A stretch of DNA of 38,021 nt, from contig CAZLYJ010000001.1 of the NCBI GenBank assembly GCA_964563845.1, positions 1-38,021 on the forward strand. Reading direction: 5' to 3'. The notes under the pieces were generated by a model. It was not told the origin of the DNA. It ran no database searches and saw only the letters and a list, made by a program, of their open reading frames with translations. This stretch comes from an uncultured Candidatus Saccharibacteria bacterium (GTDB lineage: Bacteria > Patescibacteriota > Minisyncoccia > UBA6257 > UBA9933). The position numbers and the translations under genes were made by a program. Positions 1-38,021 of this stretch are shown in pieces; position 1 is the stretch's first letter, and the number at the start of each line of letters is the position of its first letter.

Positions 1-54
1 TTAAAGATTGATAATGCTTGGTATCTGTTCGGCCTTTGATTATCAGATCGTCAA
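1..54. repeat. Terminal direct repeat, left copy (identical to 37968-38021)
   Basis: The 54-nt string ttaaagattgataatgcttggtatctgttcggcctttgattatcagatcgtcaa occurs verbatim at both ends of the window. Confidence 0.97.
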
Positions 55-130
55 TGGCGGAATTAACCGCGTCCAGCTTTTTTTTCAATTCATTCTCTTT
101 TTTTTGTTTTGGAGATTTTAAAATATACAT
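1..130 (-). CDS. Hypothetical 55-aa protein, 5' part of a junction-spanning ORF (continues 37967 -> stop at 37930)
   Basis: ATG at 130..128 on the minus strand. It is absent from the ORF track because it runs off position 1. Joined through the 54-nt overlap it reads MYILKSPKQKKENELKKKLDAVNSAIDDLIIKGRTDTKHYQSLIRLHKNLYVDFN. It stops 8 nt before the next minus-strand ATG (37921). Confidence 0.5.
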   Translation of the reverse strand, partial: MYILKSPKQKKENELKKKLDAVNSAIDDLIIKGRTDTKHYQSL

Positions 131-151
131 AGTTTTTTTTGTTTTTAGTTT

Positions 152-424
152 TTAATTTAACAATGAATGATAATTAAATTTCTCAAAACAATTTTCGCAA
201 ATATCTCTGACTTCTTCATTGCTTTTCATTTTATTCCCGACGCAACCGGCGATTATGCAGTCAAAGCAGAAATTATTTTCACATTCTTTGCATTTAGCCA
301 TTGGATTGCGATAAGTTTGTTTGGACTTGCACCTAAAACAAGTTTTTTTATTTTTTTTCAATCCCTCCCACCACGATGCCCTTTTTTCGCTTTGCGGGGT
401 GGCCGAAATAAGGTTTTCTGTCAT
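152..424 (-). CDS. Small Cys-rich zinc-binding protein (four CxxC pairs)
   Basis: 90-aa ORF containing CFRC, CKEC, CFDC and CENC. It sits in the tightly packed minus-strand early arm. Confidence 0.6.
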   Translation of the reverse strand: MTENLISATPQSEKRASWWEGLKKNKKTCFRCKSKQTYRNPMAKCKECENNFCFDCIIAGCVGNKMKSNEEVRDICENCFEKFNYHSLLN

Positions 425-552
425 AAGTGGCGTATACGTATTTTAAGTTTTTTATCTTTTAGCTAATCTTAGCCTTTTGCGATGAATAGGCTATCCGAGG
501 GTTCGTTGAGAGCAAATCGCGCCTTAACCTGTATATGCGATTTGTTCCTTCG

Positions 553-561
553 TTATCCACA
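553..561 (+). promoter_or_regulatory. Perfect DnaA box TTATCCACA
   Basis: Exact match to the 9-mer consensus. It lies in the 425-620 non-coding stretch, next to an 8-bp inverted repeat (513-520 / 537-544). Confidence 0.55.
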
Positions 562-620
562 GGTAGCTTTAACATCGTGCTATCAGTATAGCATACTGCT
601 GGCAGAATACAAGCCCTATA

Positions 621-776
621 TTATCGGGCTTTTTTGGCCTTTCCTGACTTATCCACAGCCTTATTTGTCCTTTTGGCCTCGCCGGACAATATACCCATTC
701 GCACGAAATGCGCCTTGCCGTACTTTTTCTGGACGGCCTTGCCGCCCATTCTCGCCACCTCATTGATTGTTTGCAT
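621..776 (-). CDS. 51-aa KGG/stress-protein-like small basic protein (not in the ORF track, <60 aa)
   Basis: ATG at 776..774 and TAA at 623..621. Translation: MQTINEVARMGGKAVQKKYGKAHFVRMGILSGEAKRTNKAVDKSGKAKKAR. The GGKA..KKYGK.HF..MG..GEAKR pattern resembles KGG-repeat small stress proteins. The start context is A-rich, as for other genes here. This ORF replaces the implausible overlapping track ORFs 482..766 (+) and 569..763 (-). Confidence 0.55.
   Translation of the reverse strand: MQTINEVARMGGKAVQKKYGKAHFVRMGILSGEAKRTNKAVDKSGKAKKAR
649..657 (+). promoter_or_regulatory. Perfect DnaA box TTATCCACA
   Basis: Exact consensus, same orientation as the 553 box and 96 bp from it. It lies inside the 51-aa ORF (codons AVDK). 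Confidence 0.5.
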
Positions 777-810
777 ATAGTTTTTTGTTTTTAAAATAAT
801 AACTGCTAAC

Positions 811-839
811 AGTTTAGCTTTTATTTTTTATTTTGTCAA
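811..839 (-). promoter_or_regulatory. Sigma70-type promoter (TTGACA-17-TAAACT)
   Basis: The minus strand reads ttgaca aaataaaaaataaaagc taaact, about 35 nt upstream of the ATG at 776. Confidence 0.45.
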
Positions 840-933
840 ACTCCCGCCTTTCTATGAACCGGCGCAACCGACAAATAATATTTTGCGGAACCCATTTTAT
901 TTTGAATAATATCCAAAAAAGTTTTTTGGTCAT
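817..933 (-). CDS. Hypothetical 38-aa basic peptide
   Basis: The ATG at 933 overlaps the stop of the upstream ORF as ATGA. Translation: MTKKLFWILFKIKWVPQNIICRLRRFIERREFDKIKNKS. The ORF is short, so the call is weak. Confidence 0.3.
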
Positions 934-1211
934 AATTGTTTTATGCAATGATCGCATTCAGGGTGTATTTTCGGAAGCAAATGGCGGGCGTGCGGATTCG
1001 ATTTGTTTTCTTCACGGAGACAATCTTTAATATTTTTATCAATATCGTTTATCGCTTCGTTGTTATTTTCCAAGTCGACAGTTTTTTTTGCTTTTTTCAG
1101 TTCGGCAAAACATTCTTGCAATTCAATTTTCAGTATTGCTTTTTGCCAGCGTGAATATTTTTTCAGGCAAGGCGGGCAAGTACAATTATTCTCATAGCCA
1201 ATATGTCTCAT
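930..1211 (-). CDS. Hypothetical Cys-containing protein (93 aa)
   Basis: The ORF has CTCPPC near the N-terminus and HPECDHC near the C-terminus. Its start overlaps the stop of the helicase-like gene. Confidence 0.55.
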   Translation of the reverse strand: MRHIGYENNCTCPPCLKKYSRWQKAILKIELQECFAELKKAKKTVDLENNNEAINDIDKNIKDCLREENKSNPHARHLLPKIHPECDHCIKQL

Positions 1212-2083
1212 AGTTGTTTTGTGAAATCAAGTTCTTTTAAATTCACTTCTTTTTTAGTTGCGGTTTCAATCGCTTTGCTTTGTTCTTCATTCATTTCAGA
1301 AGTTTCCCGCGTTTGAAAATCGTGCAAAGTAAAAATACTGCCCATATGCCCCCATTCGTGGCGATTTTTAATCAACTTGACATTCCCTTTGCCTTGTTCC
1401 CGATCAATAAGCGAAACAACCGCCGCCCAATCCGATAAGTCGCCGATTGATTTTGAATCTTTAATGTCCATAATGTCCGGATCGCCGGAGTTTTTCCGAG
1501 TATGAGCTGTAAGCATTAGGGCGATATTATGTTTTATGGTGATTGTTTTTAAAGTTTGAATGCAAAAACGAGTGGAAATATCCAAATTGGAAGAAAATAA
1601 AAGCGGAACGATAAAATCCAAATTATCCAGAAAAATAACTTTGGCGTTAAATTTGATTTTCGCTTCCACGATCCGATCTTCTAGCCACTTCAAGTTTTTG
1701 TGCGTGTATTGAGCGGGCATACAAAGTAAGTGCGTTTTTTGGGGAAATTGCGGAAAACGGCGAACGACCTGAATATTACCCATCTCAAAAGAGAAATAAC
1801 AAGTTTCAATTCCTTGCTCGCTTAGATTAACCGCTAGGGCAATCCCAAAAGTGGTTTTGCCATTATTAGTATTGCCCGTTAAAATAGCCAAGTCAGTTTC
1901 CTCAATTCCGCCGCCTAGTAAAAAATCAAATCGGTCAAATTTCGTTTTAATCATTATTGGGGGTTGCGCTTGGGCTTGCCGCAATAATTCTTCGTGTTCA
2001 ATTATTTGATCTTCGCCTTGATAGTCTAAAAGCCTTTTTTGCATTTCCAGCGAGGTCTCATTTTTTTGCGTTGAATTGTTCAT
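1208..2083 (-). CDS. DnaB-like (RecA-fold) replicative helicase ATPase domain protein
   Basis: Walker A in LGGGIEETDLAILTGNTNNGKTTFGIALAVN, followed by YFSFEM. Walker B-like VIFLDNLDF. The LMLTAHTRK segment also fits. This pattern is typical of the DnaB C-terminal domain. Confidence 0.75.
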   Translation of the reverse strand: MNNSTQKNETSLEMQKRLLDYQGEDQIIEHEELLRQAQAQPPIMIKTKFDRFDFLLGGGIEETDLAILTGNTNNGKTTFGIALAVNLSEQGIETCYFSFEMGNIQVVRRFPQFPQKTHLLCMPAQYTHKNLKWLEDRIVEAKIKFNAKVIFLDNLDFIVPLLFSSNLDISTRFCIQTLKTITIKHNIALMLTAHTRKNSGDPDIMDIKDSKSIGDLSDWAAVVSLIDREQGKGNVKLIKNRHEWGHMGSIFTLHDFQTRETSEMNEEQSKAIETATKKEVNLKELDFTKQL

Positions 2084-2816
2084 ATTTTTTTATCCAAGTT
2101 GATAATCTCTTTTTAACTTCAAAGGTTTTTTCGCCTTCCCAGCGTTCCGCTTTACCGGACTTTGTTTTTTCCGTCCAATAATCAATAAATTTATTTACTT
2201 CGTTTTTCGCGGTTTCTTGATTAAATCCGTGGGAGAAAAGATATTCAACGACTTTTTGCTGTTTTTCCGTGTTTCCGCAAAAGTCCCTCATTTCTTCCGC
2301 CGGCGTCAACGATCCGTTTCCTTTAAGGGGCGGGTGGGGAGATTTATCTCCCTCACTCACTATTTCTTTTACTTTCTTTTCCTTTATAGCATTGCCATCG
2401 CATTGCGTTCGCATTGCGTTCGCATTATTCCACCTAACCTTAGCAGAATTTCTTGCGCTTTTAGATTTATTTCTTCGTTCGTTTAGTCGTCGTAAAACAG
2501 CATCAGACCAAAACATTTTTTCATCATATTGAAATAACTCAAAGTCAAAAACTATTGATTTTATTAACTTTTCCTCAACTCTTAATGCGTTCGCAATGCG
2601 ACCCATATGCGACAGCAATGCGTACCCATTTTCTTCGTATAACATTTCAATTATGCACCAAAAAATTCCAATACCCGCAACTCCGACTTCACCCAGAAGC
2701 ACTGATTCTAATTTAAGATCGTGGCGGGCGTGATAATCGTGTTGAAAATAATAAGTTTCTTTCATATCATTAAACACAAAACGCTGATAACTGCCTCCTA
2801 TCGGTCTTGACGGCAT
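2058..2816 (-). CDS. Phage replication organiser, DUF4373 (Lin1244/Lin1753-like) N-terminal domain
   Basis: The N-terminal motif is YYFQHDYHARHDLKLESVL...GIGIFWCIIEMLYEENGY. The gene lies directly upstream of the helicase-like gene. The true start may be the internal ATG at 2765 (MKETYYFQHD). Confidence 0.6.
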   Translation of the reverse strand: MPSRPIGGSYQRFVFNDMKETYYFQHDYHARHDLKLESVLLGEVGVAGIGIFWCIIEMLYEENGYALLSHMGRIANALRVEEKLIKSIVFDFELFQYDEKMFWSDAVLRRLNERRNKSKSARNSAKVRWNNANAMRTQCDGNAIKEKKVKEIVSEGDKSPHPPLKGNGSLTPAEEMRDFCGNTEKQQKVVEYLFSHGFNQETAKNEVNKFIDYWTEKTKSGKAERWEGEKTFEVKKRLSTWIKKYEQFNAKK

Positions 2817-2899
2817 TTCTGCCCCGATATTTAGCGATTATCAGCGTTCTATTTTTAATGGCCGTCAAGAATTTTGGCATAAAAATTTATTTCATAATC

Positions 2900-2928
2900 A
2901 GTTTAGCATAAATTTTTGTTTATGTCAA
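2900..2928 (-). promoter_or_regulatory. Sigma70-type promoter (TTGACA-17-TAAACT)
   Basis: The minus strand reads ttgaca taaacaaaaatttatgc taaact, upstream of the replication genes. It has the same architecture as the promoter at 811-839. Confidence 0.45.
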
Positions 2929-3306
2929 TGGATTTTTTACTATAATGATTTTGATAATAAATCCTCGCATATTCTTTGTGTTTAGTATAATTTTTAGTAT
3001 AATTTTTTTTTCATAACACGATGAACAAAATCCTTTTCCTCTATGTTTATTATTTGTCTTTTTACATATTACACACTGATTATACTTTATTGCCCAAGTA
3101 GTTATTTTTTTAGCCCCTCTTTTGTTTTTTTCTAATGAATAATGGCATTTGGCGCAAACTAACATTAAATTCTCTAAATCATTGTTTTGTTTAGAAATAG
3201 GCAAGCTTGAACCTTGTCCGTCTATATGATGAATATGCATTTTTTCTTTTTTTAAAAAACAAACGCCACACTTATTTTGATATTTTTTAATCACTTTATC
3301 TCTCAT
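2920..3306 (-). CDS. HNH endonuclease with extra C-terminal zinc ribbon
   Basis: The HNH region reads CGVCF...HIHHIDG...NDLENLMLVCAKCH. A downstream CVIC...CSSC zinc ribbon follows. The start overlaps the upstream ORF stop as ATGA. Confidence 0.75.
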   Translation of the reverse strand: MRDKVIKKYQNKCGVCFLKKEKMHIHHIDGQGSSLPISKQNNDLENLMLVCAKCHYSLEKNKRGAKKITTWAIKYNQCVICKKTNNKHRGKGFCSSCYEKKIILKIILNTKNMRGFIIKIIIVKNPLT

Positions 3307-3431
3307 TCCGCCATATATGCGTGATTGGCGCCATAAAGGGTTTTTTTATAAAAATATTTAACATAACAAGCACTGCAACGCTTGCTGTTTGGCGTATGGC
3401 CTTCTCGTTTTTGACAATCAATACAAATCAT
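3303..3431 (-). CDS. 42-aa zinc-ribbon protein, probably translated from a leaderless mRNA
   Basis: Translation: MICIDCQKREGHTPNSKRCSACYVKYFYKKTLYGANHAYMAE. The track ORF (3303..3557) is trimmed to Met43 because its first 42 codons overlie promoter hexamers and DnaA boxes. Confidence 0.5.
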   Translation of the reverse strand: MICIDCQKREGHTPNSKRCSACYVKYFYKKTLYGANHAYMAE

Positions 3432-3437
3432 ATTTAT

Positions 3438-3466
3438 ATAATATATGTTATAATGGAAGATGTCAA
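3438..3466 (-). promoter_or_regulatory. Early leftward promoter (TTGACA-17-TATTAT), 6 nt from the ATG
   Basis: The minus strand reads ttgaca tcttccattataacata tattat ataaat ATG. A second weaker TTGACT-17-TAGACT lies just upstream at 3494..3466. Confidence 0.55.
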
Positions 3467-3522
3467 GTCTATTTTCTAAAAAAGATAAAGTCAAGGGGGG
3501 TGTTATACCCATTTTCGCCAAG

Positions 3523-3543
3523 TTATCCATAAAGTTATCCACA
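3523..3543 (+). promoter_or_regulatory. Tandem DnaA boxes (TTATCCATA and perfect TTATCCACA)
   Basis: ttatccata at 3523-3531 and ttatccaca at 3535-3543. They lie between the divergent promoters, 2 nt upstream of the rightward -35. Confidence 0.5.
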
Positions 3544-3545
3544 AC

Positions 3546-3573
3546 TTGACAAAGCAAAAATAAGGTTTATAAT
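3546..3573 (+). promoter_or_regulatory. Rightward promoter with perfect consensus hexamers (TTGACA-16-TATAAT)
   Basis: ttgaca aagcaaaaataaggtt tataat, followed by 8 nt and then the ATG at 3582. Confidence 0.65.
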
Positions 3574-3581
3574 AATATTAT

Positions 3582-3626
3582 ATGGCTAAAAAAGTAAAAA
3601 AATCCAATAAAAAAGCGAAGAAATAG
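3582..3626 (+). other. 14-codon Lys-rich mini-ORF (MAKKVKKSNKKAKK) inside a short promoter-to-terminator unit
   Basis: The ATG is 8 nt after the -10 hexamer. The stop codon abuts the terminator stem. It is unclear whether the unit is translated or is simply a short RNA. Confidence 0.3.
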
Positions 3627-3657
3627 GCGATCTTATTAAGATTGCTTTTTTTATTTT
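3627..3657 (+). terminator. Rho-independent terminator
   Basis: Stem gcgatctt / aagattgc (8 bp, one G-U pair) with loop att, followed by ttttttt a ttttt. Confidence 0.7.
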
Positions 3658-3703
3658 TAAAAGATGTTTAGTGATAAACAGTTTCTCGGTTAATAATCAC
3701 CGG

Positions 3704-3724
3704 AAGACGCAATAAGCGTCTTTT
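3704..3724 (+). terminator. Second hairpin (weak terminator or attenuator)
   Basis: Stem aagacgc / gcgtctt with loop aataa, followed by only a short T run. Confidence 0.3.
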
Positions 3725-3740
3725 AGAAATAAAAAACAAT

Positions 3741-4058
3741 ATGAGCGAAGAAGAAATGGAAAAATATCTAAAAAATTTAAAAATCAGTTTTTTAGAGAGT
3801 GATATTATTAAAGAAAGAATGAAATTCCGGCAATTTGGATTCATCAAGATAATGCGCCCTGATTGGATGATAATGGAAATAAAAATGTATTTTAAATATT
3901 CTTTTTTAAAAAGAGTAAGATATGCCGCGCAAATACGAATTGTTTTAATTCTAAGATTTTTCAGAGATTTAAAAATTAAAGTGCGATATTGGCGGAAATA
4001 CGGAGAATGGCTTCCCAAATCGCAAAGAAATGTGAATAATAACTATGGCGGAAAATAG
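3741..4058 (+). CDS. Hypothetical protein (105 aa), first gene of the rightward arm
   Basis: The start context aaaaacaatATG matches other plus-arm genes. The sequence is charged and low in complexity. It competes with the antisense ORF 3668..4018. Confidence 0.35.
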   Translation: MSEEEMEKYLKNLKISFLESDIIKERMKFRQFGFIKIMRPDWMIMEIKMYFKYSFLKRVRYAAQIRIVLILRFFRDLKIKVRYWRKYGEWLPKSQRNVNNNYGGK

Positions 4059-4072
4059 GAATAAAAAATAAT

Positions 4073-4357
4073 ATGGAAGCGGTCAACGCAACAGCGGAAA
4101 TTCCCATTAAATATCAAATGGAAAGGATTGAGCCGATTAAGATTGATGTTGAGTTCATTCGGCACCCCAATACGAATGAGATAATTATATTAGCCAGAAA
4201 GATAAACGAGATCGTGGAAAAAATAAACAATATGGCAGAAATTCCAGAAAGAAAAAAAGTAGAGGTAATAAATAAGAAATTGTATGTCGGAGGAAAATCA
4301 GTTGAAAAGACCACTCAAGATTATTTTTATAACCCACAGAAAATGGCAGATCAATAA
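4073..4357 (+). CDS. Hypothetical protein (94 aa)
   Basis: Track ORF, co-oriented and tightly spaced with the terminase genes. Confidence 0.5.
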   Translation: MEAVNATAEIPIKYQMERIEPIKIDVEFIRHPNTNEIIILARKINEIVEKINNMAEIPERKKVEVINKKLYVGGKSVEKTTQDYFYNPQKMADQ

Positions 4358-4362
4358 ATAAT

Positions 4363-4647
4363 ATGGCTAAATCAGGCGGAACTTGGAAAAAAGGACAAAG
4401 CGGAAACCCGAAAGGGAAACAAAAAGATCCGGCCTTGGAAGAAGCAAGGCGTTTAATCGCTGACGCCGGTTTATTGTCATTTGCGATACAAAGAGCAAAA
4501 AAGAGCGACCAAGTTTTAATTGCTTTACTGAAAAAGGCCTATCCGGATTTATCCAGCACAGAATTGAAAAGCGCGGCCGAGGGATTTAAACTGATAGTGG
4601 AACAAGGCGGTTACGCTGTAACGAAGAGTGAGACAGACATAACTTAA
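4363..4647 (+). CDS. Putative terminase small subunit (DUF5681-like N-terminus)
   Basis: The KKGQSGNPKGK motif is near the N-terminus. The gene lies directly upstream of the large terminase. Confidence 0.5.
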   Translation: MAKSGGTWKKGQSGNPKGKQKDPALEEARRLIADAGLLSFAIQRAKKSDQVLIALLKKAYPDLSSTELKSAAEGFKLIVEQGGYAVTKSETDIT

Positions 4648-4652
4648 AAAAT

Positions 4653-6014
4653 GTGAAAGAAATAAAATTTGATGATGTTTGTAATTTTTTTGACAAGCAA
4701 AGAGAAGCTTCAGAGATAGCGGACAAGTTCAAGTATGTTTTATACGGAGGTTCAGTCGGTGGCGGAAAATCCCGATGGCTGAGATGGTACCCGCTTAGAT
4801 ATTTGCTTATTCAGTATAGTTTAACGGAAATCAAAGGAATTAGAGCTGGTCTATTTTGCGAGGATTATCCCGCGCTTCACGATAGGCATATAGCCAGAAT
4901 ACAGTGGGAGTTTCCGGAGTGGCTGGGCAATTACAATAAAACCTCAAAGGAATTTATTTTAAAAGCAGAATGGGGATCGGGAGTTTTATCGCTTAGAAAC
5001 TTAGACGATGTATCACATTACCAGAGCGCGGAATTTGCCCTTGTTGCGGTAGATGAGCTGACGAAAAATAAGAAAGACACCTTTGATTTTCTTAGAACGC
5101 GTATGAGGTGGCCGGGCATATCGGATGTCCGCTTTATTGCCGGCAGTAATCCGGGAGGCATAGGACACTTTTGGGTTAAACAATTATGGATGGATAAGGT
5201 TTATGAACCGACCGAAAAAGAAAAAGACCAATTTAAATTTGTATCAAGCAGGGTTGTTGATAATCCGTATCTGGACAAAAGCTACACTGTCGCCTTAGAG
5301 GGCTTGCCGGAGAATTTAAGAAAAGCTTTTTTGGACGGAAATTGGGATGTATTTCAGGGACAATTTTTTACCGAGTGGGATAGAAATATACACACCATGC
5401 CCGCATTTGCGATACCGAGAGACTGGAAAAGATATAGAGCCATAGACCACGGCGGAGACATATCACCGACATCTTGTTTATGGTTTGCGGTTGATTATGA
5501 TAAAAGAGTCTATTGTTATCGGGAGTATCACGCCATAGATAAATTAGCCACTAATCACGCAAAAAGAATAAAGGAGTTAAGCGGAGACGAAACAATAAGC
5601 GCTACTTACGCCGATCCGTCAATGTGGATTAAGAGCAGTACCGATGGCCGCGCAGTCTCTGACTTATATGCCAGCGAGGGCGTAAATCTGGATAGAGCCA
5701 ATAATGACAGGATTAACGGGTGGATGGTTGTGCGGGAATTTTTTGCCAAAAAAGAGGGAATGACGGCTCCTCGTTTACAAATATTTGAGAACTGTTATAA
5801 TTTAATTAGAACAATACCGCTGCAGATTCACGACGAGAAAAAAGCTGAAGATTTGGATACAACCGGAGACGATCACGATGTTGATGCTTTAAGATATTTC
5901 TTGGCTTCTTGGTTTGGCTGGCCGAGAATGAAAAATAAACAGCCGGAACCCGGCTCCTTTGAATGGGAAATGGAACAAAACAGGAAAAGAAGAGAAGCCA
6001 AAGAATATGAATAA
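4653..6014 (+). CDS. terL: Terminase large subunit
   Basis: Walker A LYGGSVGGGKS and Walker B LVAVDELT. Nuclease-domain acidic residues IDHGGD. C-terminal GDDHDVDALRY motif. The start is GTG at 4653, embedded in atgtga (an ATG-TGA start-stop pair sits one frame over). Confidence 0.9.
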   Translation: MKEIKFDDVCNFFDKQREASEIADKFKYVLYGGSVGGGKSRWLRWYPLRYLLIQYSLTEIKGIRAGLFCEDYPALHDRHIARIQWEFPEWLGNYNKTSKEFILKAEWGSGVLSLRNLDDVSHYQSAEFALVAVDELTKNKKDTFDFLRTRMRWPGISDVRFIAGSNPGGIGHFWVKQLWMDKVYEPTEKEKDQFKFVSSRVVDNPYLDKSYTVALEGLPENLRKAFLDGNWDVFQGQFFTEWDRNIHTMPAFAIPRDWKRYRAIDHGGDISPTSCLWFAVDYDKRVYCYREYHAIDKLATNHAKRIKELSGDETISATYADPSMWIKSSTDGRAVSDLYASEGVNLDRANNDRINGWMVVREFFAKKEGMTAPRLQIFENCYNLIRTIPLQIHDEKKAEDLDTTGDDHDVDALRYFLASWFGWPRMKNKQPEPGSFEWEMEQNRKRREAKEYE

Positions 6015-6189
6015 GGTTAAAATATATTATGTGCGATGGCTGGAGAATGATGCTTTTTTTCTTTCCTTAGAATCTGCAAACCAACATATACGAGAAAGAA
6101 TAAGTATGGAAAAATGGGATGTTTTTGAAAGGAAAAGAAAAGTAAAAATATTCGCGTTTGAAGCGGAAGAATTGAAAGAATATGAATAA
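6007..6189 (+). CDS. Hypothetical 60-aa protein inserted between terminase and portal
   Basis: The track ORF is trimmed to the ATG at 6007 (MNKVKIYYVRW...). It is flanked by a perfect 15-nt direct repeat aaagaatatgaataa (6000-6014 and 6175-6189). Confidence 0.45.
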   Translation: MNKVKIYYVRWLENDAFFLSLESANQHIRERISMEKWDVFERKRKVKIFAFEAEELKEYE

Positions 6190-6196
6190 ATAAATT

Positions 6197-7930
6197 ATGT
6201 CAAAAAAGAGTAAAAAAGAGGAGATAAAGGAAGAAAAATTGGCCGACACCATACGGGATCGCATTGCCGTTTCCATTAAGTTTATGAAAGACTGGAAAGC
6301 AAGCGTGGACACGGCCAATCTGTATTGGACGGGCAAATCGCGTCCCAAGAGCATATCGCGCGAGAACTATTATTCCGTCAATTATATCTACGCCATCATC
6401 AAGGATTCTATTGCGAGGATGTACTACCGCAATCCGCAAATCAATGTGGAACCCGTGAACGGCAAAGATCCCGCCATATTCACGAACGCCAAGAATGCGC
6501 AGCTTGTTTTAAACTGGCAAGCGCAAAAGAAAGAATATCGGTTAAGAGACCATATCAAATTGGCTTTACTGGATTGGCAAAGAACGGGAATGGGCGTAGT
6601 CTTTACCGGATGGACAACGCTTTTGGAACAGGAAAAAGACGAAATTAAAAGGATTCAAAAAGACCAGCCCGACATTAAGAGAATCCACCCAAAGCATATT
6701 TATCTTGCCCCCGGCTTTACCAGAGACAAAATAGACTATGTGGTGTTGGAATATCAAGTGCCTCTCAAAGAAGTGAAGAATAATAAGAATTTTAATCAGA
6801 AGGTTTTAGACGGATTCAATATCACAAGTTATTTGGACAAAGAATGGCGCGATGACGGCAATGGAGGAACAAGAGTTAAAGAAACGGAAGATATGGCCAG
6901 AGTGACGCTGTATCACTACTATGACGCGGAGCATTGGTTTGTAATGCTAAAAGGCGCGGACGATCCTTTAATGGAAAAAGAGAATCCGTATACGGCGGTA
7001 TTCGGAGAAGATAATCCCCTCCCTATTACAATCATTTGGGGAGACGACGATTTGGCCTCACCCTTTCCAATCTCAAAGATTGATCCGATAAAGGATGTGG
7101 TCAGGGAACTGTCAATGATCCGAAGCCAGCAGGTCAATCATCGCAAGAGATTCAATCGCAAGGCTTTATATGACAGCAATTCCATTGACGAAACAAAAAT
7201 AGAAAAACTAAAAAATCCCGATGACGGCACTATGATTGGCATAGCCTTAGAAAGCGGCAAGACATTAGATGGCGCGATTTATCCCATACCGGAACAGCCC
7301 TTACAGTATCCATTTCAAATTGAGCCGATGGTCAAAGAGGATATATATGTCATTTCCGGCACGACGCCCACGGCTCTAACCGGCAAGTCGGCCAATCCCA
7401 CCTTAGGACAAGATGAGCTATCAGCCAAGAGCGCGCAAAACCGAGAAGAAGAAGATCAATCCCAAGTGGAGCAATTCGTGGAAGCGATATATCAAAGGCT
7501 TTTACAGCTTGATCAAACCTATCTGCAACAGCCCGTAGCAATGCAAGTATCGGGCTCCATAGATCATCAATGGATGGAGTTGACAAGCACGGATATTGCG
7601 GGCGGGATGACGCTCAAAGTGATATCTGGTTCTATGGTGAGAGAAACCGATGAGGTAGTTCGCAAACAAGCTATGGATGTGTTAAACTTAGTGGGAATGT
7701 TACCGATTGGACAGCCACTTATTCCTGAAATTATTCAGAAGATACTTGACACCTTTCCGATGTTTTCCGATATAGCGGAAAAGATAAGAAGGATGATGGC
7801 GCAACCGCAACCGCCCATTTTGCCTCCTCAAATGGGAGAGACAGGCAATGGGCCGATGAATCAAAGTATATTGAATCAAAACGCGCCAACAGCCAGCGGA
7901 TTATCAAATGGCGCGAATAAAATAACTTAA
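6197..7930 (+). CDS. Portal protein
   Basis: 577-aa ORF in the canonical position after terminase and before the scaffold-like and capsid genes. The call rests on size and position only. Confidence 0.7.
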   Translation: MSKKSKKEEIKEEKLADTIRDRIAVSIKFMKDWKASVDTANLYWTGKSRPKSISRENYYSVNYIYAIIKDSIARMYYRNPQINVEPVNGKDPAIFTNAKNAQLVLNWQAQKKEYRLRDHIKLALLDWQRTGMGVVFTGWTTLLEQEKDEIKRIQKDQPDIKRIHPKHIYLAPGFTRDKIDYVVLEYQVPLKEVKNNKNFNQKVLDGFNITSYLDKEWRDDGNGGTRVKETEDMARVTLYHYYDAEHWFVMLKGADDPLMEKENPYTAVFGEDNPLPITIIWGDDDLASPFPISKIDPIKDVVRELSMIRSQQVNHRKRFNRKALYDSNSIDETKIEKLKNPDDGTMIGIALESGKTLDGAIYPIPEQPLQYPFQIEPMVKEDIYVISGTTPTALTGKSANPTLGQDELSAKSAQNREEEDQSQVEQFVEAIYQRLLQLDQTYLQQPVAMQVSGSIDHQWMELTSTDIAGGMTLKVISGSMVRETDEVVRKQAMDVLNLVGMLPIGQPLIPEIIQKILDTFPMFSDIAEKIRRMMAQPQPPILPPQMGETGNGPMNQSILNQNAPTASGLSNGANKIT

Positions 7931-7934
7931 TAAT

Positions 7935-8255
7935 ATGTCAGAACAAAATTTATATCTAACGCTCACCGATAAAGAACTGCCCGATCTCGCTCAATGGAAA
8001 GCGGGCAAGGAGTATGAAGTATTAGCCAGAATTAAAATGGTAAAAATGACCAAAGAGATGAACGAAAAAGGCAAAGAACTGAAAGCGGATTTTAGCATTG
8101 TGAATATTCGGGATGTGGAAGAAGCCGATATGAAGTATCGCTCTAAATTCCAAAAAGTGGCCAAAGAGGCGATGAAAGATTCACTCGTGAAAAATAAGCC
8201 AGAAGAAAAGAATGAAACTTATGTGACGCTAAGAACCGAACCTTATGTTAGCTAA
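7935..8255 (+). CDS. Hypothetical head-module protein (106 aa, Lys/Glu-rich)
   Basis: Track ORF between the portal and the scaffold-like gene. Confidence 0.5.
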   Translation: MSEQNLYLTLTDKELPDLAQWKAGKEYEVLARIKMVKMTKEMNEKGKELKADFSIVNIRDVEEADMKYRSKFQKVAKEAMKDSLVKNKPEEKNETYVTLRTEPYVS

Positions 8256-8538
8256 GAGATATGAGGACGCGAAAAAGGAGCAGGTTAATTTCAAGAATAA
8301 ATATTGTTGGGGATGCGGAGATTCAAGATATACGGTGGCCAGCCGATACTGCAAAAGGTGCGACGCTAAGATTGAAGAAAAGATACGAATGGACTCAAAA
8401 AGCGGACGGGCGAAAAACCAGAATTACGGATATGACAGGGGAATGAATTACGGCCTTGGCATTTATATTGAAAGCAAAGATGAATTTAAAAAAGGCGTTA
8501 AATACGCGGAAACCGAAGGAACATTTTTAAAAGGTTAG
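8245..8538 (+). CDS. Zinc-ribbon protein (97 aa)
   Basis: CWGC...CKRC motif. It overlaps the preceding gene by 11 nt. Confidence 0.5.
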   Translation: MLAKRYEDAKKEQVNFKNKYCWGCGDSRYTVASRYCKRCDAKIEEKIRMDSKSGRAKNQNYGYDRGMNYGLGIYIESKDEFKKGVKYAETEGTFLKG

Positions 8539-8607
8539 TTCGCCGCAAGGAAGAAGCGAGCCAATCTTTTATCAGCGGCTCAATTATCAACTCAACCGCA
8601 AAATTTT

Positions 8608-9354
8608 ATGCCAGACGAAGAAATCGGGCAAACCGAAGGAAGCTTTGTTCCTGATGAAGGGCAAACAACGGGTTCCGAAAGCGCGGCAACCGAGGCAGTA
8701 GAGGGTAATCCGCCCGCAGAGGCGAATCCTCAAGCGCCGGAGATTAAACCGCAATTTGGCCAATTTGGAGAGGACGCCAACAAACTTTACGAGGGCTACA
8801 AAGCTCTTGAGAGCAAACTCGGCAATTGGAACGAAACCGAGGAATTAGCGAATAAGTATCGGGAGCTTCAAGCGAATCCGCCAGTGGCGGAAACGCCCGA
8901 AGAGGTGCCTGACTTCCAAGCAATGACGCAAGAAGAACAGCTTGCGTATTTACGCGCTGACGCGCGAAAAGAAGCCGAGAAAGCCGTTCAAGAAGCGATC
9001 GCCAAAGAAGTCAAACCGCTTCAACAAGATGTTTATACGCGCCAAGCTAATGAAGCTGCGGCTAAAATCAAGGAAAAATATCCTGATATTGAGCAGCATA
9101 AAGACGCGATAAACAAGTTTCTTGATGATAATCCCGCTATTGCCGCTAACCTTAATCCGGAAGTATTTGACATAGCCTATCGTTATGTCACTTATGAAAA
9201 GGCGAAAGAACTTGGGGCCAAAGACGCGATAGCCAAACTATCGCAAAAAGCCGCCAAGAATACGCCTCAACCGATGGGCAGCGTTCCAGTCACCTCCACA
9301 ACGCCAAAATCATTTATGGAAGCATTAAGACAAGCGGAAGACGAGGTAAGTTAA
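8608..9354 (+). CDS. Putative scaffolding protein
   Basis: 248-aa acidic protein rich in Ala, Glu and Lys, with a helical-looking sequence. It lies directly upstream of the capsid gene. Confidence 0.6.
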   Translation: MPDEEIGQTEGSFVPDEGQTTGSESAATEAVEGNPPAEANPQAPEIKPQFGQFGEDANKLYEGYKALESKLGNWNETEELANKYRELQANPPVAETPEEVPDFQAMTQEEQLAYLRADARKEAEKAVQEAIAKEVKPLQQDVYTRQANEAAAKIKEKYPDIEQHKDAINKFLDDNPAIAANLNPEVFDIAYRYVTYEKAKELGAKDAIAKLSQKAAKNTPQPMGSVPVTSTTPKSFMEALRQAEDEVS

Positions 9355-9370
9355 ATAGAATTAAAATTAT

Positions 9371-10321
9371 ATGGCAACAGGAAATACGAATTTTGACGCC
9401 ATAGCCTCAAGCACCTTGCAGAAATATAAACCAACCTTATACGACAATGTGTTCAAAAGAACCCCTTTGTTTTATAAGTTAATGGAAAAAGGCAGTAAAG
9501 ATGTACTGGACGGCGGACGATCAATCGTCGTGCCGGTCATTATGTCCGCTAACAGCACTGCGGCAGGGTATTCGGGCTATGGGACGATCGATATTACTCC
9601 GCAATCAAATGAAAGCGCGGCCGAATTCGAGTGGTGTCAGTACGCCGCTTCAATCGCGATCTCCGGACTGGAAGAAAGAAAAAATGCGGATTCCAAAACG
9701 CAAATCTATAAACTTTTGGAAGCAAAAACAAAAAATGCGGAAGATTCTCTCCGCCGAAAAATGGACATTGCCGCCTTTTCAAATGCCAATGGGTCAACCA
9801 GCGCTTTGAATGGTTTGCAAACATTGGTGGACGCCACCTCAACGGTCGGCGGAATCAATAGAACCAATGACGCTTTTTGGCAAGCGGTAGTCAACGCTTC
9901 AATCGGTTCATTCGCTACGAATGGATTGGACAAAATGCGCTCTACCTACAATTCTTGCACCGATGAAGGCCAAGACGCGCCAGACTTCGGAATCACCACG
10001 CAAGCCGTCTTTGAGTACTATGAGAAATCATTGCAGACTCAACAGCGCTTTACCGACAGCAAAACCGCTGACGGAGGATTTGAAAATCTCAAATTCAAAG
10101 GAATGGTTTTGATGTTTGATTCCAACTGCGCTTCGGGAGAAATGTATATGTTAAATTCCAACTGGTTGAAATTGGCCGTCCATAAAGACGCTGATTTGGA
10201 AATCGGAGCTTTCGTAGTTCCGGCCAACCAAGACGCAAAGGTCGCCAAAATTCTGTTTCAGGGTAATTTGATTGTTCTCCAATCTCGCCGCCAAGGCAAG
10301 ATCACGGGAATTACGGCCTGA
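9371..10321 (+). CDS. Major capsid protein
   Basis: 316-aa ORF after the scaffold-like gene. Its size and position fit an HK97-fold capsid protein. The fold assignment is an inference. Confidence 0.7.
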   Translation: MATGNTNFDAIASSTLQKYKPTLYDNVFKRTPLFYKLMEKGSKDVLDGGRSIVVPVIMSANSTAAGYSGYGTIDITPQSNESAAEFEWCQYAASIAISGLEERKNADSKTQIYKLLEAKTKNAEDSLRRKMDIAAFSNANGSTSALNGLQTLVDATSTVGGINRTNDAFWQAVVNASIGSFATNGLDKMRSTYNSCTDEGQDAPDFGITTQAVFEYYEKSLQTQQRFTDSKTADGGFENLKFKGMVLMFDSNCASGEMYMLNSNWLKLAVHKDADLEIGAFVVPANQDAKVAKILFQGNLIVLQSRRQGKITGITA

Positions 10322-10330
10322 TATTTTTCT

Positions 10331-10359
10331 TTGACATATTTCTTAGGAAGGAGTATAAT
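10331..10359 (+). promoter_or_regulatory. Perfect consensus sigma70 promoter (TTGACA-17-TATAAT) serving the HNH gene
   Basis: ttgaca tatttcttaggaaggag tataat begins 10 nt after the capsid stop codon. Confidence 0.7.
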
Positions 10360-10391
10360 TTTTATAGATTATTTTATAAAATATTATACTT

Positions 10392-10964
10392 ATGCTTTCA
10401 AAAGAAATATTACAGAAAAAATATTGGAACGAACGATTAAGTCTTAAAAAGATTGCTCAAGAAGAGCAAGTATCTCCAAAAACAGTTGCACGGTGGATGG
10501 AAAGTTGGAACATTGAAAGAAGGCCATTTAGTACGAAAGGTCTTCAAACAAGACTTGGAGCAATACTAACCGAAGAAACAAAAAAGAAGATAGCTCAAAA
10601 ACATTTAGGAAAAAGGTTATCTCCAGAACATCGGAAGAAGGTAGTAGCCAATCTTAATAAGTATCGTTGGGGGAATAAAAATCCCGCATGGACAGGTGGT
10701 ATAGTTGTTAGTGATAATGGATATATTCTTATTAAAATGAGAAATCATCCAAGAGCCAATAAAAATGGATATATAGGATCACACATTTTACTTCTTGAAC
10801 AAAAGATTGGTAGATACTTAGAAAAAGATGAAGTCGCTCATCACAAGAACGAAAAGCGTTGGGATAATCGGTTAGAGAATCTTCAAGTTATGACTTTCAA
10901 TAAACATTCTAAATATCATGCAATAAAAAGATACAAAGCAAATAAAGGACTAAATCATTCTTAA
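10392..10964 (+). CDS. Free-standing HNH homing endonuclease (HNH_3-like)
   Basis: Motif GYIGSHILLLEQKIGRYLEKDEVAHHKNEKRWDNRLENLQVMTFNKH. The gene is visibly more AT-rich than the flanking structural genes and has its own promoter. Confidence 0.8.
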   Translation: MLSKEILQKKYWNERLSLKKIAQEEQVSPKTVARWMESWNIERRPFSTKGLQTRLGAILTEETKKKIAQKHLGKRLSPEHRKKVVANLNKYRWGNKNPAWTGGIVVSDNGYILIKMRNHPRANKNGYIGSHILLLEQKIGRYLEKDEVAHHKNEKRWDNRLENLQVMTFNKHSKYHAIKRYKANKGLNHS

Positions 10965-10997
10965 ACCATTATTAAAATCTAATCAATTAAAAATATT

Positions 10998-11258
10998 ATG
11001 GCTTTCGCCTCTACTACAACCACTGCCCCGGGACCTGATGTATTGGGTTCTTCCCGTCTTATCTCGGGAACATATACCAATGCTGAAACGGATTCGGGCG
11101 GCGCAATTTCAACGGGCTTTTCAGTCATTATCGCTTGCGGCGTATTTTCTACAAACGCAATCGGCAATGCAGATCCGAAATTCACTGTTTCGGGAGGCAC
11201 AATCACTGTCGTCACTTCTAATGGAGCGGACGGTTCGTGGTGGGCCATAGGGAGATGA
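10998..11258 (+). CDS. Stand-alone H-type-lectin-like beta module (86 aa), possible head-associated protein
   Basis: It ends in ...TGFSV...GSWWAIGR. This shares the W-x-A-[IL]-G terminal signature with the C-termini of the fibre-like proteins at 19560 and 20074. The N-terminus is Thr-rich (ASTTTTAPGP). Confidence 0.45.
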   Translation: MAFASTTTTAPGPDVLGSSRLISGTYTNAETDSGGAISTGFSVIIACGVFSTNAIGNADPKFTVSGGTITVVTSNGADGSWWAIGR

Positions 11259-11261
11259 CGT

Positions 11262-11660
11262 ATGAAGATAGCCTATTTAGCGGGAATTATTGACGGAGAA
11301 GGATGTATATTAATTCATCGTTCAATAAACGACAAGGGATACATTGGCTATACTCTTGAAGTAGGGGTAAGAAATACTGATGGTCGTCTAATTGATTGGT
11401 TAAAAAACAATTATGGTGGAACTGTTAAAGTTTCCAGTCGAGGAAATTCTAAACATAAAACTTGCTATGATTGGAGATTATTCAATCAAAAAGCGATAAG
11501 CCTTTTACTTCTTATTCTTCCTTACTTAATTGTAAAAAAAGAACAAATAGAAGTCGCGCTAAAGTTTCCTGTAGGAAAGATAGTAAGAAATCCAGCATTA
11601 CGTGAATGGATATATAAAACCCTTCAATCCCTAAAGGCTATGGTTTATACACTAAACTAG
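11262..11660 (+). CDS. LAGLIDADG homing endonuclease (single-motif type)
   Basis: The N-terminus MKIAYLAGIIDGEGCI matches the LAGLIDADG motif. The protein is 132 aa and AT-rich. An SD-like gggaga lies 6 nt upstream. Confidence 0.85.
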   Translation: MKIAYLAGIIDGEGCILIHRSINDKGYIGYTLEVGVRNTDGRLIDWLKNNYGGTVKVSSRGNSKHKTCYDWRLFNQKAISLLLLILPYLIVKKEQIEVALKFPVGKIVRNPALREWIYKTLQSLKAMVYTLN

Positions 11661-11758
11661 AACCATTACTCGTAGACGTGTTTCCGGGAGATGCGAGTGG
11701 GTAAAGTCCATCAGCCTACCCGGACAAAATTACTCACTAAGAAATCTAAAAAAACAAT

Positions 11759-12220
11759 ATGCAAATTCAACAAGTCAACCGAACAGATGATGAAAAAATT
11801 TATCTGGTCGTTAAAAATGTAAACGCGGTAACCGCTACCACCGGATTCGGTCTTCGTTATGTCGGCGGAGCCGCAGCGGAGATTGTTTCCACCGGCGGAG
11901 CAAACGCGGTCTTTCAGACTGATGCCACCAACGGATTAGCCGCCGGTGTCGCAGTTGAAGACATTGCCGTAAATGCGTACGGACGCGTGCAGGCTTACGG
12001 GCTTGTGTCGGTCGCGTACTCGTTTGAAGCGGACAAAACAGTCGGCGTAACAGGCGTTGCTACAAGTCTTTTAAAGACTGGCGGTCTGGCTGGCTCTTTT
12101 ACTTCCACTCGCGTACCGGAAGGACTGTCAACATCGCTCTACAAATACGCCATCAATATGGTGACCACCAATATTTCAGGCGGATTGCCTCTGGGGAGCG
12201 CATTTATAAGATATTTGTAG
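11759..12220 (+). CDS. Putative head decoration/cement protein (DUF2190-like pattern)
   Basis: 153-aa protein rich in Gly, Ala, Val and Thr. The GLAAGVAVEDIAVNAYGRVQAYGLVSV segment resembles DUF2190 beta-barrel proteins. Confidence 0.4.
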   Translation: MQIQQVNRTDDEKIYLVVKNVNAVTATTGFGLRYVGGAAAEIVSTGGANAVFQTDATNGLAAGVAVEDIAVNAYGRVQAYGLVSVAYSFEADKTVGVTGVATSLLKTGGLAGSFTSTRVPEGLSTSLYKYAINMVTTNISGGLPLGSAFIRYL

Positions 12221-12240
12221 CTAAGATTAGCTAAAATAAG

Positions 12241-12266
12241 GGGGATAGGGCGTTGGCCTTATCCCC
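12241..12266 (+). other. GC-rich 10-bp hairpin after the decoration-like gene
   Basis: ggggataggg cgttgg ccttatcccc. No T-run follows on the plus strand. Confidence 0.5.
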
Positions 12267-12285
12267 TAACGAAAGGAAGAAAAAT

Positions 12286-12447
12286 ATGAGAGAAAAAGAC
12301 ATTAAATATTTCAGGTGCCAGAGCGATCATCAAATTGTTACGGCCAGGATGATCCATAAAGGGTTGGCGTGCGGACATCAACTGCGCATAGCCGGATATG
12401 TCACATTTTTGGAATGGCTATTGATTAAAATAAGGTGGATAAGGTAA
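12286..12447 (+). CDS. Hypothetical 53-aa protein
   Basis: The track ORF is trimmed to the ATG at 12286, which is preceded by aaggaag. Confidence 0.4.
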   Translation: MREKDIKYFRCQSDHQIVTARMIHKGLACGHQLRIAGYVTFLEWLLIKIRWIR

Positions 12448-12457
12448 AAATAAATTT

Positions 12458-13228
12458 ATGGAAGGAAGAATAATAAAGGTGGCGATAGGCGTACCGACGA
12501 AAGGGACGACTGACGCGCCCGCTTACGACAATCATTTGACGCTTCTGGCGCATTTGGGAAAATTGCAAATCGCCTCGTGGGCGGGAATAAAAGAAATGGA
12601 CGGAGAGTATTTTGATTATCCGGACGGCATTAAATTCAAATTCGCTTTAATGACTTTACCCCGAGTATTCCCCGCATTAGCCAGAGAGAAGATAGCGGAA
12701 GAAGCGAAAGAACAGAATTGCGATTATCTTTTCTTCTTTGACGATGATATGATAATGATGCCGGACATATTTGAAAGATTATTCAAGCACCGGAAAGATA
12801 TTGTCGCGGCTCTGGCCTTTTGCCGATTATATCCGTACAATCCGGTTATCTATAATCTGACGAAAGGATATGACGGAGTGGAGAAAAAAGAATACTATAT
12901 TAACTTGACGGTTAATCGGTATCCGAAAGACCAATTAGTGGAATGCGACGCGGTCGGTTTCGGAGCGGTGCTGATTGATATGAAGCTCTTGGATACAATA
13001 CAGAAGCCGTGGTTTATGACGACAAGCGGGGCTGGTGAAGATATACATTTTTGTCATTTAGCGGGAAAAGCGGGATTCAGGGTATTTATGGATACGGCCA
13101 CCAAGATAGGCCATTTAGGGGAAAGAGAAGTAGTCATCGAGGAAACTTACGAAAAAAATAATACTATTAAAGAAGATCGCCAAAGAGCGGGCGATGAAAA
13201 AAAATATCAAAAAAAGGAAGTATGCTAG
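12458..13228 (+). CDS. GT-A fold glycosyltransferase
   Basis: The N-terminal IKVAIGVPTKG strand and the DxD region YLFFFDDDMIM are typical of family-2-like glycosyltransferases. Confidence 0.65.
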   Translation: MEGRIIKVAIGVPTKGTTDAPAYDNHLTLLAHLGKLQIASWAGIKEMDGEYFDYPDGIKFKFALMTLPRVFPALAREKIAEEAKEQNCDYLFFFDDDMIMMPDIFERLFKHRKDIVAALAFCRLYPYNPVIYNLTKGYDGVEKKEYYINLTVNRYPKDQLVECDAVGFGAVLIDMKLLDTIQKPWFMTTSGAGEDIHFCHLAGKAGFRVFMDTATKIGHLGEREVVIEETYEKNNTIKEDRQRAGDEKKYQKKEVC

Positions 13229-14451
13229 AACCCATCACGATTTTAATCCCCACATATAATAATTCAGACCAACTGCGGCAATGCGTGGAATCAATCCTGT
13301 CGTATAACTTTATTCAACCGGCTGAAATAATCATCGTCAATAACGGACAAGCTCCTCTGGCATTTTTATATAAGGATATTAAAAATGTAAAAGTGTTTAC
13401 AATGAAAGAAAATCTCGGCTGGGAAGGCGGATTAAAAGAAGGTTTAAAACATACCAAAACAAAATATGTGATGTTTCTGAATGATGATGTGTATATCCCG
13501 CGATCTTCGTCAAATTGGTTAAGGAATATGGCGCGGGTGCTGGAAACATACAAAGAGGCGGGAGCTATCGGCCCGTCAAGCAATGTGGTAATGGGACAGC
13601 AAAACATATTCAGTCCGCCATTCGTTCAATGCTTTCAAGCGCAATTTCTTATTGGTTTCTGCATTTTATTCAGAAGAGCCGCACTTGACGATATTGGAGG
13701 AGTGGACGACACCTTGCCTGGAGGCGATGACTTTGATTATTCCATACGACTGCGGAAAAAGAACTGGAAAATGATTGTGATGAAAGACACTTTTGTTTAT
13801 CATCACGGCTTTCAGACCGGCAATGTATTGCACGGCGACCATACGGCCAAGAACGGCTGGAACTCTCCCCAAATGACGGAAAGAACGAATACGGCTATTA
13901 TCAAGAAACACGGATTTATTGACTGGTGGGAAACGATTGCGCCTCAACCGCTTGGCCATGATGATTTAATACGGGACGCGGAAGGGGACGAAATACGCGC
14001 CCTTGTTAAAGGAAAAGATGTTTGCGAATTGGGAGTAGGTGGTAAAAAGACGATAGAGAACTCTATCGGAGTGGATAGGGTGAAAAAAGGCGAGATGATT
14101 CCGTGGGTCAATCAAATATCAGTGGCGGATGTCGTGGCTGATGTAAGTGGAAAACTGCCCTTTGAAAATTCACAATACGATTGCGTGATCGCCCGTCATA
14201 TTCTGGAGCATTCCCTGGACACTTTAATCACCCTTGCTGAATGGTCAAGGATTATTAAGAAAGGCGGACAACTGATTATTGCCGTACCGAATGAGAACAT
14301 TGCCGATAGTATTCCGCTCAACCCGGAACATCTGCACGCTTTTACGCCTGAATCTCTTACCAATTTAGGCTATGCCAATGGATTGAAGCCGGTCAAAGCG
14401 ATTGAGGGGTATAATTCCGTATCATTTATCATTCAATTTGAAAAAGTATGA
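13222..14451 (+). CDS. Bifunctional family-2 glycosyltransferase / class I SAM-dependent methyltransferase
   Basis: The N-terminal half has ITILIPTYNN...IIIVNNG...FLNDDVY...GGDDFDYSIRL. The C-terminal half has VCELGVGG...DCVIARHILEH...KKGGQLIIAVPN. Confidence 0.8.
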   Translation: MLEPITILIPTYNNSDQLRQCVESILSYNFIQPAEIIIVNNGQAPLAFLYKDIKNVKVFTMKENLGWEGGLKEGLKHTKTKYVMFLNDDVYIPRSSSNWLRNMARVLETYKEAGAIGPSSNVVMGQQNIFSPPFVQCFQAQFLIGFCILFRRAALDDIGGVDDTLPGGDDFDYSIRLRKKNWKMIVMKDTFVYHHGFQTGNVLHGDHTAKNGWNSPQMTERTNTAIIKKHGFIDWWETIAPQPLGHDDLIRDAEGDEIRALVKGKDVCELGVGGKKTIENSIGVDRVKKGEMIPWVNQISVADVVADVSGKLPFENSQYDCVIARHILEHSLDTLITLAEWSRIIKKGGQLIIAVPNENIADSIPLNPEHLHAFTPESLTNLGYANGLKPVKAIEGYNSVSFIIQFEKV

Positions 14452-14459
14452 GAATAGCA

Positions 14460-14978
14460 CTAAGGAACGAATTGACCGGATTTGTTACGCTTAAAGCGTT
14501 TAACTTGTTCAGCTTTGTGAATATGGTTATGTTCAAATGTTGTAAGTACAACAAGATTCTCAATTCGATTGTCATTTTTAATGCCATTGATATGATGAAC
14601 ATGTTGTTTATGTTCAAGTTTTCGACTAAGATGCATTTCCATGACAAAACGATGTTCGCCAACCCAATGAGTTCCGTTCCAAATTTCAATGTAACCAGAT
14701 TGTTGATTTCGACGAGAACCAATAGAACGCCTACTGTCTTTCATTGCTTCTCCACCCTTCCATTGAGGATTAAGTTCGCCATTTTGAGTGTTTATGTTTT
14801 TAACAGAAGCGCATTTAGCAGAGCAATACAACTGTTTTCTATCGGCTATAAAGAGTTCTTTGCATTCTTTGCATATATATTCTTTATAGGGTGCGGGAAA
14901 ACGACCAGTTCCAACAGTATGCCAAGTTCCGTCTCCGTGATCTATCCATCCTCTTTGTTTCGCAATAGAGATTTTCAT
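14460..14978 (-). CDS. Free-standing HNH homing endonuclease (HNH_3-like), antisense to the late arm
   Basis: Motif GEHRFVMEMHLSRKLEHKQHVHHINGIKNDNRIENLVVLTTFEHNHIH, with an N-terminal Cys4. It is the only sizeable minus-strand gene between 3.6 and 31.3 kb. Confidence 0.8.
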   Translation of the reverse strand: MKISIAKQRGWIDHGDGTWHTVGTGRFPAPYKEYICKECKELFIADRKQLYCSAKCASVKNINTQNGELNPQWKGGEAMKDSRRSIGSRRNQQSGYIEIWNGTHWVGEHRFVMEMHLSRKLEHKQHVHHINGIKNDNRIENLVVLTTFEHNHIHKAEQVKRFKRNKSGQFVP

Positions 14979-15010
14979 AGTATTTTATTAATTAAGAGAG
15001 TAATACTTAT

Positions 15011-15039
15011 ATGATAGAGGAATCTTTGAGACCTGTCAA
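15011..15039 (-). promoter_or_regulatory. Promoter of the antisense HNH gene (TTGACA-17-TATCAT)
   Basis: The minus strand reads ttgaca ggtctcaaagattcctc tatcat. The -10 hexamer is the reverse complement of the ATGATA that starts the plus-strand glycosyltransferase gene at 15011. Confidence 0.55.
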
Positions 15040-15937
15040 GAGAGTAGCGTTTCCGTACGAGTCAAGACTCGGAAGAAATGACGGAAGTCCATTGTATTAT
15101 TCTCATTTAGTCAAACGCACACCAGGATTTGAAATGATCCACTTCACCTCGGAAGACACAGGCGACTTAGATAAGTGGGGACGGTTTGATGCTTGGATTT
15201 GGGTTGACTGGGGAGAAGACGCTCTTAAAGAAATGCTACCCTATACTCCAATGAGCTTAAAAGACAAGCACCCGTCAATCTATATATGTTCCGACACTCA
15301 CTTAGGCCGAGAGTATCGCTTTGAAAAAGCCTTGGAATTTGACTGGGTTTTCTTTAATCAAAAAAGAGCGATGGAAGAATTTACCGCTTTGTTTCCCGAA
15401 AAAAAGGAAAAGGTATTTTGGTTGCCTCACGCGGTTGAACCGCTGGCATACCCCAATAAGCCCGTATCAATCAAAAAGTTTGATATTGGTTTTGTCGGAT
15501 ATGTTTCTTTTCGCAAGAGAGCGGAAATGCTGGATAGGATGTTCAAGGAGTTCCCTAACTTCTTTTACGGACAAAGATTCTCGCGCTGGATATACGGCGA
15601 ACCGGCGGACGGACAAGATACGGCTGATATATTCCGAAAGTCAAAAATTGTTTTCAGTACAGCCGCAGTTGATGATGTTCAAATGCGCACTTTTGAGGCA
15701 TTAGCAACGGGTTCTTTTCTTCTCACGGAATGGGTACCGACACTTGAAGAATTGTTCGAGAATAAAAAACATCTGGTTTGGTACAAGACAATGGATGAAG
15801 CGGTGGAACTGGCGAAATACTATCTGGAGAATGAAATAGAAAGAGAAATGATTGCAACTGCTGGTATGCAGGAAGTGTTAGCGAATCATACATACGAAAA
15901 AAGATTTGAAAAAATATTATCAATTATTAAGATTTAA
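15011..15937 (+). CDS. CgeB-like glycosyltransferase (GT1-type C-terminal domain)
   Basis: RTFEALATGSFLLTEW...LVWYKTMDEAVELAKYYLENEIEREMIATAGMQEVLANHTYEKRF matches the CgeB / Glyco_trans_1_2 pattern. Confidence 0.7.
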   Translation: MIEESLRPVKRVAFPYESRLGRNDGSPLYYSHLVKRTPGFEMIHFTSEDTGDLDKWGRFDAWIWVDWGEDALKEMLPYTPMSLKDKHPSIYICSDTHLGREYRFEKALEFDWVFFNQKRAMEEFTALFPEKKEKVFWLPHAVEPLAYPNKPVSIKKFDIGFVGYVSFRKRAEMLDRMFKEFPNFFYGQRFSRWIYGEPADGQDTADIFRKSKIVFSTAAVDDVQMRTFEALATGSFLLTEWVPTLEELFENKKHLVWYKTMDEAVELAKYYLENEIEREMIATAGMQEVLANHTYEKRFEKILSIIKI

Positions 15938-15942
15938 TATTT

Positions 15943-16146
15943 ATGCCAAGAGGAAGACCGAAAACAATCCGCGCCAAAGGCCCCACCACTGTTTATGAAG
16001 CCGAACAGTTTATGCAATTTTTCATTAACTGCTTTGAAAGGCATCCGGAACGATCCTTTGACGAGATGATGGATTTGATGAAAATGCCGGCTGGTACTGT
16101 GAATATTCGGTATCTTGAAAAGATGAGAGATTTGGCCGAATTGTAG
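15943..16146 (+). CDS. Small protein with N-terminal AT-hook-like motif
   Basis: It starts with MPRGRPKT (GRP core). 67 aa. Confidence 0.45.
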   Translation: MPRGRPKTIRAKGPTTVYEAEQFMQFFINCFERHPERSFDEMMDLMKMPAGTVNIRYLEKMRDLAEL

Positions 16147-16174
16147 CTCTTTTATAACGAAAAAGGAGAAAATT

Positions 16175-16375
16175 ATGACGACTTACGAATTGAAGCTGGA
16201 TGTCTGCCTTAACGGATGCAAGAAAAAGTTGTATACTGTATTTATCAACGAAGACACCGGAGATATTTTGATGATTTGCCCCAAGTGCAACATAAAGTAC
16301 AAAAGTAAGCTCAAATTTATCTCGCGCGAAAAAGTTTTGCAAGTTATGCGAAACAACCGAAAGGAAGACGGTTAA
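16175..16375 (+). CDS. Zinc-ribbon protein (66 aa)
   Basis: C..GC...CPKC motif. An SD aaggag lies 8 nt upstream. The stop codon sits in the terminator loop. Confidence 0.5.
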   Translation: MTTYELKLDVCLNGCKKKLYTVFINEDTGDILMICPKCNIKYKSKLKFISREKVLQVMRNNRKEDG

Positions 16376-16391
16376 TGTCTTCCTTTTTTTT
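16363..16391 (+). terminator. Rho-independent terminator
   Basis: Stem ggaagac / gtcttcc with loop ggttaat, followed by eight T. Confidence 0.8.
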
Positions 16392-16422
16392 ATTTAATTA
16401 TTAACTTTAAAAGATAAAAATT

Positions 16423-16728
16423 ATGGGTCAATTTAACACAGCAAGTAAATCAACAGGGCCGATTACGGCTGACGCGGTAGTATCAGCCGTACCGTGTATT
16501 ATTACGGCTATCACTTTGCGATCAGGCACGGGCGCGTCCAGCTTGGTGATTTACGATAACGCAACAGAGGCTTCGGGAGATATTAAGTGGGCGGCTTCTC
16601 TTGCCGCAACGACTGCGGCGGGCGATCAAACACACAGCATTGCTGGACTGGACATCGCGTGTACGAATGGAGCGTATGTGGACTGGACAGGTACGGGAGC
16701 AATCGGATATATTGGCTTTAAAACATAA
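16423..16728 (+). CDS. Small Gly/Ala/Thr-rich virion-module protein (101 aa)
   Basis: Track ORF. It is the first gene after the terminator, and its composition resembles the proteins at 10998 and 11759. Confidence 0.5.
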   Translation: MGQFNTASKSTGPITADAVVSAVPCIITAITLRSGTGASSLVIYDNATEASGDIKWAASLAATTAAGDQTHSIAGLDIACTNGAYVDWTGTGAIGYIGFKT

Positions 16729-16733
16729 AATAT

Positions 16734-17459
16734 ATGGCTAACCTTAGCACATACGATGATATTATTTCGCAAGTCAAAGATTTATTTGACGATGCTTCGG
16801 CGGGAGCAAACACGACTATCCGCCGACTTGTCGCGCCTGTCTTGTGGGATATTTACCGGAGAAAAAAATGGAAATTCGCCCGCAAAGAAACTACGGTCGC
16901 CACGGTCGCCTCTACCGAGAGCTATACCTTGGCCTCTGATTATGATTTTGGCGGAATGGTAAGCGTCGTCAATGATACGGCCAATACGCGCGTTTCCTAT
17001 ATCAGCGATGATGATTTTGACCGAATGTATCCGGACGGAAGCGCGAGCGGATCGCCCACGCTTTATCGTCTTTGGAACATTTCTTCAAATACCCAGCAAA
17101 TCAGCTTTTATCCGATTCCCTCGGCTGTGGAAACGATTACTTACAAATATTACCGGAAACCGACAGTAGTGGATTTATCTACGAATACGGACAATGACGA
17201 TGAAACGCCCGACCTGCCCCAGCAATACAGGGAATTGATTGTTTTGGGTGTTCTTATTGAACTGTTTAAAAAGGACGAATCCCAGCTGGCCAATGTCAAT
17301 GAAGTGAAATACGAAAATATGCTGAAAAGAATGGAACAGCAATACGCGGATGAACCGGACATCGTCCATATTCTGCGAAGCGAAGAAGAAAGATCGGGAA
17401 GCTCTTTGCCGACCGTGCAGTTTCCAAGCAATTACGGGCCGACCGTAGACCTTTATTAA
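16734..17459 (+). CDS. Putative head-tail adaptor / head completion protein
   Basis: 241-aa ORF immediately upstream of the large nozzle-like protein. The call is positional only. Confidence 0.35.
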   Translation: MANLSTYDDIISQVKDLFDDASAGANTTIRRLVAPVLWDIYRRKKWKFARKETTVATVASTESYTLASDYDFGGMVSVVNDTANTRVSYISDDDFDRMYPDGSASGSPTLYRLWNISSNTQQISFYPIPSAVETITYKYYRKPTVVDLSTNTDNDDETPDLPQQYRELIVLGVLIELFKKDESQLANVNEVKYENMLKRMEQQYADEPDIVHILRSEEERSGSSLPTVQFPSNYGPTVDLY

Positions 17460-17523
17460 CAGACAATCCGCCCAATTCTTCCTTTTGGGCGGACTGCGTG
17501 GTAAGAAAGTTTATTGTTGATTT

Positions 17524-19530
17524 ATGTCTTTATTCCGAACACCGGCTATCACTCCCAAACGGCTGGATACCTTTACTGTCAGCGGACTTGTCGGCGGTTG
17601 GAACTCCAGCGATAACCAAGACGAACTGAATGACAGGGAAATATCTGACGGACGGAATACGGAAATTACTTCTTCTTCCACAATCGCGCCTCGAGGCGGA
17701 TATGTCAATCGGGGCAATTTCTTGGGGGGTACTACAAAAATACTGGGACTTCACGAATGGATCAAAAGTGACGGAACGCGCAAGCTGATAGCGGTATACG
17801 ATACGGATGCGTATGTGCTGTCTACGGACTGGGAACCGGCCGGAATGGTTTTAACCAGCAACAAACCTGCCGAATTTGCCAATTATCTGGACAGGGCGTA
17901 TATGACGAATAAGGGGAGTACAGCCGCCGGACATTTGGGGGTTATGTACTATGACGGTACAAACTGGACGCAAGTAACGGGTTTTCCCATAGTAGGGGCA
18001 ACAGCATCGGACATTTGCGCGGGGTTGTGCGTGTATAAAGAAAGACTGATCGGGTGGAATACGACCAATTTCCCCAAGAGGGTGTATTATTCCAACGCTA
18101 ACGCGCATACGATAGGGACGCTGAATTATTTTGATATGGATGAGGCGGTAACGGCGTGCGTGCCTTTCTTCGACTACTTGCTGATTTTCACGGAAAACCA
18201 TTTATACAAAATATCTTCATTTATTTTTACCGGTGTCGCTTTTGAGCCGAATAATATTCAGCCCTTGGCGACCAAGAATGGATGCGCGGCAATGCGGACA
18301 ATTAAGCAGATAGGCAGCGCGGTATACTATCTCTCGGCGGACGGATTATATAAAACTGACGGATTCGTGGCAATAAATTTAACGAATAATAAGATAGAGA
18401 ATTTTTTGAATGATACGATGAGCAAGGCGGTGGTGGCGACATCTAATGCGGGAATAAATGGAACAGATTATCACCTTTGCATTTCCACAGACGGAACAAC
18501 CCAGAACGAGATTATCAGCTATGATACGGCGCGCAACATCTTCCAGCCGAGAAAAACAGGCAAAGCATTTTCCTGTTTCGCGCAATTCAAAGAAAGCGGA
18601 GCAGTAAAACTGTATGGAGGTTCGGACGCGGAAGGTCATATTTATCAACTTGCCTCAACAAACATTTATGATGATACGGCGGATGTGAGCCAAGCGGCCG
18701 GACAAGATACGGATGACGCGGTGGACGGAGGAGCAACGACTAAAAGACAGGCGCAGGGTTTTCAGCTTACGACGGCGGGGGAAGTAACCGGTGTCGCGCT
18801 GTATATGAAAAAGAACGCGGGAACAACCGCAGAATTGGCCATACGGATTGAAACAGATAACGCAGGAGTACCCTCGGGGACGGCCGTAACCAATGGAACG
18901 ACAACGCTATCGGCTTTCACGACAACGACCTATCGGTACAAGTACGCCACCTTTTCCACTCCGCCCATATTGAACGCGAGTACGACTTATTGGCTGGTGG
19001 TACAACATACAACAGAGGGAAGCGGAACAAGTCAGTATTATTGGGGATCGGACGACTCAAGCCCCGGATATGCTACCTACAACGCCGCCTCTTACGCCAG
19101 CAGTGCTTGGACGGCAGATACGAGCAAAGACCAGTTGTTTCGGATTTACACTAAAAGCGCCTATGAAAAGTATTTTATAACAAAAGGATATTCTTTGGGA
19201 AGCCCACAATATAAAAAGATTGTGAAAAGAGTATTTTGCGAATTAGACGCTTCAGGAAACTATAATATAGCAATAGGGTTGAATACCGACCAGTACACGA
19301 CATTTACCGAGATGACGCAGGATTTATCCGGCAATTCGCCGATACGCGGATCAACCCTTACAAGAGGAAATTTCACCAGAGGAACAATGTCTAAAATAAG
19401 TACGGTGTTAAAATTCTCGGATGTGAGGGGGCGAAGAATTAAATTAAGGGTGTATAATAATATGGCAGGCAATACTTTTAATTTTCATTCGGCGGTTTTA
19501 AATTATCGGCTAAAGCAAATTCCAAGATAA
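17524..19530 (+). CDS. Putative tail nozzle / tubular-B-like structural protein
   Basis: 668 aa with repeated beta-strand motifs (YMTNKG, VYYSN, VYYLSADGLYKTDG) that suggest a propeller. The C-terminal third is Thr-rich. The call is positional. Confidence 0.4.
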   Translation: MSLFRTPAITPKRLDTFTVSGLVGGWNSSDNQDELNDREISDGRNTEITSSSTIAPRGGYVNRGNFLGGTTKILGLHEWIKSDGTRKLIAVYDTDAYVLSTDWEPAGMVLTSNKPAEFANYLDRAYMTNKGSTAAGHLGVMYYDGTNWTQVTGFPIVGATASDICAGLCVYKERLIGWNTTNFPKRVYYSNANAHTIGTLNYFDMDEAVTACVPFFDYLLIFTENHLYKISSFIFTGVAFEPNNIQPLATKNGCAAMRTIKQIGSAVYYLSADGLYKTDGFVAINLTNNKIENFLNDTMSKAVVATSNAGINGTDYHLCISTDGTTQNEIISYDTARNIFQPRKTGKAFSCFAQFKESGAVKLYGGSDAEGHIYQLASTNIYDDTADVSQAAGQDTDDAVDGGATTKRQAQGFQLTTAGEVTGVALYMKKNAGTTAELAIRIETDNAGVPSGTAVTNGTTTLSAFTTTTYRYKYATFSTPPILNASTTYWLVVQHTTEGSGTSQYYWGSDDSSPGYATYNAASYASSAWTADTSKDQLFRIYTKSAYEKYFITKGYSLGSPQYKKIVKRVFCELDASGNYNIAIGLNTDQYTTFTEMTQDLSGNSPIRGSTLTRGNFTRGTMSKISTVLKFSDVRGRRIKLRVYNNMAGNTFNFHSAVLNYRLKQIPR

Positions 19531-19559
19531 AAAAATTATCAATTAAATTATATAAATTT

Positions 19560-20072
19560 GTGTCACAAATCACTTTACCAAATGTCATCGCGTCAGGCGA
19601 TGCGGACAATCCGACAAGAGATATGGCGAATTGGACAACCATTCGCGACATTATCAACGGCAATTTGGATAATACGAATATAAATGCCAGTGCGGCTATT
19701 GTAGATTCTAAGCTCTCTGTTCCCAATCGTATAAAACAAACTCAACGACAAGGAGGGAGCGCAACCGACTGGAATACAACAGGTACGACAACCAGAGATG
19801 TTACAAATCCTATCCTTCAATGCGGAACAATTACTATGACAAGCGGAGAATCGGGAACAGCTCCATACACAGCCTCGGTAACCGTTACTTTTCCCACAGC
19901 GTATACAAATAAACCGATTGTTGTTGCTTCACAAACTGAGATATCCGCGACATTGACTATTGGAGTTATGACCGGATCGATAACCACAACTTCGTTTCAA
20001 ATTACAGTCAACGCTTCTGCTGCCGGATATGTGGCTGGAGCGGTTGTTAATTGGATTGCTCTTGGGACATAA
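19560..20072 (+). CDS. Fibre/spike protein with C-terminal H-type-lectin-like domain
   Basis: GTG start. The C-terminus reads VTVTFPTAYTNKPIVVAS...TTTSFQITVNAS...AVVNWIALGT. Confidence 0.5.
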   Translation: MSQITLPNVIASGDADNPTRDMANWTTIRDIINGNLDNTNINASAAIVDSKLSVPNRIKQTQRQGGSATDWNTTGTTTRDVTNPILQCGTITMTSGESGTAPYTASVTVTFPTAYTNKPIVVASQTEISATLTIGVMTGSITTTSFQITVNASAAGYVAGAVVNWIALGT

Positions 20073-20073
20073 T

Positions 20074-20592
20074 ATGCTTACACCCAATAATGACGCTGAT
20101 AATATCATAAAAGTGCTTAATGGACAGTTGGGGGCGGTGAACTTCGGCGCGGTTGATTTACTCAAAAATGCTCAAATTGATTCTAATGCTCTCATCGCAC
20201 AAAGCAAATTAGACCCCGCAACCCTTCATCGCTCGGCTGTTTATGTTCAGAGCATTACATCAAATGCGCTTACAAGCAATCAGGTCATCTATCGGGGTTG
20301 GGGATATACGGGAAACTTTGGCGCGCCCACAGGAACTATTACAATCACTCTTCCTAATAGTGGCTTTGATGATGCGGCGTATGAAGTCTTCGTTACATAC
20401 TTGGGAGAAAAAGCAACCAATCCAACCTCACGCATTGATGTTACCAGCCACAGAGTAGGTTCGACTGCCGCAGAAGACCCGACATTGCCACGATCAGCAA
20501 CGCAGTTTCGAGCCACTTTTACGACAGGGGCTGGCGGTGGAAACTTTACTATCGTCGCCTTTAGTTGGATGGCGATTGGAACAAAGGCTTAA
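20074..20592 (+). CDS. Paralogous fibre/spike protein with lectin-like C-terminus
   Basis: The track ORF is trimmed to the ATG at 20074. Its N-terminus (NIIKVLNGQLG...IDSNALIAQSKLD) parallels that of the 19560 protein (DIINGNLDNTNINASAAIVDSKLS). It ends in FSWMAIGTKA. Confidence 0.5.
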   Translation: MLTPNNDADNIIKVLNGQLGAVNFGAVDLLKNAQIDSNALIAQSKLDPATLHRSAVYVQSITSNALTSNQVIYRGWGYTGNFGAPTGTITITLPNSGFDDAAYEVFVTYLGEKATNPTSRIDVTSHRVGSTAAEDPTLPRSATQFRATFTTGAGGGNFTIVAFSWMAIGTKA

Positions 20593-20609
20593 TTTAATTA
20601 CAGTAAAAT

Positions 20610-21317
20610 ATGTCTAATCAAAATTCAATTCCGGACCTAGGAGTCTCTCGCAGTCTGCTGGCCGTAGACGGAGAAACCAATACAGAAACACGGCGACTGC
20701 ACACATTGACGGCGGGAACTGTCAATGGTCTTGCCGTTGCCATAATTGACGGGGCGGGAGCGCAAATAACTTCTTTCGGCGGAGGCACGCAATATACGGA
20801 AGACGATCCGGCGGCGGCTAATCCTGTTGGCACCGCTCTAATAGGTATTCGCGCTGATGCTTTAGCCGGATTAACGACAGCCGATGGCGATAATGTCGCC
20901 GGAAGAATGACGGATAAAGGCGAGCTTTATGTCAAGCATTCAGATAAAATCTCAATTTATTCCATAGACGCCGGAGATACTAATATTGGCAATGTAGATG
21001 TCGTAACAATGCCGGTAGTAACAATAATCCACGGAATCACCGGCATAGCACACGGTGTAAAAACGATAACAACCGCCGGAACAGATGAAGCATTGGCCGG
21101 TTCAACCGTTTGCAAAAAAGTGATAATTCAAAGCCAGACCGACAATACGGGATTGATAGCGGTGGGAACTTCGGGCGTGGACGCGACCGAAGCGACAGGA
21201 ACGGGCGTTATTCTTTATGCGGGAGATGCTTTAGAAATTGAAATAGATAATTTGGCCGATGTGTATATTGACGCCACTGTCTCGGGGGAAGGCGTAAGAT
21301 ATTCGTGGTTTTCATAA
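20610..21317 (+). CDS. Virion/fibre-module protein (235 aa, Gly/Ala/Thr-rich)
   Basis: Track ORF in the fibre gene array. Confidence 0.45.
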   Translation: MSNQNSIPDLGVSRSLLAVDGETNTETRRLHTLTAGTVNGLAVAIIDGAGAQITSFGGGTQYTEDDPAAANPVGTALIGIRADALAGLTTADGDNVAGRMTDKGELYVKHSDKISIYSIDAGDTNIGNVDVVTMPVVTIIHGITGIAHGVKTITTAGTDEALAGSTVCKKVIIQSQTDNTGLIAVGTSGVDATEATGTGVILYAGDALEIEIDNLADVYIDATVSGEGVRYSWFS

Positions 21318-21320
21318 AAT

Positions 21321-22133
21321 ATGGGAATAATAAAATCAACAAAATCAATTATTCGTAAAAACTCCGCCGGTTCTGATTTTATTCGGCGAAGAGTCAATTT
21401 GATTGAGGGTTCGGGAATCACTTTAACTGTCGCAGATGATTCGGCAAATAATGAAATTGATGTGACGATTGCGGGCGGAGCAAGCGGGGCAAGCACAGCT
21501 CTGGATAATTTAGCGTCTGTCGCTATCAATACTTCCTTGATTTCCGATACCGATTCTACTGATGATTTGGGGAGTACAACAAAATTTTGGGCGAACGCGT
21601 ATATTGATAAAATATTTTTCAATTCTTATCTCTATGCAACACCATCTGAGAGTTTAGTTTTAGATTTAGGAAGTAATTTTGCTTCAGGAGGATTTACTTT
21701 GAATTTAATTGCCGGAAGTGGTTATAATGCGACTATTTCGTATCCGACTATCTCAGGAAGTTCTAATTTTCTATTAGTAAGAGGTAACGGCAAAATAACT
21801 ATAGGTAATGGTTTTTTAGAATTCGCCGCGCCAAATGGCGTTTATCCCGATGGAGATTCAACAACGAATTTAGGCATTACTTCTCGGTATTGGTTAGCAA
21901 CCTACACCGACAAACTCTTTCTCAACGCCACCGCCACAATAGATGGTGCAGCAGCAGGACATCTTAAATTTGTAGGCGATTTAGTTCCTAATACTGATGA
22001 TACGGAATGGATTGGACAACTGGAAACTCCTTTTAAGGCGATTAAAGGTCTGATTATTAAAGACACAACTGACGGAAAACATTATAAAGTAACTGTCGTG
22101 AGCGGAGTTTTAACCACAACCGCTTTGGACTAA
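21321..22133 (+). CDS. Fibre-like protein (270 aa)
   Basis: Track ORF with a repetitive Ser/Thr/Gly-rich sequence, in the fibre array. Confidence 0.45.
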   Translation: MGIIKSTKSIIRKNSAGSDFIRRRVNLIEGSGITLTVADDSANNEIDVTIAGGASGASTALDNLASVAINTSLISDTDSTDDLGSTTKFWANAYIDKIFFNSYLYATPSESLVLDLGSNFASGGFTLNLIAGSGYNATISYPTISGSSNFLLVRGNGKITIGNGFLEFAAPNGVYPDGDSTTNLGITSRYWLATYTDKLFLNATATIDGAAAGHLKFVGDLVPNTDDTEWIGQLETPFKAIKGLIIKDTTDGKHYKVTVVSGVLTTTALD

Positions 22134-22134
22134 T

Positions 22135-22713
22135 ATGTCTCAACATTTAACGATAGATGATGCAAGCCAAGCGCAATTAAATGAATTAAAGGGAGGTGGA
22201 CAAACATCTTTGCATTCTCACGCAGGAGGAGGCGGTCAAGCATTTCCAATTGGTTCGGTATTTATTTCCGTTGTTCCAACCGATCCTAATACTTTGCTCG
22301 GATATGGTACTTGGTCGGCAATAGCGGCTGGAAAAATGTTGATTGGTTTGGATTCCGGAGATGCAACAATGGATGCGGCAGAAGAAATTGGCGGAGCAAA
22401 AACCAAAACAATCGCGCAGGCAAATCTTCCGAATATATCAACAGGGGCGGGGACTTCTCATAATCACACACAAGATGCACATCTTCACACGCAAAGAAGA
22501 AATAATGTCGCTACCGGCGCGAATACTGGCTGGACGACAGCCTTTGACGCATCATCATCAAGTCCCGTCGCTGATGTCAATACAGGTACCGGTTCAACGG
22601 TTGCGACAAACCAAGCCGAAGCGGCGCATACTCACTCTTTGGGTGGAAGCGGAACGGCTCTTGATGTGATGAACCCTTTTTTTGTAGTATATATGTGGAA
22701 AAGACTTAGTTAA
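22135..22713 (+). CDS. Receptor-binding/fibre tip-like protein
   Basis: The pattern FPIGSVFISV...GYGTWSAIAAGKMLIG...GGAKTKTIAQANLPN...HNH..DAHLH resembles the P.GSI...GTW...GG...TL...LP.H.H family of phage tail and baseplate proteins. Confidence 0.5.
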   Translation: MSQHLTIDDASQAQLNELKGGGQTSLHSHAGGGGQAFPIGSVFISVVPTDPNTLLGYGTWSAIAAGKMLIGLDSGDATMDAAEEIGGAKTKTIAQANLPNISTGAGTSHNHTQDAHLHTQRRNNVATGANTGWTTAFDASSSSPVADVNTGTGSTVATNQAEAAHTHSLGGSGTALDVMNPFFVVYMWKRLS

Positions 22714-22735
22714 TTATTATTAAATAAATAAAAAT

Positions 22736-22945
22736 ATGGCTCTTACATTAGACAAAATTCAAGAAGCGCAACAATTCTTGAACAAAGTTCAAGAAGCAGC
22801 TTCTGAAATCAACACAATCTTGGTTAAAATTCAAGAAAATATCTTTGAAGATGTCGCCTTGGACGCGACTCAAAAAACATCATTATTGGCTAAATACAAT
22901 ACGGCTAAAATTAAATTAACAACAGCCGTAAATAACTTATTATGA
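22736..22945 (+). CDS. Small helical protein (69 aa)
   Basis: Track ORF with a coiled-coil-like sequence. Confidence 0.45.
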   Translation: MALTLDKIQEAQQFLNKVQEAASEINTILVKIQENIFEDVALDATQKTSLLAKYNTAKIKLTTAVNNLL

Positions 22946-23106
22946 CAGATTTGGAAAAATTAAAACTTCAAGCATTTGAACTGATGCGGGAAATGGGCAC
23001 TTTGCAAAATCAATTCAAACAGAAAGACGATTCCCTCAAACAAATTCAAAAACAAATTGAAGAATTGGAATCGCTTGACAAAAAAAATGAAGACATTATT
23101 CAATAA
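22942..23106 (+). CDS. Small coiled-coil protein (54 aa, not in the ORF track)
   Basis: Its start overlaps the previous stop as ATGA. Translation: MTDLEKLKLQAFELMREMGTLQNQFKQKDDSLKQIQKQIEELESLDKKNEDIIQ. Confidence 0.45.
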   Translation: MTDLEKLKLQAFELMREMGTLQNQFKQKDDSLKQIQKQIEELESLDKKNEDIIQ

Positions 23107-23120
23107 AAAAGATTATTATT

Positions 23121-23279
23121 ATGGAAAAAAAAGAAAAAGATTTACAAAAGAGAGTGGCCGCGGCTAACGCAGAATTGGAAAAAATTTGCAAGAAATTCAA
23201 TGTAGTTTTGAGATTATCCCTTGTCTATGGAACACAAGGCATTATTCCTAAATTAGATTGGCAAGAACTTAAAAAATAG
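23121..23279 (+). CDS. Small protein (52 aa, not in the ORF track)
   Basis: Translation: MEKKEKDLQKRVAAANAELEKICKKFNVVLRLSLVYGTQGIIPKLDWQELKK. It fills the gap exactly, ending 1 nt before the next ATG. Confidence 0.45.
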   Translation: MEKKEKDLQKRVAAANAELEKICKKFNVVLRLSLVYGTQGIIPKLDWQELKK

Positions 23280-23280
23280 T

Positions 23281-23988
23281 ATGATCAAGAATAAGAAAAT
23301 TTTAACCGCCAAAGGTCAAGCGAATATGGCCTTTATTAAGGCTTTGTATAAAGAGCGGGGCGGATACAAACCAACCAAGAATGAAATGCGGAAATTTGAA
23401 TTTATGAATGTAAAAGATGTGATGAGTTTAATCCTCGGAAAAGGGGCGGTAAAACAACTGATTAACCAGCCCGAAGCCCAAATAAAGCAACCAGACCCCC
23501 TGCAAGGCCCTACAATCAATCCTGAAGCGCCTATCGCGCCTGCTCCTATCGTGCCTGCTCCCATTCCCGACCAAGTAGCCCAACTTCTTCAACCGGCGCA
23601 ACCCGTTCCGCCAACTTTTGACCAAAGCGGACTATTCAACGAAGCCGATGTAGCGGCGCAAGGGGAAGCGGAATACAGCCCGTATTTCTCTAACGCACTG
23701 GCTGATCTGGTAAAAGGATATGGACGGAAAGGCCAAGATTTAAAATTTGGACAAGGCCAACAAACCCAAGGCCAAATCAGCGATTATCTCAACCGCGGTT
23801 TATCAAGAAGCGGAGGATTTTTAGGAGCGCAACAGCAACTCGGGCAACAGCAAGGACTGGCTACGCAGGATTTACTGGATGAAGAAGGAAGAAAGAAAAA
23901 AGAACTGGCGCAACAGAAAGCGGGCGCTTTGCAAGATTACAGGCAGACAGCCTATCAAAATGCTTATTCCAAATATTTAAACCGATAA
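23281..23988 (+). CDS. Putative internal virion (core) protein, Pro/Gln-rich
   Basis: 235 aa. It is the first of three consecutive genes of increasing size, a layout like the internal core proteins of T7-like podoviruses. Confidence 0.4.
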   Translation: MIKNKKILTAKGQANMAFIKALYKERGGYKPTKNEMRKFEFMNVKDVMSLILGKGAVKQLINQPEAQIKQPDPLQGPTINPEAPIAPAPIVPAPIPDQVAQLLQPAQPVPPTFDQSGLFNEADVAAQGEAEYSPYFSNALADLVKGYGRKGQDLKFGQGQQTQGQISDYLNRGLSRSGGFLGAQQQLGQQQGLATQDLLDEEGRKKKELAQQKAGALQDYRQTAYQNAYSKYLNR

Positions 23989-23993
23989 ATTTT

Positions 23994-25151
23994 ATGCCTA
24001 CACAATACGCAACGGTTTTCAATCCCATTACGGGACAAAGAAAAAAAGTCATTGCGGGCGACCCCAATGCTTTCAAGGGGGGATTTCAATTAGAAACAAA
24101 ATCTAATAAATTTTCAACGCCGATCACGCCAAATGTGCCAAATGCGCAACCGGCCGAAACTGATTATCGCACAGCGTACGGCTTGCCCGCTTTGGAACAA
24201 AAGGCAACACAACGAGAAACGGATTATCAAAGCGCGGGAAGCGGACAACAAGCCTTTATTGACGCTTTGAAAAAAGCTCTTTTGGGCGGAGATACGCAAA
24301 CGCAAGGATTTCAAGCGGAAAAAGAAAGATTGATTAAACAGCAATACGCGCAACCAACGGATGAAAGACAGCGATTGATTGAAGCGGGCATTGACAATCC
24401 TTTTGAAAGACAGAAAAGAATATCCGAAGCATTGGGGACGACTGAATCGGCCTTGTCTGCCGTGTCTTCCCGTTTGGCCGGACTGGGTAAAAGCCGAGAG
24501 GATTTACTGCAACAGGGAGTAAAAGGATATGAAGCGGATTTAGCGACAAAAGATGAATCAAGACAGGCGGCGGCCAATGCCCTAAAAGAGGCGATGGGCT
24601 TGGTGACCAAGGCGCAAGCCGAAGAAAAAATGAATAAACAAAAACAAGAGGAGGCGCTTTTAGCCAGACAAGAAAAAGCGCAAGAAGCGATTCAAAAGAG
24701 AAAAGAAAAACTGGAAGATGAGGCGCGCGGTTATAAACAGAAAATTGATTTTGAGAAGTTTAAAGCGGGATTGAAACCGAAAAAAGGAACAAGCGGAGGA
24801 GGGAGCATTATAACAGGCGGCACGAAGTTTACCGCTCAAGAAAAAAGAAAGCTGGAACAGGCCGGCCTTACAGACGCGCCGCGGCAAAAACAACTGGATT
24901 TTATTTATGGCAAGGGAACGGAAACAACGCCCAAGCCGACCACTTTGGGAGCGTATGAACCGCTTAAAGGGCAATACGAAGACGCCTATCTTAAATGGCT
25001 GGCCGCTCAATCCACTTTGCAAGGAATGCAATTAGATCCGGCTAATCCCAATGTGCGAAAACAGTGGGAAGCAAGCACGCAGAAAAAATCATCTTCTAAT
25101 TCTTCATCATCCGGTATTCCGTCTTTTGAAGACTTATTAAATCTGCCTTAA
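23994..25151 (+). CDS. Putative internal virion (core) protein, coiled-coil
   Basis: 385 aa with long Lys/Glu/Gln helical segments. The call is positional. Confidence 0.4.
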   Translation: MPTQYATVFNPITGQRKKVIAGDPNAFKGGFQLETKSNKFSTPITPNVPNAQPAETDYRTAYGLPALEQKATQRETDYQSAGSGQQAFIDALKKALLGGDTQTQGFQAEKERLIKQQYAQPTDERQRLIEAGIDNPFERQKRISEALGTTESALSAVSSRLAGLGKSREDLLQQGVKGYEADLATKDESRQAAANALKEAMGLVTKAQAEEKMNKQKQEEALLARQEKAQEAIQKRKEKLEDEARGYKQKIDFEKFKAGLKPKKGTSGGGSIITGGTKFTAQEKRKLEQAGLTDAPRQKQLDFIYGKGTETTPKPTTLGAYEPLKGQYEDAYLKWLAAQSTLQGMQLDPANPNVRKQWEASTQKKSSSNSSSSGIPSFEDLLNLP

Positions 25152-25155
25152 TATT

Positions 25156-28100
25156 ATGCCGTCTATTTTACAGATGATTGCCAATGCCGGTAAAAAGATA
25201 GGGAAAATTCCCGCGCAAAACGCGGCGACTCTCTTGAATATTGCCAAAAAGAATGTAAAACAAACGGGCAAAGGAATAATGGCGGTGTCAAAAGTCGGAC
25301 AAAAAATTCTTCCTTTTGGAAAAACCGTCTTAATTGAAGCGCCAGCCAGAGCGGCCGCTTCAATCGCTTTAGATACAAAAAAACAGCCATTATTGATTCC
25401 TCAATCGCCGGCGGAAAAATTGTTTTTTGGAAAAGAACCAGTAGAGGCATTAAGCAAAAGAATCAAAGAGTCTCCTCAAAAAGCTGAAGCATTGGGTATC
25501 CCAAAAAAAACCGCTCAATTTGTCGGCCCGATGGCGGTTGCCGGATTTACCGTACTTGATCTATTGCCGGCGGGCGGAGCAAAGAAGAAAGCGGTGCAAA
25601 TCGTTAAGCCGTCAATTGCCAAAAATATTATTGAACAAGGAGCGAAACAAGTGGAAAGAATCGCGCCAAAAACCGCCCAAGCGATGAGAGCGATTGATGT
25701 ATCTAAGAAAGCCTTTTCTTCTTTAAGTATTGCAAGAAGCAGTAAAAACGATTTCTTGGATTTAGCGACAAAATCGTATATACCTAAAAGAAAAATAATT
25801 CACGACAAAATTATTTCCTCTGCGATAAAGAACTCCCCAAGCGTTGAACATCCAACCATTACGATCGTTACGGGGCATTCTGCTTCTGGAAAAAGCAGAT
25901 TCGCTAAAGATGTACTGGAAAAAGAGCGTCCAAGCGCGGTTGTTATTGACCCCGATAAAATTAAAATGCAACTTCCGGAAAAAGACAAAATATATCTTCA
26001 CGATGAATCAGGAGATATTGCGACACGATTATTCAAAGAAGCAATGGGGGGTAAAATGGGGGGTAAAAAGGATATTATTTTTATTGGAAATATTAAAAAT
26101 AATGAAAAATATAAAACAATGCTTGACAATTTTCAAAAAGCAGGCTATAATATGGATATTAGAGCCGTACAAGTAGATAGACGCACCGCTTTACAGCGTG
26201 GAATAAAAAGATCGCTCAAACAACCGGTACCGGCAATAGAAGTTGCAAAAAGTTATGACAATTATAAACAAGGACTGGAATTATTAAAAAAGTATTCTAA
26301 TATAAAAGTATATGAAGGAACAAAAGATTTTACAAAACAAGTTGGAAGAACAGAATTCCAAACAACCCAAATACGGAAGTCTGGAATGGGAGGATTCAGT
26401 TTGGGAGGACGCGGCTTACCGAGGGACTCTTCCGGAACAATTGAATCAACCTTCTTCCAAGACGGATCAAAAATAAAAGATGGTTCTTTAAGTATTGGTA
26501 AAACCATAAAAGAACGGGGATTTTTTAAAACTGTAACGGAATCCAAACAGACACCTTCAGAGCTAAAAGGACTGCTTAAAGATACGGGCGCGGGAATTTC
26601 CACAAAGTCTAAATTTTACGATGTGGCTACCGATAAAGCGGCATTAGACGCGGCCAAAACGAAAATCAATCAAAATATTGATGAAGCGTTTTCTTTTGTC
26701 ATATCGGAAAAAAATCCCTCCAAAGAACACATTGCCACCGGTATTGAATTGATGAAAAGATTTTCCGGCGAAGGCAACCAAATAAGGGCGGCTGATATTT
26801 TTGAACATTTAGCCGAACAATTGACTAAATCCGGTCAAACAATTCAGGCCGCTTCCCTTTGGAATAAACTTACTCCTGAGGGACAAATATTAACGCTAAC
26901 CAGAAAAATTAACAGTTATAATAAAAAAATACAAGATACGGGCGGGCTTTTTGGCTTGGGCAAAAAACTTCCCGGATTATCCAAAGAACAAATCAGAGGA
27001 TTATTGGATGAAGCCAGAAAAATAGCTGAAATTCCCGATGAATTAGCCAGAAAAAAAGCGGAGTATTTTTTTCAAGATAAACTCGCCTCATTTATTCCTT
27101 CATCGGGTTTAAAAAAAGCAGTAACGGTTTGGAAAGCCGGTTTATTGACGGGATTAAAAACGAGCGGACTAAATATCGGATCAAATATTTCTCATAGTAC
27201 CCTTTTAGAACGGGTTAAAGATATTCCAAGCGCGGGAATTGATATTATTGCCTCATTATTTACCAAAAAACGAACCTTGCCGGCATTTGCCGGAGGATAC
27301 AGAAAAGGACTTAAAGAAGGAGCCGAAAAAGGCTGGGAATATGTCGCTACCGGATTTGATGAACGAAATATCGGAGCAAAACTTGATTTGCAAAAAGTTA
27401 ATTTTTCCAAAGCCCCCATTGGCCGATTTCTTCAAAAATATACCAATACTGTCTTTCGCGTTATTGGCGGAGAAGATCAGCCGTTCTTTTATGGTTCTTT
27501 AAGCCGCGCAATTTTTTCGCAAGTCAAAGCTAATGGAATGAATCAGGGTTTAAAGGGTACAACCTTGAAAGAATTTATAGAAAACGGCATTAAAAATCCT
27601 TCCGAAGATATACTGAAAACCGCGTTAAAAGAAGCAGAAATAGCCGTCTTTGCCAATAAAACAAAATTGGGACAATTAGGCCGCGGTATTCAAAAAATGG
27701 GCGGCGGTCTTGGAGAGTTTGCCGTTCCTTTTTCTCGCACGCCATCAGCCGTAGCAATGCAAGTAATCAATTATAGTCCGATTGGATTCATAAAAACCGT
27801 GGCGGAAAATATCGGTAAGGGCAAATTTAATCAAAGAGCTTTTTCACAAGGAATAGGACGCGCCATTACCGGCACGACTATTTTAGGCTTAGGCGCCCAT
27901 TTAATGAATAAAAACAAAATAACGCTTAATTATCCGACGACCGATAGAGAACGGCGGCAATGGGAATTAGAAGGGAAACAAGCCAATAGCATTAAAATCG
28001 GCAATAAGTGGCGCTCCGTCGCTTCTTTTGGGCCAGCCGGATTCGCTTTGTTAATCGGCGGACATATTCAAAAAGCCTATAATGATACAGGAAGCGCAGT

Positions 28101-28839
28101 TAAAGGAATGGGTCAAATTATCGGCGGCGCGAGCAAATCTTTTACTGAGCAAACATTTTTAAAAGGAATAAATCAAATAACGGAAATATTAAATGATCCG
28201 GTGCGCAATGGTCCGGCTTGGTTAAAGAATTTTGTCGCTTCGTTTATCCCCACACTTTCAAAAGATATAGCCGTTTCTCTTGATCCTTATCAAAGAAAAA
28301 CAGAAAATATTCCGGAAGCGGCGGCGGCGCGTATTCCTATTTTACGAACTTCCGTATTGGAAAATAAACCGAAAATAGATGTGCTGGGCGAACCGCTAAA
28401 AAGACAACAAAGCGCGATTGCTTCGCTTCTTGATCCGACCAGACCGTCAACTATCCAGTCAACTTCCGTTATCAATGAATTAAATCGTTTAACGGAAGCG
28501 GGTTATAAAGTAACTCCGACTCAATTTGGCGAAGAAAAAAAATTTGATATTTTAACCGATGAACAAAATATTAACTTGCAAATGGCGGCGGGACAAAACT
28601 TAAATAAGGTTTTGGGAAAAATAATAATCAGTGATTGGTGGCAAACCGCCGATGATGAAATGAAAGAAAAAGCGATAAATAAATACACGGAAGACGCAAG
28701 ATTTTACGCACGAATGGGAATGCTGAATTTTCTCTTGTCAGATATAAAAGACCAAAATCAAAAAATATTGAAATTAAAAGAACTCATCAAAGACGGATTC
28801 GTCAACAAAGAAATGTATAATAAATTTATGCTAAAATAA
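25156..28839 (+). CDS. Giant internal virion / ejection protein with embedded zeta-toxin-like P-loop kinase domain
   Basis: 1227 aa. Residues about 205-390 (nt about 25770-26325) read PTITIVTGHSASGKSRFAKDVL...AVVIDPDKIKMQLPE...IIFIGNIK...KAGYNMDIRAVQVDRRTALQRGIKR. This matches the zeta/PezT-family pattern of a Walker A, then IDxD..r..xP, and later GY.v.l..v.v...a..R...R. Confidence 0.6.
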   Translation: MPSILQMIANAGKKIGKIPAQNAATLLNIAKKNVKQTGKGIMAVSKVGQKILPFGKTVLIEAPARAAASIALDTKKQPLLIPQSPAEKLFFGKEPVEALSKRIKESPQKAEALGIPKKTAQFVGPMAVAGFTVLDLLPAGGAKKKAVQIVKPSIAKNIIEQGAKQVERIAPKTAQAMRAIDVSKKAFSSLSIARSSKNDFLDLATKSYIPKRKIIHDKIISSAIKNSPSVEHPTITIVTGHSASGKSRFAKDVLEKERPSAVVIDPDKIKMQLPEKDKIYLHDESGDIATRLFKEAMGGKMGGKKDIIFIGNIKNNEKYKTMLDNFQKAGYNMDIRAVQVDRRTALQRGIKRSLKQPVPAIEVAKSYDNYKQGLELLKKYSNIKVYEGTKDFTKQVGRTEFQTTQIRKSGMGGFSLGGRGLPRDSSGTIESTFFQDGSKIKDGSLSIGKTIKERGFFKTVTESKQTPSELKGLLKDTGAGISTKSKFYDVATDKAALDAAKTKINQNIDEAFSFVISEKNPSKEHIATGIELMKRFSGEGNQIRAADIFEHLAEQLTKSGQTIQAASLWNKLTPEGQILTLTRKINSYNKKIQDTGGLFGLGKKLPGLSKEQIRGLLDEARKIAEIPDELARKKAEYFFQDKLASFIPSSGLKKAVTVWKAGLLTGLKTSGLNIGSNISHSTLLERVKDIPSAGIDIIASLFTKKRTLPAFAGGYRKGLKEGAEKGWEYVATGFDERNIGAKLDLQKVNFSKAPIGRFLQKYTNTVFRVIGGEDQPFFYGSLSRAIFSQVKANGMNQGLKGTTLKEFIENGIKNPSEDILKTALKEAEIAVFANKTKLGQLGRGIQKMGGGLGEFAVPFSRTPSAVAMQVINYSPIGFIKTVAENIGKGKFNQRAFSQGIGRAITGTTILGLGAHLMNKNKITLNYPTTDRERRQWELEGKQANSIKIGNKWRSVASFGPAGFALLIGGHIQKAYNDTGSAVKGMGQIIGGASKSFTEQTFLKGINQITEILNDPVRNGPAWLKNFVASFIPTLSKDIAVSLDPYQRKTENIPEAAAARIPILRTSVLENKPKIDVLGEPLKRQQSAIASLLDPTRPSTIQSTSVINELNRLTEAGYKVTPTQFGEEKKFDILTDEQNINLQMAAGQNLNKVLGKIIISDWWQTADDEMKEKAINKYTEDARFYARMGMLNFLLSDIKDQNQKILKLKELIKDGFVNKEMYNKFMLK
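26123..26151 (+). promoter_or_regulatory. Perfect consensus promoter hexamers (TTGACA-17-TATAAT) inside the giant gene
   Basis: ttgaca attttcaaaaagcaggc tataat, in the sense orientation, coding LDNFQKAGYN. Confidence 0.4.
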
Positions 28840-28953
28840 CCATTCTTTCATATAAGGAACGGTATAATAAAGAAATGCTAAAAACATCCAAATTAAAAAT
28901 ACGGCGGCTAAAATAGTTGATATTCCGTCAAGAAATTTATCCCATTTATTCAT
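28831..28953 (-). CDS. 40-aa single-pass membrane peptide, antisense orientation (not in the ORF track)
   Basis: Translation: MNKWDKFLDGISTILAAVFLIWMFLAFLYYTVPYMKEWLF. It overlaps the 3' end of the giant gene by 9 nt. Confidence 0.3.
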   Translation of the reverse strand: MNKWDKFLDGISTILAAVFLIWMFLAFLYYTVPYMKEWLF

Positions 28954-28996
28954 ATAATTACAAGCTAACATAAACTAAAATAAAAGTCAATAACTT

Positions 28997-29290
28997 ATGG
29001 AAAATCAACCGATAGATAAAACTCAAATCATCATTCACGGCATTTTGGCCGCCATAGGCGGAATAGTCCGAGTATTGGCGGAAAATAAGAAATATTCAGT
29101 CTGGTATTATTTGTCGCAGACGGTTATTTCTTCTTTCTCCGGTGTGATTGTCGGTCTGCTGTTAAAAGAATTTATGAACAGCGAATATTTGATAATGTCA
29201 TTTAGCGGAATGGCGGGATATTCCTCATCCGGTATTTTGCACATACTCTCCGTAAAATTGCAGAATTATTTAAAAGATAAACCTTTGTGA
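28997..29290 (+). CDS. Putative holin (multi-pass membrane protein)
   Basis: 97 aa with three hydrophobic segments (GILAAIGGIVRVL, VISSFSGVIVGLLL, FSGMAGYSSSGILHIL) and a charged C-terminus. Confidence 0.45.
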   Translation: MENQPIDKTQIIIHGILAAIGGIVRVLAENKKYSVWYYLSQTVISSFSGVIVGLLLKEFMNSEYLIMSFSGMAGYSSSGILHILSVKLQNYLKDKPL

Positions 29291-29291
29291 T

Positions 29292-29399
29292 ATGAATATC
29301 CCGCCTGTGGATAAACCCCTTGATTTCTTCACATTAACTATTATACTTATTCTATTGGGATTGATTGTCGTTTCTTTGATTCAATTTTTAGGAAATTAA
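29292..29399 (+). CDS. 35-aa membrane peptide (not in the ORF track)
   Basis: Translation: MNIPPVDKPLDFFTLTIILILLGLIVVSLIQFLGN. It starts 1 nt after the previous stop codon. Confidence 0.35.
   Translation: MNIPPVDKPLDFFTLTIILILLGLIVVSLIQFLGN
29306..29314 (-). promoter_or_regulatory. Perfect DnaA box (TGTGGATAA on the plus strand)
   Basis: Exact reverse complement of TTATCCACA. Confidence 0.35.
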
Positions 29400-29490
29400 G
29401 AGTTTAATCGGGTAATTTGACTTTTTTTGGATATTTGATTGAACTTTTTTAAAGGTAATTATAAACTTCTTACGAAGTCGCGATACGGAA

Positions 29491-29649
29491 ATGATAGGAT
29501 TTGCAATATTTTTAATACTGATTTTTGCAATAATCGGCGGCATAGTCTGGCTGTATTTTATCCTGGATTTCTTAAAATTCCTTAAAATCACGATTGTTTT
29601 TCTTTTTTTCTTGATAGCAAATTGGCATATTCTGAATGATAAATTATGA
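29491..29649 (+). CDS. 52-aa two-helix membrane peptide (not in the ORF track)
   Basis: Translation: MIGFAIFLILIFAIIGGIVWLYFILDFLKFLKITIVFLFFLIANWHILNDKL. Its stop overlaps the rusA start as ATGA. I prefer it to the antisense track ORF 29388..29591. Confidence 0.4.
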   Translation: MIGFAIFLILIFAIIGGIVWLYFILDFLKFLKITIVFLFFLIANWHILNDKL

Positions 29650-29978
29650 AAAGTAAACTAGAAATACGGCCATTAAGCGTCAATGCTTGCTGGCAAGGAC
29701 GCCGCTTTAAAACTCCGGAATATAAAACCTATGAAGAAGAAATGCTTTTGCGTCTGCCAAAAGAGAAAATGATAAAAGGCAATGTTGAGGTATATATTAT
29801 TTTTTTCTTTAAATATCCAAAAAAAAGAGATGTGGATAATTGTATTAAACCGATTTTAGATATTTTTGTAAAAAAAGGATATATAGAAGACGATCGTTTC
29901 ATCACACATCTGGATATTTCAAAAGAAAAAAGCGAGAAAGAAGGCTTTGCTTTTGAAATTATTGAAGAAATTTTATGA
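29646..29978 (+). CDS. rusA: RusA-family Holliday junction resolvase
   Basis: RPLSVNACWQGRRFKTPEYKTYEEE...KRDVDNCIKPILDIFVKKGYIEDDRFI matches the RusA pattern, including the D.DN..K...D and DD motifs. Confidence 0.75.
   Translation: MKSKLEIRPLSVNACWQGRRFKTPEYKTYEEEMLLRLPKEKMIKGNVEVYIIFFFKYPKKRDVDNCIKPILDIFVKKGYIEDDRFITHLDISKEKSEKEGFAFEIIEEIL
29831..29839 (-). promoter_or_regulatory. Perfect DnaA box (TGTGGATAA on the plus strand), inside rusA
   Basis: Exact reverse complement of TTATCCACA. It falls on coding sequence (DVDN), so it may be incidental. Confidence 0.25.
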
Positions 29979-30250
29979 AAAGAAAAGGTCGCCATAGAAT
30001 TAAAAAATATTATTGGTTAATCAAACATTTATTATCATTGATAATTAAAAATAATATTATGTATTCTAAAATCAAAGAATTAGTGTCATCGGTTCGTTTT
30101 CTTCAACTGGTGATCGTAGCCATTTTGCAGATTGTCGCCAAAGAAGTGCCGGATAGCAAAAGCATTATTGACGCGGTATCGGCTTTATTGGTCGGCTCGG
30201 TAGCGATAGGAACAATTGATCGCGCTTCAACGAAAATAGGCGGGAAGTAA
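29975..30250 (+). CDS. Hypothetical protein (91 aa, or 63 aa from the ATG at 30059)
   Basis: The ATG at 29975 overlaps the rusA stop as ATGA. The alternative start at 30059 has the common aaaataatattATG context. Confidence 0.45.
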   Translation: MKRKGRHRIKKYYWLIKHLLSLIIKNNIMYSKIKELVSSVRFLQLVIVAILQIVAKEVPDSKSIIDAVSALLVGSVAIGTIDRASTKIGGK

Positions 30251-30266
30251 AAACAAAATAACCGCT

Positions 30267-30410
30267 CGGTATCGCGGATATCTTTAGCGATATCGGGACT
30301 TTAAGACCACCTAATCACTGGCTATACGGGAAAACATTAAGGACTGGGAATATACTCGGGCCTGAAATGACAAAGCCGCTATGATGGCGGTACAATGGCC
30401 CGTATATTTA
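30267..30410 (+). other. Structured non-coding segment (candidate ncRNA or leader)
   Basis: There is no ORF longer than 13 codons on the plus strand. A 9-bp hairpin forms from cggtatcgc / gcgatatcg (30267-30295). A long helix forms from aatatac(tc)gggcc / ggcccgtatatt (about 30347-30410) and encloses a ccgc/gcgg hairpin. An upstream tatacggg (30323-30330) can pair with the same cccgtata. The segment is visibly more GC-rich than its flanks. Confidence 0.4.
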
Positions 30411-30427
30411 TCTTCTGTATAAGTTAG

Positions 30428-30468
30428 ACGCATTTTGTACACATCTTGGACACATCTCTAAAATGCGT
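30428..30468 (+). promoter_or_regulatory. Operator-like inverted repeat overlapping a candidate promoter
   Basis: The arms acgcatttt (30428-30436) and aaaatgcgt (30460-30468) flank two direct repeats acacatct (30439-30446 and 30450-30457). The candidate promoter is ttgtac-18-taaaat (30435-30464). Confidence 0.45.
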
Positions 30469-30546
30469 ACAAAAAACCATAAAAAAAGGACATTAAATGC
30501 ATAGATTTACTGTTCTTTGATAAAATAACCAACAAAAGGAGGTGAA

Positions 30547-30699
30547 ATGAAAACTTTAAAATGCGAGAAGTGCGGCGGTTTCACCGAACATCTTTTTAAC
30601 GGCAGTTGCGAAATCTGCAAATGGTGTCTGAAAATTTATCAATTTTCAGATGAGGAAATTTTAAATGAGATAAGAAAGCGAGGGTACAACAATGAATAA
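30547..30699 (+). CDS. 50-aa zinc-ribbon protein (not in the ORF track)
   Basis: A strong SD aaggaggtga lies immediately upstream of the ATG. Translation: MKTLKCEKCGGFTEHLFNGSCEICKWCLKIYQFSDEEILNEIRKRGYNNE. Confidence 0.55.
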   Translation: MKTLKCEKCGGFTEHLFNGSCEICKWCLKIYQFSDEEILNEIRKRGYNNE

Positions 30700-30973
30700 G
30701 TCATTCATTGAACACAAAGACGAGGTAAGCTTGGAAGAAGTCAACCAAATGCTGGAAGACTTGGATTCTCTGCTTTACGAAGTGGAAAGATTTAATGAAG
30801 TCCTATCGGAAAAGATTATCAAAAGACACCCGATCTTCTGCTCATTTATTCGCGCTCTCTTAATTTCCAACTGCCACGCCACAAAAGCGACCATTCAAAT
30901 CCGGCACATCTTGGAAAAAACGCTGGACGGTTATTTAGACAAGAGTGATGACAACTCATCGGCTCATTCATAG
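30692..30973 (+). CDS. Hypothetical protein (93 aa)
   Basis: Track ORF. It overlaps the previous gene by 8 nt. Confidence 0.5.
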   Translation: MNKSFIEHKDEVSLEEVNQMLEDLDSLLYEVERFNEVLSEKIIKRHPIFCSFIRALLISNCHATKATIQIRHILEKTLDGYLDKSDDNSSAHS

Positions 30974-30984
30974 GAGGGATAACA

Positions 30985-31179
30985 ATGTTAAAAGGACACT
31001 GCCTGAAAAAAGGAATATTGATTGCTGATAGGAAGTTAATAGACTTTTGCTTAAAAGTTGAGTGCAAATTCTTGCGCTGGAAAATCTGGCGGGTGGAAAG
31101 AAACCTGCGCCGATTGGGCCGCATACAAGATTTAAAGGAGAACAGCGATGACAACAATGGAAAGGTTAGAGTTAGATAA
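30985..31179 (+). CDS. Hypothetical basic protein (64 aa)
   Basis: Track ORF with an SD ggaggg 7 nt upstream. Confidence 0.45.
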   Translation: MLKGHCLKKGILIADRKLIDFCLKVECKFLRWKIWRVERNLRRLGRIQDLKENSDDNNGKVRVR

Positions 31180-31342
31180 ATGCAAGGGAGGTTGCGGGCG
31201 TATCAAAAAGCATAGTGTTTGGATTTTTATGTCTGAATATCAGAAAGTCTTGATCGTAAAGTATTACGATGTGTCTTACAAGCTTAGCTTTCTATGCGAT
31301 GATTGCCGAAAAAAGATATTGGCTGGCGAACCGATTGAATAA
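31148..31342 (+). CDS. Zinc-ribbon protein (64 aa)
   Basis: CKGGC...CDDC motif. An SD aaggag lies upstream. Confidence 0.45.
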   Translation: MTTMERLELDKCKGGCGRIKKHSVWIFMSEYQKVLIVKYYDVSYKLSFLCDDCRKKILAGEPIE

Positions 31343-31358
31343 CGCCTCCTTAAACTGA

Positions 31359-31396
31359 AAAGCGGCCTCTTTTTCTTTTAGAAGCCGCTTTATTTT
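31359..31396. terminator. Bidirectional hairpin terminator at the convergence of the two arms
   Basis: Stem aaagcggc / gccgcttt (8 bp, with 3 more pairs after one mismatch). T-rich tracts follow on both strands. Confidence 0.6.
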
Positions 31397-31401
31397 CCGC
31401 G

Positions 31402-31623
31402 TTAAAACAATCTTTTATTGCAAAGCGTGCAATATCCTCTGCCTTCCCAACCCACCGGATAATCAATATCCGCTCCGCAACACTGGCTTTTAAATCCAAA
31501 ATATATTAAAAATTTGAGCCAAAGATTATCTTTACGGAGGCGACCGTGAATAAAGCGGGTTTTTAACATTCTAATAGCTAAATTGCCTAAAAAAAGAATT
31601 TGAGATATTTTTTCTTTTTTCAT
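31402..31623 (-). CDS. Hypothetical Cys-containing protein (73 aa)
   Basis: Track ORF with C-terminal CCGAD...CTLC. It is the last gene of the minus arm. Confidence 0.5.
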   Translation of the reverse strand: MKKEKISQILFLGNLAIRMLKTRFIHGRLRKDNLWLKFLIYFGFKSQCCGADIDYPVGWEGRGYCTLCNKRLF

Positions 31624-31776
31624 AAATTTATATGAATTTAAATAATATTTTAACTATTGCAATGTCCGTGAGTATTGAAAATAAAATACAAAAAATAATC
31701 ATAGACACGGTTGGAAATCCAATATCTTTTTTTTCAATATTTTGCCTTTCCCAAAGAAATAAAGTAATTGAAGTTA

Positions 31777-32076
31777 TCATAAAACTATCCCTTTGCTTTC
31801 AGCTATTTTTTTAATAATATCCCGCTCATTGTTGCGAATGCGCTTATAGCTCCGCCATTTATCCATTGATTTGTCAGAGTCTTGACTTTCAATCTCGTCC
31901 CATTTTTCTGTGAGTGTATTCATTAAAAGCAGTAGGAGTTTTTTGGTGATGTCTTTTTCAAAAGAAGTGAAAGCCAAATCCAGTTGATTCTCAAAAACAC
32001 TTTCATCAATATTACCATCGTGGTCTATGCCATATTGAAGCGTTATAATCAATCCTTTGATTATTTCTTTTTTCAT
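31777..32076 (-). CDS. Hypothetical acidic protein (99 aa)
   Basis: Track ORF. Confidence 0.5.
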   Translation of the reverse strand: MKKEIIKGLIITLQYGIDHDGNIDESVFENQLDLAFTSFEKDITKKLLLLLMNTLTEKWDEIESQDSDKSMDKWRSYKRIRNNERDIIKKIAESKGIVL

Positions 32077-32079
32077 AAA

Positions 32080-32343
32080 TCAAAACTTCAATCCGTCAGA
32101 CAAAGGAATTTTATCGTATTCTTCATTGGATATGTTAATAATTTTATTATCATCTATCCCGCTTCTTTGTAAAAAAGTTAACAAGGCTTTGACATCAAGA
32201 CTATCGCCAAAGACATATTTTTTATTATGGATAACTAAGGCGAAGCTTCCATTCGCGCTATTGCGAATTATTTTATTTTCGTATAAAGGGTTAATATAAT
32301 TCCTGCCGTCCTGTAAAATCCAATCGTAGTAAAGACCTGTCAT
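32080..32343 (-). CDS. Free-standing paralogue of the endolysin C-terminal (putative cell-wall-binding) domain
   Basis: YENKIIRNSANGSFALVIHNKKYVF...INISNEEYDKIPLSDGLKF aligns with YENKIVRNSTNGEYAFVLNGKRRVI...ISITEADYKKIPLGDNF of the neighbouring M23 protein. Confidence 0.6.
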   Translation of the reverse strand: MTGLYYDWILQDGRNYINPLYENKIIRNSANGSFALVIHNKKYVFGDSLDVKALLTFLQRSGIDDNKIINISNEEYDKIPLSDGLKF

Positions 32344-32347
32344 ATTT

Positions 32348-32932
32348 TTAAAAATTATCTCCTAATGGGATTTTTTTGTAATCCGCTTCGGTAATACTGA
32401 TAATATCGTCTTTGATGAGGCCGCGATCAATGGCCGTGAGAGCGGCAAGGCCAGCTCTTTGAGCGGTTATTACCCGCCTCTTGCCATTAAGCACAAAAGC
32501 ATATTCGCCATTCGTGCTATTGCGCACTATCTTATTTTCGTAATTTGTCATAGATAATATTTCTTTAATTATAATTTCGGGGTCAAGGCGGATTCCTCCG
32601 CCACTGACTATTTGGATATGAAGATGTTTACCCGAAGTAATTGAGCCGGTATTTCCCGATTTGGCGATAAGCTGATCTTTTATTATTTTATCGCCAATAA
32701 CTAATCCGGCTTCATATTCGCTTAAATGAGCAAATTGCCAGCTTCTGCCTTGCTCGTCTGTAATATGAAGCCATTTCCCACCCTCATTGCCCGTATAAAT
32801 ATTTCTCACAACCCCTTTAATCGGTGAAACAATCCCCTCGTAATCAGCTTGATAATCAACCGCGCCTCCCAATCCCGCGGCGATATGCTCTTTGAATCCC
32901 CTAATGAGTTTTCTACTTTCAATGGTGAACAT
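32348..32932 (-). CDS. M23 peptidase endolysin with C-terminal binding domain
   Basis: AVDYQADYEG.VSPIKGVV, then AKSGNTGSITSGKHLHIQI (the HxH motif of M23 metallopeptidases). The C-terminal approximately 67 aa form a separate domain that begins at the internal Met128 (ATG at 32551). Confidence 0.85.
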   Translation of the reverse strand: MFTIESRKLIRGFKEHIAAGLGGAVDYQADYEGIVSPIKGVVRNIYTGNEGGKWLHITDEQGRSWQFAHLSEYEAGLVIGDKIIKDQLIAKSGNTGSITSGKHLHIQIVSGGGIRLDPEIIIKEILSMTNYENKIVRNSTNGEYAFVLNGKRRVITAQRAGLAALTAIDRGLIKDDIISITEADYKKIPLGDNF

Positions 32933-32935
32933 ATT

Positions 32936-33349
32936 TTATTTATATTTTTTCTTATTCCAAGATATTATTCCTTTTTTAAACTGTGTATGTATCATTTTTT
33001 TCATTACTTCAGGATGTCCATTTTTCGTATGTTGTCCGTGTGTGGCGAAAAGTATAAGATTTTCAATCCGATTGTCTTTTGGATCGCCGTTGATATGATG
33101 TACTACTTCTTCTTTTGTAAGATAGCGTCCGATTTTCTTTTCCATTATAAGGCGATGTTCGGCAATATGTCCTTGTTTATTGGAAAAAGGATGTTCGGGT
33201 TTAAAAATATACCAATATCCGCTTCTTTCAATTTTTCCTTTAAATCGCGGCCTTGGATTATGTCCGCGTTTAAATTTGGCTTTTTTCCTTAATTTATTTA
33301 TTGCGGGTATTTTTTCTTTACATCCGCATTTGCAATATATGTATTTCAT
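32936..33349 (-). CDS. Free-standing HNH homing endonuclease (HNH_3-like)
   Basis: GHIAEHRLIMEKKIGRYLTKEEVVHHINGDPKDNRIENLILFATHGQH. The track ORF is trimmed to the ATG at 33349 because the GTG at 33367 abuts, and the next two codons are, the -10 hexamer. Confidence 0.8.
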   Translation of the reverse strand: MKYIYCKCGCKEKIPAINKLRKKAKFKRGHNPRPRFKGKIERSGYWYIFKPEHPFSNKQGHIAEHRLIMEKKIGRYLTKEEVVHHINGDPKDNRIENLILFATHGQHTKNGHPEVMKKMIHTQFKKGIISWNKKKYK

Positions 33350-33358
33350 AATGTAGTT

Positions 33359-33386
33359 ATTATACACTATGAAATATATTTGTCAA
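33359..33386 (-). promoter_or_regulatory. Perfect consensus promoter (TTGACA-16-TATAAT), 9 nt from the HNH ATG
   Basis: The minus strand reads ttgaca aatatatttcatagtg tataat aactacatt ATG. Confidence 0.65.
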
Positions 33387-33446
33387 GTTTTATACCTTTC
33401 GGTATTTTTTCGTAATTATCTATGGGTATTCTCATATTAAATTTAT

Positions 33447-33611
33447 TTATTTAATTAAATCTTTAATGTTAACCCGCTCAATGTTTTTATAATTCAATTC
33501 AGTTTTTTTGCTTCTCCGCCACGCGATCTTCAACATCAAGGATAGAGGCATATAGCTTTTATGCTTTTGGCGGATATTATTCAATCGGCGAAAGAAGCGG
33601 AGGAGTTTCAT
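33447..33611 (-). CDS. Hypothetical basic 54-aa protein (not in the ORF track)
   Basis: Translation: MKLLRFFRRLNNIRQKHKSYMPLSLMLKIAWRRSKKTELNYKNIERVNIKDLIK. The ATG lies 7 nt after the upstream HNH stop codon. Confidence 0.3.
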   Translation of the reverse strand: MKLLRFFRRLNNIRQKHKSYMPLSLMLKIAWRRSKKTELNYKNIERVNIKDLIK

Positions 33612-33618
33612 AAAACAA

Positions 33619-34242
33619 TTATTTGAAGTTTCTTTTTTCCAAATTGAATCGCTGAATTATAATTTTCGGTAAATATATCAAAGGTGTCGCCTTGCCATAA
33701 CCAATCCATCCTTTTTTTTGTATATGCGGATGATTATTCATAAAATATTTTCTACCGCAATGATATTTTTTAATCTTTAATCCTCTATTATACCCCATAT
33801 CCATTTGAGAAGTATGCAGATGATGATGTTCTGAATCGGTTAATAATCGTAGATTTTCAATTCTATTATCATCTCTAATCCCGTTAATATGATGTACTTG
33901 CTCCCATTTTTCCAGTTGCCGTTTAATGTGTTTTTCCATTACATAGCGATGTTCAAGAATTTTTTTACTTGTTTGCGGATGATTCAATACTTTATATCCT
34001 GTTGCTTTATGCAACCAACCCTTTCCTTTTCCTTTATTCGGATTTAGTGTTGTTCGTTTTCGTCCAGTCATTTTACTACTTACTGTTTTCCAATAACATT
34101 TACGCGAGCAGTATTTTGATTGATTCCAGTCTTTTGAAGATTGAAATGTTGATCCAAAATAAATATTTTCACAAACTTCACAATTCTTTTGTTTTGTCTT
34201 GTCTTGATTGAGTTTTTTATTTCTAATTCGTTTCTTCAACAT
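33619..34242 (-). CDS. Free-standing HNH homing endonuclease (HNH_3-like)
   Basis: [49 protein letters not shown], with an N-terminal CEVC...CSRKC. The ATG at 34242 is preferred over the TTG at 34266. Confidence 0.8.
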
Positions 34243-34750
34243 ATATGGGTAATTTTTTAATGCCAAACCTTATGGCACTAATTATATTATACCCATAATA
34301 CCAGTCAAGGCGATTCTTGCCAGAATAGCGTTTATTCATTCGATCCCGCACCGTGCAAACTCCCAAACCGGCAATTTTAATCTTTGTGCCGAATTTATAA
34401 TCATTTGAAGCGCAAGTATTCTCATTTTTTTGATATAATTTCCAAATATTTTGTCCATTGGCTGATATTTCCGGAGTATCATCTGTTTGTTTTGGATCGG
34501 ATGTATAGGCTGTTATTGTCGCCCAAGCGGTATATGTCTTTTTCGCTTCAAATGGACAAACGACTTCTTTCAATCCGCAGATAATCTCATCGTCTTCCGT
34601 TCTCGCTTCCGCCGACTCGGGAGGAAGAACCTCCTCAATGCTTGTCGTAAGAGATTTTTCCCCGCGGCCGGCAGAAGCCATAACGGAAAATCCTATAATG
34701 AATAATGTTGATAAGACGGCAAATGGAATAACCTGATACTTATTTTTCAT
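34223..34750 (-). CDS. Secreted/anchored 3D-domain cell-wall hydrolase
   Basis: The N-terminal hydrophobic anchor is [21 protein letters not shown]. It is followed by [23 protein letters not shown]...[23 protein letters not shown]...LDWYYG, a 3D-domain pattern. Confidence 0.75.
34281..34308 (-). promoter_or_regulatory. Near-consensus promoter (TTGACT-16-TATAAT) for the HNH gene, inside the 3' end of the 3D-domain gene
   Basis: The minus strand reads ttgact ggtattatgggtataa tataat, 38 nt upstream of the ATG at 34242. Confidence 0.55.
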
Positions 34751-34889
34751 ATTCGGTAATTAAGTGGCAAAGACAATTTTCGTCTTCACAATAATCTCGT
34801 GAAGTCGGGTGAGCAATGTTAATATGCCAGCATTTTTTACAATGGTTAGCCTCATTAGTCATAAATTGATTCTTTGTCTCATTTTTCAT
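34740..34889 (-). CDS. 49-aa Cys/His-rich protein (not in the ORF track)
   Basis: Translation: [49 protein letters not shown]. It overlaps the start of the 3D-domain gene by 11 nt. Confidence 0.4.
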   Translation of the reverse strand: MKNETKNQFMTNEANHCKKCWHINIAHPTSRDYCEDENCLCHLITEYEK

Positions 34890-34892
34890 ATT

Positions 34893-35171
34893 TTAGTACT
34901 TAACTTTTAGTAATTCCATTTGTTCTTTTGCTATTCGTTCGCGGCCAATCGCATAAGCGAAAATAAACATATCTTCCATTGTTCCACGAGTAATTATTTT
35001 AGAATATACTTCATATTCTTCTTTTATCAGTTCCGGTTTTTTCATATTGCTTGTGGGTGTTTCCATATTTTTTTGTGATATTTGTTTGCAATTTTCACAA
35101 ATTTGGAAAACGCCTCCGCTATTCCTAAAAGAATTTTTAGCGTTTGGATTACAATTTGCGCACATCTTCAT
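34893..35171 (-). CDS. Zinc-ribbon protein (92 aa)
   Basis: CANC...CENC near the N-terminus. Confidence 0.5.
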   Translation of the reverse strand: MKMCANCNPNAKNSFRNSGGVFQICENCKQISQKNMETPTSNMKKPELIKEEYEVYSKIITRGTMEDMFIFAYAIGRERIAKEQMELLKVKY

Positions 35172-35240
35172 ATATTTTAATCTTGATTTTTCATAAACAA
35201 TTAGCTTTTACTAATTTGTCTATTTCGTTTTTCATAATAT

Positions 35241-35372
35241 TTATTCTTTTATTAAGTCTTGGATATTTATCCCGGCTTTTCTTTCTTTACCAGTTATCTC
35301 GCATTTATGTTTCTTTTCTTTTTGGCACTTGTCCTTTCCTTTTGAACGGCTTTTTTGCGCGGGGGTTTTCAT
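35241..35372 (-). CDS. 43-aa highly basic peptide (not in the ORF track)
   Basis: Translation: MKTPAQKSRSKGKDKCQKEKKHKCEITGKERKAGINIQDLIKE. The ATG lies 3 nt after the upstream stop codon. Confidence 0.3.
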   Translation of the reverse strand: MKTPAQKSRSKGKDKCQKEKKHKCEITGKERKAGINIQDLIKE

Positions 35373-35375
35373 AAA

Positions 35376-35570
35376 TTATTCCTTCGGTTCTTTAAATAAC
35401 AAATAAATCAGATACGCAATTCCCGCCAAAAACAACAACCTTTTATTATTCAAAATTAAGTTTTTCATATTATTCAAAGAGTTAGTAATAAATTCTGAAA
35501 TATTTTCTTGAGTCGGAAAGTTCATAATCCCCTTTCTAAAAATTTTTGAAGAATAGGTAAGAAATCCCAC
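35376..35570 (-). CDS. Small C-terminally anchored membrane protein (64 aa)
   Basis: Track ORF with the hydrophobic tail LLFLAGIAYLIYLLF. Confidence 0.45.
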   Translation of the reverse strand: MGFLTYSSKIFRKGIMNFPTQENISEFITNSLNNMKNLILNNKRLLFLAGIAYLIYLLFKEPKE

Positions 35571-35965
35571 AAAAATTTAATAATAATAATCCAAAAAATA
35601 ATTTTAATGATATACGGCATAGCTATGAAGTTTTTAATAGTAATATTTTTCTTCGCGCTTTTGATCAAATTCTCTTTTAAAATTATTTCATCTTCAACGC
35701 TTCTCCATTGTCTCACAATTACGCTTCCTATTTTTAATGAAAAAGAAGTTATATCCTTGTCATTATGTTTAGGGCAAAACTGATATTTTCTCCAAGTCCT
35801 CGTTTCAATAGTTGTCCAATTCTCGGGATATCTTAAACTGGGGATATCCCTCGCGGTAGGAATAAAAATAGAATCGGAACATATATCACAAATGATGCGA
35901 ACATCCCATCCATATTTCCACCATTTTCGTTTTTTTAAATTATATTTTTGTGATGGATCGATCAT
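35522..35965 (-). CDS. Hypothetical Cys-containing protein with C-terminal TM helix (147 aa)
   Basis: CDIC...CPKH plus the hydrophobic segment IIKIIFWIIIIKFLW. Confidence 0.5.
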   Translation of the reverse strand: MIDPSQKYNLKKRKWWKYGWDVRIICDICSDSIFIPTARDIPSLRYPENWTTIETRTWRKYQFCPKHNDKDITSFSLKIGSVIVRQWRSVEDEIILKENLIKSAKKNITIKNFIAMPYIIKIIFWIIIIKFLWDFLPILQKFLERGL

Positions 35966-36317
35966 ACTGTTCTGAATTTGGGATCGGAATATCGGTTAAA
36001 GAAGCTATTTTATCCAAATAATTTGTGAATTGTATTTTATCTAATCGCGCGGTGCTGGCCGGTCTTTTATATTCAATCTTTTTTCCTTTGATAATCACTT
36101 GGCTGAATATCGGCGGCAGGAATTTTCTTTTAAAAAACTCATGCAGTTCTTGCGCGTCATTGCCGGTGTCATCGCCGATAATTTCCAAATATTTCCAATA
36201 AAGCCGATTCTGCGGAACATTCCTTTTGTCTTTTACTTTTTTGATGGCAATGATTATGTCCGGCTCAATCTTTTTCAAATATTCAATTCCTTTCCCGACT
36301 GAGCCGAAATAATCCAT
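35940..36317 (-). CDS. NinB/Orf-like recombination mediator (tentative)
   Basis: RNVPQNRLYWKYLEIIGDDTG and PASTARLDKIQFTNYLDKI parallel the lambda NinB segments RSLDQNRKLWACLGDVS and STSRMRVGEFAELLELI, recalled from memory. Confidence 0.45.
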   Translation of the reverse strand: MDYFGSVGKGIEYLKKIEPDIIIAIKKVKDKRNVPQNRLYWKYLEIIGDDTGNDAQELHEFFKRKFLPPIFSQVIIKGKKIEYKRPASTARLDKIQFTNYLDKIASLTDIPIPNSEQYDRSITKI

Positions 36318-36320
36318 AAA

Positions 36321-36878
36321 CTATTTTTTATCTTCCGGAGCAAAAGGTATTTCATTGAGAAAGTCATCGGGCATTTCCTCGTGAGCGGGCGCGATCCCTT
36401 TCATCGTATTTTGAATTTGCGTTCCCTCTTTTTCGTTGTCTCTTATTTTTTGTTGCAATTCTTGGACGGTCGGAGCCTCGGCAATGGCCTTTTTGTCTTC
36501 TTCGGTTAAAGGCGTATTATTGCGGGCGGGCGTGGTGGTATATACCACTTCCTTAGTTCCGGCCCCTTTGGCGTTGATCGTCATATCATACGGCATTGGC
36601 ACCTCGGTGAAAGCGTAGTCTTCCGACATTTGCAAACTCTCAATCTGCCGATAAATAGTATTGGCCATAAAGAACGGCTTGACTATTCCGTCTTTGCGGT
36701 CAATCACTTGGCATAACCATTTGAAAGTGAGCTGGTTTTTATAAAATGATTGATGCGGCAGGCATTCAGAGATCAGCCGGACGCGGTTCGCGCCCTCTGA
36801 TAATTTGAAATATTGGCCTTTTTCCAAATTGTATTCCTTTTTTACCGATTCGTAATTCGCGTTGAAGTTGAACTTCAT
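36321..36878 (-). CDS. Putative single-stranded DNA-binding protein
   Basis: 185 aa with an acidic C-terminal tail PDDFLNEIPFAPEDKK that resembles the SSB D-D-D-I-P-F tip. It lies next to recombination genes. Confidence 0.5.
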   Translation of the reverse strand: MKFNFNANYESVKKEYNLEKGQYFKLSEGANRVRLISECLPHQSFYKNQLTFKWLCQVIDRKDGIVKPFFMANTIYRQIESLQMSEDYAFTEVPMPYDMTINAKGAGTKEVVYTTTPARNNTPLTEEDKKAIAEAPTVQELQQKIRDNEKEGTQIQNTMKGIAPAHEEMPDDFLNEIPFAPEDKK

Positions 36879-36898
36879 AATGTTAATTTATTTAATTT

Positions 36899-37252
36899 TT
36901 AATAAGAATCAGTGGATAAATAATAATCTTCGTATAATGCTTTGTTTGAATTTTCATATTCTTCCTCGTCCGGCAGTCTTTCAGGATTTGTATTTTGCTT
37001 CTTAAAGTGTTCTATTTTTTCTTGTTGCTGGCAGACGAAACAAAGAAATTTTATTGCGTCAAAATTGTAAAATTCCATTATCGGATAAGAAATATACGAT
37101 CCTTCGTTAATGCAACCACCGCCGTAAATCTGAAACAAGCTGGCTAATGTCGCCGGTCTGGCGTCCCTCATCTTCTGCGGACTATCCGCGTCCATCTCTA
37201 TCTTCTCTTTGGCCAATAAGTTTTTTTTAATTTGCTCGTTATTTATATTCAT
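36899..37252 (-). CDS. Hypothetical protein (117 aa from the ATG at 37252; the track extends to 37330)
   Basis: The N-terminal 26 codons of the track ORF overlap a more plausible membrane mini-ORF in another frame. Confidence 0.45.
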   Translation of the reverse strand: MNINNEQIKKNLLAKEKIEMDADSPQKMRDARPATLASLFQIYGGGCINEGSYISYPIMEFYNFDAIKFLCFVCQQQEKIEHFKKQNTNPERLPDEEEYENSNKALYEDYYLSTDSY

Positions 37253-37404
37253 ATTGTGTGTAAAAAATAAAGGCGAATAATGGAAATCACCGTCCAAATA
37301 ATTATAATTCCGTAAATAATCCATAACCACGGGAAGATAACCGCCAGCCAGATAAGTCCAATAATTGTTAAAGAAAGTGTTGTTATGGATGATATGTCTC
37401 TCAT
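37237..37404 (-). CDS. 55-aa two-helix membrane peptide (not in the ORF track)
   Basis: Translation: MRDISSITTLSLTIIGLIWLAVIFPWLWIIYGIIIIWTVISIIRLYFLHTQYEYK. It is a paralogue of the adjacent 33-aa peptide. Confidence 0.4.
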
Positions 37405-37408
37405 AATT

Positions 37409-37510
37409 TTATTCGTTAATTGAAGTTAATAGCCAAATAATAATTATCACATATATAATCCATAGCCAGATAAGTCCGATAATTGTCGCCGATAATATTA
37501 AGCATCCCAT
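37409..37510 (-). CDS. 33-aa membrane peptide (not in the ORF track)
   Basis: Translation: MGCLILSATIIGLIWLWIIYVIIIIWLLTSINE. It shares TIIGLIWL...WIIY.IIIIW with the next ORF. The DNA repeat is gccagataagtcc[a/g]ataattgt. Confidence 0.4.
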   Translation of the reverse strand: MGCLILSATIIGLIWLWIIYVIIIIWLLTSINE

Positions 37511-37521
37511 AATAATATAAA

Positions 37522-37707
37522 TTATTCGCTGAAAAATCTAATTTTAATATTTTTTGGACTCCATTCTTTATTGATTTTCTCGCAAAGCTTTATTGCTTTT
37601 TCCGCTTCGTATTCCAGATTCCATATCGCGCGATTATCCGCTACATATCTTTGAATTCTTCGCGCATCCAAATTTCTGGCAATAATTTCAATTTTATTTG
37701 ATGTCAT
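37522..37707 (-). CDS. Hypothetical protein (61 aa)
   Basis: Track ORF, tightly packed. Confidence 0.45.
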   Translation of the reverse strand: MTSNKIEIIARNLDARRIQRYVADNRAIWNLEYEAEKAIKLCEKINKEWSPKNIKIRFFSE

Positions 37708-37921
37708 AAGTTTGCACTACTTGTAATAATTTTCCTTTGTAATATTGCGCTCTTTCGCCAATATCTCGGCCATCTATTTCAATGCGATATAAACAAGGCT
37801 CCCCCATATCATTACGATATTTTTGGATTTTATTCACCATTACTCCTTTTTCATTTTTTTCAAAAATATCAAACCTATAATTATGTCTTTTTAGAGTTGC
37901 TTCACTTTTTGGGTGTTCCAT
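37694..37921 (-). CDS. Hypothetical protein (75 aa)
   Basis: Track ORF, tightly packed. Confidence 0.5.
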   Translation of the reverse strand: MEHPKSEATLKRHNYRFDIFEKNEKGVMVNKIQKYRNDMGEPCLYRIEIDGRDIGERAQYYKGKLLQVVQTYDIK

Positions 37922-37929
37922 ATTTAATT

Positions 37930-38021
37930 TTAATTGAAGTCAACGTATAAATTTTTATGAAGGCGAATTAAAGATTGATAATGCTTGGTATCTGTTCGGC
38001 CTTTGATTATCAGATCGTCAA
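37930..38021 (-). CDS. 3' part of the junction-spanning 55-aa ORF (see 1..130)
   Basis: TAA at 37932..37930. The sequence from 37968 onward duplicates positions 1-54. Confidence 0.5.
   Translation of the reverse strand, partial: DDLIIKGRTDTKHYQSLIRLHKNLYVDFN
37968..38021. repeat. Terminal direct repeat, right copy (identical to 1-54)
   Basis: Verbatim 54-nt match to the window start. Confidence 0.97.

Follow-up and report, generated by a model that had tools for sequence, protein, structure and literature searches.

The window analyzed here, a stretch of 38,021 nucleotides, represents the complete circular map of an uncultivated groundwater phage (~38 kb) that is probably virulent, as judged from the absence of an integrase or repressor match. 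Positions 3438-3740 form a divergent promoter hub between a leftward replication arm and a rightward packaging and virion arm, which supports the divergent control region proposed at this place in the initial annotation. The replication genes next to the hub include those for an initiator of the DnaD type (Lin1244_N) and for a DnaB-like helicase. Small membrane proteins and an M23 peptidase are encoded at the far end of the minus arm, and downstream of the rightward promoter follow the terminase, portal, and virion genes. Most genes of this phage lack a Shine-Dalgarno sequence and have A-rich leaders instead, and the GC skew of the genome mirrors gene orientation only. Nearly all of the previously listed elements of the hub were recovered in place, and they are more common than expected by chance. 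The features of the hub and of the downstream operon are as follows.

3303..3431, minus strand: first leftward gene, a 42-aa CxxC...CxxC zinc-ribbon-like protein with no family match
3438..3466, minus strand: P_L, sigma-70-type promoter TTGACA-17-TATTAT (promoter scan, 11/12)
3520..3543, plus strand: tandem 12-nt repeat AAGTTATCCAYA with two DnaA boxes (repeat and motif scans)
3546..3573, plus strand: P_R, promoter TTGACA-16-TATAAT with predicted start at ~3580 (promoter scan, 12/12)
3582..3626, plus strand: 14-codon Lys-rich ORF MAKKVKKSNKKAKK (reading frame from ATG 3582 to stop TAG 3624-3626)
3625..3658, plus strand: T1, intrinsic terminator (-11.2 kcal/mol, z = -5.5)
3647..3736, plus strand: LH, long hairpin with a 24-bp uninterrupted helix, 3647-3670/3713-3736 (-29 kcal/mol, z = -7.5)
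3702..3726, plus strand: H2, hairpin GGAAGACGC-AAUAA-GCGUCUUUU (-11.3 kcal/mol)
3741..4058, plus strand: p105, first late-arm gene, an ORFan with gene-like codon usage (codon usage, homologue search)
5774..5801, plus strand: promoter with extended -10 (promoter scan, 11/12)
10331..10359, plus strand: second 12/12 promoter, in the gap before the HNH_3 homing-endonuclease gene at 10392-10964 (promoter scan)
16359..16391, plus strand: T2, internal late-arm terminator with a 12-bp stem and U8 (-15.3 kcal/mol)
26123..26151, plus strand: promoter (promoter scan, 12/12)
31359..31391, both strands: T3, bidirectional terminator at the convergent junction of the arms (-14.7 kcal/mol)

Divergent promoters and DnaA boxes

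The -10 box of P_L is separated by exactly 6 nt from the ATG at 3431, as described previously, so the predicted transcription start is the A of this ATG and the mRNA would be leaderless. Contig L001 represents a natural variant, in which the -35 box of P_L reads TTTACA. The gene callers' version of the first leftward gene is 84 aa long, starts from a TTG at 3557, and overlaps both promoters. P_R is flanked by the 42-aa zinc-ribbon-like protein and by an HNH protein on the opposite strand. Several other small Cys-rich proteins are encoded in the early arm, in agreement with the mini-proteins noticed earlier. No match to Q, N, sigma, or other transcription-factor families was obtained among the early ORFs, all of which were compared with Pfam and all except three short ones with PHROGs, in line with the earlier remark that no Q-like gene is recognizable.

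The rightward promoter with perfect hexamers was confirmed (12/12). Four such promoters are present genome-wide, compared to ~0.06 expected by our own estimate. The Lys-rich mini-ORF, also described before and found with the same 14 codons, is near-leaderless, with its ATG located 8 nt past the -10 box of P_R. Such a start is plausible, since leaderless or near-leaderless starts are found at two real genes of this phage, those following P_L and the promoter at 33386 (6 and 9 nt between the -10 box and the ATG, respectively). The mini-ORF uses favored codons. The possibility that it represents a duplicated N-terminus of the terS or portal gene was rejected, as only a low-complexity 'MAKK' similarity was observed. 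With regard to the sigma-dependent pause element of the lambda Q system, a -10-like TATTAT is located at 3576-3581 (-4 to +2), and TATAAA is found at about +6 to +11 in the related phage contig L068, although such matches come easily in AT-rich sequence.

The tandem DnaA boxes suggested at 3523-3543 are likewise present. Box 1 (TTATCCATA, 3523-3531) contains one mismatch and box 2 (TTATCCACA, 3535-3543) is perfect; relative to P_R, their centers lie near -53 and -41, and 2 nt separate them from its -35 box. The genome contains five perfect TTATCCACA sites versus 0.34 expected, a number that was reached in none of 100 shuffles, and two of the further perfect sites (at 553 and 649) are located in a non-coding stretch. 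Through the adjoining box or boxes, initiation at P_R would respond to host DnaA. A consensus box directly beside or inside the promoter, here above chance expectation, is what DnaA-controlled promoters such as those of dnaA/mioC and lambda pR share with this locus. In the case of lambda, a major promoter of the phage, pR, is under the influence of host DnaA and is stimulated by it. In contrast to these systems, the putative box accompanies a late packaging promoter, and its position differs between the two phages that can be compared: the 5.4-kb L068 contig has one perfect box only, no more than 40 nt from the homologous promoter, and this box lies downstream of the -10 (~+19 to +27) rather than at -41/-53.

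Terminator T1, the leader hairpins, and the late arm

T1 is formed by the stem 3625-3634/3638-3647 with the loop AUU and a U7AU5 tail (3646-3658). The element at 3627-3657 had been characterized as a strong terminator; it is a terminator, but a moderate one, with a core stem (3627-3645) of 8 bp that includes three G-C pairs and one G.U pair and closes a 3-nt loop. The value of -11.2 kcal/mol is reached only with the A-U extension pairs counted. T1 is located ~45-75 nt past the start of P_R, and thus the rightward transcript runs into it, as proposed. It is one of only three well-formed plus-strand terminators at sensible operon positions, namely in the leader, at 16.4 kb, and at the convergent end. 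The stop codon of the mini-ORF (TAG, 3624-3626) reaches into the base of the stem of T1 (3625-3647); in leader-peptide attenuators, too, the end of a short leader ORF coincides with an intrinsic terminator. The preceding segment (3580-3624) is A-rich and contains no structured RNA, and the fold of 3580-3657 consists of T1 only (z = -1.2). The folds revealed neither a pause hairpin ahead of T1 nor an alternative hairpin competing for its arms; in the absence of competing pairing, only direct occlusion of the pyrBI type would be possible. We also considered whether T1 acts mainly on the minus strand and rejected this, since the U-run there is ~10 nt away from the stem. No canonical sigma-70 promoter was detected by the promoter scan on the plus strand between T1 and the ATG at 3741, which implies that P_R transcripts must pass T1 to reach the terminase, portal, and head genes. 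In silico, the locus has a strong sigma-70 late promoter followed by an intrinsic terminator within ~200 nt, as in the lambda Q system.

The helix of LH, overlooked in the initial annotation, pairs the T1 U-tract with the A-rich leader of the gene at 3741 and ends 4 nt before its ATG. The second hairpin previously placed at 3704-3724 does exist (H2), but it competes with LH, as the two overlap and are mutually exclusive. All three non-Watson-Crick pairs of LH are G.U in the plus sense, and when T1 and LH of both phages are taken together, each of the seven wobbles reads G.U on the plus strand, an indication that the plus-strand RNA is functional. In L068, LH has only a weak counterpart (11+3 bp), which is missing from the centroid structure. 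Hairpins of the H2 type, with AGRAAUAAAA and an ATG behind them, mark the starts of genes in both L068 and L070. Both of these contigs lack p105 at the corresponding position, and the homologue search for p105 matched itself only. A minus-strand gene at 3668-4018 in place of p105 was rejected, since codon usage favors the plus-strand gene.

The T1 unit had been proposed to gate the whole 28-kb late arm, with no other head promoter on the plus strand. Neither claim could be maintained. The promoter scan detected plus-strand promoters at 5774-5801 (11/12), 10331-10359, and 26123-26151 (both 12/12), and that at 10331 re-enters the operon independently of T1, so T1 cannot gate the entire arm. The HNH cassette is absent at the corresponding position in L009, a more distant relative. 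The terminator reported at 16363-16391 was confirmed as T2 (stem 16359-16387 followed by U8). The loop of T2 holds the stop codon (16373-16375) of a 66-aa gene, and because this upstream stop lies inside the hairpin, T2 may be suppressed by translation alone (cf. PMC4824070); hence it provides no independent argument for processive antitermination. T3 begins 17 nt past the last plus-strand stop codon.

Conservation in a diverged relative

L068/L069 is the sole diverged relative available (TerL 87% identical at the amino acid level, coding DNA 78-80%), and its leftward module is non-homologous, of the Phage_rep_O type. The conservation check proposed earlier had a positive outcome, as the promoter, the Lys-rich ORF, and the terminator are all kept. 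The homologous promoter (2369-2396) matches 12/12 with the same 16-nt spacer. The L068 ORF, ending in AKKPKKTNKKKK, is in the same frame as the mini-ORF and differs by synonymous GCT/GCA and AAA/AAG substitutions, by the loss of 3 nt without a change of frame, by TAA in place of TAG, and by a frame-restoring new ATG; this frame evidence amounts to a single indel plus a small number of substitutions within A-rich sequence, and two of the three frames are open in L068. The N-terminus and start context differ, the L068 ORF having a leader of ~35 nt and thus not being leaderless, whereas the C-terminal KK[S/T]NKK..KK and the cationic character are kept. Its stop codon (2489-2491) lies 3 nt ahead of the core terminator stem. 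T1 itself is kept at L068 2494-2525 together with the U-tract, and the stem changes only by GA to AG opposite UU with pairing retained. The only alignable intergenic block, 3588-3658, is 78.7% identical, like coding DNA, in a comparison of two independent sequences for which statistics are weak. Since the unit is kept beside a non-homologous replication module, it appears to belong to the late operon and to be under selection. The ORF stop abuts the terminator in both phages. This feature was not noticed before, and it suggests that ribosomes, in a self-contained arrangement, could take the place of a Q-like factor. The joint movement of small ORF, terminator, and packaging module upon exchange of the replication module should help the annotation of similar metagenomic phages. 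The leftward replication operon of L068 also has a promoter followed by a very strong terminator (-44.6 kcal/mol), located 5 nt before the rep_O ATG.

Searches for further relatives covered several collections. The twelve contigs with identical TerL represent the same phage and contain no informative variation in the region, and the rep-variant contig L128 ends short of it. No relatives emerged when TerL was used to look for related loci among viral, metagenome, and genome sequences, and blastn of 2800-6100 against 50,697 phage records gave no match. In the TerL protein search, the next cluster (contig L009) was only 55% identical; it was set aside as uninformative together with L049-L051, the contigs of three other TerL hits (47-52% identical), because the upstream layouts differ (NinG/HNH-terS, phage sigma factor, and ParB-methylase). 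The replication-initiator relatives L011-L048 are unrelated mosaic phages that have no other gene in common. The 17-mer composed of a DnaA box and the -35 box had 16 matches in viral contigs, mostly coding and none in a related phage; one of the contigs (L055) was considered as a bacterial dnaA promoter, but it proved to be a phage promoter upstream of a methylase. The T1 pattern had no match in viral contigs and 57 in metagenome contigs, all of them low-complexity chance matches. The covariance-model search suggested earlier identified no family: the Rfam 15 models gave no matches at gathering thresholds in the whole window, and a permissive search of 3300-3900 returned only sub-threshold chance matches (up to 30 bits).

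A putative attenuator and its alternatives

The timing of late genes is poorly known outside lambdoid and a few model phages, above all in uncultivated environmental phages without recognizable regulators. What is observed here are the elements themselves, the way they are arranged, and their retention together with the late module. Because the one diverged relative keeps the unit of P_R, the mini-ORF, and T1, this unit is probably a real attenuator ahead of the late genes. Our preferred reading, held tentatively and at somewhat below an even chance, is a promoter-proximal attenuator in which T1 is read through by leakiness and ribosome masking, without a lambda-Q-type protein. P_R would start a ~160-nt leader of the packaging and head operon, composed of the near-leaderless ORF, T1 beginning at the ORF stop, and the long hairpin, which would sequester the A-rich sequence where translation of the first late gene is initiated. 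Termination at T1 would release many of the transcripts as a ~70-75-nt RNA, and late expression would be set by the fraction that reads through. T1 is predicted to be intrinsically partial and to be masked while its 5' arm is covered by a ribosome that is completing the short ORF. This compact conserved leader, with its consensus promoter, DnaA box, short ORF, and terminator, makes late-gene timing testable by simple reporters, and such tests would reveal either an antiterminator family not described before or a design without a regulator, in which host DnaA and the state of the ribosomes are read directly.

The closest model for ribosome masking is the E. coli pyrBI leader and other stop-proximal terminators, where a short leader ORF likewise ends at or in the hairpin and no alternative antiterminator is needed. 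A closely following ribosome blocks hairpin formation at stop-codon-proximal terminators (Li et al. 2016, PMC4824070). [quoted passage not shown] Catch-up is doubtful here as well, because the distance from the start to T1 is only 45-75 nt and the sequence shows no pause hairpin, and the ORF, in contrast to pyrBI-type leaders, has only 14-17 codons and starts at or near the 5' end. The locus further differs from the pyrBI type in heading a phage late operon with no obvious metabolic signal. Host transcription may be uncoupled from translation ('runaway'), which would count against masking; T1 may simply be leaky owing to its modest stem, and the A-richness of the mini-ORF could merely provide the A-tract partner of the U-tract.

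An extended version of the attenuator, in which no phage regulator exists, DnaA represses P_R until titrated, and ribosomes decide the passage of T1 and T2, is in our estimate quite unlikely as a whole. Host DnaA at the box or boxes would hold P_R down at a single genome copy, replication would multiply the five or more perfect boxes per genome and thereby titrate DnaA, and a ribosome finishing the upstream ORF would mask the 5' arm of T1 (and T2). If true, this would tie late expression to replication and to the translational capacity of the cell.

The conserved order of promoter, short transcript, terminator, and late genes could also reflect factor-dependent antitermination, the general form of the model in the initial annotation. 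In this case P_R would fire constitutively, almost every transcript would be terminated at T1, and an unrecognized early phage protein or a phage-modified host factor would render RNA polymerase resistant. In favor of such a mechanism are the presence of T2 inside the late arm and more than 20 early ORFs without assigned function, several of them Cys4-type, while the promoter and strong terminator before rep_O in L068 suggest that antitermination may be a group-wide strategy. However, no regulator was recognized among these ORFs, the early genes beside the unit are non-homologous between the phages whereas the unit is conserved, T2 may yield to translation, and the promoter at 10331 bypasses T1. 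Moreover, the conserved ORF frame and the abutment of stop and hairpin are left unexplained, and we consider a dedicated factor unlikely. An independent small gene is unlikely too; it would be a highly expressed unit of which the 14-17-aa polycationic peptide or the ~70-nt RNA is what matters, with T1 as a leaky gene-end terminator that keeps short RNA well in excess of late mRNA and has no switch function. The consensus promoter, the favored codons, a terminator directly past the stop and only moderately stable, and the conserved C-terminal motif with its cationic character would all suit such a gene, but neither an Rfam match nor a known peptide family was found, low-complexity A-rich sequence yields Lys codons automatically, and the N-terminus and start context vary. 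Even then the late genes would need read-through from P_R, so that the attenuator role stays.

A replication origin at the hub, with the DnaA boxes, the AT-rich inverted repeats, and the short transcript serving DnaA-dependent initiation through transcriptional activation or an RNA primer, is very unlikely. The tandem boxes adjoin sequence of 21-27% GC, the initiator and helicase genes are next door, and replication of lambda, which depends on pR transcription and DnaA, offers a precedent. An origin would be expected to travel with its initiator module and be specific to it; instead, the unit stays with the packaging genes (terS-TerL) when the replication module is of the Phage_rep_O type in L068. 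Origins of the lambda O type are normally located inside the O gene. The wobble pairs indicate an RNA-level function, and the perfect boxes at 553 and 649 are an equally good candidate site. That consensus-like motifs came to lie side by side by chance, in intergenic sequence rich in A and T, has a negligible probability: weak promoter- and terminator-like matches are indeed common in such a genome, but the excess of 12/12 promoters and DnaA boxes over expectation and shuffles, and conservation of the unit in a relative as diverged as L068, effectively refute it.

The attenuator can be compared with several other known systems. The lambda pR'-6S-tR' arrangement, to which the locus had been equated, is similar in its strong host-type promoter, in the short terminated transcript before morphogenesis genes, and in the requirement for read-through. 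The match is not sustained beyond these points, as this phage has no Q-family gene, P_R does not follow a Q gene but lies back-to-back with the early promoter, the ~45-nt leader contains a translatable ORF abutting the terminator, and the lysis genes are on the other arm instead of below the gated promoter. A cis-acting antiterminator RNA, also offered as an option, is not supported: unlike the HK022 put RNA, no paired stem-loops are found between the P_R start and T1. Attenuators with a leaderless short ORF have been described in mycobacteria (Canestrari et al. 2020, bioRxiv 10.1101/834739). These share with our locus a leaderless short ORF rich in a single residue as the first cistron and a downstream RNA structure that hides the next initiation region, but they act at the level of translation, through stalling at Cys codons in response to cysteine, whereas a terminator and Lys codons are involved here, and the L068 copy is not leaderless. 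Finally, phi29 (A2b/A2c, A3) also has back-to-back early leftward and late rightward promoters within ~200 bp and arms that converge on a bidirectional terminator. Its late promoter is weak and activated by p4, in contrast to the perfect consensus followed by a terminator at P_R, and control here would thus be negative or post-initiation.

Phage map and gene content

The window is a complete circular phage map of about 37,967 bp, as its first and last 54 nt are identical and a 37,951-bp scaffold is collinear with it. The phage derives from groundwater metagenomes (Rifle PRJNA268031, plus others), and some homologues of its TerL are labelled as Patescibacteria MAGs. Shine-Dalgarno sequences are absent from most genes, whose leaders are A-rich. 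The genes form two arms:

3741-31342, + strand: plus arm, packaging and virion genes
from 3741, + strand: p105, first gene of the plus arm, no homologues anywhere
plus arm, after p105, + strand: p94a
plus arm, before TerL, + strand: DUF5681 small-terminase-like protein
4653-6014, + strand: TerL
plus arm, after TerL, + strand: portal, then virion genes
3431 through the map origin to 31402, - strand: minus arm
minus arm, - strand: 42-aa zinc-ribbon-like protein
minus arm, - strand: HNH protein
minus arm, - strand: Lin1244_N/DnaD-like replication initiator
minus arm, - strand: DnaB-like helicase
minus arm, - strand: NinB; SSB-like protein
minus arm, - strand: two HNH_3 endonucleases
minus arm, - strand: M23 peptidase; many small ORFs
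31359-31391: bidirectional terminator (T3), where both arms converge

No integrase, repressor, sigma factor, or Q- or N-type protein was detectable with Pfam and PHROGs. Putative lysis genes, encoding the M23 peptidase (32348-32932, - strand) and small hydrophobic proteins (31628-31780 and 37249-37404, - strand), map to the far end of the 'early' minus arm (31402-32932) rather than to the late plus arm, so it is unlikely that the whole of the minus arm is early.

Control region and late-arm promoters

The elements listed between the two arms in the initial annotation all exist, and its description is mostly accurate. The leaderless leftward promoter (P_L, 3466-3438) scores 11/12, with its +1 falling exactly on the ATG at 3431, while the rightward perfect-hexamer promoter (P_R, 3546-3573) scores 12/12. 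The 14-codon Lys-rich mini-ORF starts at 3582, 8 nt past the P_R -10, and stops at 3624-3626. In a same-phage scaffold (L001), the P_L -35 reads TTTACA instead of TTGACA (window 3464, L001 8812); this natural promoter-down variant is one of only four SNPs over 16 kb. Three independent partial assemblies of the phage (L007, L005, and L008) start at 3479, 3545, and 3701; all of them break inside this 220-bp control region, probably owing to low coverage or to hairpins in DNA of 21-30% GC. Because the break points differ, they speak against a fixed genome terminus.

The terminator behind P_R (T1, 3625-3658), previously called strong, is present and credible but moderate. Its core stem comprises 8 bp (3627-3645, three G-C pairs) with an AUU loop and a U7AU5 tail, and the fold reaches -11.2 kcal/mol (z = -5.5) counting A-U extensions. 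A 24-bp perfect helix, missed initially, pairs 3647-3670 with 3713-3736 (-29 kcal/mol, z = -7.5); its left arm is the T1 U-tract, and its right arm is the A-rich p105 leader, ending 4 nt before the ATG. The second hairpin reported here (3702-3726) does exist but is mutually exclusive with this helix. All non-Watson-Crick pairs of the helix (3/3) and of T1 (2/2) are G.U in the plus sense, which argues for a function of the hairpins in plus-strand RNA. A further terminator within the late arm was also confirmed (T2, 16359-16387); at -15.3 kcal/mol it is stronger than T1. The gene before T2 ends with a stop codon (16373-16375) in the T2 loop, so that a terminating ribosome would cover the 5' arm, and T2 provides no independent support for processive antitermination.

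There is no canonical promoter between T1 and 3741, and thus P_R transcripts must pass T1 for the terminase, portal, and head genes to be expressed. The claim that the late arm has no other promoter proved wrong:

10331-10359, + strand: second 12/12 promoter (P_10331), intergenic, ahead of an HNH_3 homing-endonuclease gene
5774, + strand: 11/12 promoter with TG extension
26123 (26123-26154 including the ATG): 12/12 promoter inside a 1227-aa gene (25156-28839)

Because P_10331 re-enters the arm, the T1 gate strictly spans 3741-10321 at most. An in-frame ATG lies directly behind the -10 at 26123; this match may have arisen by chance, or it may act inside the gene to express a shorter product or the genes that follow. 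The HNH and HNH_3 endonuclease genes that stand alone (10331-10964, 14460-15039, 32936-33386, and 33619-34308) each have their own near-consensus sigma-70 promoter, scoring 12/12 at 10331 and 33386 and 11/12 at 15039 and 34308. The 33386 promoter is near-leaderless, its -10 lying 9 nt ahead of the ATG. The HNH cassette at 10392 is missing from the equivalent site in a more distant TerL-cluster contig (L009), so these genes look like mobile, self-expressed homing-endonuclease cassettes.

Conservation of the leader and passage through T1

Close relatives are nearly absent from public data: twelve contigs with identical TerL represent the same phage, and in the next cluster TerL identity falls to 55% and the upstream genome organisation differs. 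Through TerL cluster members we reached a diverged relative (L068/L069), which shares 87% identity in TerL, 79% in terS, 87% in portal, and 78-80% in coding DNA. The initial annotation had proposed comparing related phages, and the promoter, Lys-rich ORF, and terminator are all kept in this one. Further elements of its divergent region are as follows:

L068 2369-2396, + strand: promoter TTGACA-16-TATAAT, 12/12
L068 2421-2429, - strand: perfect DnaA box, the sole one in 5.4 kb, now downstream of the -10
L068 2198-2286, - strand: leftward-leader terminator, very stable, A7-stem-U6GU3

The L068 ORF (MGQRTAKKPKKTNKKKK, then stop) is in frame and collinear with that of the window (AKKVKKSNKKAKK, then stop), differing by synonymous GCT/GCA and AAA/AAG, S/T, V/P, an in-frame one-codon deletion, and TAG->TAA. 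The conserved ATGGCT start is followed in L068 by a frame-breaking insertion that bears the DnaA box, and a second ATG at 2438 restores the frame. The L068 terminator (GGCAGUC-UUGA-GAUUGCU plus U8AU6) begins 3 nt past the ORF stop codon, and its stem differs from T1 solely by GA->AG opposite UU, with pairing kept. Window 3588-3658 is the sole alignable intergenic block (78.7%, E = 3e-8), conserved to the level of coding DNA between flanks diverged past alignment; L068 mirrors the long hairpin only weakly (11+3 bp, absent from the centroid). On the leftward side, the L068 module is non-homologous (Phage_rep_O and a 490-aa protein), and its promoter is followed by the bidirectional terminator, which folds at -44.6 kcal/mol (z = -5.2) and lies 5 nt ahead of the rep_O ATG. 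Both divergent L068 operons thus open with a promoter and then a terminator.

L068 lacks p105, and its leader continues into a short homologue of p94a. In another related phage (L070), the same hairpin-AGRAAUAAAA-ATG junction precedes a different gene, of 86 aa; p105 is therefore a cassette insertion. Gene starts in the packaging region share this arrangement of small GC hairpin, AGRAAUAAAA, and ATG (window 3741-4058; L068 2580-2605; L070 1-30 and 290-325), and the varied cassettes behind it (p105, the 86-aa gene, none in L068) suggest a recombination hotspot for small accessory ORFs. The L070 TerL (632-2914) is a 760-aa protein with an inserted intein (PF14890 Intein_splicing), the remainder being 86% identical to the window TerL.

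From these comparisons, the P_R-ORF-T1 unit is best seen as a late-operon leader and not as part of an origin, because it remains linked to the packaging genes where the replication module has been exchanged and shows strand-specific wobble pairing; an origin element is accordingly improbable, and chance still more so. The initial annotation rightly recognized a promoter-proximal terminator, here conserved, gating the late leader, but its lambda Q mechanism is unsubstantiated. Assignment to the lambda pR'-6S-tR'/Q arrangement is unsupported, given that the phage has no Q gene, which defines that system, that its lysis genes lie on the arm opposite the gated promoter, and that P_10331 bypasses T1; RNA folding found no put-like structure ahead of T1. 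An unknown trans-acting antiterminator acting on T1 is rather unlikely, and an independent gene for a small peptide or RNA, ended by a leaky terminator, is marginally less likely again.

A cis, ribosome-dependent alternative matches the conserved geometry at least as well as lambda Q. In both phages the ORF stop codon adjoins the terminator, the same geometry as at T2. In E. coli, termination falls from ~90% to <10% when a stop codon lies 5 bp ahead of the terminator (PMC4824070), and mycobacteria have leaderless attenuators built on short ORFs (10.1101/834739). However, T1 lies only 45-75 nt from the P_R start site, no pause element was seen near it, and E. coli terminators less than 100 bp into a coding region are efficient because ribosomes lag (PMC4824070). 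Weighing this geometry and its precedents against the early position of T1 without a pause, we tentatively favour a self-contained attenuator, in which T1 would be a partial terminator modulated by ORF translation and initiation at P_R would possibly be modulated by DnaA. The system would be of greater interest if a new antiterminator, or a regulator-free switch gated by DnaA or ribosomes, were demonstrated.

DnaA boxes

The DnaA boxes reported at 3523-3543 are present and form a 12-nt tandem repeat; perfect TTATCCACA boxes occur five times in the genome, against 0.34 expected. In both phages a perfect box accompanies the P_R-type promoter, but its location differs: about -41 and -53 in the window against about +19 to +27 in L068. 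Its retention near the promoter despite this shift argues, at the sequence level, for a regulatory link of host DnaA to P_R over a fixed architectural role. DnaA may repress or activate P_R, or its boxes here may mark an origin. DnaA-repressed bacterial promoters and the modulation of lambda pR by DnaA are precedents.

Two perfect boxes (553-561 and 649-657) have the same orientation in a largely non-coding early-arm stretch (466-780), flanking a small terminator-like hairpin (611-631) plus T-run. This stretch, with no Rfam match, may be a replication origin or a small-RNA locus. Two others (29306-29314 and 29831-29839, - strand) lie where the late arm is low in GC, one of them in the gap behind the gene at 28997-29290. 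In an unrelated viral contig (L055, 5400-5460, - strand), the identical 17-mer TTATCCACAACTTGACA serves as a promoter ahead of a DNA methylase; TATAAT follows after 16 nt, the ATG lies 10 nt past the -10, and there is a further DnaA box nearby. Phage promoters abutted by DnaA boxes may be a design that recurs.

Follow-up and report, generated by a model that had tools for sequence, protein, structure and literature searches.

Why would a lytic podovirus carry a set of sugar-handling enzymes among its head genes, and what would those enzymes modify? The question is raised by a 38,021-nucleotide window (the whole stretch of DNA analysed), the termini of which share 54 nt; because of this overlap we take it to be the complete genome of an uncultured lytic podovirus of ∼38 kb from groundwater, whose host is probably non-actinobacterial. 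The sugar enzymes are co-oriented with the major capsid gene (9371–10321, plus strand; phrog_9953, 3e-62), which anchors the module upstream, and lie between it and the gene for the head-to-tail adaptor (16734–17459, plus strand; PF24175 SU10_adaptor, 9e-24), the downstream boundary of the slot. We propose that the cassette is transcribed late with the head genes. All of the open reading frames given in a preliminary description of the region exist at the positions it gave, and its observation that lysogeny genes are absent holds, in that neither an integrase nor a repressor was found when most ORFs of at least 90 aa were scanned against Pfam and PHROG.

The first of the three enzymes is a GT-A fold glycosyltransferase (12458–13228, plus strand). 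Its Pfam matches, to GT2 and Anp1, are weak, it also matches PHROG glycosyltransferase families, and D95xD97, E194-D195 and H219 (the DxD, ED and H motifs) are invariant in an alignment of 15 non-identical homologues. The best matches of the family profile among solved structures are Mnn9 (1.8e-4), a protein-mannan polymerase, and STIV A197 (3.3e-4). It is also a homologue of gp12 in 35 mycobacteriophage records (2e-5 against the whole phage collection, 4e-14 locally), those listed being Cluster J phages of ∼106–113 kb such as Optimus, Thibault and Baka. The second gene (13222–14451, plus strand), which overlaps the GT-A gene by 7 nt at its 5′ end, encodes a fusion of a GT2 domain (residues 1 to ∼240; PF00535, 2e-20) to a C-terminal class I SAM methyltransferase (∼250–409; PF08241, 3.5e-8), with NDD and GGDDxD motifs that are invariant among relatives. 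The third product is a CgeB-type GT-B glycosyltransferase (15011–15937, plus strand; PF13524 Glyco_trans_1_2, 3e-28) with invariant DWGED and E229 among its relatives; it has 878 homologues, the best 120 of which are all on contigs no longer than 43 kb. These assignments agree with those made previously. No match to either the GT2-methyltransferase or the GT-B enzyme was found among the actinobacteriophages of the phage collection. None of the three transferases has a transmembrane segment, and judged from their sequences all are soluble, have intact catalytic motifs and are under constraint.

Three free-standing homing endonuclease genes, which the preliminary description did not report, interrupt the cassette region. 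An HNH gene at 10392–10964 (plus strand; PF13392, 3e-8; phrog_7545, 2e-26) is missing from that site in most relatives; a LAGLIDADG gene at 11262–11660 (plus strand) has a LAGIIDGEG motif, a phrog_5046 match at 2.5e-25 and a weak one to PF00961; and a second HNH gene (14460–14978, minus strand; PF13392, 1e-8) lies at the junction between the GT2-methyltransferase and GT-B genes, as does an HNH gene in relatives L018–L020. A promoter-like site is present on the minus strand at 15039–15011. We regard all three genes as mobile insertions, and that at 10392–10964 as lying outside the system. Downstream of the GT-B gene two small ORFs come last in the transcription unit (15943–16375, plus strand), encoding proteins of 67 aa and of 66 aa, the latter with a CxxC...CxxC zinc ribbon; family searches with both gave zero matches. 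An intrinsic-terminator-like hairpin with a 12-bp stem followed by a T run (16359–16387, plus strand) occurs only past the cassette, and would end the proposed capsid-glycosylation unit.

The enzymes are interleaved with small proteins described earlier as rich in Gly, Ala and Thr, and the combined Gly/Ala/Thr/Ser fractions bear this out (0.55, 0.42 and 0.52 for the genes at 10998, 11759 and 16423). The second of these, p153 (153 aa; 11759–12220, plus strand), has the predicted fold of a beta-tulip capsid decoration (cement) protein and is a candidate glycan carrier. Its AlphaFold model (pLDDT 79) has the phi29 gp8.5 base as best Foldseek match (E 4e-4), followed more weakly (∼1e-3 to 0.14) by the HFTV1, Pam3, T1 and TW1 decoration proteins and lambda gpD, and every one of its 17 best matches is a capsid decoration or head-fibre-base chain (TM scores ∼0.5–0.6). 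It resembles beta-tulip decoration proteins (gpD, the phi29 gp8.5 base, TW1 gp56) both in predicted fold and in that its gene adjoins the capsid gene. A profile search with p153 recovered 288 clusters (50% identity), and p153 has zero matches in the phage collection.

Two further proteins, p86 and p64, were, like the p153 type, absent from all of the GenBank phages searched. A small conserved Cys/His protein, p64 (12253–12447, plus strand), recognized by family alignment and synteny, had not been noted before; its translation probably begins at the ATG at 12286. It has an amphipathic C-terminal helix and belongs to a conserved family that invariably adjoins the GT-A gene on the 5′ side, and it is possibly a partner of that enzyme. 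The Gly/Ala/Thr-rich p101 (101 aa; 16423–16728, plus strand) is encoded just 5′ of the adaptor, as are its homologues in several loci; its role is probably structural, and it is at most a possible member of the cassette.

How tightly the sugar genes are bound to the head genes was determined by a survey of the kind the preliminary description had called for, in which metagenome loci were picked solely by p153 homology. In 34 of 37 loci the gene directly 5′ of the p153 homologue is that for the capsid protein, and all 28 informative loci (those with at least 3 kb downstream, representing 18 clusters at 70% p153 identity and nine at 50%) contain at least one glycosyltransferase plus a methyltransferase domain beside p153. 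The most often shared member is the GT-A enzyme, which is present in 26 of the 28 and occurs in both cassette architectures. In relatives the slot is a variable sugar island, with NAD epimerase/dehydratase, UDP-Glc dehydrogenase, formyltransferase and Maf/MptE-like proteins, GT4 and extra GT2 enzymes, and a WbdD-like methyltransferase-kinase (in L010) among its contents. None of four deposited relatives checked (a cultured Bradyrhizobium phage, a cultured TM7 phage and two Manatee Spring metagenome-assembled genomes) has an annotated glycosyltransferase in this slot.

The linkage to head genes is evidence of co-inheritance, not of substrate. Nevertheless, virion-protein glycosylation is the best reading of the cassette because of this linkage and because no hydroxymethylase-type DNA-modification, integrase or membrane Gtr gene was found among most ORFs of at least 90 aa. 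On the sequences and models together we think it rather probable that this lytic podovirus uses the region as a module to glycosylate its virion, at the capsid surface. In this respect the earlier proposal is supported by comparative genomics, which makes the cassette a conserved part of the head module and the best candidate for a virion glycosylation system.

The same proposal had the system also reading glycans, by way of lectin-like modules in p86 and in two short tail-fibre proteins (19560–20592, plus strand) with H-lectin / gp53-like C-terminal knobs. All three proteins do share the W-x-A-[IL]-G C-terminal ending, and p86 is conserved inside the module. However, only the 170-aa fibre protein (19560–20072) has a significant Pfam match to H_lectin (PF09458; 6e-9, 36.3 bits against a cutoff of 24), together with one to PF21882 (4e-6); PF09458 was matched by neither p86 nor the 187-aa fibre protein (probable start at 20074), and the latter has a weak match to PF21882 Gp53-like_C (E 0.37). 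The protein p86 (86 aa; 10998–11258, plus strand) is modelled as a small beta-sandwich encoded between the capsid and decoration genes (pLDDT 87). Its sequence gave zero family matches and its model no significant match in the PDB; against BFVD the model weakly resembles tail-fibre tips and gp53-like C domains (E ∼1e-2, TM 0.55–0.62), and when aligned to the fibre tips with hhalign its last strand alone aligns, at ∼1% probability. It is detected between the capsid gene and p153 in just 18 of 37 loci, and its Thr-rich N-terminus, to which attention had been drawn, is kept in the closest relatives only; p86 may be a capsid accessory protein or a knob. Tips of the H-lectin and gp53-like kinds commonly serve in receptor binding, also in phages that lack glycosyltransferases. 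Since the one Pfam H-type lectin forms the end of a short tail fibre, where receptor-binding domains are usually found, the write-and-read idea is unsupported: the knobs are ordinary receptor-binding tips whose tie to the cassette is not supported, and we consider it very unlikely that p86 and the fibre tips bind a glycan made by the cassette.

The tail proteins could instead be the acceptors, in place of the capsid surface. Tail-tube subunits as well as capsids are glycosylated in mycobacteriophages, as PMC12619734 relates in citing Freeman 2023, and relative L006 encodes a 582-aa Ser-rich-repeat protein beside its transferases, just 5′ of the adaptor. Against this, the cassette is tied to the capsid and decoration genes, the fibre genes vary independently of it in the surveyed loci, and the tail proteins of the window are without Ser/Thr-rich repeats, such that tail or fibre acceptors appear improbable.

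A challenge to a virion target comes from the enzymes themselves. Lipid-carrier pathways (teichoic acid, O-antigen) also typically use GT2- and GT4-like enzymes, the GT2 domain has weak matches to TarP, TarS, PglI and, through NCBIfam, TagF-type enzymes, and the WbdD-like enzyme of L010, a close relative, recalls WbdD, an O-antigen chain terminator known from Und-PP-linked O-antigen synthesis. We count the TarP, TarS and PglI matches and the WbdD-like enzyme against the virion reading. They would fit late modification of a host envelope glycopolymer (teichoic acid, LPS/O-antigen or capsule), which could block re-adsorption of progeny to debris or infected cells, and so would the lectin-type fibre tips, which make host glycans the probable receptors. 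Yet no membrane component of the flippase, ligase or ABC transporter kind was found in the genome, GtrA/B/C and other membrane Gtr components were absent from the scans of most ORFs of at least 90 aa, and the enzymes are without transmembrane segments. Serotype-conversion and TarP genes are typically near lysogeny or accessory modules, whereas this cassette is in the late head operon of a phage without lysogeny genes, and it thus differs in both membrane components and location from serotype-converting Gtr and prophage wall-teichoic-acid systems. The linkage in 28 of 28 loci is, moreover, to a decoration protein and not to receptor-binding genes. We regard envelope modification as unlikely, though it deserves some weight.

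Glycosylation and methylation of the phage DNA as a defence against restriction would also call for such enzymes, and the glycosyltransferases of DNA-hypermodifying phages are well known (cited in PMC12619734). In contrast to those phages, no gene for hydroxymethyl-pyrimidine synthesis was found here: the scans of most ORFs of at least 90 aa in the complete 38-kb genome revealed neither a dCMP/dUMP hydroxymethylase nor a thymidylate-synthase-like gene, and the genome has no DNA polymerase or nucleotide-metabolism module. In addition, the cassette lies within the head operon, and its methyltransferase is a class I domain of the small-molecule type and not of a DNA methyltransferase family. A DNA target is extremely unlikely.

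A sugar cassette between capsid and connector genes is a known layout. Cluster J mycobacteriophages carry at least five glycosyltransferases, a methyltransferase and a kinase in this slot, and LittleE has a methyltransferase-glycosyltransferase fusion (PMC3706429); the earlier suggestion that the cassette described here is more elaborate than those of actinobacteriophages is therefore not supported. In Optimus the cassette (gp12–gp21) follows directly after the major capsid gene and precedes the connector/adaptor, with several glycosyltransferases plus a SAM methyltransferase as in our phage, and gp12, the first gene past the capsid gene, is the homologue of the GT-A gene. The Cluster J kinase parallels the methyltransferase-kinase of L010, and both lineages have interrupted capsid genes as well as free-standing homing endonucleases. 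The two differ in that Cluster J phages are siphoviruses of ∼110 kb infecting Mycobacterium, as compared to a ∼38-kb podovirus, and the GT-A enzyme is the sole detectable homologue. What the Cluster J cassette acts on was left undecided in the 2013 description (PMC3706429), and glycosylation by it is not known to have been demonstrated, which also counts against the virion reading. Placement of transferases in the structural operon, a feature of actinobacteriophage-type systems (Clusters J and O), is also seen here.

For the mycobacteriophages Che8, Corndog and Myrna it has been demonstrated that transferases encoded by the phage glycosylate its virion (Freeman 2023, as related in PMC12363180 and PMC12619734); by the accounts in PMC12363180, PMC12619734 and PMC11256854, these are soluble enzymes, and O-linked glycans are added to capsid and tail-tube subunits in the cytoplasm prior to lysis. 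No similarity to their transferases was detected in the phage collection, and whereas glycosylation is established in those phages, here it is predicted from the genes. The glycans there are described as being on C-terminal extensions; the capsid protein here is without such a tail, its C-terminus aligning end-to-end with those of cassette-less relatives with no Ser/Thr-rich extension, and it has no Ser/Thr-rich insertion specific to the glycosyltransferase clade.

Among other viruses, the chlorovirus PBCV-1 protein A064R extends a capsid glycan and methylates its terminal sugar in one polypeptide (PMC7826918), and shares with our fusion the joining of glycosyltransferase domain(s) to a methyltransferase. 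It differs in belonging to a eukaryotic giant virus with N-linked glycans and in having two rhamnosyltransferases plus the methyltransferase, and we detected no sequence similarity between it and the cassette enzymes. STIV A197 (PDB 2c0n) is a minimal viral GT-A enzyme proposed to glycosylate its own major capsid protein in the cytoplasm (PMC10551542), although it is a single enzyme of an archaeal virus with a double jelly roll capsid, and its acceptor is likewise unproven. There are also cellular parallels, at the level of families and not of orthology: the third enzyme is in the same Pfam family (PF13524) as Bacillus CgeB, and the relatives' slots, with Maf/MptE-like proteins, formyltransferase and epimerase, recall flagellin Maf islands. 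In Bacillus the cge genes act to modify the glycan layer on a protein shell, the spore crust, with CgeB a maturation enzyme, so that the surfaces concerned are spores or flagella and not virions.

We infer that the acceptor is a virion protein, and that the module, transcribed late along with the head genes, would act as follows. Its three soluble glycosyltransferases would use host nucleotide-sugars in the cytoplasm, the sugars incorporated being a presumption, and would assemble an oligosaccharide, short and probably O-linked, on a virion protein that is exposed, most likely p153, the major capsid protein or p86. In the presumed order of steps, the GT-A enzyme would initiate the glycan, the GT2 domain and the CgeB-type GT-B enzyme would extend it, and the fused methyltransferase would place a methyl group on a sugar, and hence cap the chain. 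The capsid would in this way acquire a glycan coat, with possible roles in shielding, colloidal stability or adhesion. What is new relative to Cluster J is the lineage, an uncultured podovirus clade of groundwater, soil and water without a deposited genome, and the tight link of the cassette to a decoration protein. If our reading is true, these phages would coat their own particles with sugars, a trait thus far demonstrated only in phages of mycobacteria.

The window is a complete phage genome whose ends overlap by 54 nt, and it matches the groundwater metagenome contig ERZ909588 (PRJNA268031; 38,047 nt). A podovirus-type late region lies on the plus strand and encodes a large terminase (start 4653), portal (start 6197), scaffold (start 8608), major capsid protein (9371–10321), SU10-type adaptor (start 16734), a tubular/nozzle-like protein of 668 aa (start 17524), short fibres, and an internal-virion-like protein of 1227 aa (25156–28839). 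Scans of most ORFs of at least 90 aa found no integrase, repressor, DNA polymerase or nucleotide-modification gene, in agreement with the preliminary description, which saw no lysogeny genes and placed the sugar-handling cassette in the late structural operon; it lies within the head genes, between those for the capsid and the adaptor. A tRNA scan of the window was likewise negative. The capsid protein is at most 22–36% identical to those of deposited phages, the Manatee Spring podoviruses, a Bradyrhizobium phage, Mx8 and Brucella Tb among them, and the window shows no DNA-level similarity to any deposited phage. Genome bins were uninformative as to the host, the three MAG matches falling in three different phyla at ∼36% identity on short contigs. 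We note that most of ten late genes examined have A/T-rich leaders (24 nt upstream; for example 9347–9370, 10974–10997 and 11735–11758) that lack a Shine-Dalgarno sequence, a possible sign of a host that initiates translation independently of SD, as for instance Bacteroidota do. We also note a Zeta_toxin/AAA_33 P-loop kinase domain (PF06414, 1.4e-15) at residues 225–381 of the 1227-aa protein; because zeta toxins phosphorylate UDP-GlcNAc, such a kinase, if ejected, might act on the host cell-wall precursor pool.

All of the ORFs named in the preliminary description exist, and its assignments of the three enzymes hold. The first (12458–13228) is a GT-A glycosyltransferase with weak Pfam matches to GT2 and Anp1 and matches to PHROG glycosyltransferase families, the second (13222–14451) joins a GT2 domain (PF00535, 2e-20) to a C-terminal class I SAM methyltransferase (PF08241, 3.5e-8), and the third (15011–15937; GT-B) is a CgeB-type member of PF13524 (3e-28). 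Residues D95xD97, E194-D195 and H219 of GT-A, the NDD and GGDDxD motifs of GT2, and DWGED and E229 of GT-B are invariant among relatives, and none of the three enzymes contains a hydrophobic segment. The best solved relatives of the GT-A family profile are Mnn9 (1.8e-4), a subunit of the yeast GT62 mannan polymerase, and STIV A197 (3.3e-4), a viral GT-A proposed to glycosylate the capsid protein of its own virus in the cytoplasm (PMC10551542). Sequence searches of the PDB did not identify the individual enzymes, giving generic GT2 matches or none: the GT2 domain has only generic matches (including PglI, GalT1, TarP and TarS), and the GT-B family profile finds only weak GT4-like C-domain matches. 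Weak NCBIfam matches are to the mycofactocin glycosyltransferase MftF and methyltransferase MftM. GT-B has at least 878 homologues, and the best 120 of 878 share at least 50% identity and come from contigs of phage size. Glycosylation of DNA by these enzymes is unlikely, because no hydroxymethylase was found among the ORFs scanned (most of those of at least 90 aa).

The cassette genes are co-oriented, those for GT-A and the GT2-methyltransferase overlap by 7 nt, and a strong intrinsic-terminator-like hairpin with a 12-bp stem (16359–16387) lies 3′ of two small ORFs that follow GT-B. A perfect sigma-70 consensus (TTGACA-17-TATAAT; 10331–10359) is situated directly 3′ of the capsid gene and 5′ of the first of three homing endonuclease genes that break up the cassette region and that were absent from the earlier account: an HNH gene (10392–10964) and a LAGLIDADG gene (11262–11660) on the plus strand, and an HNH gene on the minus strand (14460–14978). 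Three further HNH genes on the minus strand (2920–3306, 32936–33367 and 33619–34266) bring the number of free-standing homing endonuclease genes to six, five HNH and one LAGLIDADG, in a genome of ∼38 kb. Their positions vary among relatives; three related loci (L018–L020) also have a minus-strand HNH gene between the GT2-methyltransferase and GT-B genes, suggesting that this junction is a recurrent homing site. In several relatives the capsid gene is split into two ORFs (L009, 6453–7762; L071/L072; L093), with small ORFs between the two halves in L009, and this suggests intron or endonuclease insertion such as that reported for the capsid genes of Cluster J mycobacteriophages.

The small proteins encoded around the cassette are rich in Gly, Ala, Ser and Thr, as their composition confirms. 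One of these (p153, 153 aa; 11759–12220) lies two genes after the capsid gene. Its 63 homologues are unnamed and come exclusively from contigs no longer than 43 kb, and it matched no record in the phage collection; a profile search yielded 288 clusters at 50% identity. Its AlphaFold model (pLDDT 79) matches capsid decoration or cement proteins almost exclusively, including the base of the phi29 head-fibre protein gp8.5 (4e-4), the decoration proteins of HFTV1, Pam3, T1, FCWL1 and TW1, and lambda gpD/SHP, and on this basis p153 is predicted to be a beta-tulip capsid decoration protein.

A lectin-like module ending in a W-x-A-[IL]-G strand had been ascribed to the 86-aa protein (p86; 10998–11258) and to two short tail-fibre proteins of 170 aa (19560–20072) and 187 aa (start 20074). 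The strand is indeed C-terminal in all three, but a significant H-type lectin match (PF09458, 6e-9) is confined to the 170-aa fibre; the sole match of its 187-aa paralogue is to Gp53-like_C (E 0.37). p86 has no family match, and Pfam, PDB profile search, pairwise BLAST, hhalign and Foldseek against the PDB were all non-significant for an H-type lectin, with only its last strand aligning to the fibre tips in hhalign (∼1% probability). The p86 AlphaFold model is confident (pLDDT 87), has no significant Foldseek match in the PDB, and in BFVD weakly resembles the tip domains of tail fibres and gp53-like C domains (E ∼1e-2, TM 0.55–0.62). The lectin at the tip of the 170-aa fibre is best read as an ordinary receptor-binding domain, and nothing ties it to the phage's own glycan; the proposal of a system that both writes and reads glycans thus lacks support.

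IMG/VR loci were collected via the capsid protein or via GT-B, and ∼14 contigs share the order capsid – (p86) – p153 – (p64) – GT-A – GT2/methyltransferase – GT-B – ... – adaptor, which persists at capsid identities as low as 26–31% amid scattered, variably placed homing endonucleases. To avoid selection on the transferases, metagenome contigs were also scanned with the p153 profile alone, giving 80 loci, 28 of which were informative in having at least 3 kb downstream of p153; genes were counted within 7 kb. At least one glycosyltransferase and a methyltransferase domain were present in 28 of 28 loci, with GT-A in 26, a GT2 domain in 21, GT-B in 18 and GT4 in four. These loci represent 26, 18 and 9 clusters at 95%, 70% and 50% p153 identity, respectively, and the capsid gene is directly upstream of p153 in 34 of 37 loci. 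Two types of cassette can be discerned. In type I, that of the window, the capsid gene is followed by p86 – p153 – p64 – GT-A – GT2/methyltransferase – GT-B, and in type II by (p86) – p153 – GT4 – methyltransferase – (p64-like) – GT-A; the decoration protein, the methyltransferase domain (28/28) and, in nearly all cases (26/28), GT-A are common to both. The product of p64 (12253–12447), overlooked initially, is a conserved small Cys/His protein encoded immediately 5′ of GT-A; its homologues (∼50–90 aa) are always encoded directly upstream of GT-A in both cassette types, and the family is marked by an RC-x2-C/D ... C/H-x-GH motif and by an amphipathic helix at the C-terminus.

Relatives hold further sugar genes between capsid and adaptor, among them an NAD epimerase/dehydratase (PF01370, 5e-55), a UDP-Glc/GDP-Man dehydrogenase, a formyltransferase, Maf/MptE-like proteins, extra GT2s and a WbdD-like methyltransferase-kinase (PDB 4uw0, 4.5e-6). 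The slot therefore behaves as a variable glycosylation island. One relative (L006, 18280–20028) encodes, beside five glycosyltransferases and just 5′ of the adaptor gene, a protein of 582 aa in which ∼350 residues form a Ser-rich (SSSP-type) repeat; it is plausibly a heavily O-glycosylated fibre. No annotated glycosyltransferase occupies the slot in four deposited relatives (the cultured Bradyrhizobium and TM7 phages and two Manatee Spring metagenome-assembled genomes). A minimal version of the theme is present in the deposited podovirus MW202711 (6508–9115) from Manatee Spring, where the order is capsid – 100-aa protein – GT-A homologue – tail tubular protein A. In contig L021 (∼18100–20927) a region identical to that of the window changes, after the homologue of window 22135–22713, to an HK97-type head module (Peptidase_S78, Phage_capsid, connector), and the contig is probably a chimeric assembly.

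We consider the cassette a candidate virion glycosylation system, as the preliminary description had it; this is the best-supported reading and a fairly probable one, drawn from genomic evidence. Gene content, folds and linkage are shown, as are conserved catalytic residues, solubility and operon structure. The three enzymes would modify virion proteins in the cytoplasm as particles assemble, drawing on nucleotide-sugars that are presumably supplied by the host, since the window has no sugar-activation gene. GT-A would initiate the glycan, GT2 and GT-B would extend it, and the fused methyltransferase would cap a sugar. One may speculate that the glycan is of mannose type and bears a methyl cap, to judge from the Mnn9/Anp1 and GT4-type affinities and from the WbdD-like terminator found in a relative. 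Modification of the host envelope would be compatible with the enzyme families, but it is rather improbable: the ORFs scanned include no membrane components, and the cassette sits in the late head operon and is linked to a predicted decoration protein. That same linkage makes p153 the prime acceptor candidate for virion glycosylation, and tail proteins are possible acceptors. In the capsid protein, a search for an acceptor signature in the form of a Ser/Thr-rich insertion or C-terminal tail specific to clade members with the cassette found none.

A tblastn search of 50,697 deposited phages with GT-A matched 35 mycobacteriophage records, two Manatee Spring podoviruses and two Synechococcus phages, and the mycobacteriophage records among the matches listed are Cluster J genomes of ∼106–113 kb. 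In one of these, Optimus, the gene for the GT-A homologue gp12 (local tblastn 4e-14) directly follows that for the major head protein; next come a kinase, a methyltransferase and three other glycosyltransferases, with one more just before the head-tail connector. In Cluster J genomes an interruption of 8–10 genes separates capsid from connector, LittleE has a methyltransferase-glycosyltransferase fusion, homing endonucleases are free-standing and capsid genes can contain introns; whether the cassette targets are viral or host was left undecided in 2013 (PMC3706429). The slot and the presence of a methyltransferase are as in the window, the first transferase is homologous to GT-A, and with more glycosyltransferases and a kinase in a comparable slot, Cluster J does not bear out the claim that the system here is more elaborate than those of actinobacteriophages. 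Virion glycosylation by phage-encoded transferases has been demonstrated for Che8, Corndog and Myrna, with glycans at the C-termini of capsid and tail-tube subunits (Freeman 2023, as summarised in PMC12363180, PMC12619734 and PMC11256854), and chlorovirus A064R is a glycosyltransferase-methyltransferase fusion that acts on capsid glycans (PMC7826918). Because of these precedents, the layout and logic of the cassette are already known. The mycobacteriophage capsid glycans are on a C-terminal tail, whereas the capsid protein here has no such tail. A 2023 mycobacteriophage study reportedly found scant evidence that virions are glycosylated among phages at large.

What appears to be new is the lineage, an uncultured podovirus clade with genomes of ∼38 kb in groundwater, soil, freshwater and marine samples, together with the obligate tie of the cassette to a predicted beta-tulip decoration protein and the small p86 and p64 proteins, and the two cassette types; among deposited phages, GT-B and the GT2-methyltransferase gene match nothing but uncultured contigs, and those weakly and in part. 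A large size of the clade is indicated by the 288 p153 clusters (50% identity) and at least 878 GT-B homologues from these environments. We advance more tentatively, as a proposal that could well prove wrong, that capsid self-glycosylation may be obligatory and ancient in a large global clade of uncultured podoviruses outside Actinobacteria, with the beta-tulip decoration protein as a dedicated glycan carrier and the slot as a hypervariable 'glycan-type' island, analogous to those for bacterial O-antigen or flagellin glycosylation. The glycan would be capped by methyl or WbdD-like phospho-methyl groups, and these features combined would lend phages in the environment a serotype-like diversity of their surfaces.

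The module recurs on hundreds of environmental contigs, none of which has a deposited relative, and is linked to a predicted capsid decoration protein. Should its product be confirmed, phage particles coated with sugar would be commonplace in the environment, phages that glycosylate their own virions would be known far outside the actinobacteriophages, and a compact, testable three-enzyme system would be available for capsid glyco-engineering. It would also raise the question of what a glycan coat does outside an animal host, where it may stabilise the particle, help it adhere to biofilm or mucus, or let it escape grazing or host surface traps.

Follow-up and report, generated by a model that had tools for sequence, protein, structure and literature searches.

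A zeta-toxin-family kinase domain in the predicted gp16-class ejection protein of a groundwater phage: a candidate cargo for delivery with the DNA

The forward strand of the window (the whole stretch of DNA analysed, 38,021 nucleotides) carries a run of phage virion genes in the order TerL (position 4653), a 577-aa ORF (6197), MCP (9371), tail proteins (16734 and 17524), a fibre-like gene (22135), three genes for proteins of 235, 385 and 1,227 residues, and a holin gene (Table 1). The 577-aa ORF, at the portal position, has no family match. The 1227-aa gene follows the tail genes and closes the virion structural block, of which it is the largest member; next comes the holin gene, whose counterpart on an identical contig is matched by Pfam Phage_holin_3_3. 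Replication genes lie on the opposite strand and the genome is not T7-like overall. A megablast comparison of 20 kb of the window with cultured phages gave no match, and neither tRNA genes nor Rfam families were found. An ORF-poor stretch at 30250-31777 holds short, weak repeats only. The source phage is represented by metagenome contigs only, and 11 groundwater contigs encode the identical 1227-aa protein. Judged from its sequence and surroundings, this protein probably serves a podovirus-like groundwater phage of ~38 kb as its large ejection (internal virion) protein.

Table 1. Genes, domains and active-site features of the locus, in window coordinates
Feature	Position (nt)	Strand	Basis or annotation
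235-aa Q/P/A-rich protein	23281..23988	+	Possible small ejection/core protein, by position only
385-aa coiled-coil, low-complexity protein	23994..25151	+	Possible middle ejection protein, by position only
Gene for 1227-aa multi-domain protein	25156..28839	+	ORF list and translation
N-terminal region, residues 1-200	25156..25755	+	phmmer, hydropathy scan
Zeta-toxin-family P-loop kinase domain, residues 225-381 (Pfam)	25828..26298	+	PF06414, profile, AF2, Foldseek
Walker A / P-loop GHSASGKS, residues 240-247	25873..25896	+	Alignment to 1gvn_B
D265-P-D267 of VIDPD motif	25948..25956	+	Aligned to zeta VIDND
G311-N-I-K-N315, zeta GTXR(T) position (G117-T121)	26086..26100	+	HMM alignments to 1gvn_B
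R352, zeta Arg158 equivalent	26209..26211	+	Aligned to R158; invariant in alignment A3
Gly-rich linker, residues 401-451	26356..26508	+	Composition (20% Gly), between kinase and C-terminal module
C-terminal module, residues 452-1227	26509..28836	+	Predicted gp16-class internal virion (ejection) protein family
Holin gene	28997..29290	+	PHROG 6384/785, E about 1e-12; structural block ends here

The original prediction read the last three genes before the holin as the internal core proteins of a T7-like phage. This stands for the largest, which is of the gp16 class by homology, and is unconfirmed for the two upstream genes. Neither the 235-aa nor the 385-aa protein matches a Pfam, PHROG or NCBIfam family; the former is unlike its positional counterpart in the orthologous locus L002, and the latter is unlike the LysM protein at its position there, so the reading of the three as core proteins comes down to position and composition. 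A weak 'SU10_adaptor' label of an L002 neighbour is not transferable to the window. Searches of the neighbouring ORFs with Pfam, PHROG and NCBIfam detected no epsilon- or PezA-like antitoxin gene.

The 1227-aa protein consists of a conserved N-terminal region, a kinase cassette, a Gly-rich linker and a predicted gp16-class C-terminal module. Residues 1-200 are basic (net charge +22) and include the hydrophobicity peak of the entire protein (residues 122-140, FVGPMAVAGFTVLDLLPAG, by hydropathy scan). In a phmmer search, at least 15 out of 150 representatives of the family matched this region at their N termini, and parts of it are common to many members. The linker is probably disordered, with pLDDT below 50 at residues 404-415 of the AlphaFold2 model. 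Compared with the orthologue P0005, conservation is highest in the kinase (51% identity), followed by the C-terminal module (42%), the linker (32%) and the N-terminal region (28%). The kinase is the sole recognisable catalytic domain; neither residues 1-200 nor residues 452-1227 carry an enzymatic annotation.

T7 gp16, or 'internal virion protein D', belongs to the ejectosome, carries a lytic transglycosylase at its N terminus and is, to our knowledge, the only member of its class with solved ejectosome structures. Assignment to this class of the giant protein, read at the outset as a probable ejected virion protein, is supported by three comparisons of its C-terminal module: a match to PHROG 6651 'internal virion protein' (E=4e-14), tblastn matches to podophage 'internal virion protein D' genes (E=1e-11), and an hhalign alignment of the family profile with CRP-403 gp34 (probability 99.1%, E=1.9e-18, 485 columns), the product of a gene flanked by tail-tube genes and the tail fibre gene in an Autographiviridae genome. 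Phages in culture that bear the module include Roseobacter phage CRP-403 and Pelagibacter phage HTVC041P. T7 gp16 itself aligned at a probability of 1.1% (hhalign), with no detectable homology, and the family profile matched no chain in the PDB. The family is represented by 1,401 cluster representatives scoring below 1e-30, nearly all of which align to the C-terminal module only. By homology, then, the C-terminal ~775 residues are a predicted structural, gp16-class carrier of cargo. Several module-bearing cluster representatives are binned with CPR/Patescibacteria genomes.

Zeta and PezT toxins (PF06414; PDB 1gvn, 3q8x and 2p5t) are the UDP-GlcNAc 3'-kinases of epsilon/zeta toxin-antitoxin systems. 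A kinase of this type had been proposed at residues 205-390 of the 1227-aa ORF (nucleotides 25768-26325); the ORF, the motifs and the coordinates are present in the window, and Pfam, profile comparison with the PDB and the predicted fold agree on the family. Pfam Zeta_toxin (PF06414) matches the whole ORF with E=1.4e-15 (57.7 bits; gathering cut-off 22.3) and the isolated domain with E=4.9e-17. Word-indexed searches returned no homologues for the domain alone and three for the full protein; homologues were recovered by exhaustive search and a profile query, and all 25 matches of the domain-profile database search carry PF06414. Scanning IMG/VR with the full-length protein as query gave no close relative. 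NCBIfam gave sub-threshold matches only, and PADLOC weak, generic P-loop matches only, so the domain does not correspond to any known defence protein. Among stand-alone kinases the closest is P0154, which has LemA, TPM phosphatase and methylase genes as neighbours, an uninformative context.

Searched against the PDB, the profile of the 25 sequences matches zeta (1gvn, 1.5e-26) and PezT (2p5t, 5.3e-22) significantly and well ahead of PNK-type kinases, with PSTK at 8e-13, Pnkp1 at 1e-12, T4 PNK at 1e-6, and AvrRxo1, a Xanthomonas type III effector (PDB 4z8q), at 6e-11. A single-sequence AlphaFold prediction of the domain had a pLDDT of 38 and was remade with the 25-sequence alignment, giving an AlphaFold2 model with pLDDT 88 and pTM 0.84 in which the globular kinase fold spans about residues 210-400. 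Its top 12 Foldseek matches in the PDB are AvrRxo1, zeta and PezT (E 3e-9 to 3e-7; TMq 0.57-0.69). Sequence profile and fold thus confirm the domain as a zeta/PezT-family P-loop kinase.

The arginines R158 and R171 of zeta are conserved residues of its active site and lid, and D66 is the PezT counterpart of zeta D67. Alignment to 1gvn_B pairs K246 and S247 of the window kinase with zeta K46 and T47. In the 25-sequence alignment (A3), which is too diverse for a pattern scan, every sequence has the G, S, G and K of the Walker A motif. In the segment VVIDPDKIK (residues 262-270), D267 takes the position of zeta Asp67, which acts as a base and removes the proton from the acceptor hydroxyl (PMC6362051). 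No sequence of A3 departs from D267, and conservation at D265 is 90% or higher. Downstream of these lie KAGYNMD (residues 328-334) and RGIKRS (348-353), the latter containing R352. The column of zeta R171 (family consensus gRyVP) is occupied by Gln356 with Lys355 adjacent, and P0005 has an Arg one position earlier. The catalytic residues K246, S247, D267 and R352 are invariant or almost invariant across the 25 homologues rather than missing on alignment, and the kinase is predicted to be catalytically intact. The acceptor-binding motif has diverged further. Within FIGNIKN (residues 309-315), the GTXR(T) position keeps its Gly alone, with Lys in place of Arg and Asn in place of both Thr (GTGRT to GNIKN); Ile310 stands at zeta E116 and Thr290 in the E100 column, and the subfamily consensus at the GTXR position is DGTxKN. 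In zeta, GTXR binds UDP-GlcNAc (PMC6362051); since this UNAG-binding motif is not conserved, poisoning of peptidoglycan synthesis in the manner of zeta is not established.

The region upstream of the C-terminal module is an exchangeable cargo slot, occupied here by the kinase. Among 78 relatives scanned, Zeta_toxin occurs in five, ART-PolyVal, RelA_SpoT and DnaJ in two each, and SLT, Transglycosylas, nucleotidyltransferase, HNH and Tpt1 once each; most of the N-terminal regions have no Pfam match. One relative (P0002) combines ART-PolyVal and nucleotidyltransferase on the same C-terminal module. An exchange is found in L025, a close relative of P0005 that has an unrelated segment in place of the kinase cassette, between flanks that are 46-64% identical to those of this kinase-bearing orthologue. 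Overall, only about 4-6% of carrier homologues carry the kinase. We note that most cargo types require cytoplasmic substrates, such as NAD or NTPs.

We consider it probable that the zeta/PezT-type kinase is a swappable cargo of a gp16-class ejection protein and is delivered at infection. The 1227-aa protein would form part of the capsid core and leave by way of the tail as infection starts, and the kinase, on its flexible Gly-rich linker, would arrive at the cytoplasmic side. There it could use host ATP, with no need for phage gene expression, and phosphorylate a hydroxyl group of a nucleotide-containing small molecule. Proximity to zeta/PezT in sequence makes a UDP-sugar cell-wall precursor the likeliest acceptor, the phosphorylation of which would, from the first minute, bring the synthesis of peptidoglycan and the growth of the host to a halt; given the altered UNAG-contact motif, the acceptor may be a different one. 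The T7 gp16 database record gives few copies of this class of protein per virion, so any effect would have to come from catalytic turnover.

A different acceptor is the main point of the alternative that survives best. With carrier and delivery unchanged, the kinase may act as AvrRxo1 does, on NAD or a (di)nucleotide, perhaps an immune signal, and would then serve counter-defence and not the poisoning of the wall. AvrRxo1 structures top the Foldseek matches (E=2.9e-9), and the GTXR motif is degenerate, as it is in Mtb Rv0366c (PMC6362051) and in the NAD-phosphorylating AvrRxo1 (PMC5087710). Sister cargoes that use NAD or nucleotides (ART, RelA_SpoT, nucleotidyltransferase and Tpt1) are consistent with it, as are a related phage zeta domain that adjoins NUDIX in a polyvalent protein (L012) and another in a BFVD protein named Anti-CBASS Acb1. 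However, these NUDIX and Acb1 associations belong to other proteins, the profile favours zeta/PezT over AvrRxo1 by about 15 orders of magnitude, and the DGTxKN consensus still resembles the EGTGRT of zeta; we regard this reading as possible but unlikely. More doubtful is the broader proposal that a GN[IV]K subclade of zeta kinases, lacking the canonical GTXR, phosphorylates something different from UDP-GlcNAc, with NAD and immune signalling nucleotides as candidates, and would be the first small-molecule kinase to be delivered by virions as a transcription-independent effector of counter-defence or takeover, the C-terminal module defining a very large cargo-swapping ejectosome family.

A kinase acting on polynucleotides or tRNA ends (PNK, Pnkp1 or PSTK type), arriving with the DNA and mending or modifying RNA or DNA ends against, for example, host anticodon nucleases, would account for the match to PHROG 505 'polynucleotide kinase' (E=6e-12), the profile matches to PSTK, Pnkp1 and T4 PNK, the appearance of C. 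thermocellum PNK in Foldseek (1.7e-6) and the RNA 2'-phosphotransferase (Tpt1) cargo of one relative. It is improbable nonetheless: zeta/PezT is the better match by 10-14 orders of magnitude in profile and about 3 in fold, the closest database homologues (25 of 25) are of the Zeta_toxin family, and the 1227-aa protein showed neither a ligase nor a phosphatase partner domain. We attach very little probability to action late in the producing cell, whether as a lysis aid that weakens the wall or in virion modification, or to an NTPase that assembles or powers the ejectosome. The gene does lie in the late structural block adjoining the holin, and a free, late-made zeta-type kinase needs no antitoxin, which agrees with the result of the antitoxin search, but delivery is the simplest account of fusion to a packaged carrier. 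The NTPase reading has no direct support in the sequence, and the conserved base Asp267 points to phosphotransfer and not to hydrolysis alone. Moreover, a domain carried by so few of its carriers and replaceable, as in L025, cannot be a core motor of assembly or translocation. A decayed or chance P-loop resemblance devoid of enzymatic function, to which the Gln in the R171 column, the Ile at E116 and the altered GTXR might point, is effectively refuted by E-values of 1e-15 to 1e-26, a confident model with the right fold, invariant core catalytic residues and the position of the region at the conservation peak of the protein.

If the kinase enters with the DNA, as in the favoured reading, it would change a pool of host metabolites ahead of all phage gene expression, the possible targets being cell-wall precursors, NAD or a signalling nucleotide. 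Takeover or counter-defence ahead of expression has so far been a computational prediction for polyvalent proteins, and we found no experimental test of such delivery for zeta-type kinases in the literature. The domain is small, soluble-looking and open to catalytic-dead controls (K246A and D267N), which makes the question directly testable. With its very large membership and mostly unannotated slot, the carrier family could serve as a catalogue of injected effectors.

Several known systems share parts of this arrangement. The window kinase resembles zeta/PezT toxins in family by profile, in fold (TM 0.69) and in the Walker A Lys/Ser, catalytic Asp and Arg158 residues. It differs in being an internal cassette of a 1227-aa predicted virion protein and not a stand-alone toxin, and in having GNIKN, Ile for E116, Thr for E100 and Gln for R171. 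AvrRxo1 is likewise a zeta-fold kinase, one that an injection machine delivers to a target cell as an effector; it is the best structural match and also lacks a canonical GTXR. Its similarity in sequence is, however, far weaker than that of zeta/PezT (6e-11 versus 1.5e-26), and its delivery route and target organism are different. AvrRxo1 is a NAD 3'-kinase that has lost the GTXR motif (PMC5087710).

The likeness to T7 gp16 is one of architecture. In each case the gene is the largest of its virion block and lies beyond the tail genes, and both proteins combine an enzymatic domain in the N-terminal half with a long structural C-terminal part; SLT or transglycosylase domains are present in 2/78 relatives of the window protein. 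In contrast, there is no detectable similarity between the two proteins, and the enzyme in the window is an ATP-dependent kinase instead of a peptidoglycan hydrolase. The T7 gp16 enzyme has its substrate outside the cytoplasm, where ATP is absent, whereas the window kinase, being ATP-dependent, would need access to the cytoplasm. The T7 gp16 database record describes the N-terminal enzyme as a peptidoglycan-degrading (endolysin) domain.

A precedent is found in polyvalent proteins. Iyer et al. 2017 (PMC5512222) describe polyvalent proteins and phage MuF fusions that contain zeta-like kinases and are predicted to be injected, and the original prediction was correct in treating toxin domains within large phage proteins as a known theme. 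We found MuF-zeta fusions in IMG/VR (L015) and in cyanophage PSS2 gp030. Polyvalent proteins and the window protein have in common a large protein in a virion context, a swappable enzymatic domain and predicted injection with the DNA, and homologues of the window protein carry ART-PolyVal, nucleotidyltransferase, RelA_SpoT and lysozyme-type domains. Unlike them, the window protein has a single recognisable catalytic domain, which is flanked on both sides by conserved regions (N- and C-terminal) instead of forming the C-terminal tip, and its carrier is a predicted ejection module at the gp16 position in place of MuF; the terms 'gp16' and 'internal virion' are absent from PMC5512222. Since zeta-like kinases in polyvalent and MuF proteins are already described there, the theme itself is known computationally, and the window adds a new carrier variant to it, a gp16-class carrier for a zeta kinase.

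Residues 225-381 of the 1227-aa protein match Pfam Zeta_toxin (PF06414; E=1.4e-15, 57.7 bits vs a gathering score of 22.3), with AAA_33 as the second-best Pfam match (1e-8), a match far beyond chance, and every motif that the original prediction quoted for this part of the protein is present where it was placed. The top PDB-sequence match in phmmer is zeta toxin (1gvn_B), aligning GHSASGKS with zeta GQPGSGKT (K46) and VIDPD with zeta VIDND (D67). A three-sequence profile of the domain detected zeta at 2.9e-10 and yielded 25 matches among 5.8 billion proteins, all containing PF06414 (25/25), the closest being two free-standing proteins (267 and 275 aa; 37-38% identity). With the 25-sequence profile, zeta (1.5e-26) and PezT (5.3e-22) were followed by PSTK (8e-13), Pnkp1 (1e-12), AvrRxo1 (6e-11), gonococcal zeta_1 (3e-10) and T4 PNK (1e-6). 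G240, S244, G245, K246, D267, Y331 and R352 are invariant across this alignment, and S247, D265, H282, E284, V358 and P359 nearly so. AlphaFold2 gave a pLDDT of 38 for the single sequence and 88 (pTM 0.84) with the alignment, and AvrRxo1, zeta and PezT make up the 12 best PDB matches of the model (E 3e-9 to 3e-7, TM <=0.69). On the strength of family profiles, residue conservation and model matches, the domain is assigned to the zeta/PezT-family phosphotransferases, with ATP-binding and catalytic-base residues intact. The original prediction of a zeta/PezT-type P-loop kinase therefore agrees with Pfam, the 25-sequence profile and the model, and the comparison that it proposed with zeta/PezT, AAA_33 and PNK families places zeta/PezT ahead by profile and AvrRxo1, zeta and PezT first by structure.

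The kinase is joined to a C-terminal module (residues 452-1227), of which residues 901-1178 match the PHROGs family phrog_6651, 'internal virion protein'. When residues 28-1227 were searched exhaustively with HMMER, 10,688 cluster representatives scored E<1e-3, of which 1,401 reached E<1e-30; nearly all matches were restricted to the C-terminal ~700-775 residues (37-49% identity), and the homologues have highly variable N-terminal parts and total lengths of 636 to 2257 aa. Among cultured phages, tblastn matched podophage genes annotated as 'internal virion protein D', from phages of Roseobacter, Pelagibacter and Desulfovibrio. One of them, gp34 of CRP-403, a Roseobacter phage of the Autographiviridae, occupies exactly the T7 gene 16 position: it follows the genes for tail tubular proteins A and B, a pair of small genes and a 752-aa gene, and the tail fibre comes next. 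hhalign aligned the family profile with gp34 at 99.1% probability (E=1.9e-18, 485 columns). The same profile gave no hhalign signal against T7 gp16 (probability 1%) and no match in the PDB. By its homology to marine T7-like phages the carrier is classified, from sequence, as a gp16-position ejection-protein module, whose homology to T7 gp16 itself is not demonstrable.

The order of the surrounding genes is consistent with this classification. Positions 1-54 and 37968-38021 carry the same 54-nt direct repeat, which indicates a circularly closed assembly of a complete phage genome with a unit of 37,967 bp; this genome was also found in a Rifle-type groundwater metagenome, on a scaffold of 37,951 bp. 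The original prediction, essentially right as a whole, had taken three consecutive genes for T7-like core proteins; this is supported for the 1227-aa gene by gp16-position homology, whereas the 235- and 385-aa genes are core-protein candidates by position only. Both encode low-complexity, coiled-coil proteins for which no family match was found and which do not resemble the same-position genes of an orthologous locus (L002, ENA contig k141_15552732). At that locus, the gene directly upstream of the one for the kinase-bearing protein (2340-3824) has a 494-aa product containing LysM repeats of the peptidoglycan-binding type; the 385-aa gene in the equivalent position here has no LysM repeats. 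Elsewhere in the genome, the structural block includes, between its capsid and tail genes, three glycosyltransferase genes interspersed with a 188-aa gene without known function; the glycosyltransferases may serve virion glycosylation or host-surface modification. Three HNH endonuclease genes are present. The products of 17524-19530 and 19560-20072 are probably receptor-binding parts. No endolysin was identified adjoining the holin; the Peptidase_M23 protein may be an endolysin or a second peptidoglycan hydrolase.

Features of the phage genome (start only where a single position is given)
Feature	Position	Strand	Remark
Large terminase	4653	+	
577-aa ORF	6197	+	portal position; no family match
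Major capsid protein	9371	+	
HNH endonuclease	10392-10964	+	directly 3' of major capsid gene
GT2-like glycosyltransferase	12458-13228	+	
GT2 + methyltransferase fusion	13222-14451	+	
Glyco_trans_1_2	15011-15937	+	
Tail protein	16734	+	
Tail/virion protein, 668 aa	17524-19530	+	'choice-of-anchor R' domain (NCBIfam E=2.5e-10)
H_lectin, Gp53-like_C	19560-20072	+	labels from identical contig
Fibre-like protein	22135	+	
235-aa protein	23281-23988	+	
385-aa protein	23994-25151	+	
1227-aa protein	25156-28839	+	
Holin	28997	+	
Peptidase_M23, 194 aa	32348-32932	-	early/replication block, >3 kb from holin
HNH_3	32936-33367	-	minus-strand block; Pfam label from identical contig
HNH_3	33619-34266	-	minus-strand block; Pfam label from identical contig

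The region preceding the C-module behaves as an exchangeable slot. Within the top 150 family representatives, a kinase of the window type is found at the same place only in P0005, a full-length orthologue of 1311 aa, and in P0074 (1955 aa), and four others (P0009, P0040, P0062 and P0086) hold a second, divergent zeta-like subtype there, with the P-loop GGTGAGK[ST] and YDxN replacing IDxD, which implies that zeta-type kinases were acquired independently by this carrier. Pfam scans of 78 representatives found Zeta_toxin in five, ART-PolyVal, RelA_SpoT and DnaJ in two each, and SLT, Transglycosylas, Polbeta/NTP_transf_2, HNH and Tpt1/KptA in one each; most remaining N-terminal regions had no Pfam match. 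P0002 joins ART-PolyVal and a nucleotidyltransferase to the same C-module. The clearest direct case of exchange, a natural cargo swap, is a 1184-aa protein (L025; 2905-6459 of MHMF01000036.1, a 41,462-bp scaffold binned with Candidatus Nealsonbacteria), whose C-module and N-terminal region share 64% and 46% identity, respectively, with those of P0005, and in which an unrelated stretch of ~175 residues without kinase signal replaces the kinase cassette of ~260 residues.

Of 12 relatives of the carrier module that are binned with genomes (L025-L036), four fall in MAGs of CPR/Patescibacteria: one of Nealsonbacteria, two of Saccharibacteria and one of Kaiserbacteria. The window phage likewise stems from such groundwater. 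These origins hint at CPR bacteria as hosts of the group, but binning may have produced artefacts, as one further relative lies in a Micrarchaeota bin. The Nealsonbacteria scaffold also has a serine-recombinase-like gene ~1.5 kb downstream of the 1184-aa protein gene.

The kinase identity, its intact catalytic core, the homology of the carrier and the exchange of cargoes are shown by the comparisons above. We consider it reasonably probable that the protein is an ejected carrier delivering a zeta-type kinase to the cytoplasm. The 1227-aa protein would be packaged in the virion and then ejected, the kinase would reach the cytoplasm on its Gly-rich linker, and there it would phosphorylate a nucleotide-containing metabolite with host ATP before phage gene expression. 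Three of the other cargo types, ART, RelA_SpoT and nucleotidyltransferase, likewise depend on cytoplasmic substrates, which supports cytoplasmic exposure of the slot; transglycosylase cargoes, by contrast, would have extracytoplasmic targets. In zeta, the GTXR motif (G117-T121) and E100 bind UDP-GlcNAc (PMC6362051); the window has G311-N-I-K-N315 at the GTXR position, Ile310 for E116, Thr290 in the E100 column and Gln356, adjoined by Lys355, in the R171 column, and the subfamily consensus DGTxKN resembles zeta EGTGRT more closely than this sequence does. Given this altered motif, and since AvrRxo1 lacks the UNAG motif and has a different acceptor, NAD (PMC5087710), and gonococcal zeta_1 phosphorylates several UDP-sugars at the 4'-OH (PMC5923241), the acceptor is not readable from sequence. 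Profile proximity tentatively ranks a UDP-sugar first, at rather less than an even chance, then NAD or another nucleotide, then nucleic-acid ends. A kinase for NAD or a signalling nucleotide is the strongest rival, with AvrRxo1 among the best structural matches and zeta well ahead of it by profile, and we regard it as unlikely. A polynucleotide kinase, as suggested by the PHROGs match of residues 234-390 to phrog_505 ('polynucleotide kinase'), is improbable; PNK and nucleoside-monophosphate kinases fall about three orders of magnitude below the top 12 structural matches. Marginally less probable again is a late or non-delivered role. A dead domain is scarcely credible: in the comparison with P0005, identity is highest in the kinase (51%) and lower in the C-module (42%), the linker (32%) and the N-terminal region (28%), a pattern that speaks for an active enzyme kept by purifying selection.

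Zeta kinases in phage virion proteins are a theme already known from computation: polyvalent proteins, large proteins of phages and conjugative elements with disparate enzymatic domains, were predicted to be co-injected with DNA and already included zeta-like kinases, some of them fused to MuF (Iyer et al. 2017, PMC5512222), and the class is confirmed in PSS2, IMG/VR and BFVD. Cyanophage PSS2 gp030, a 1499-aa 'head morphogenesis' protein, carries a zeta-type domain, and in BFVD such a domain occurs in several large proteins of phages (700-1499 aa), of which four bear the name 'Zeta toxin domain containing protein'; a matching zeta-type fold also occurs there in a 1134-aa phage protein named Anti-CBASS Acb1. 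IMG/VR contigs encode a 713-aa Phage_Mu_F (MuF)-zeta fusion with the kinase at the protein end (L015, 1511-3652), a 5'-truncated protein of >2204 aa with NUDIX, Clp_N and a terminal zeta domain (L012, 1-6615), further large proteins whose zeta domain is C-terminal, and stand-alone forms of 206 aa. The NUDIX, Clp_N, MuF and Acb1-named associations point to nucleotide-directed chemistry. Literature searches turned up no experiments on a zeta kinase carried by virions. The window protein thus represents a new carrier, with predicted substrate and delivery, for this theme in an uncultured groundwater phage. It differs from the known fusions in its gp16-position ejection module, which is absent from all zeta-carrying IMG/VR proteins examined, in its altered acceptor motif, and in the placing of the kinase, a replaceable internal cassette flanked on both sides by conserved regions, N-terminal and C-terminal.
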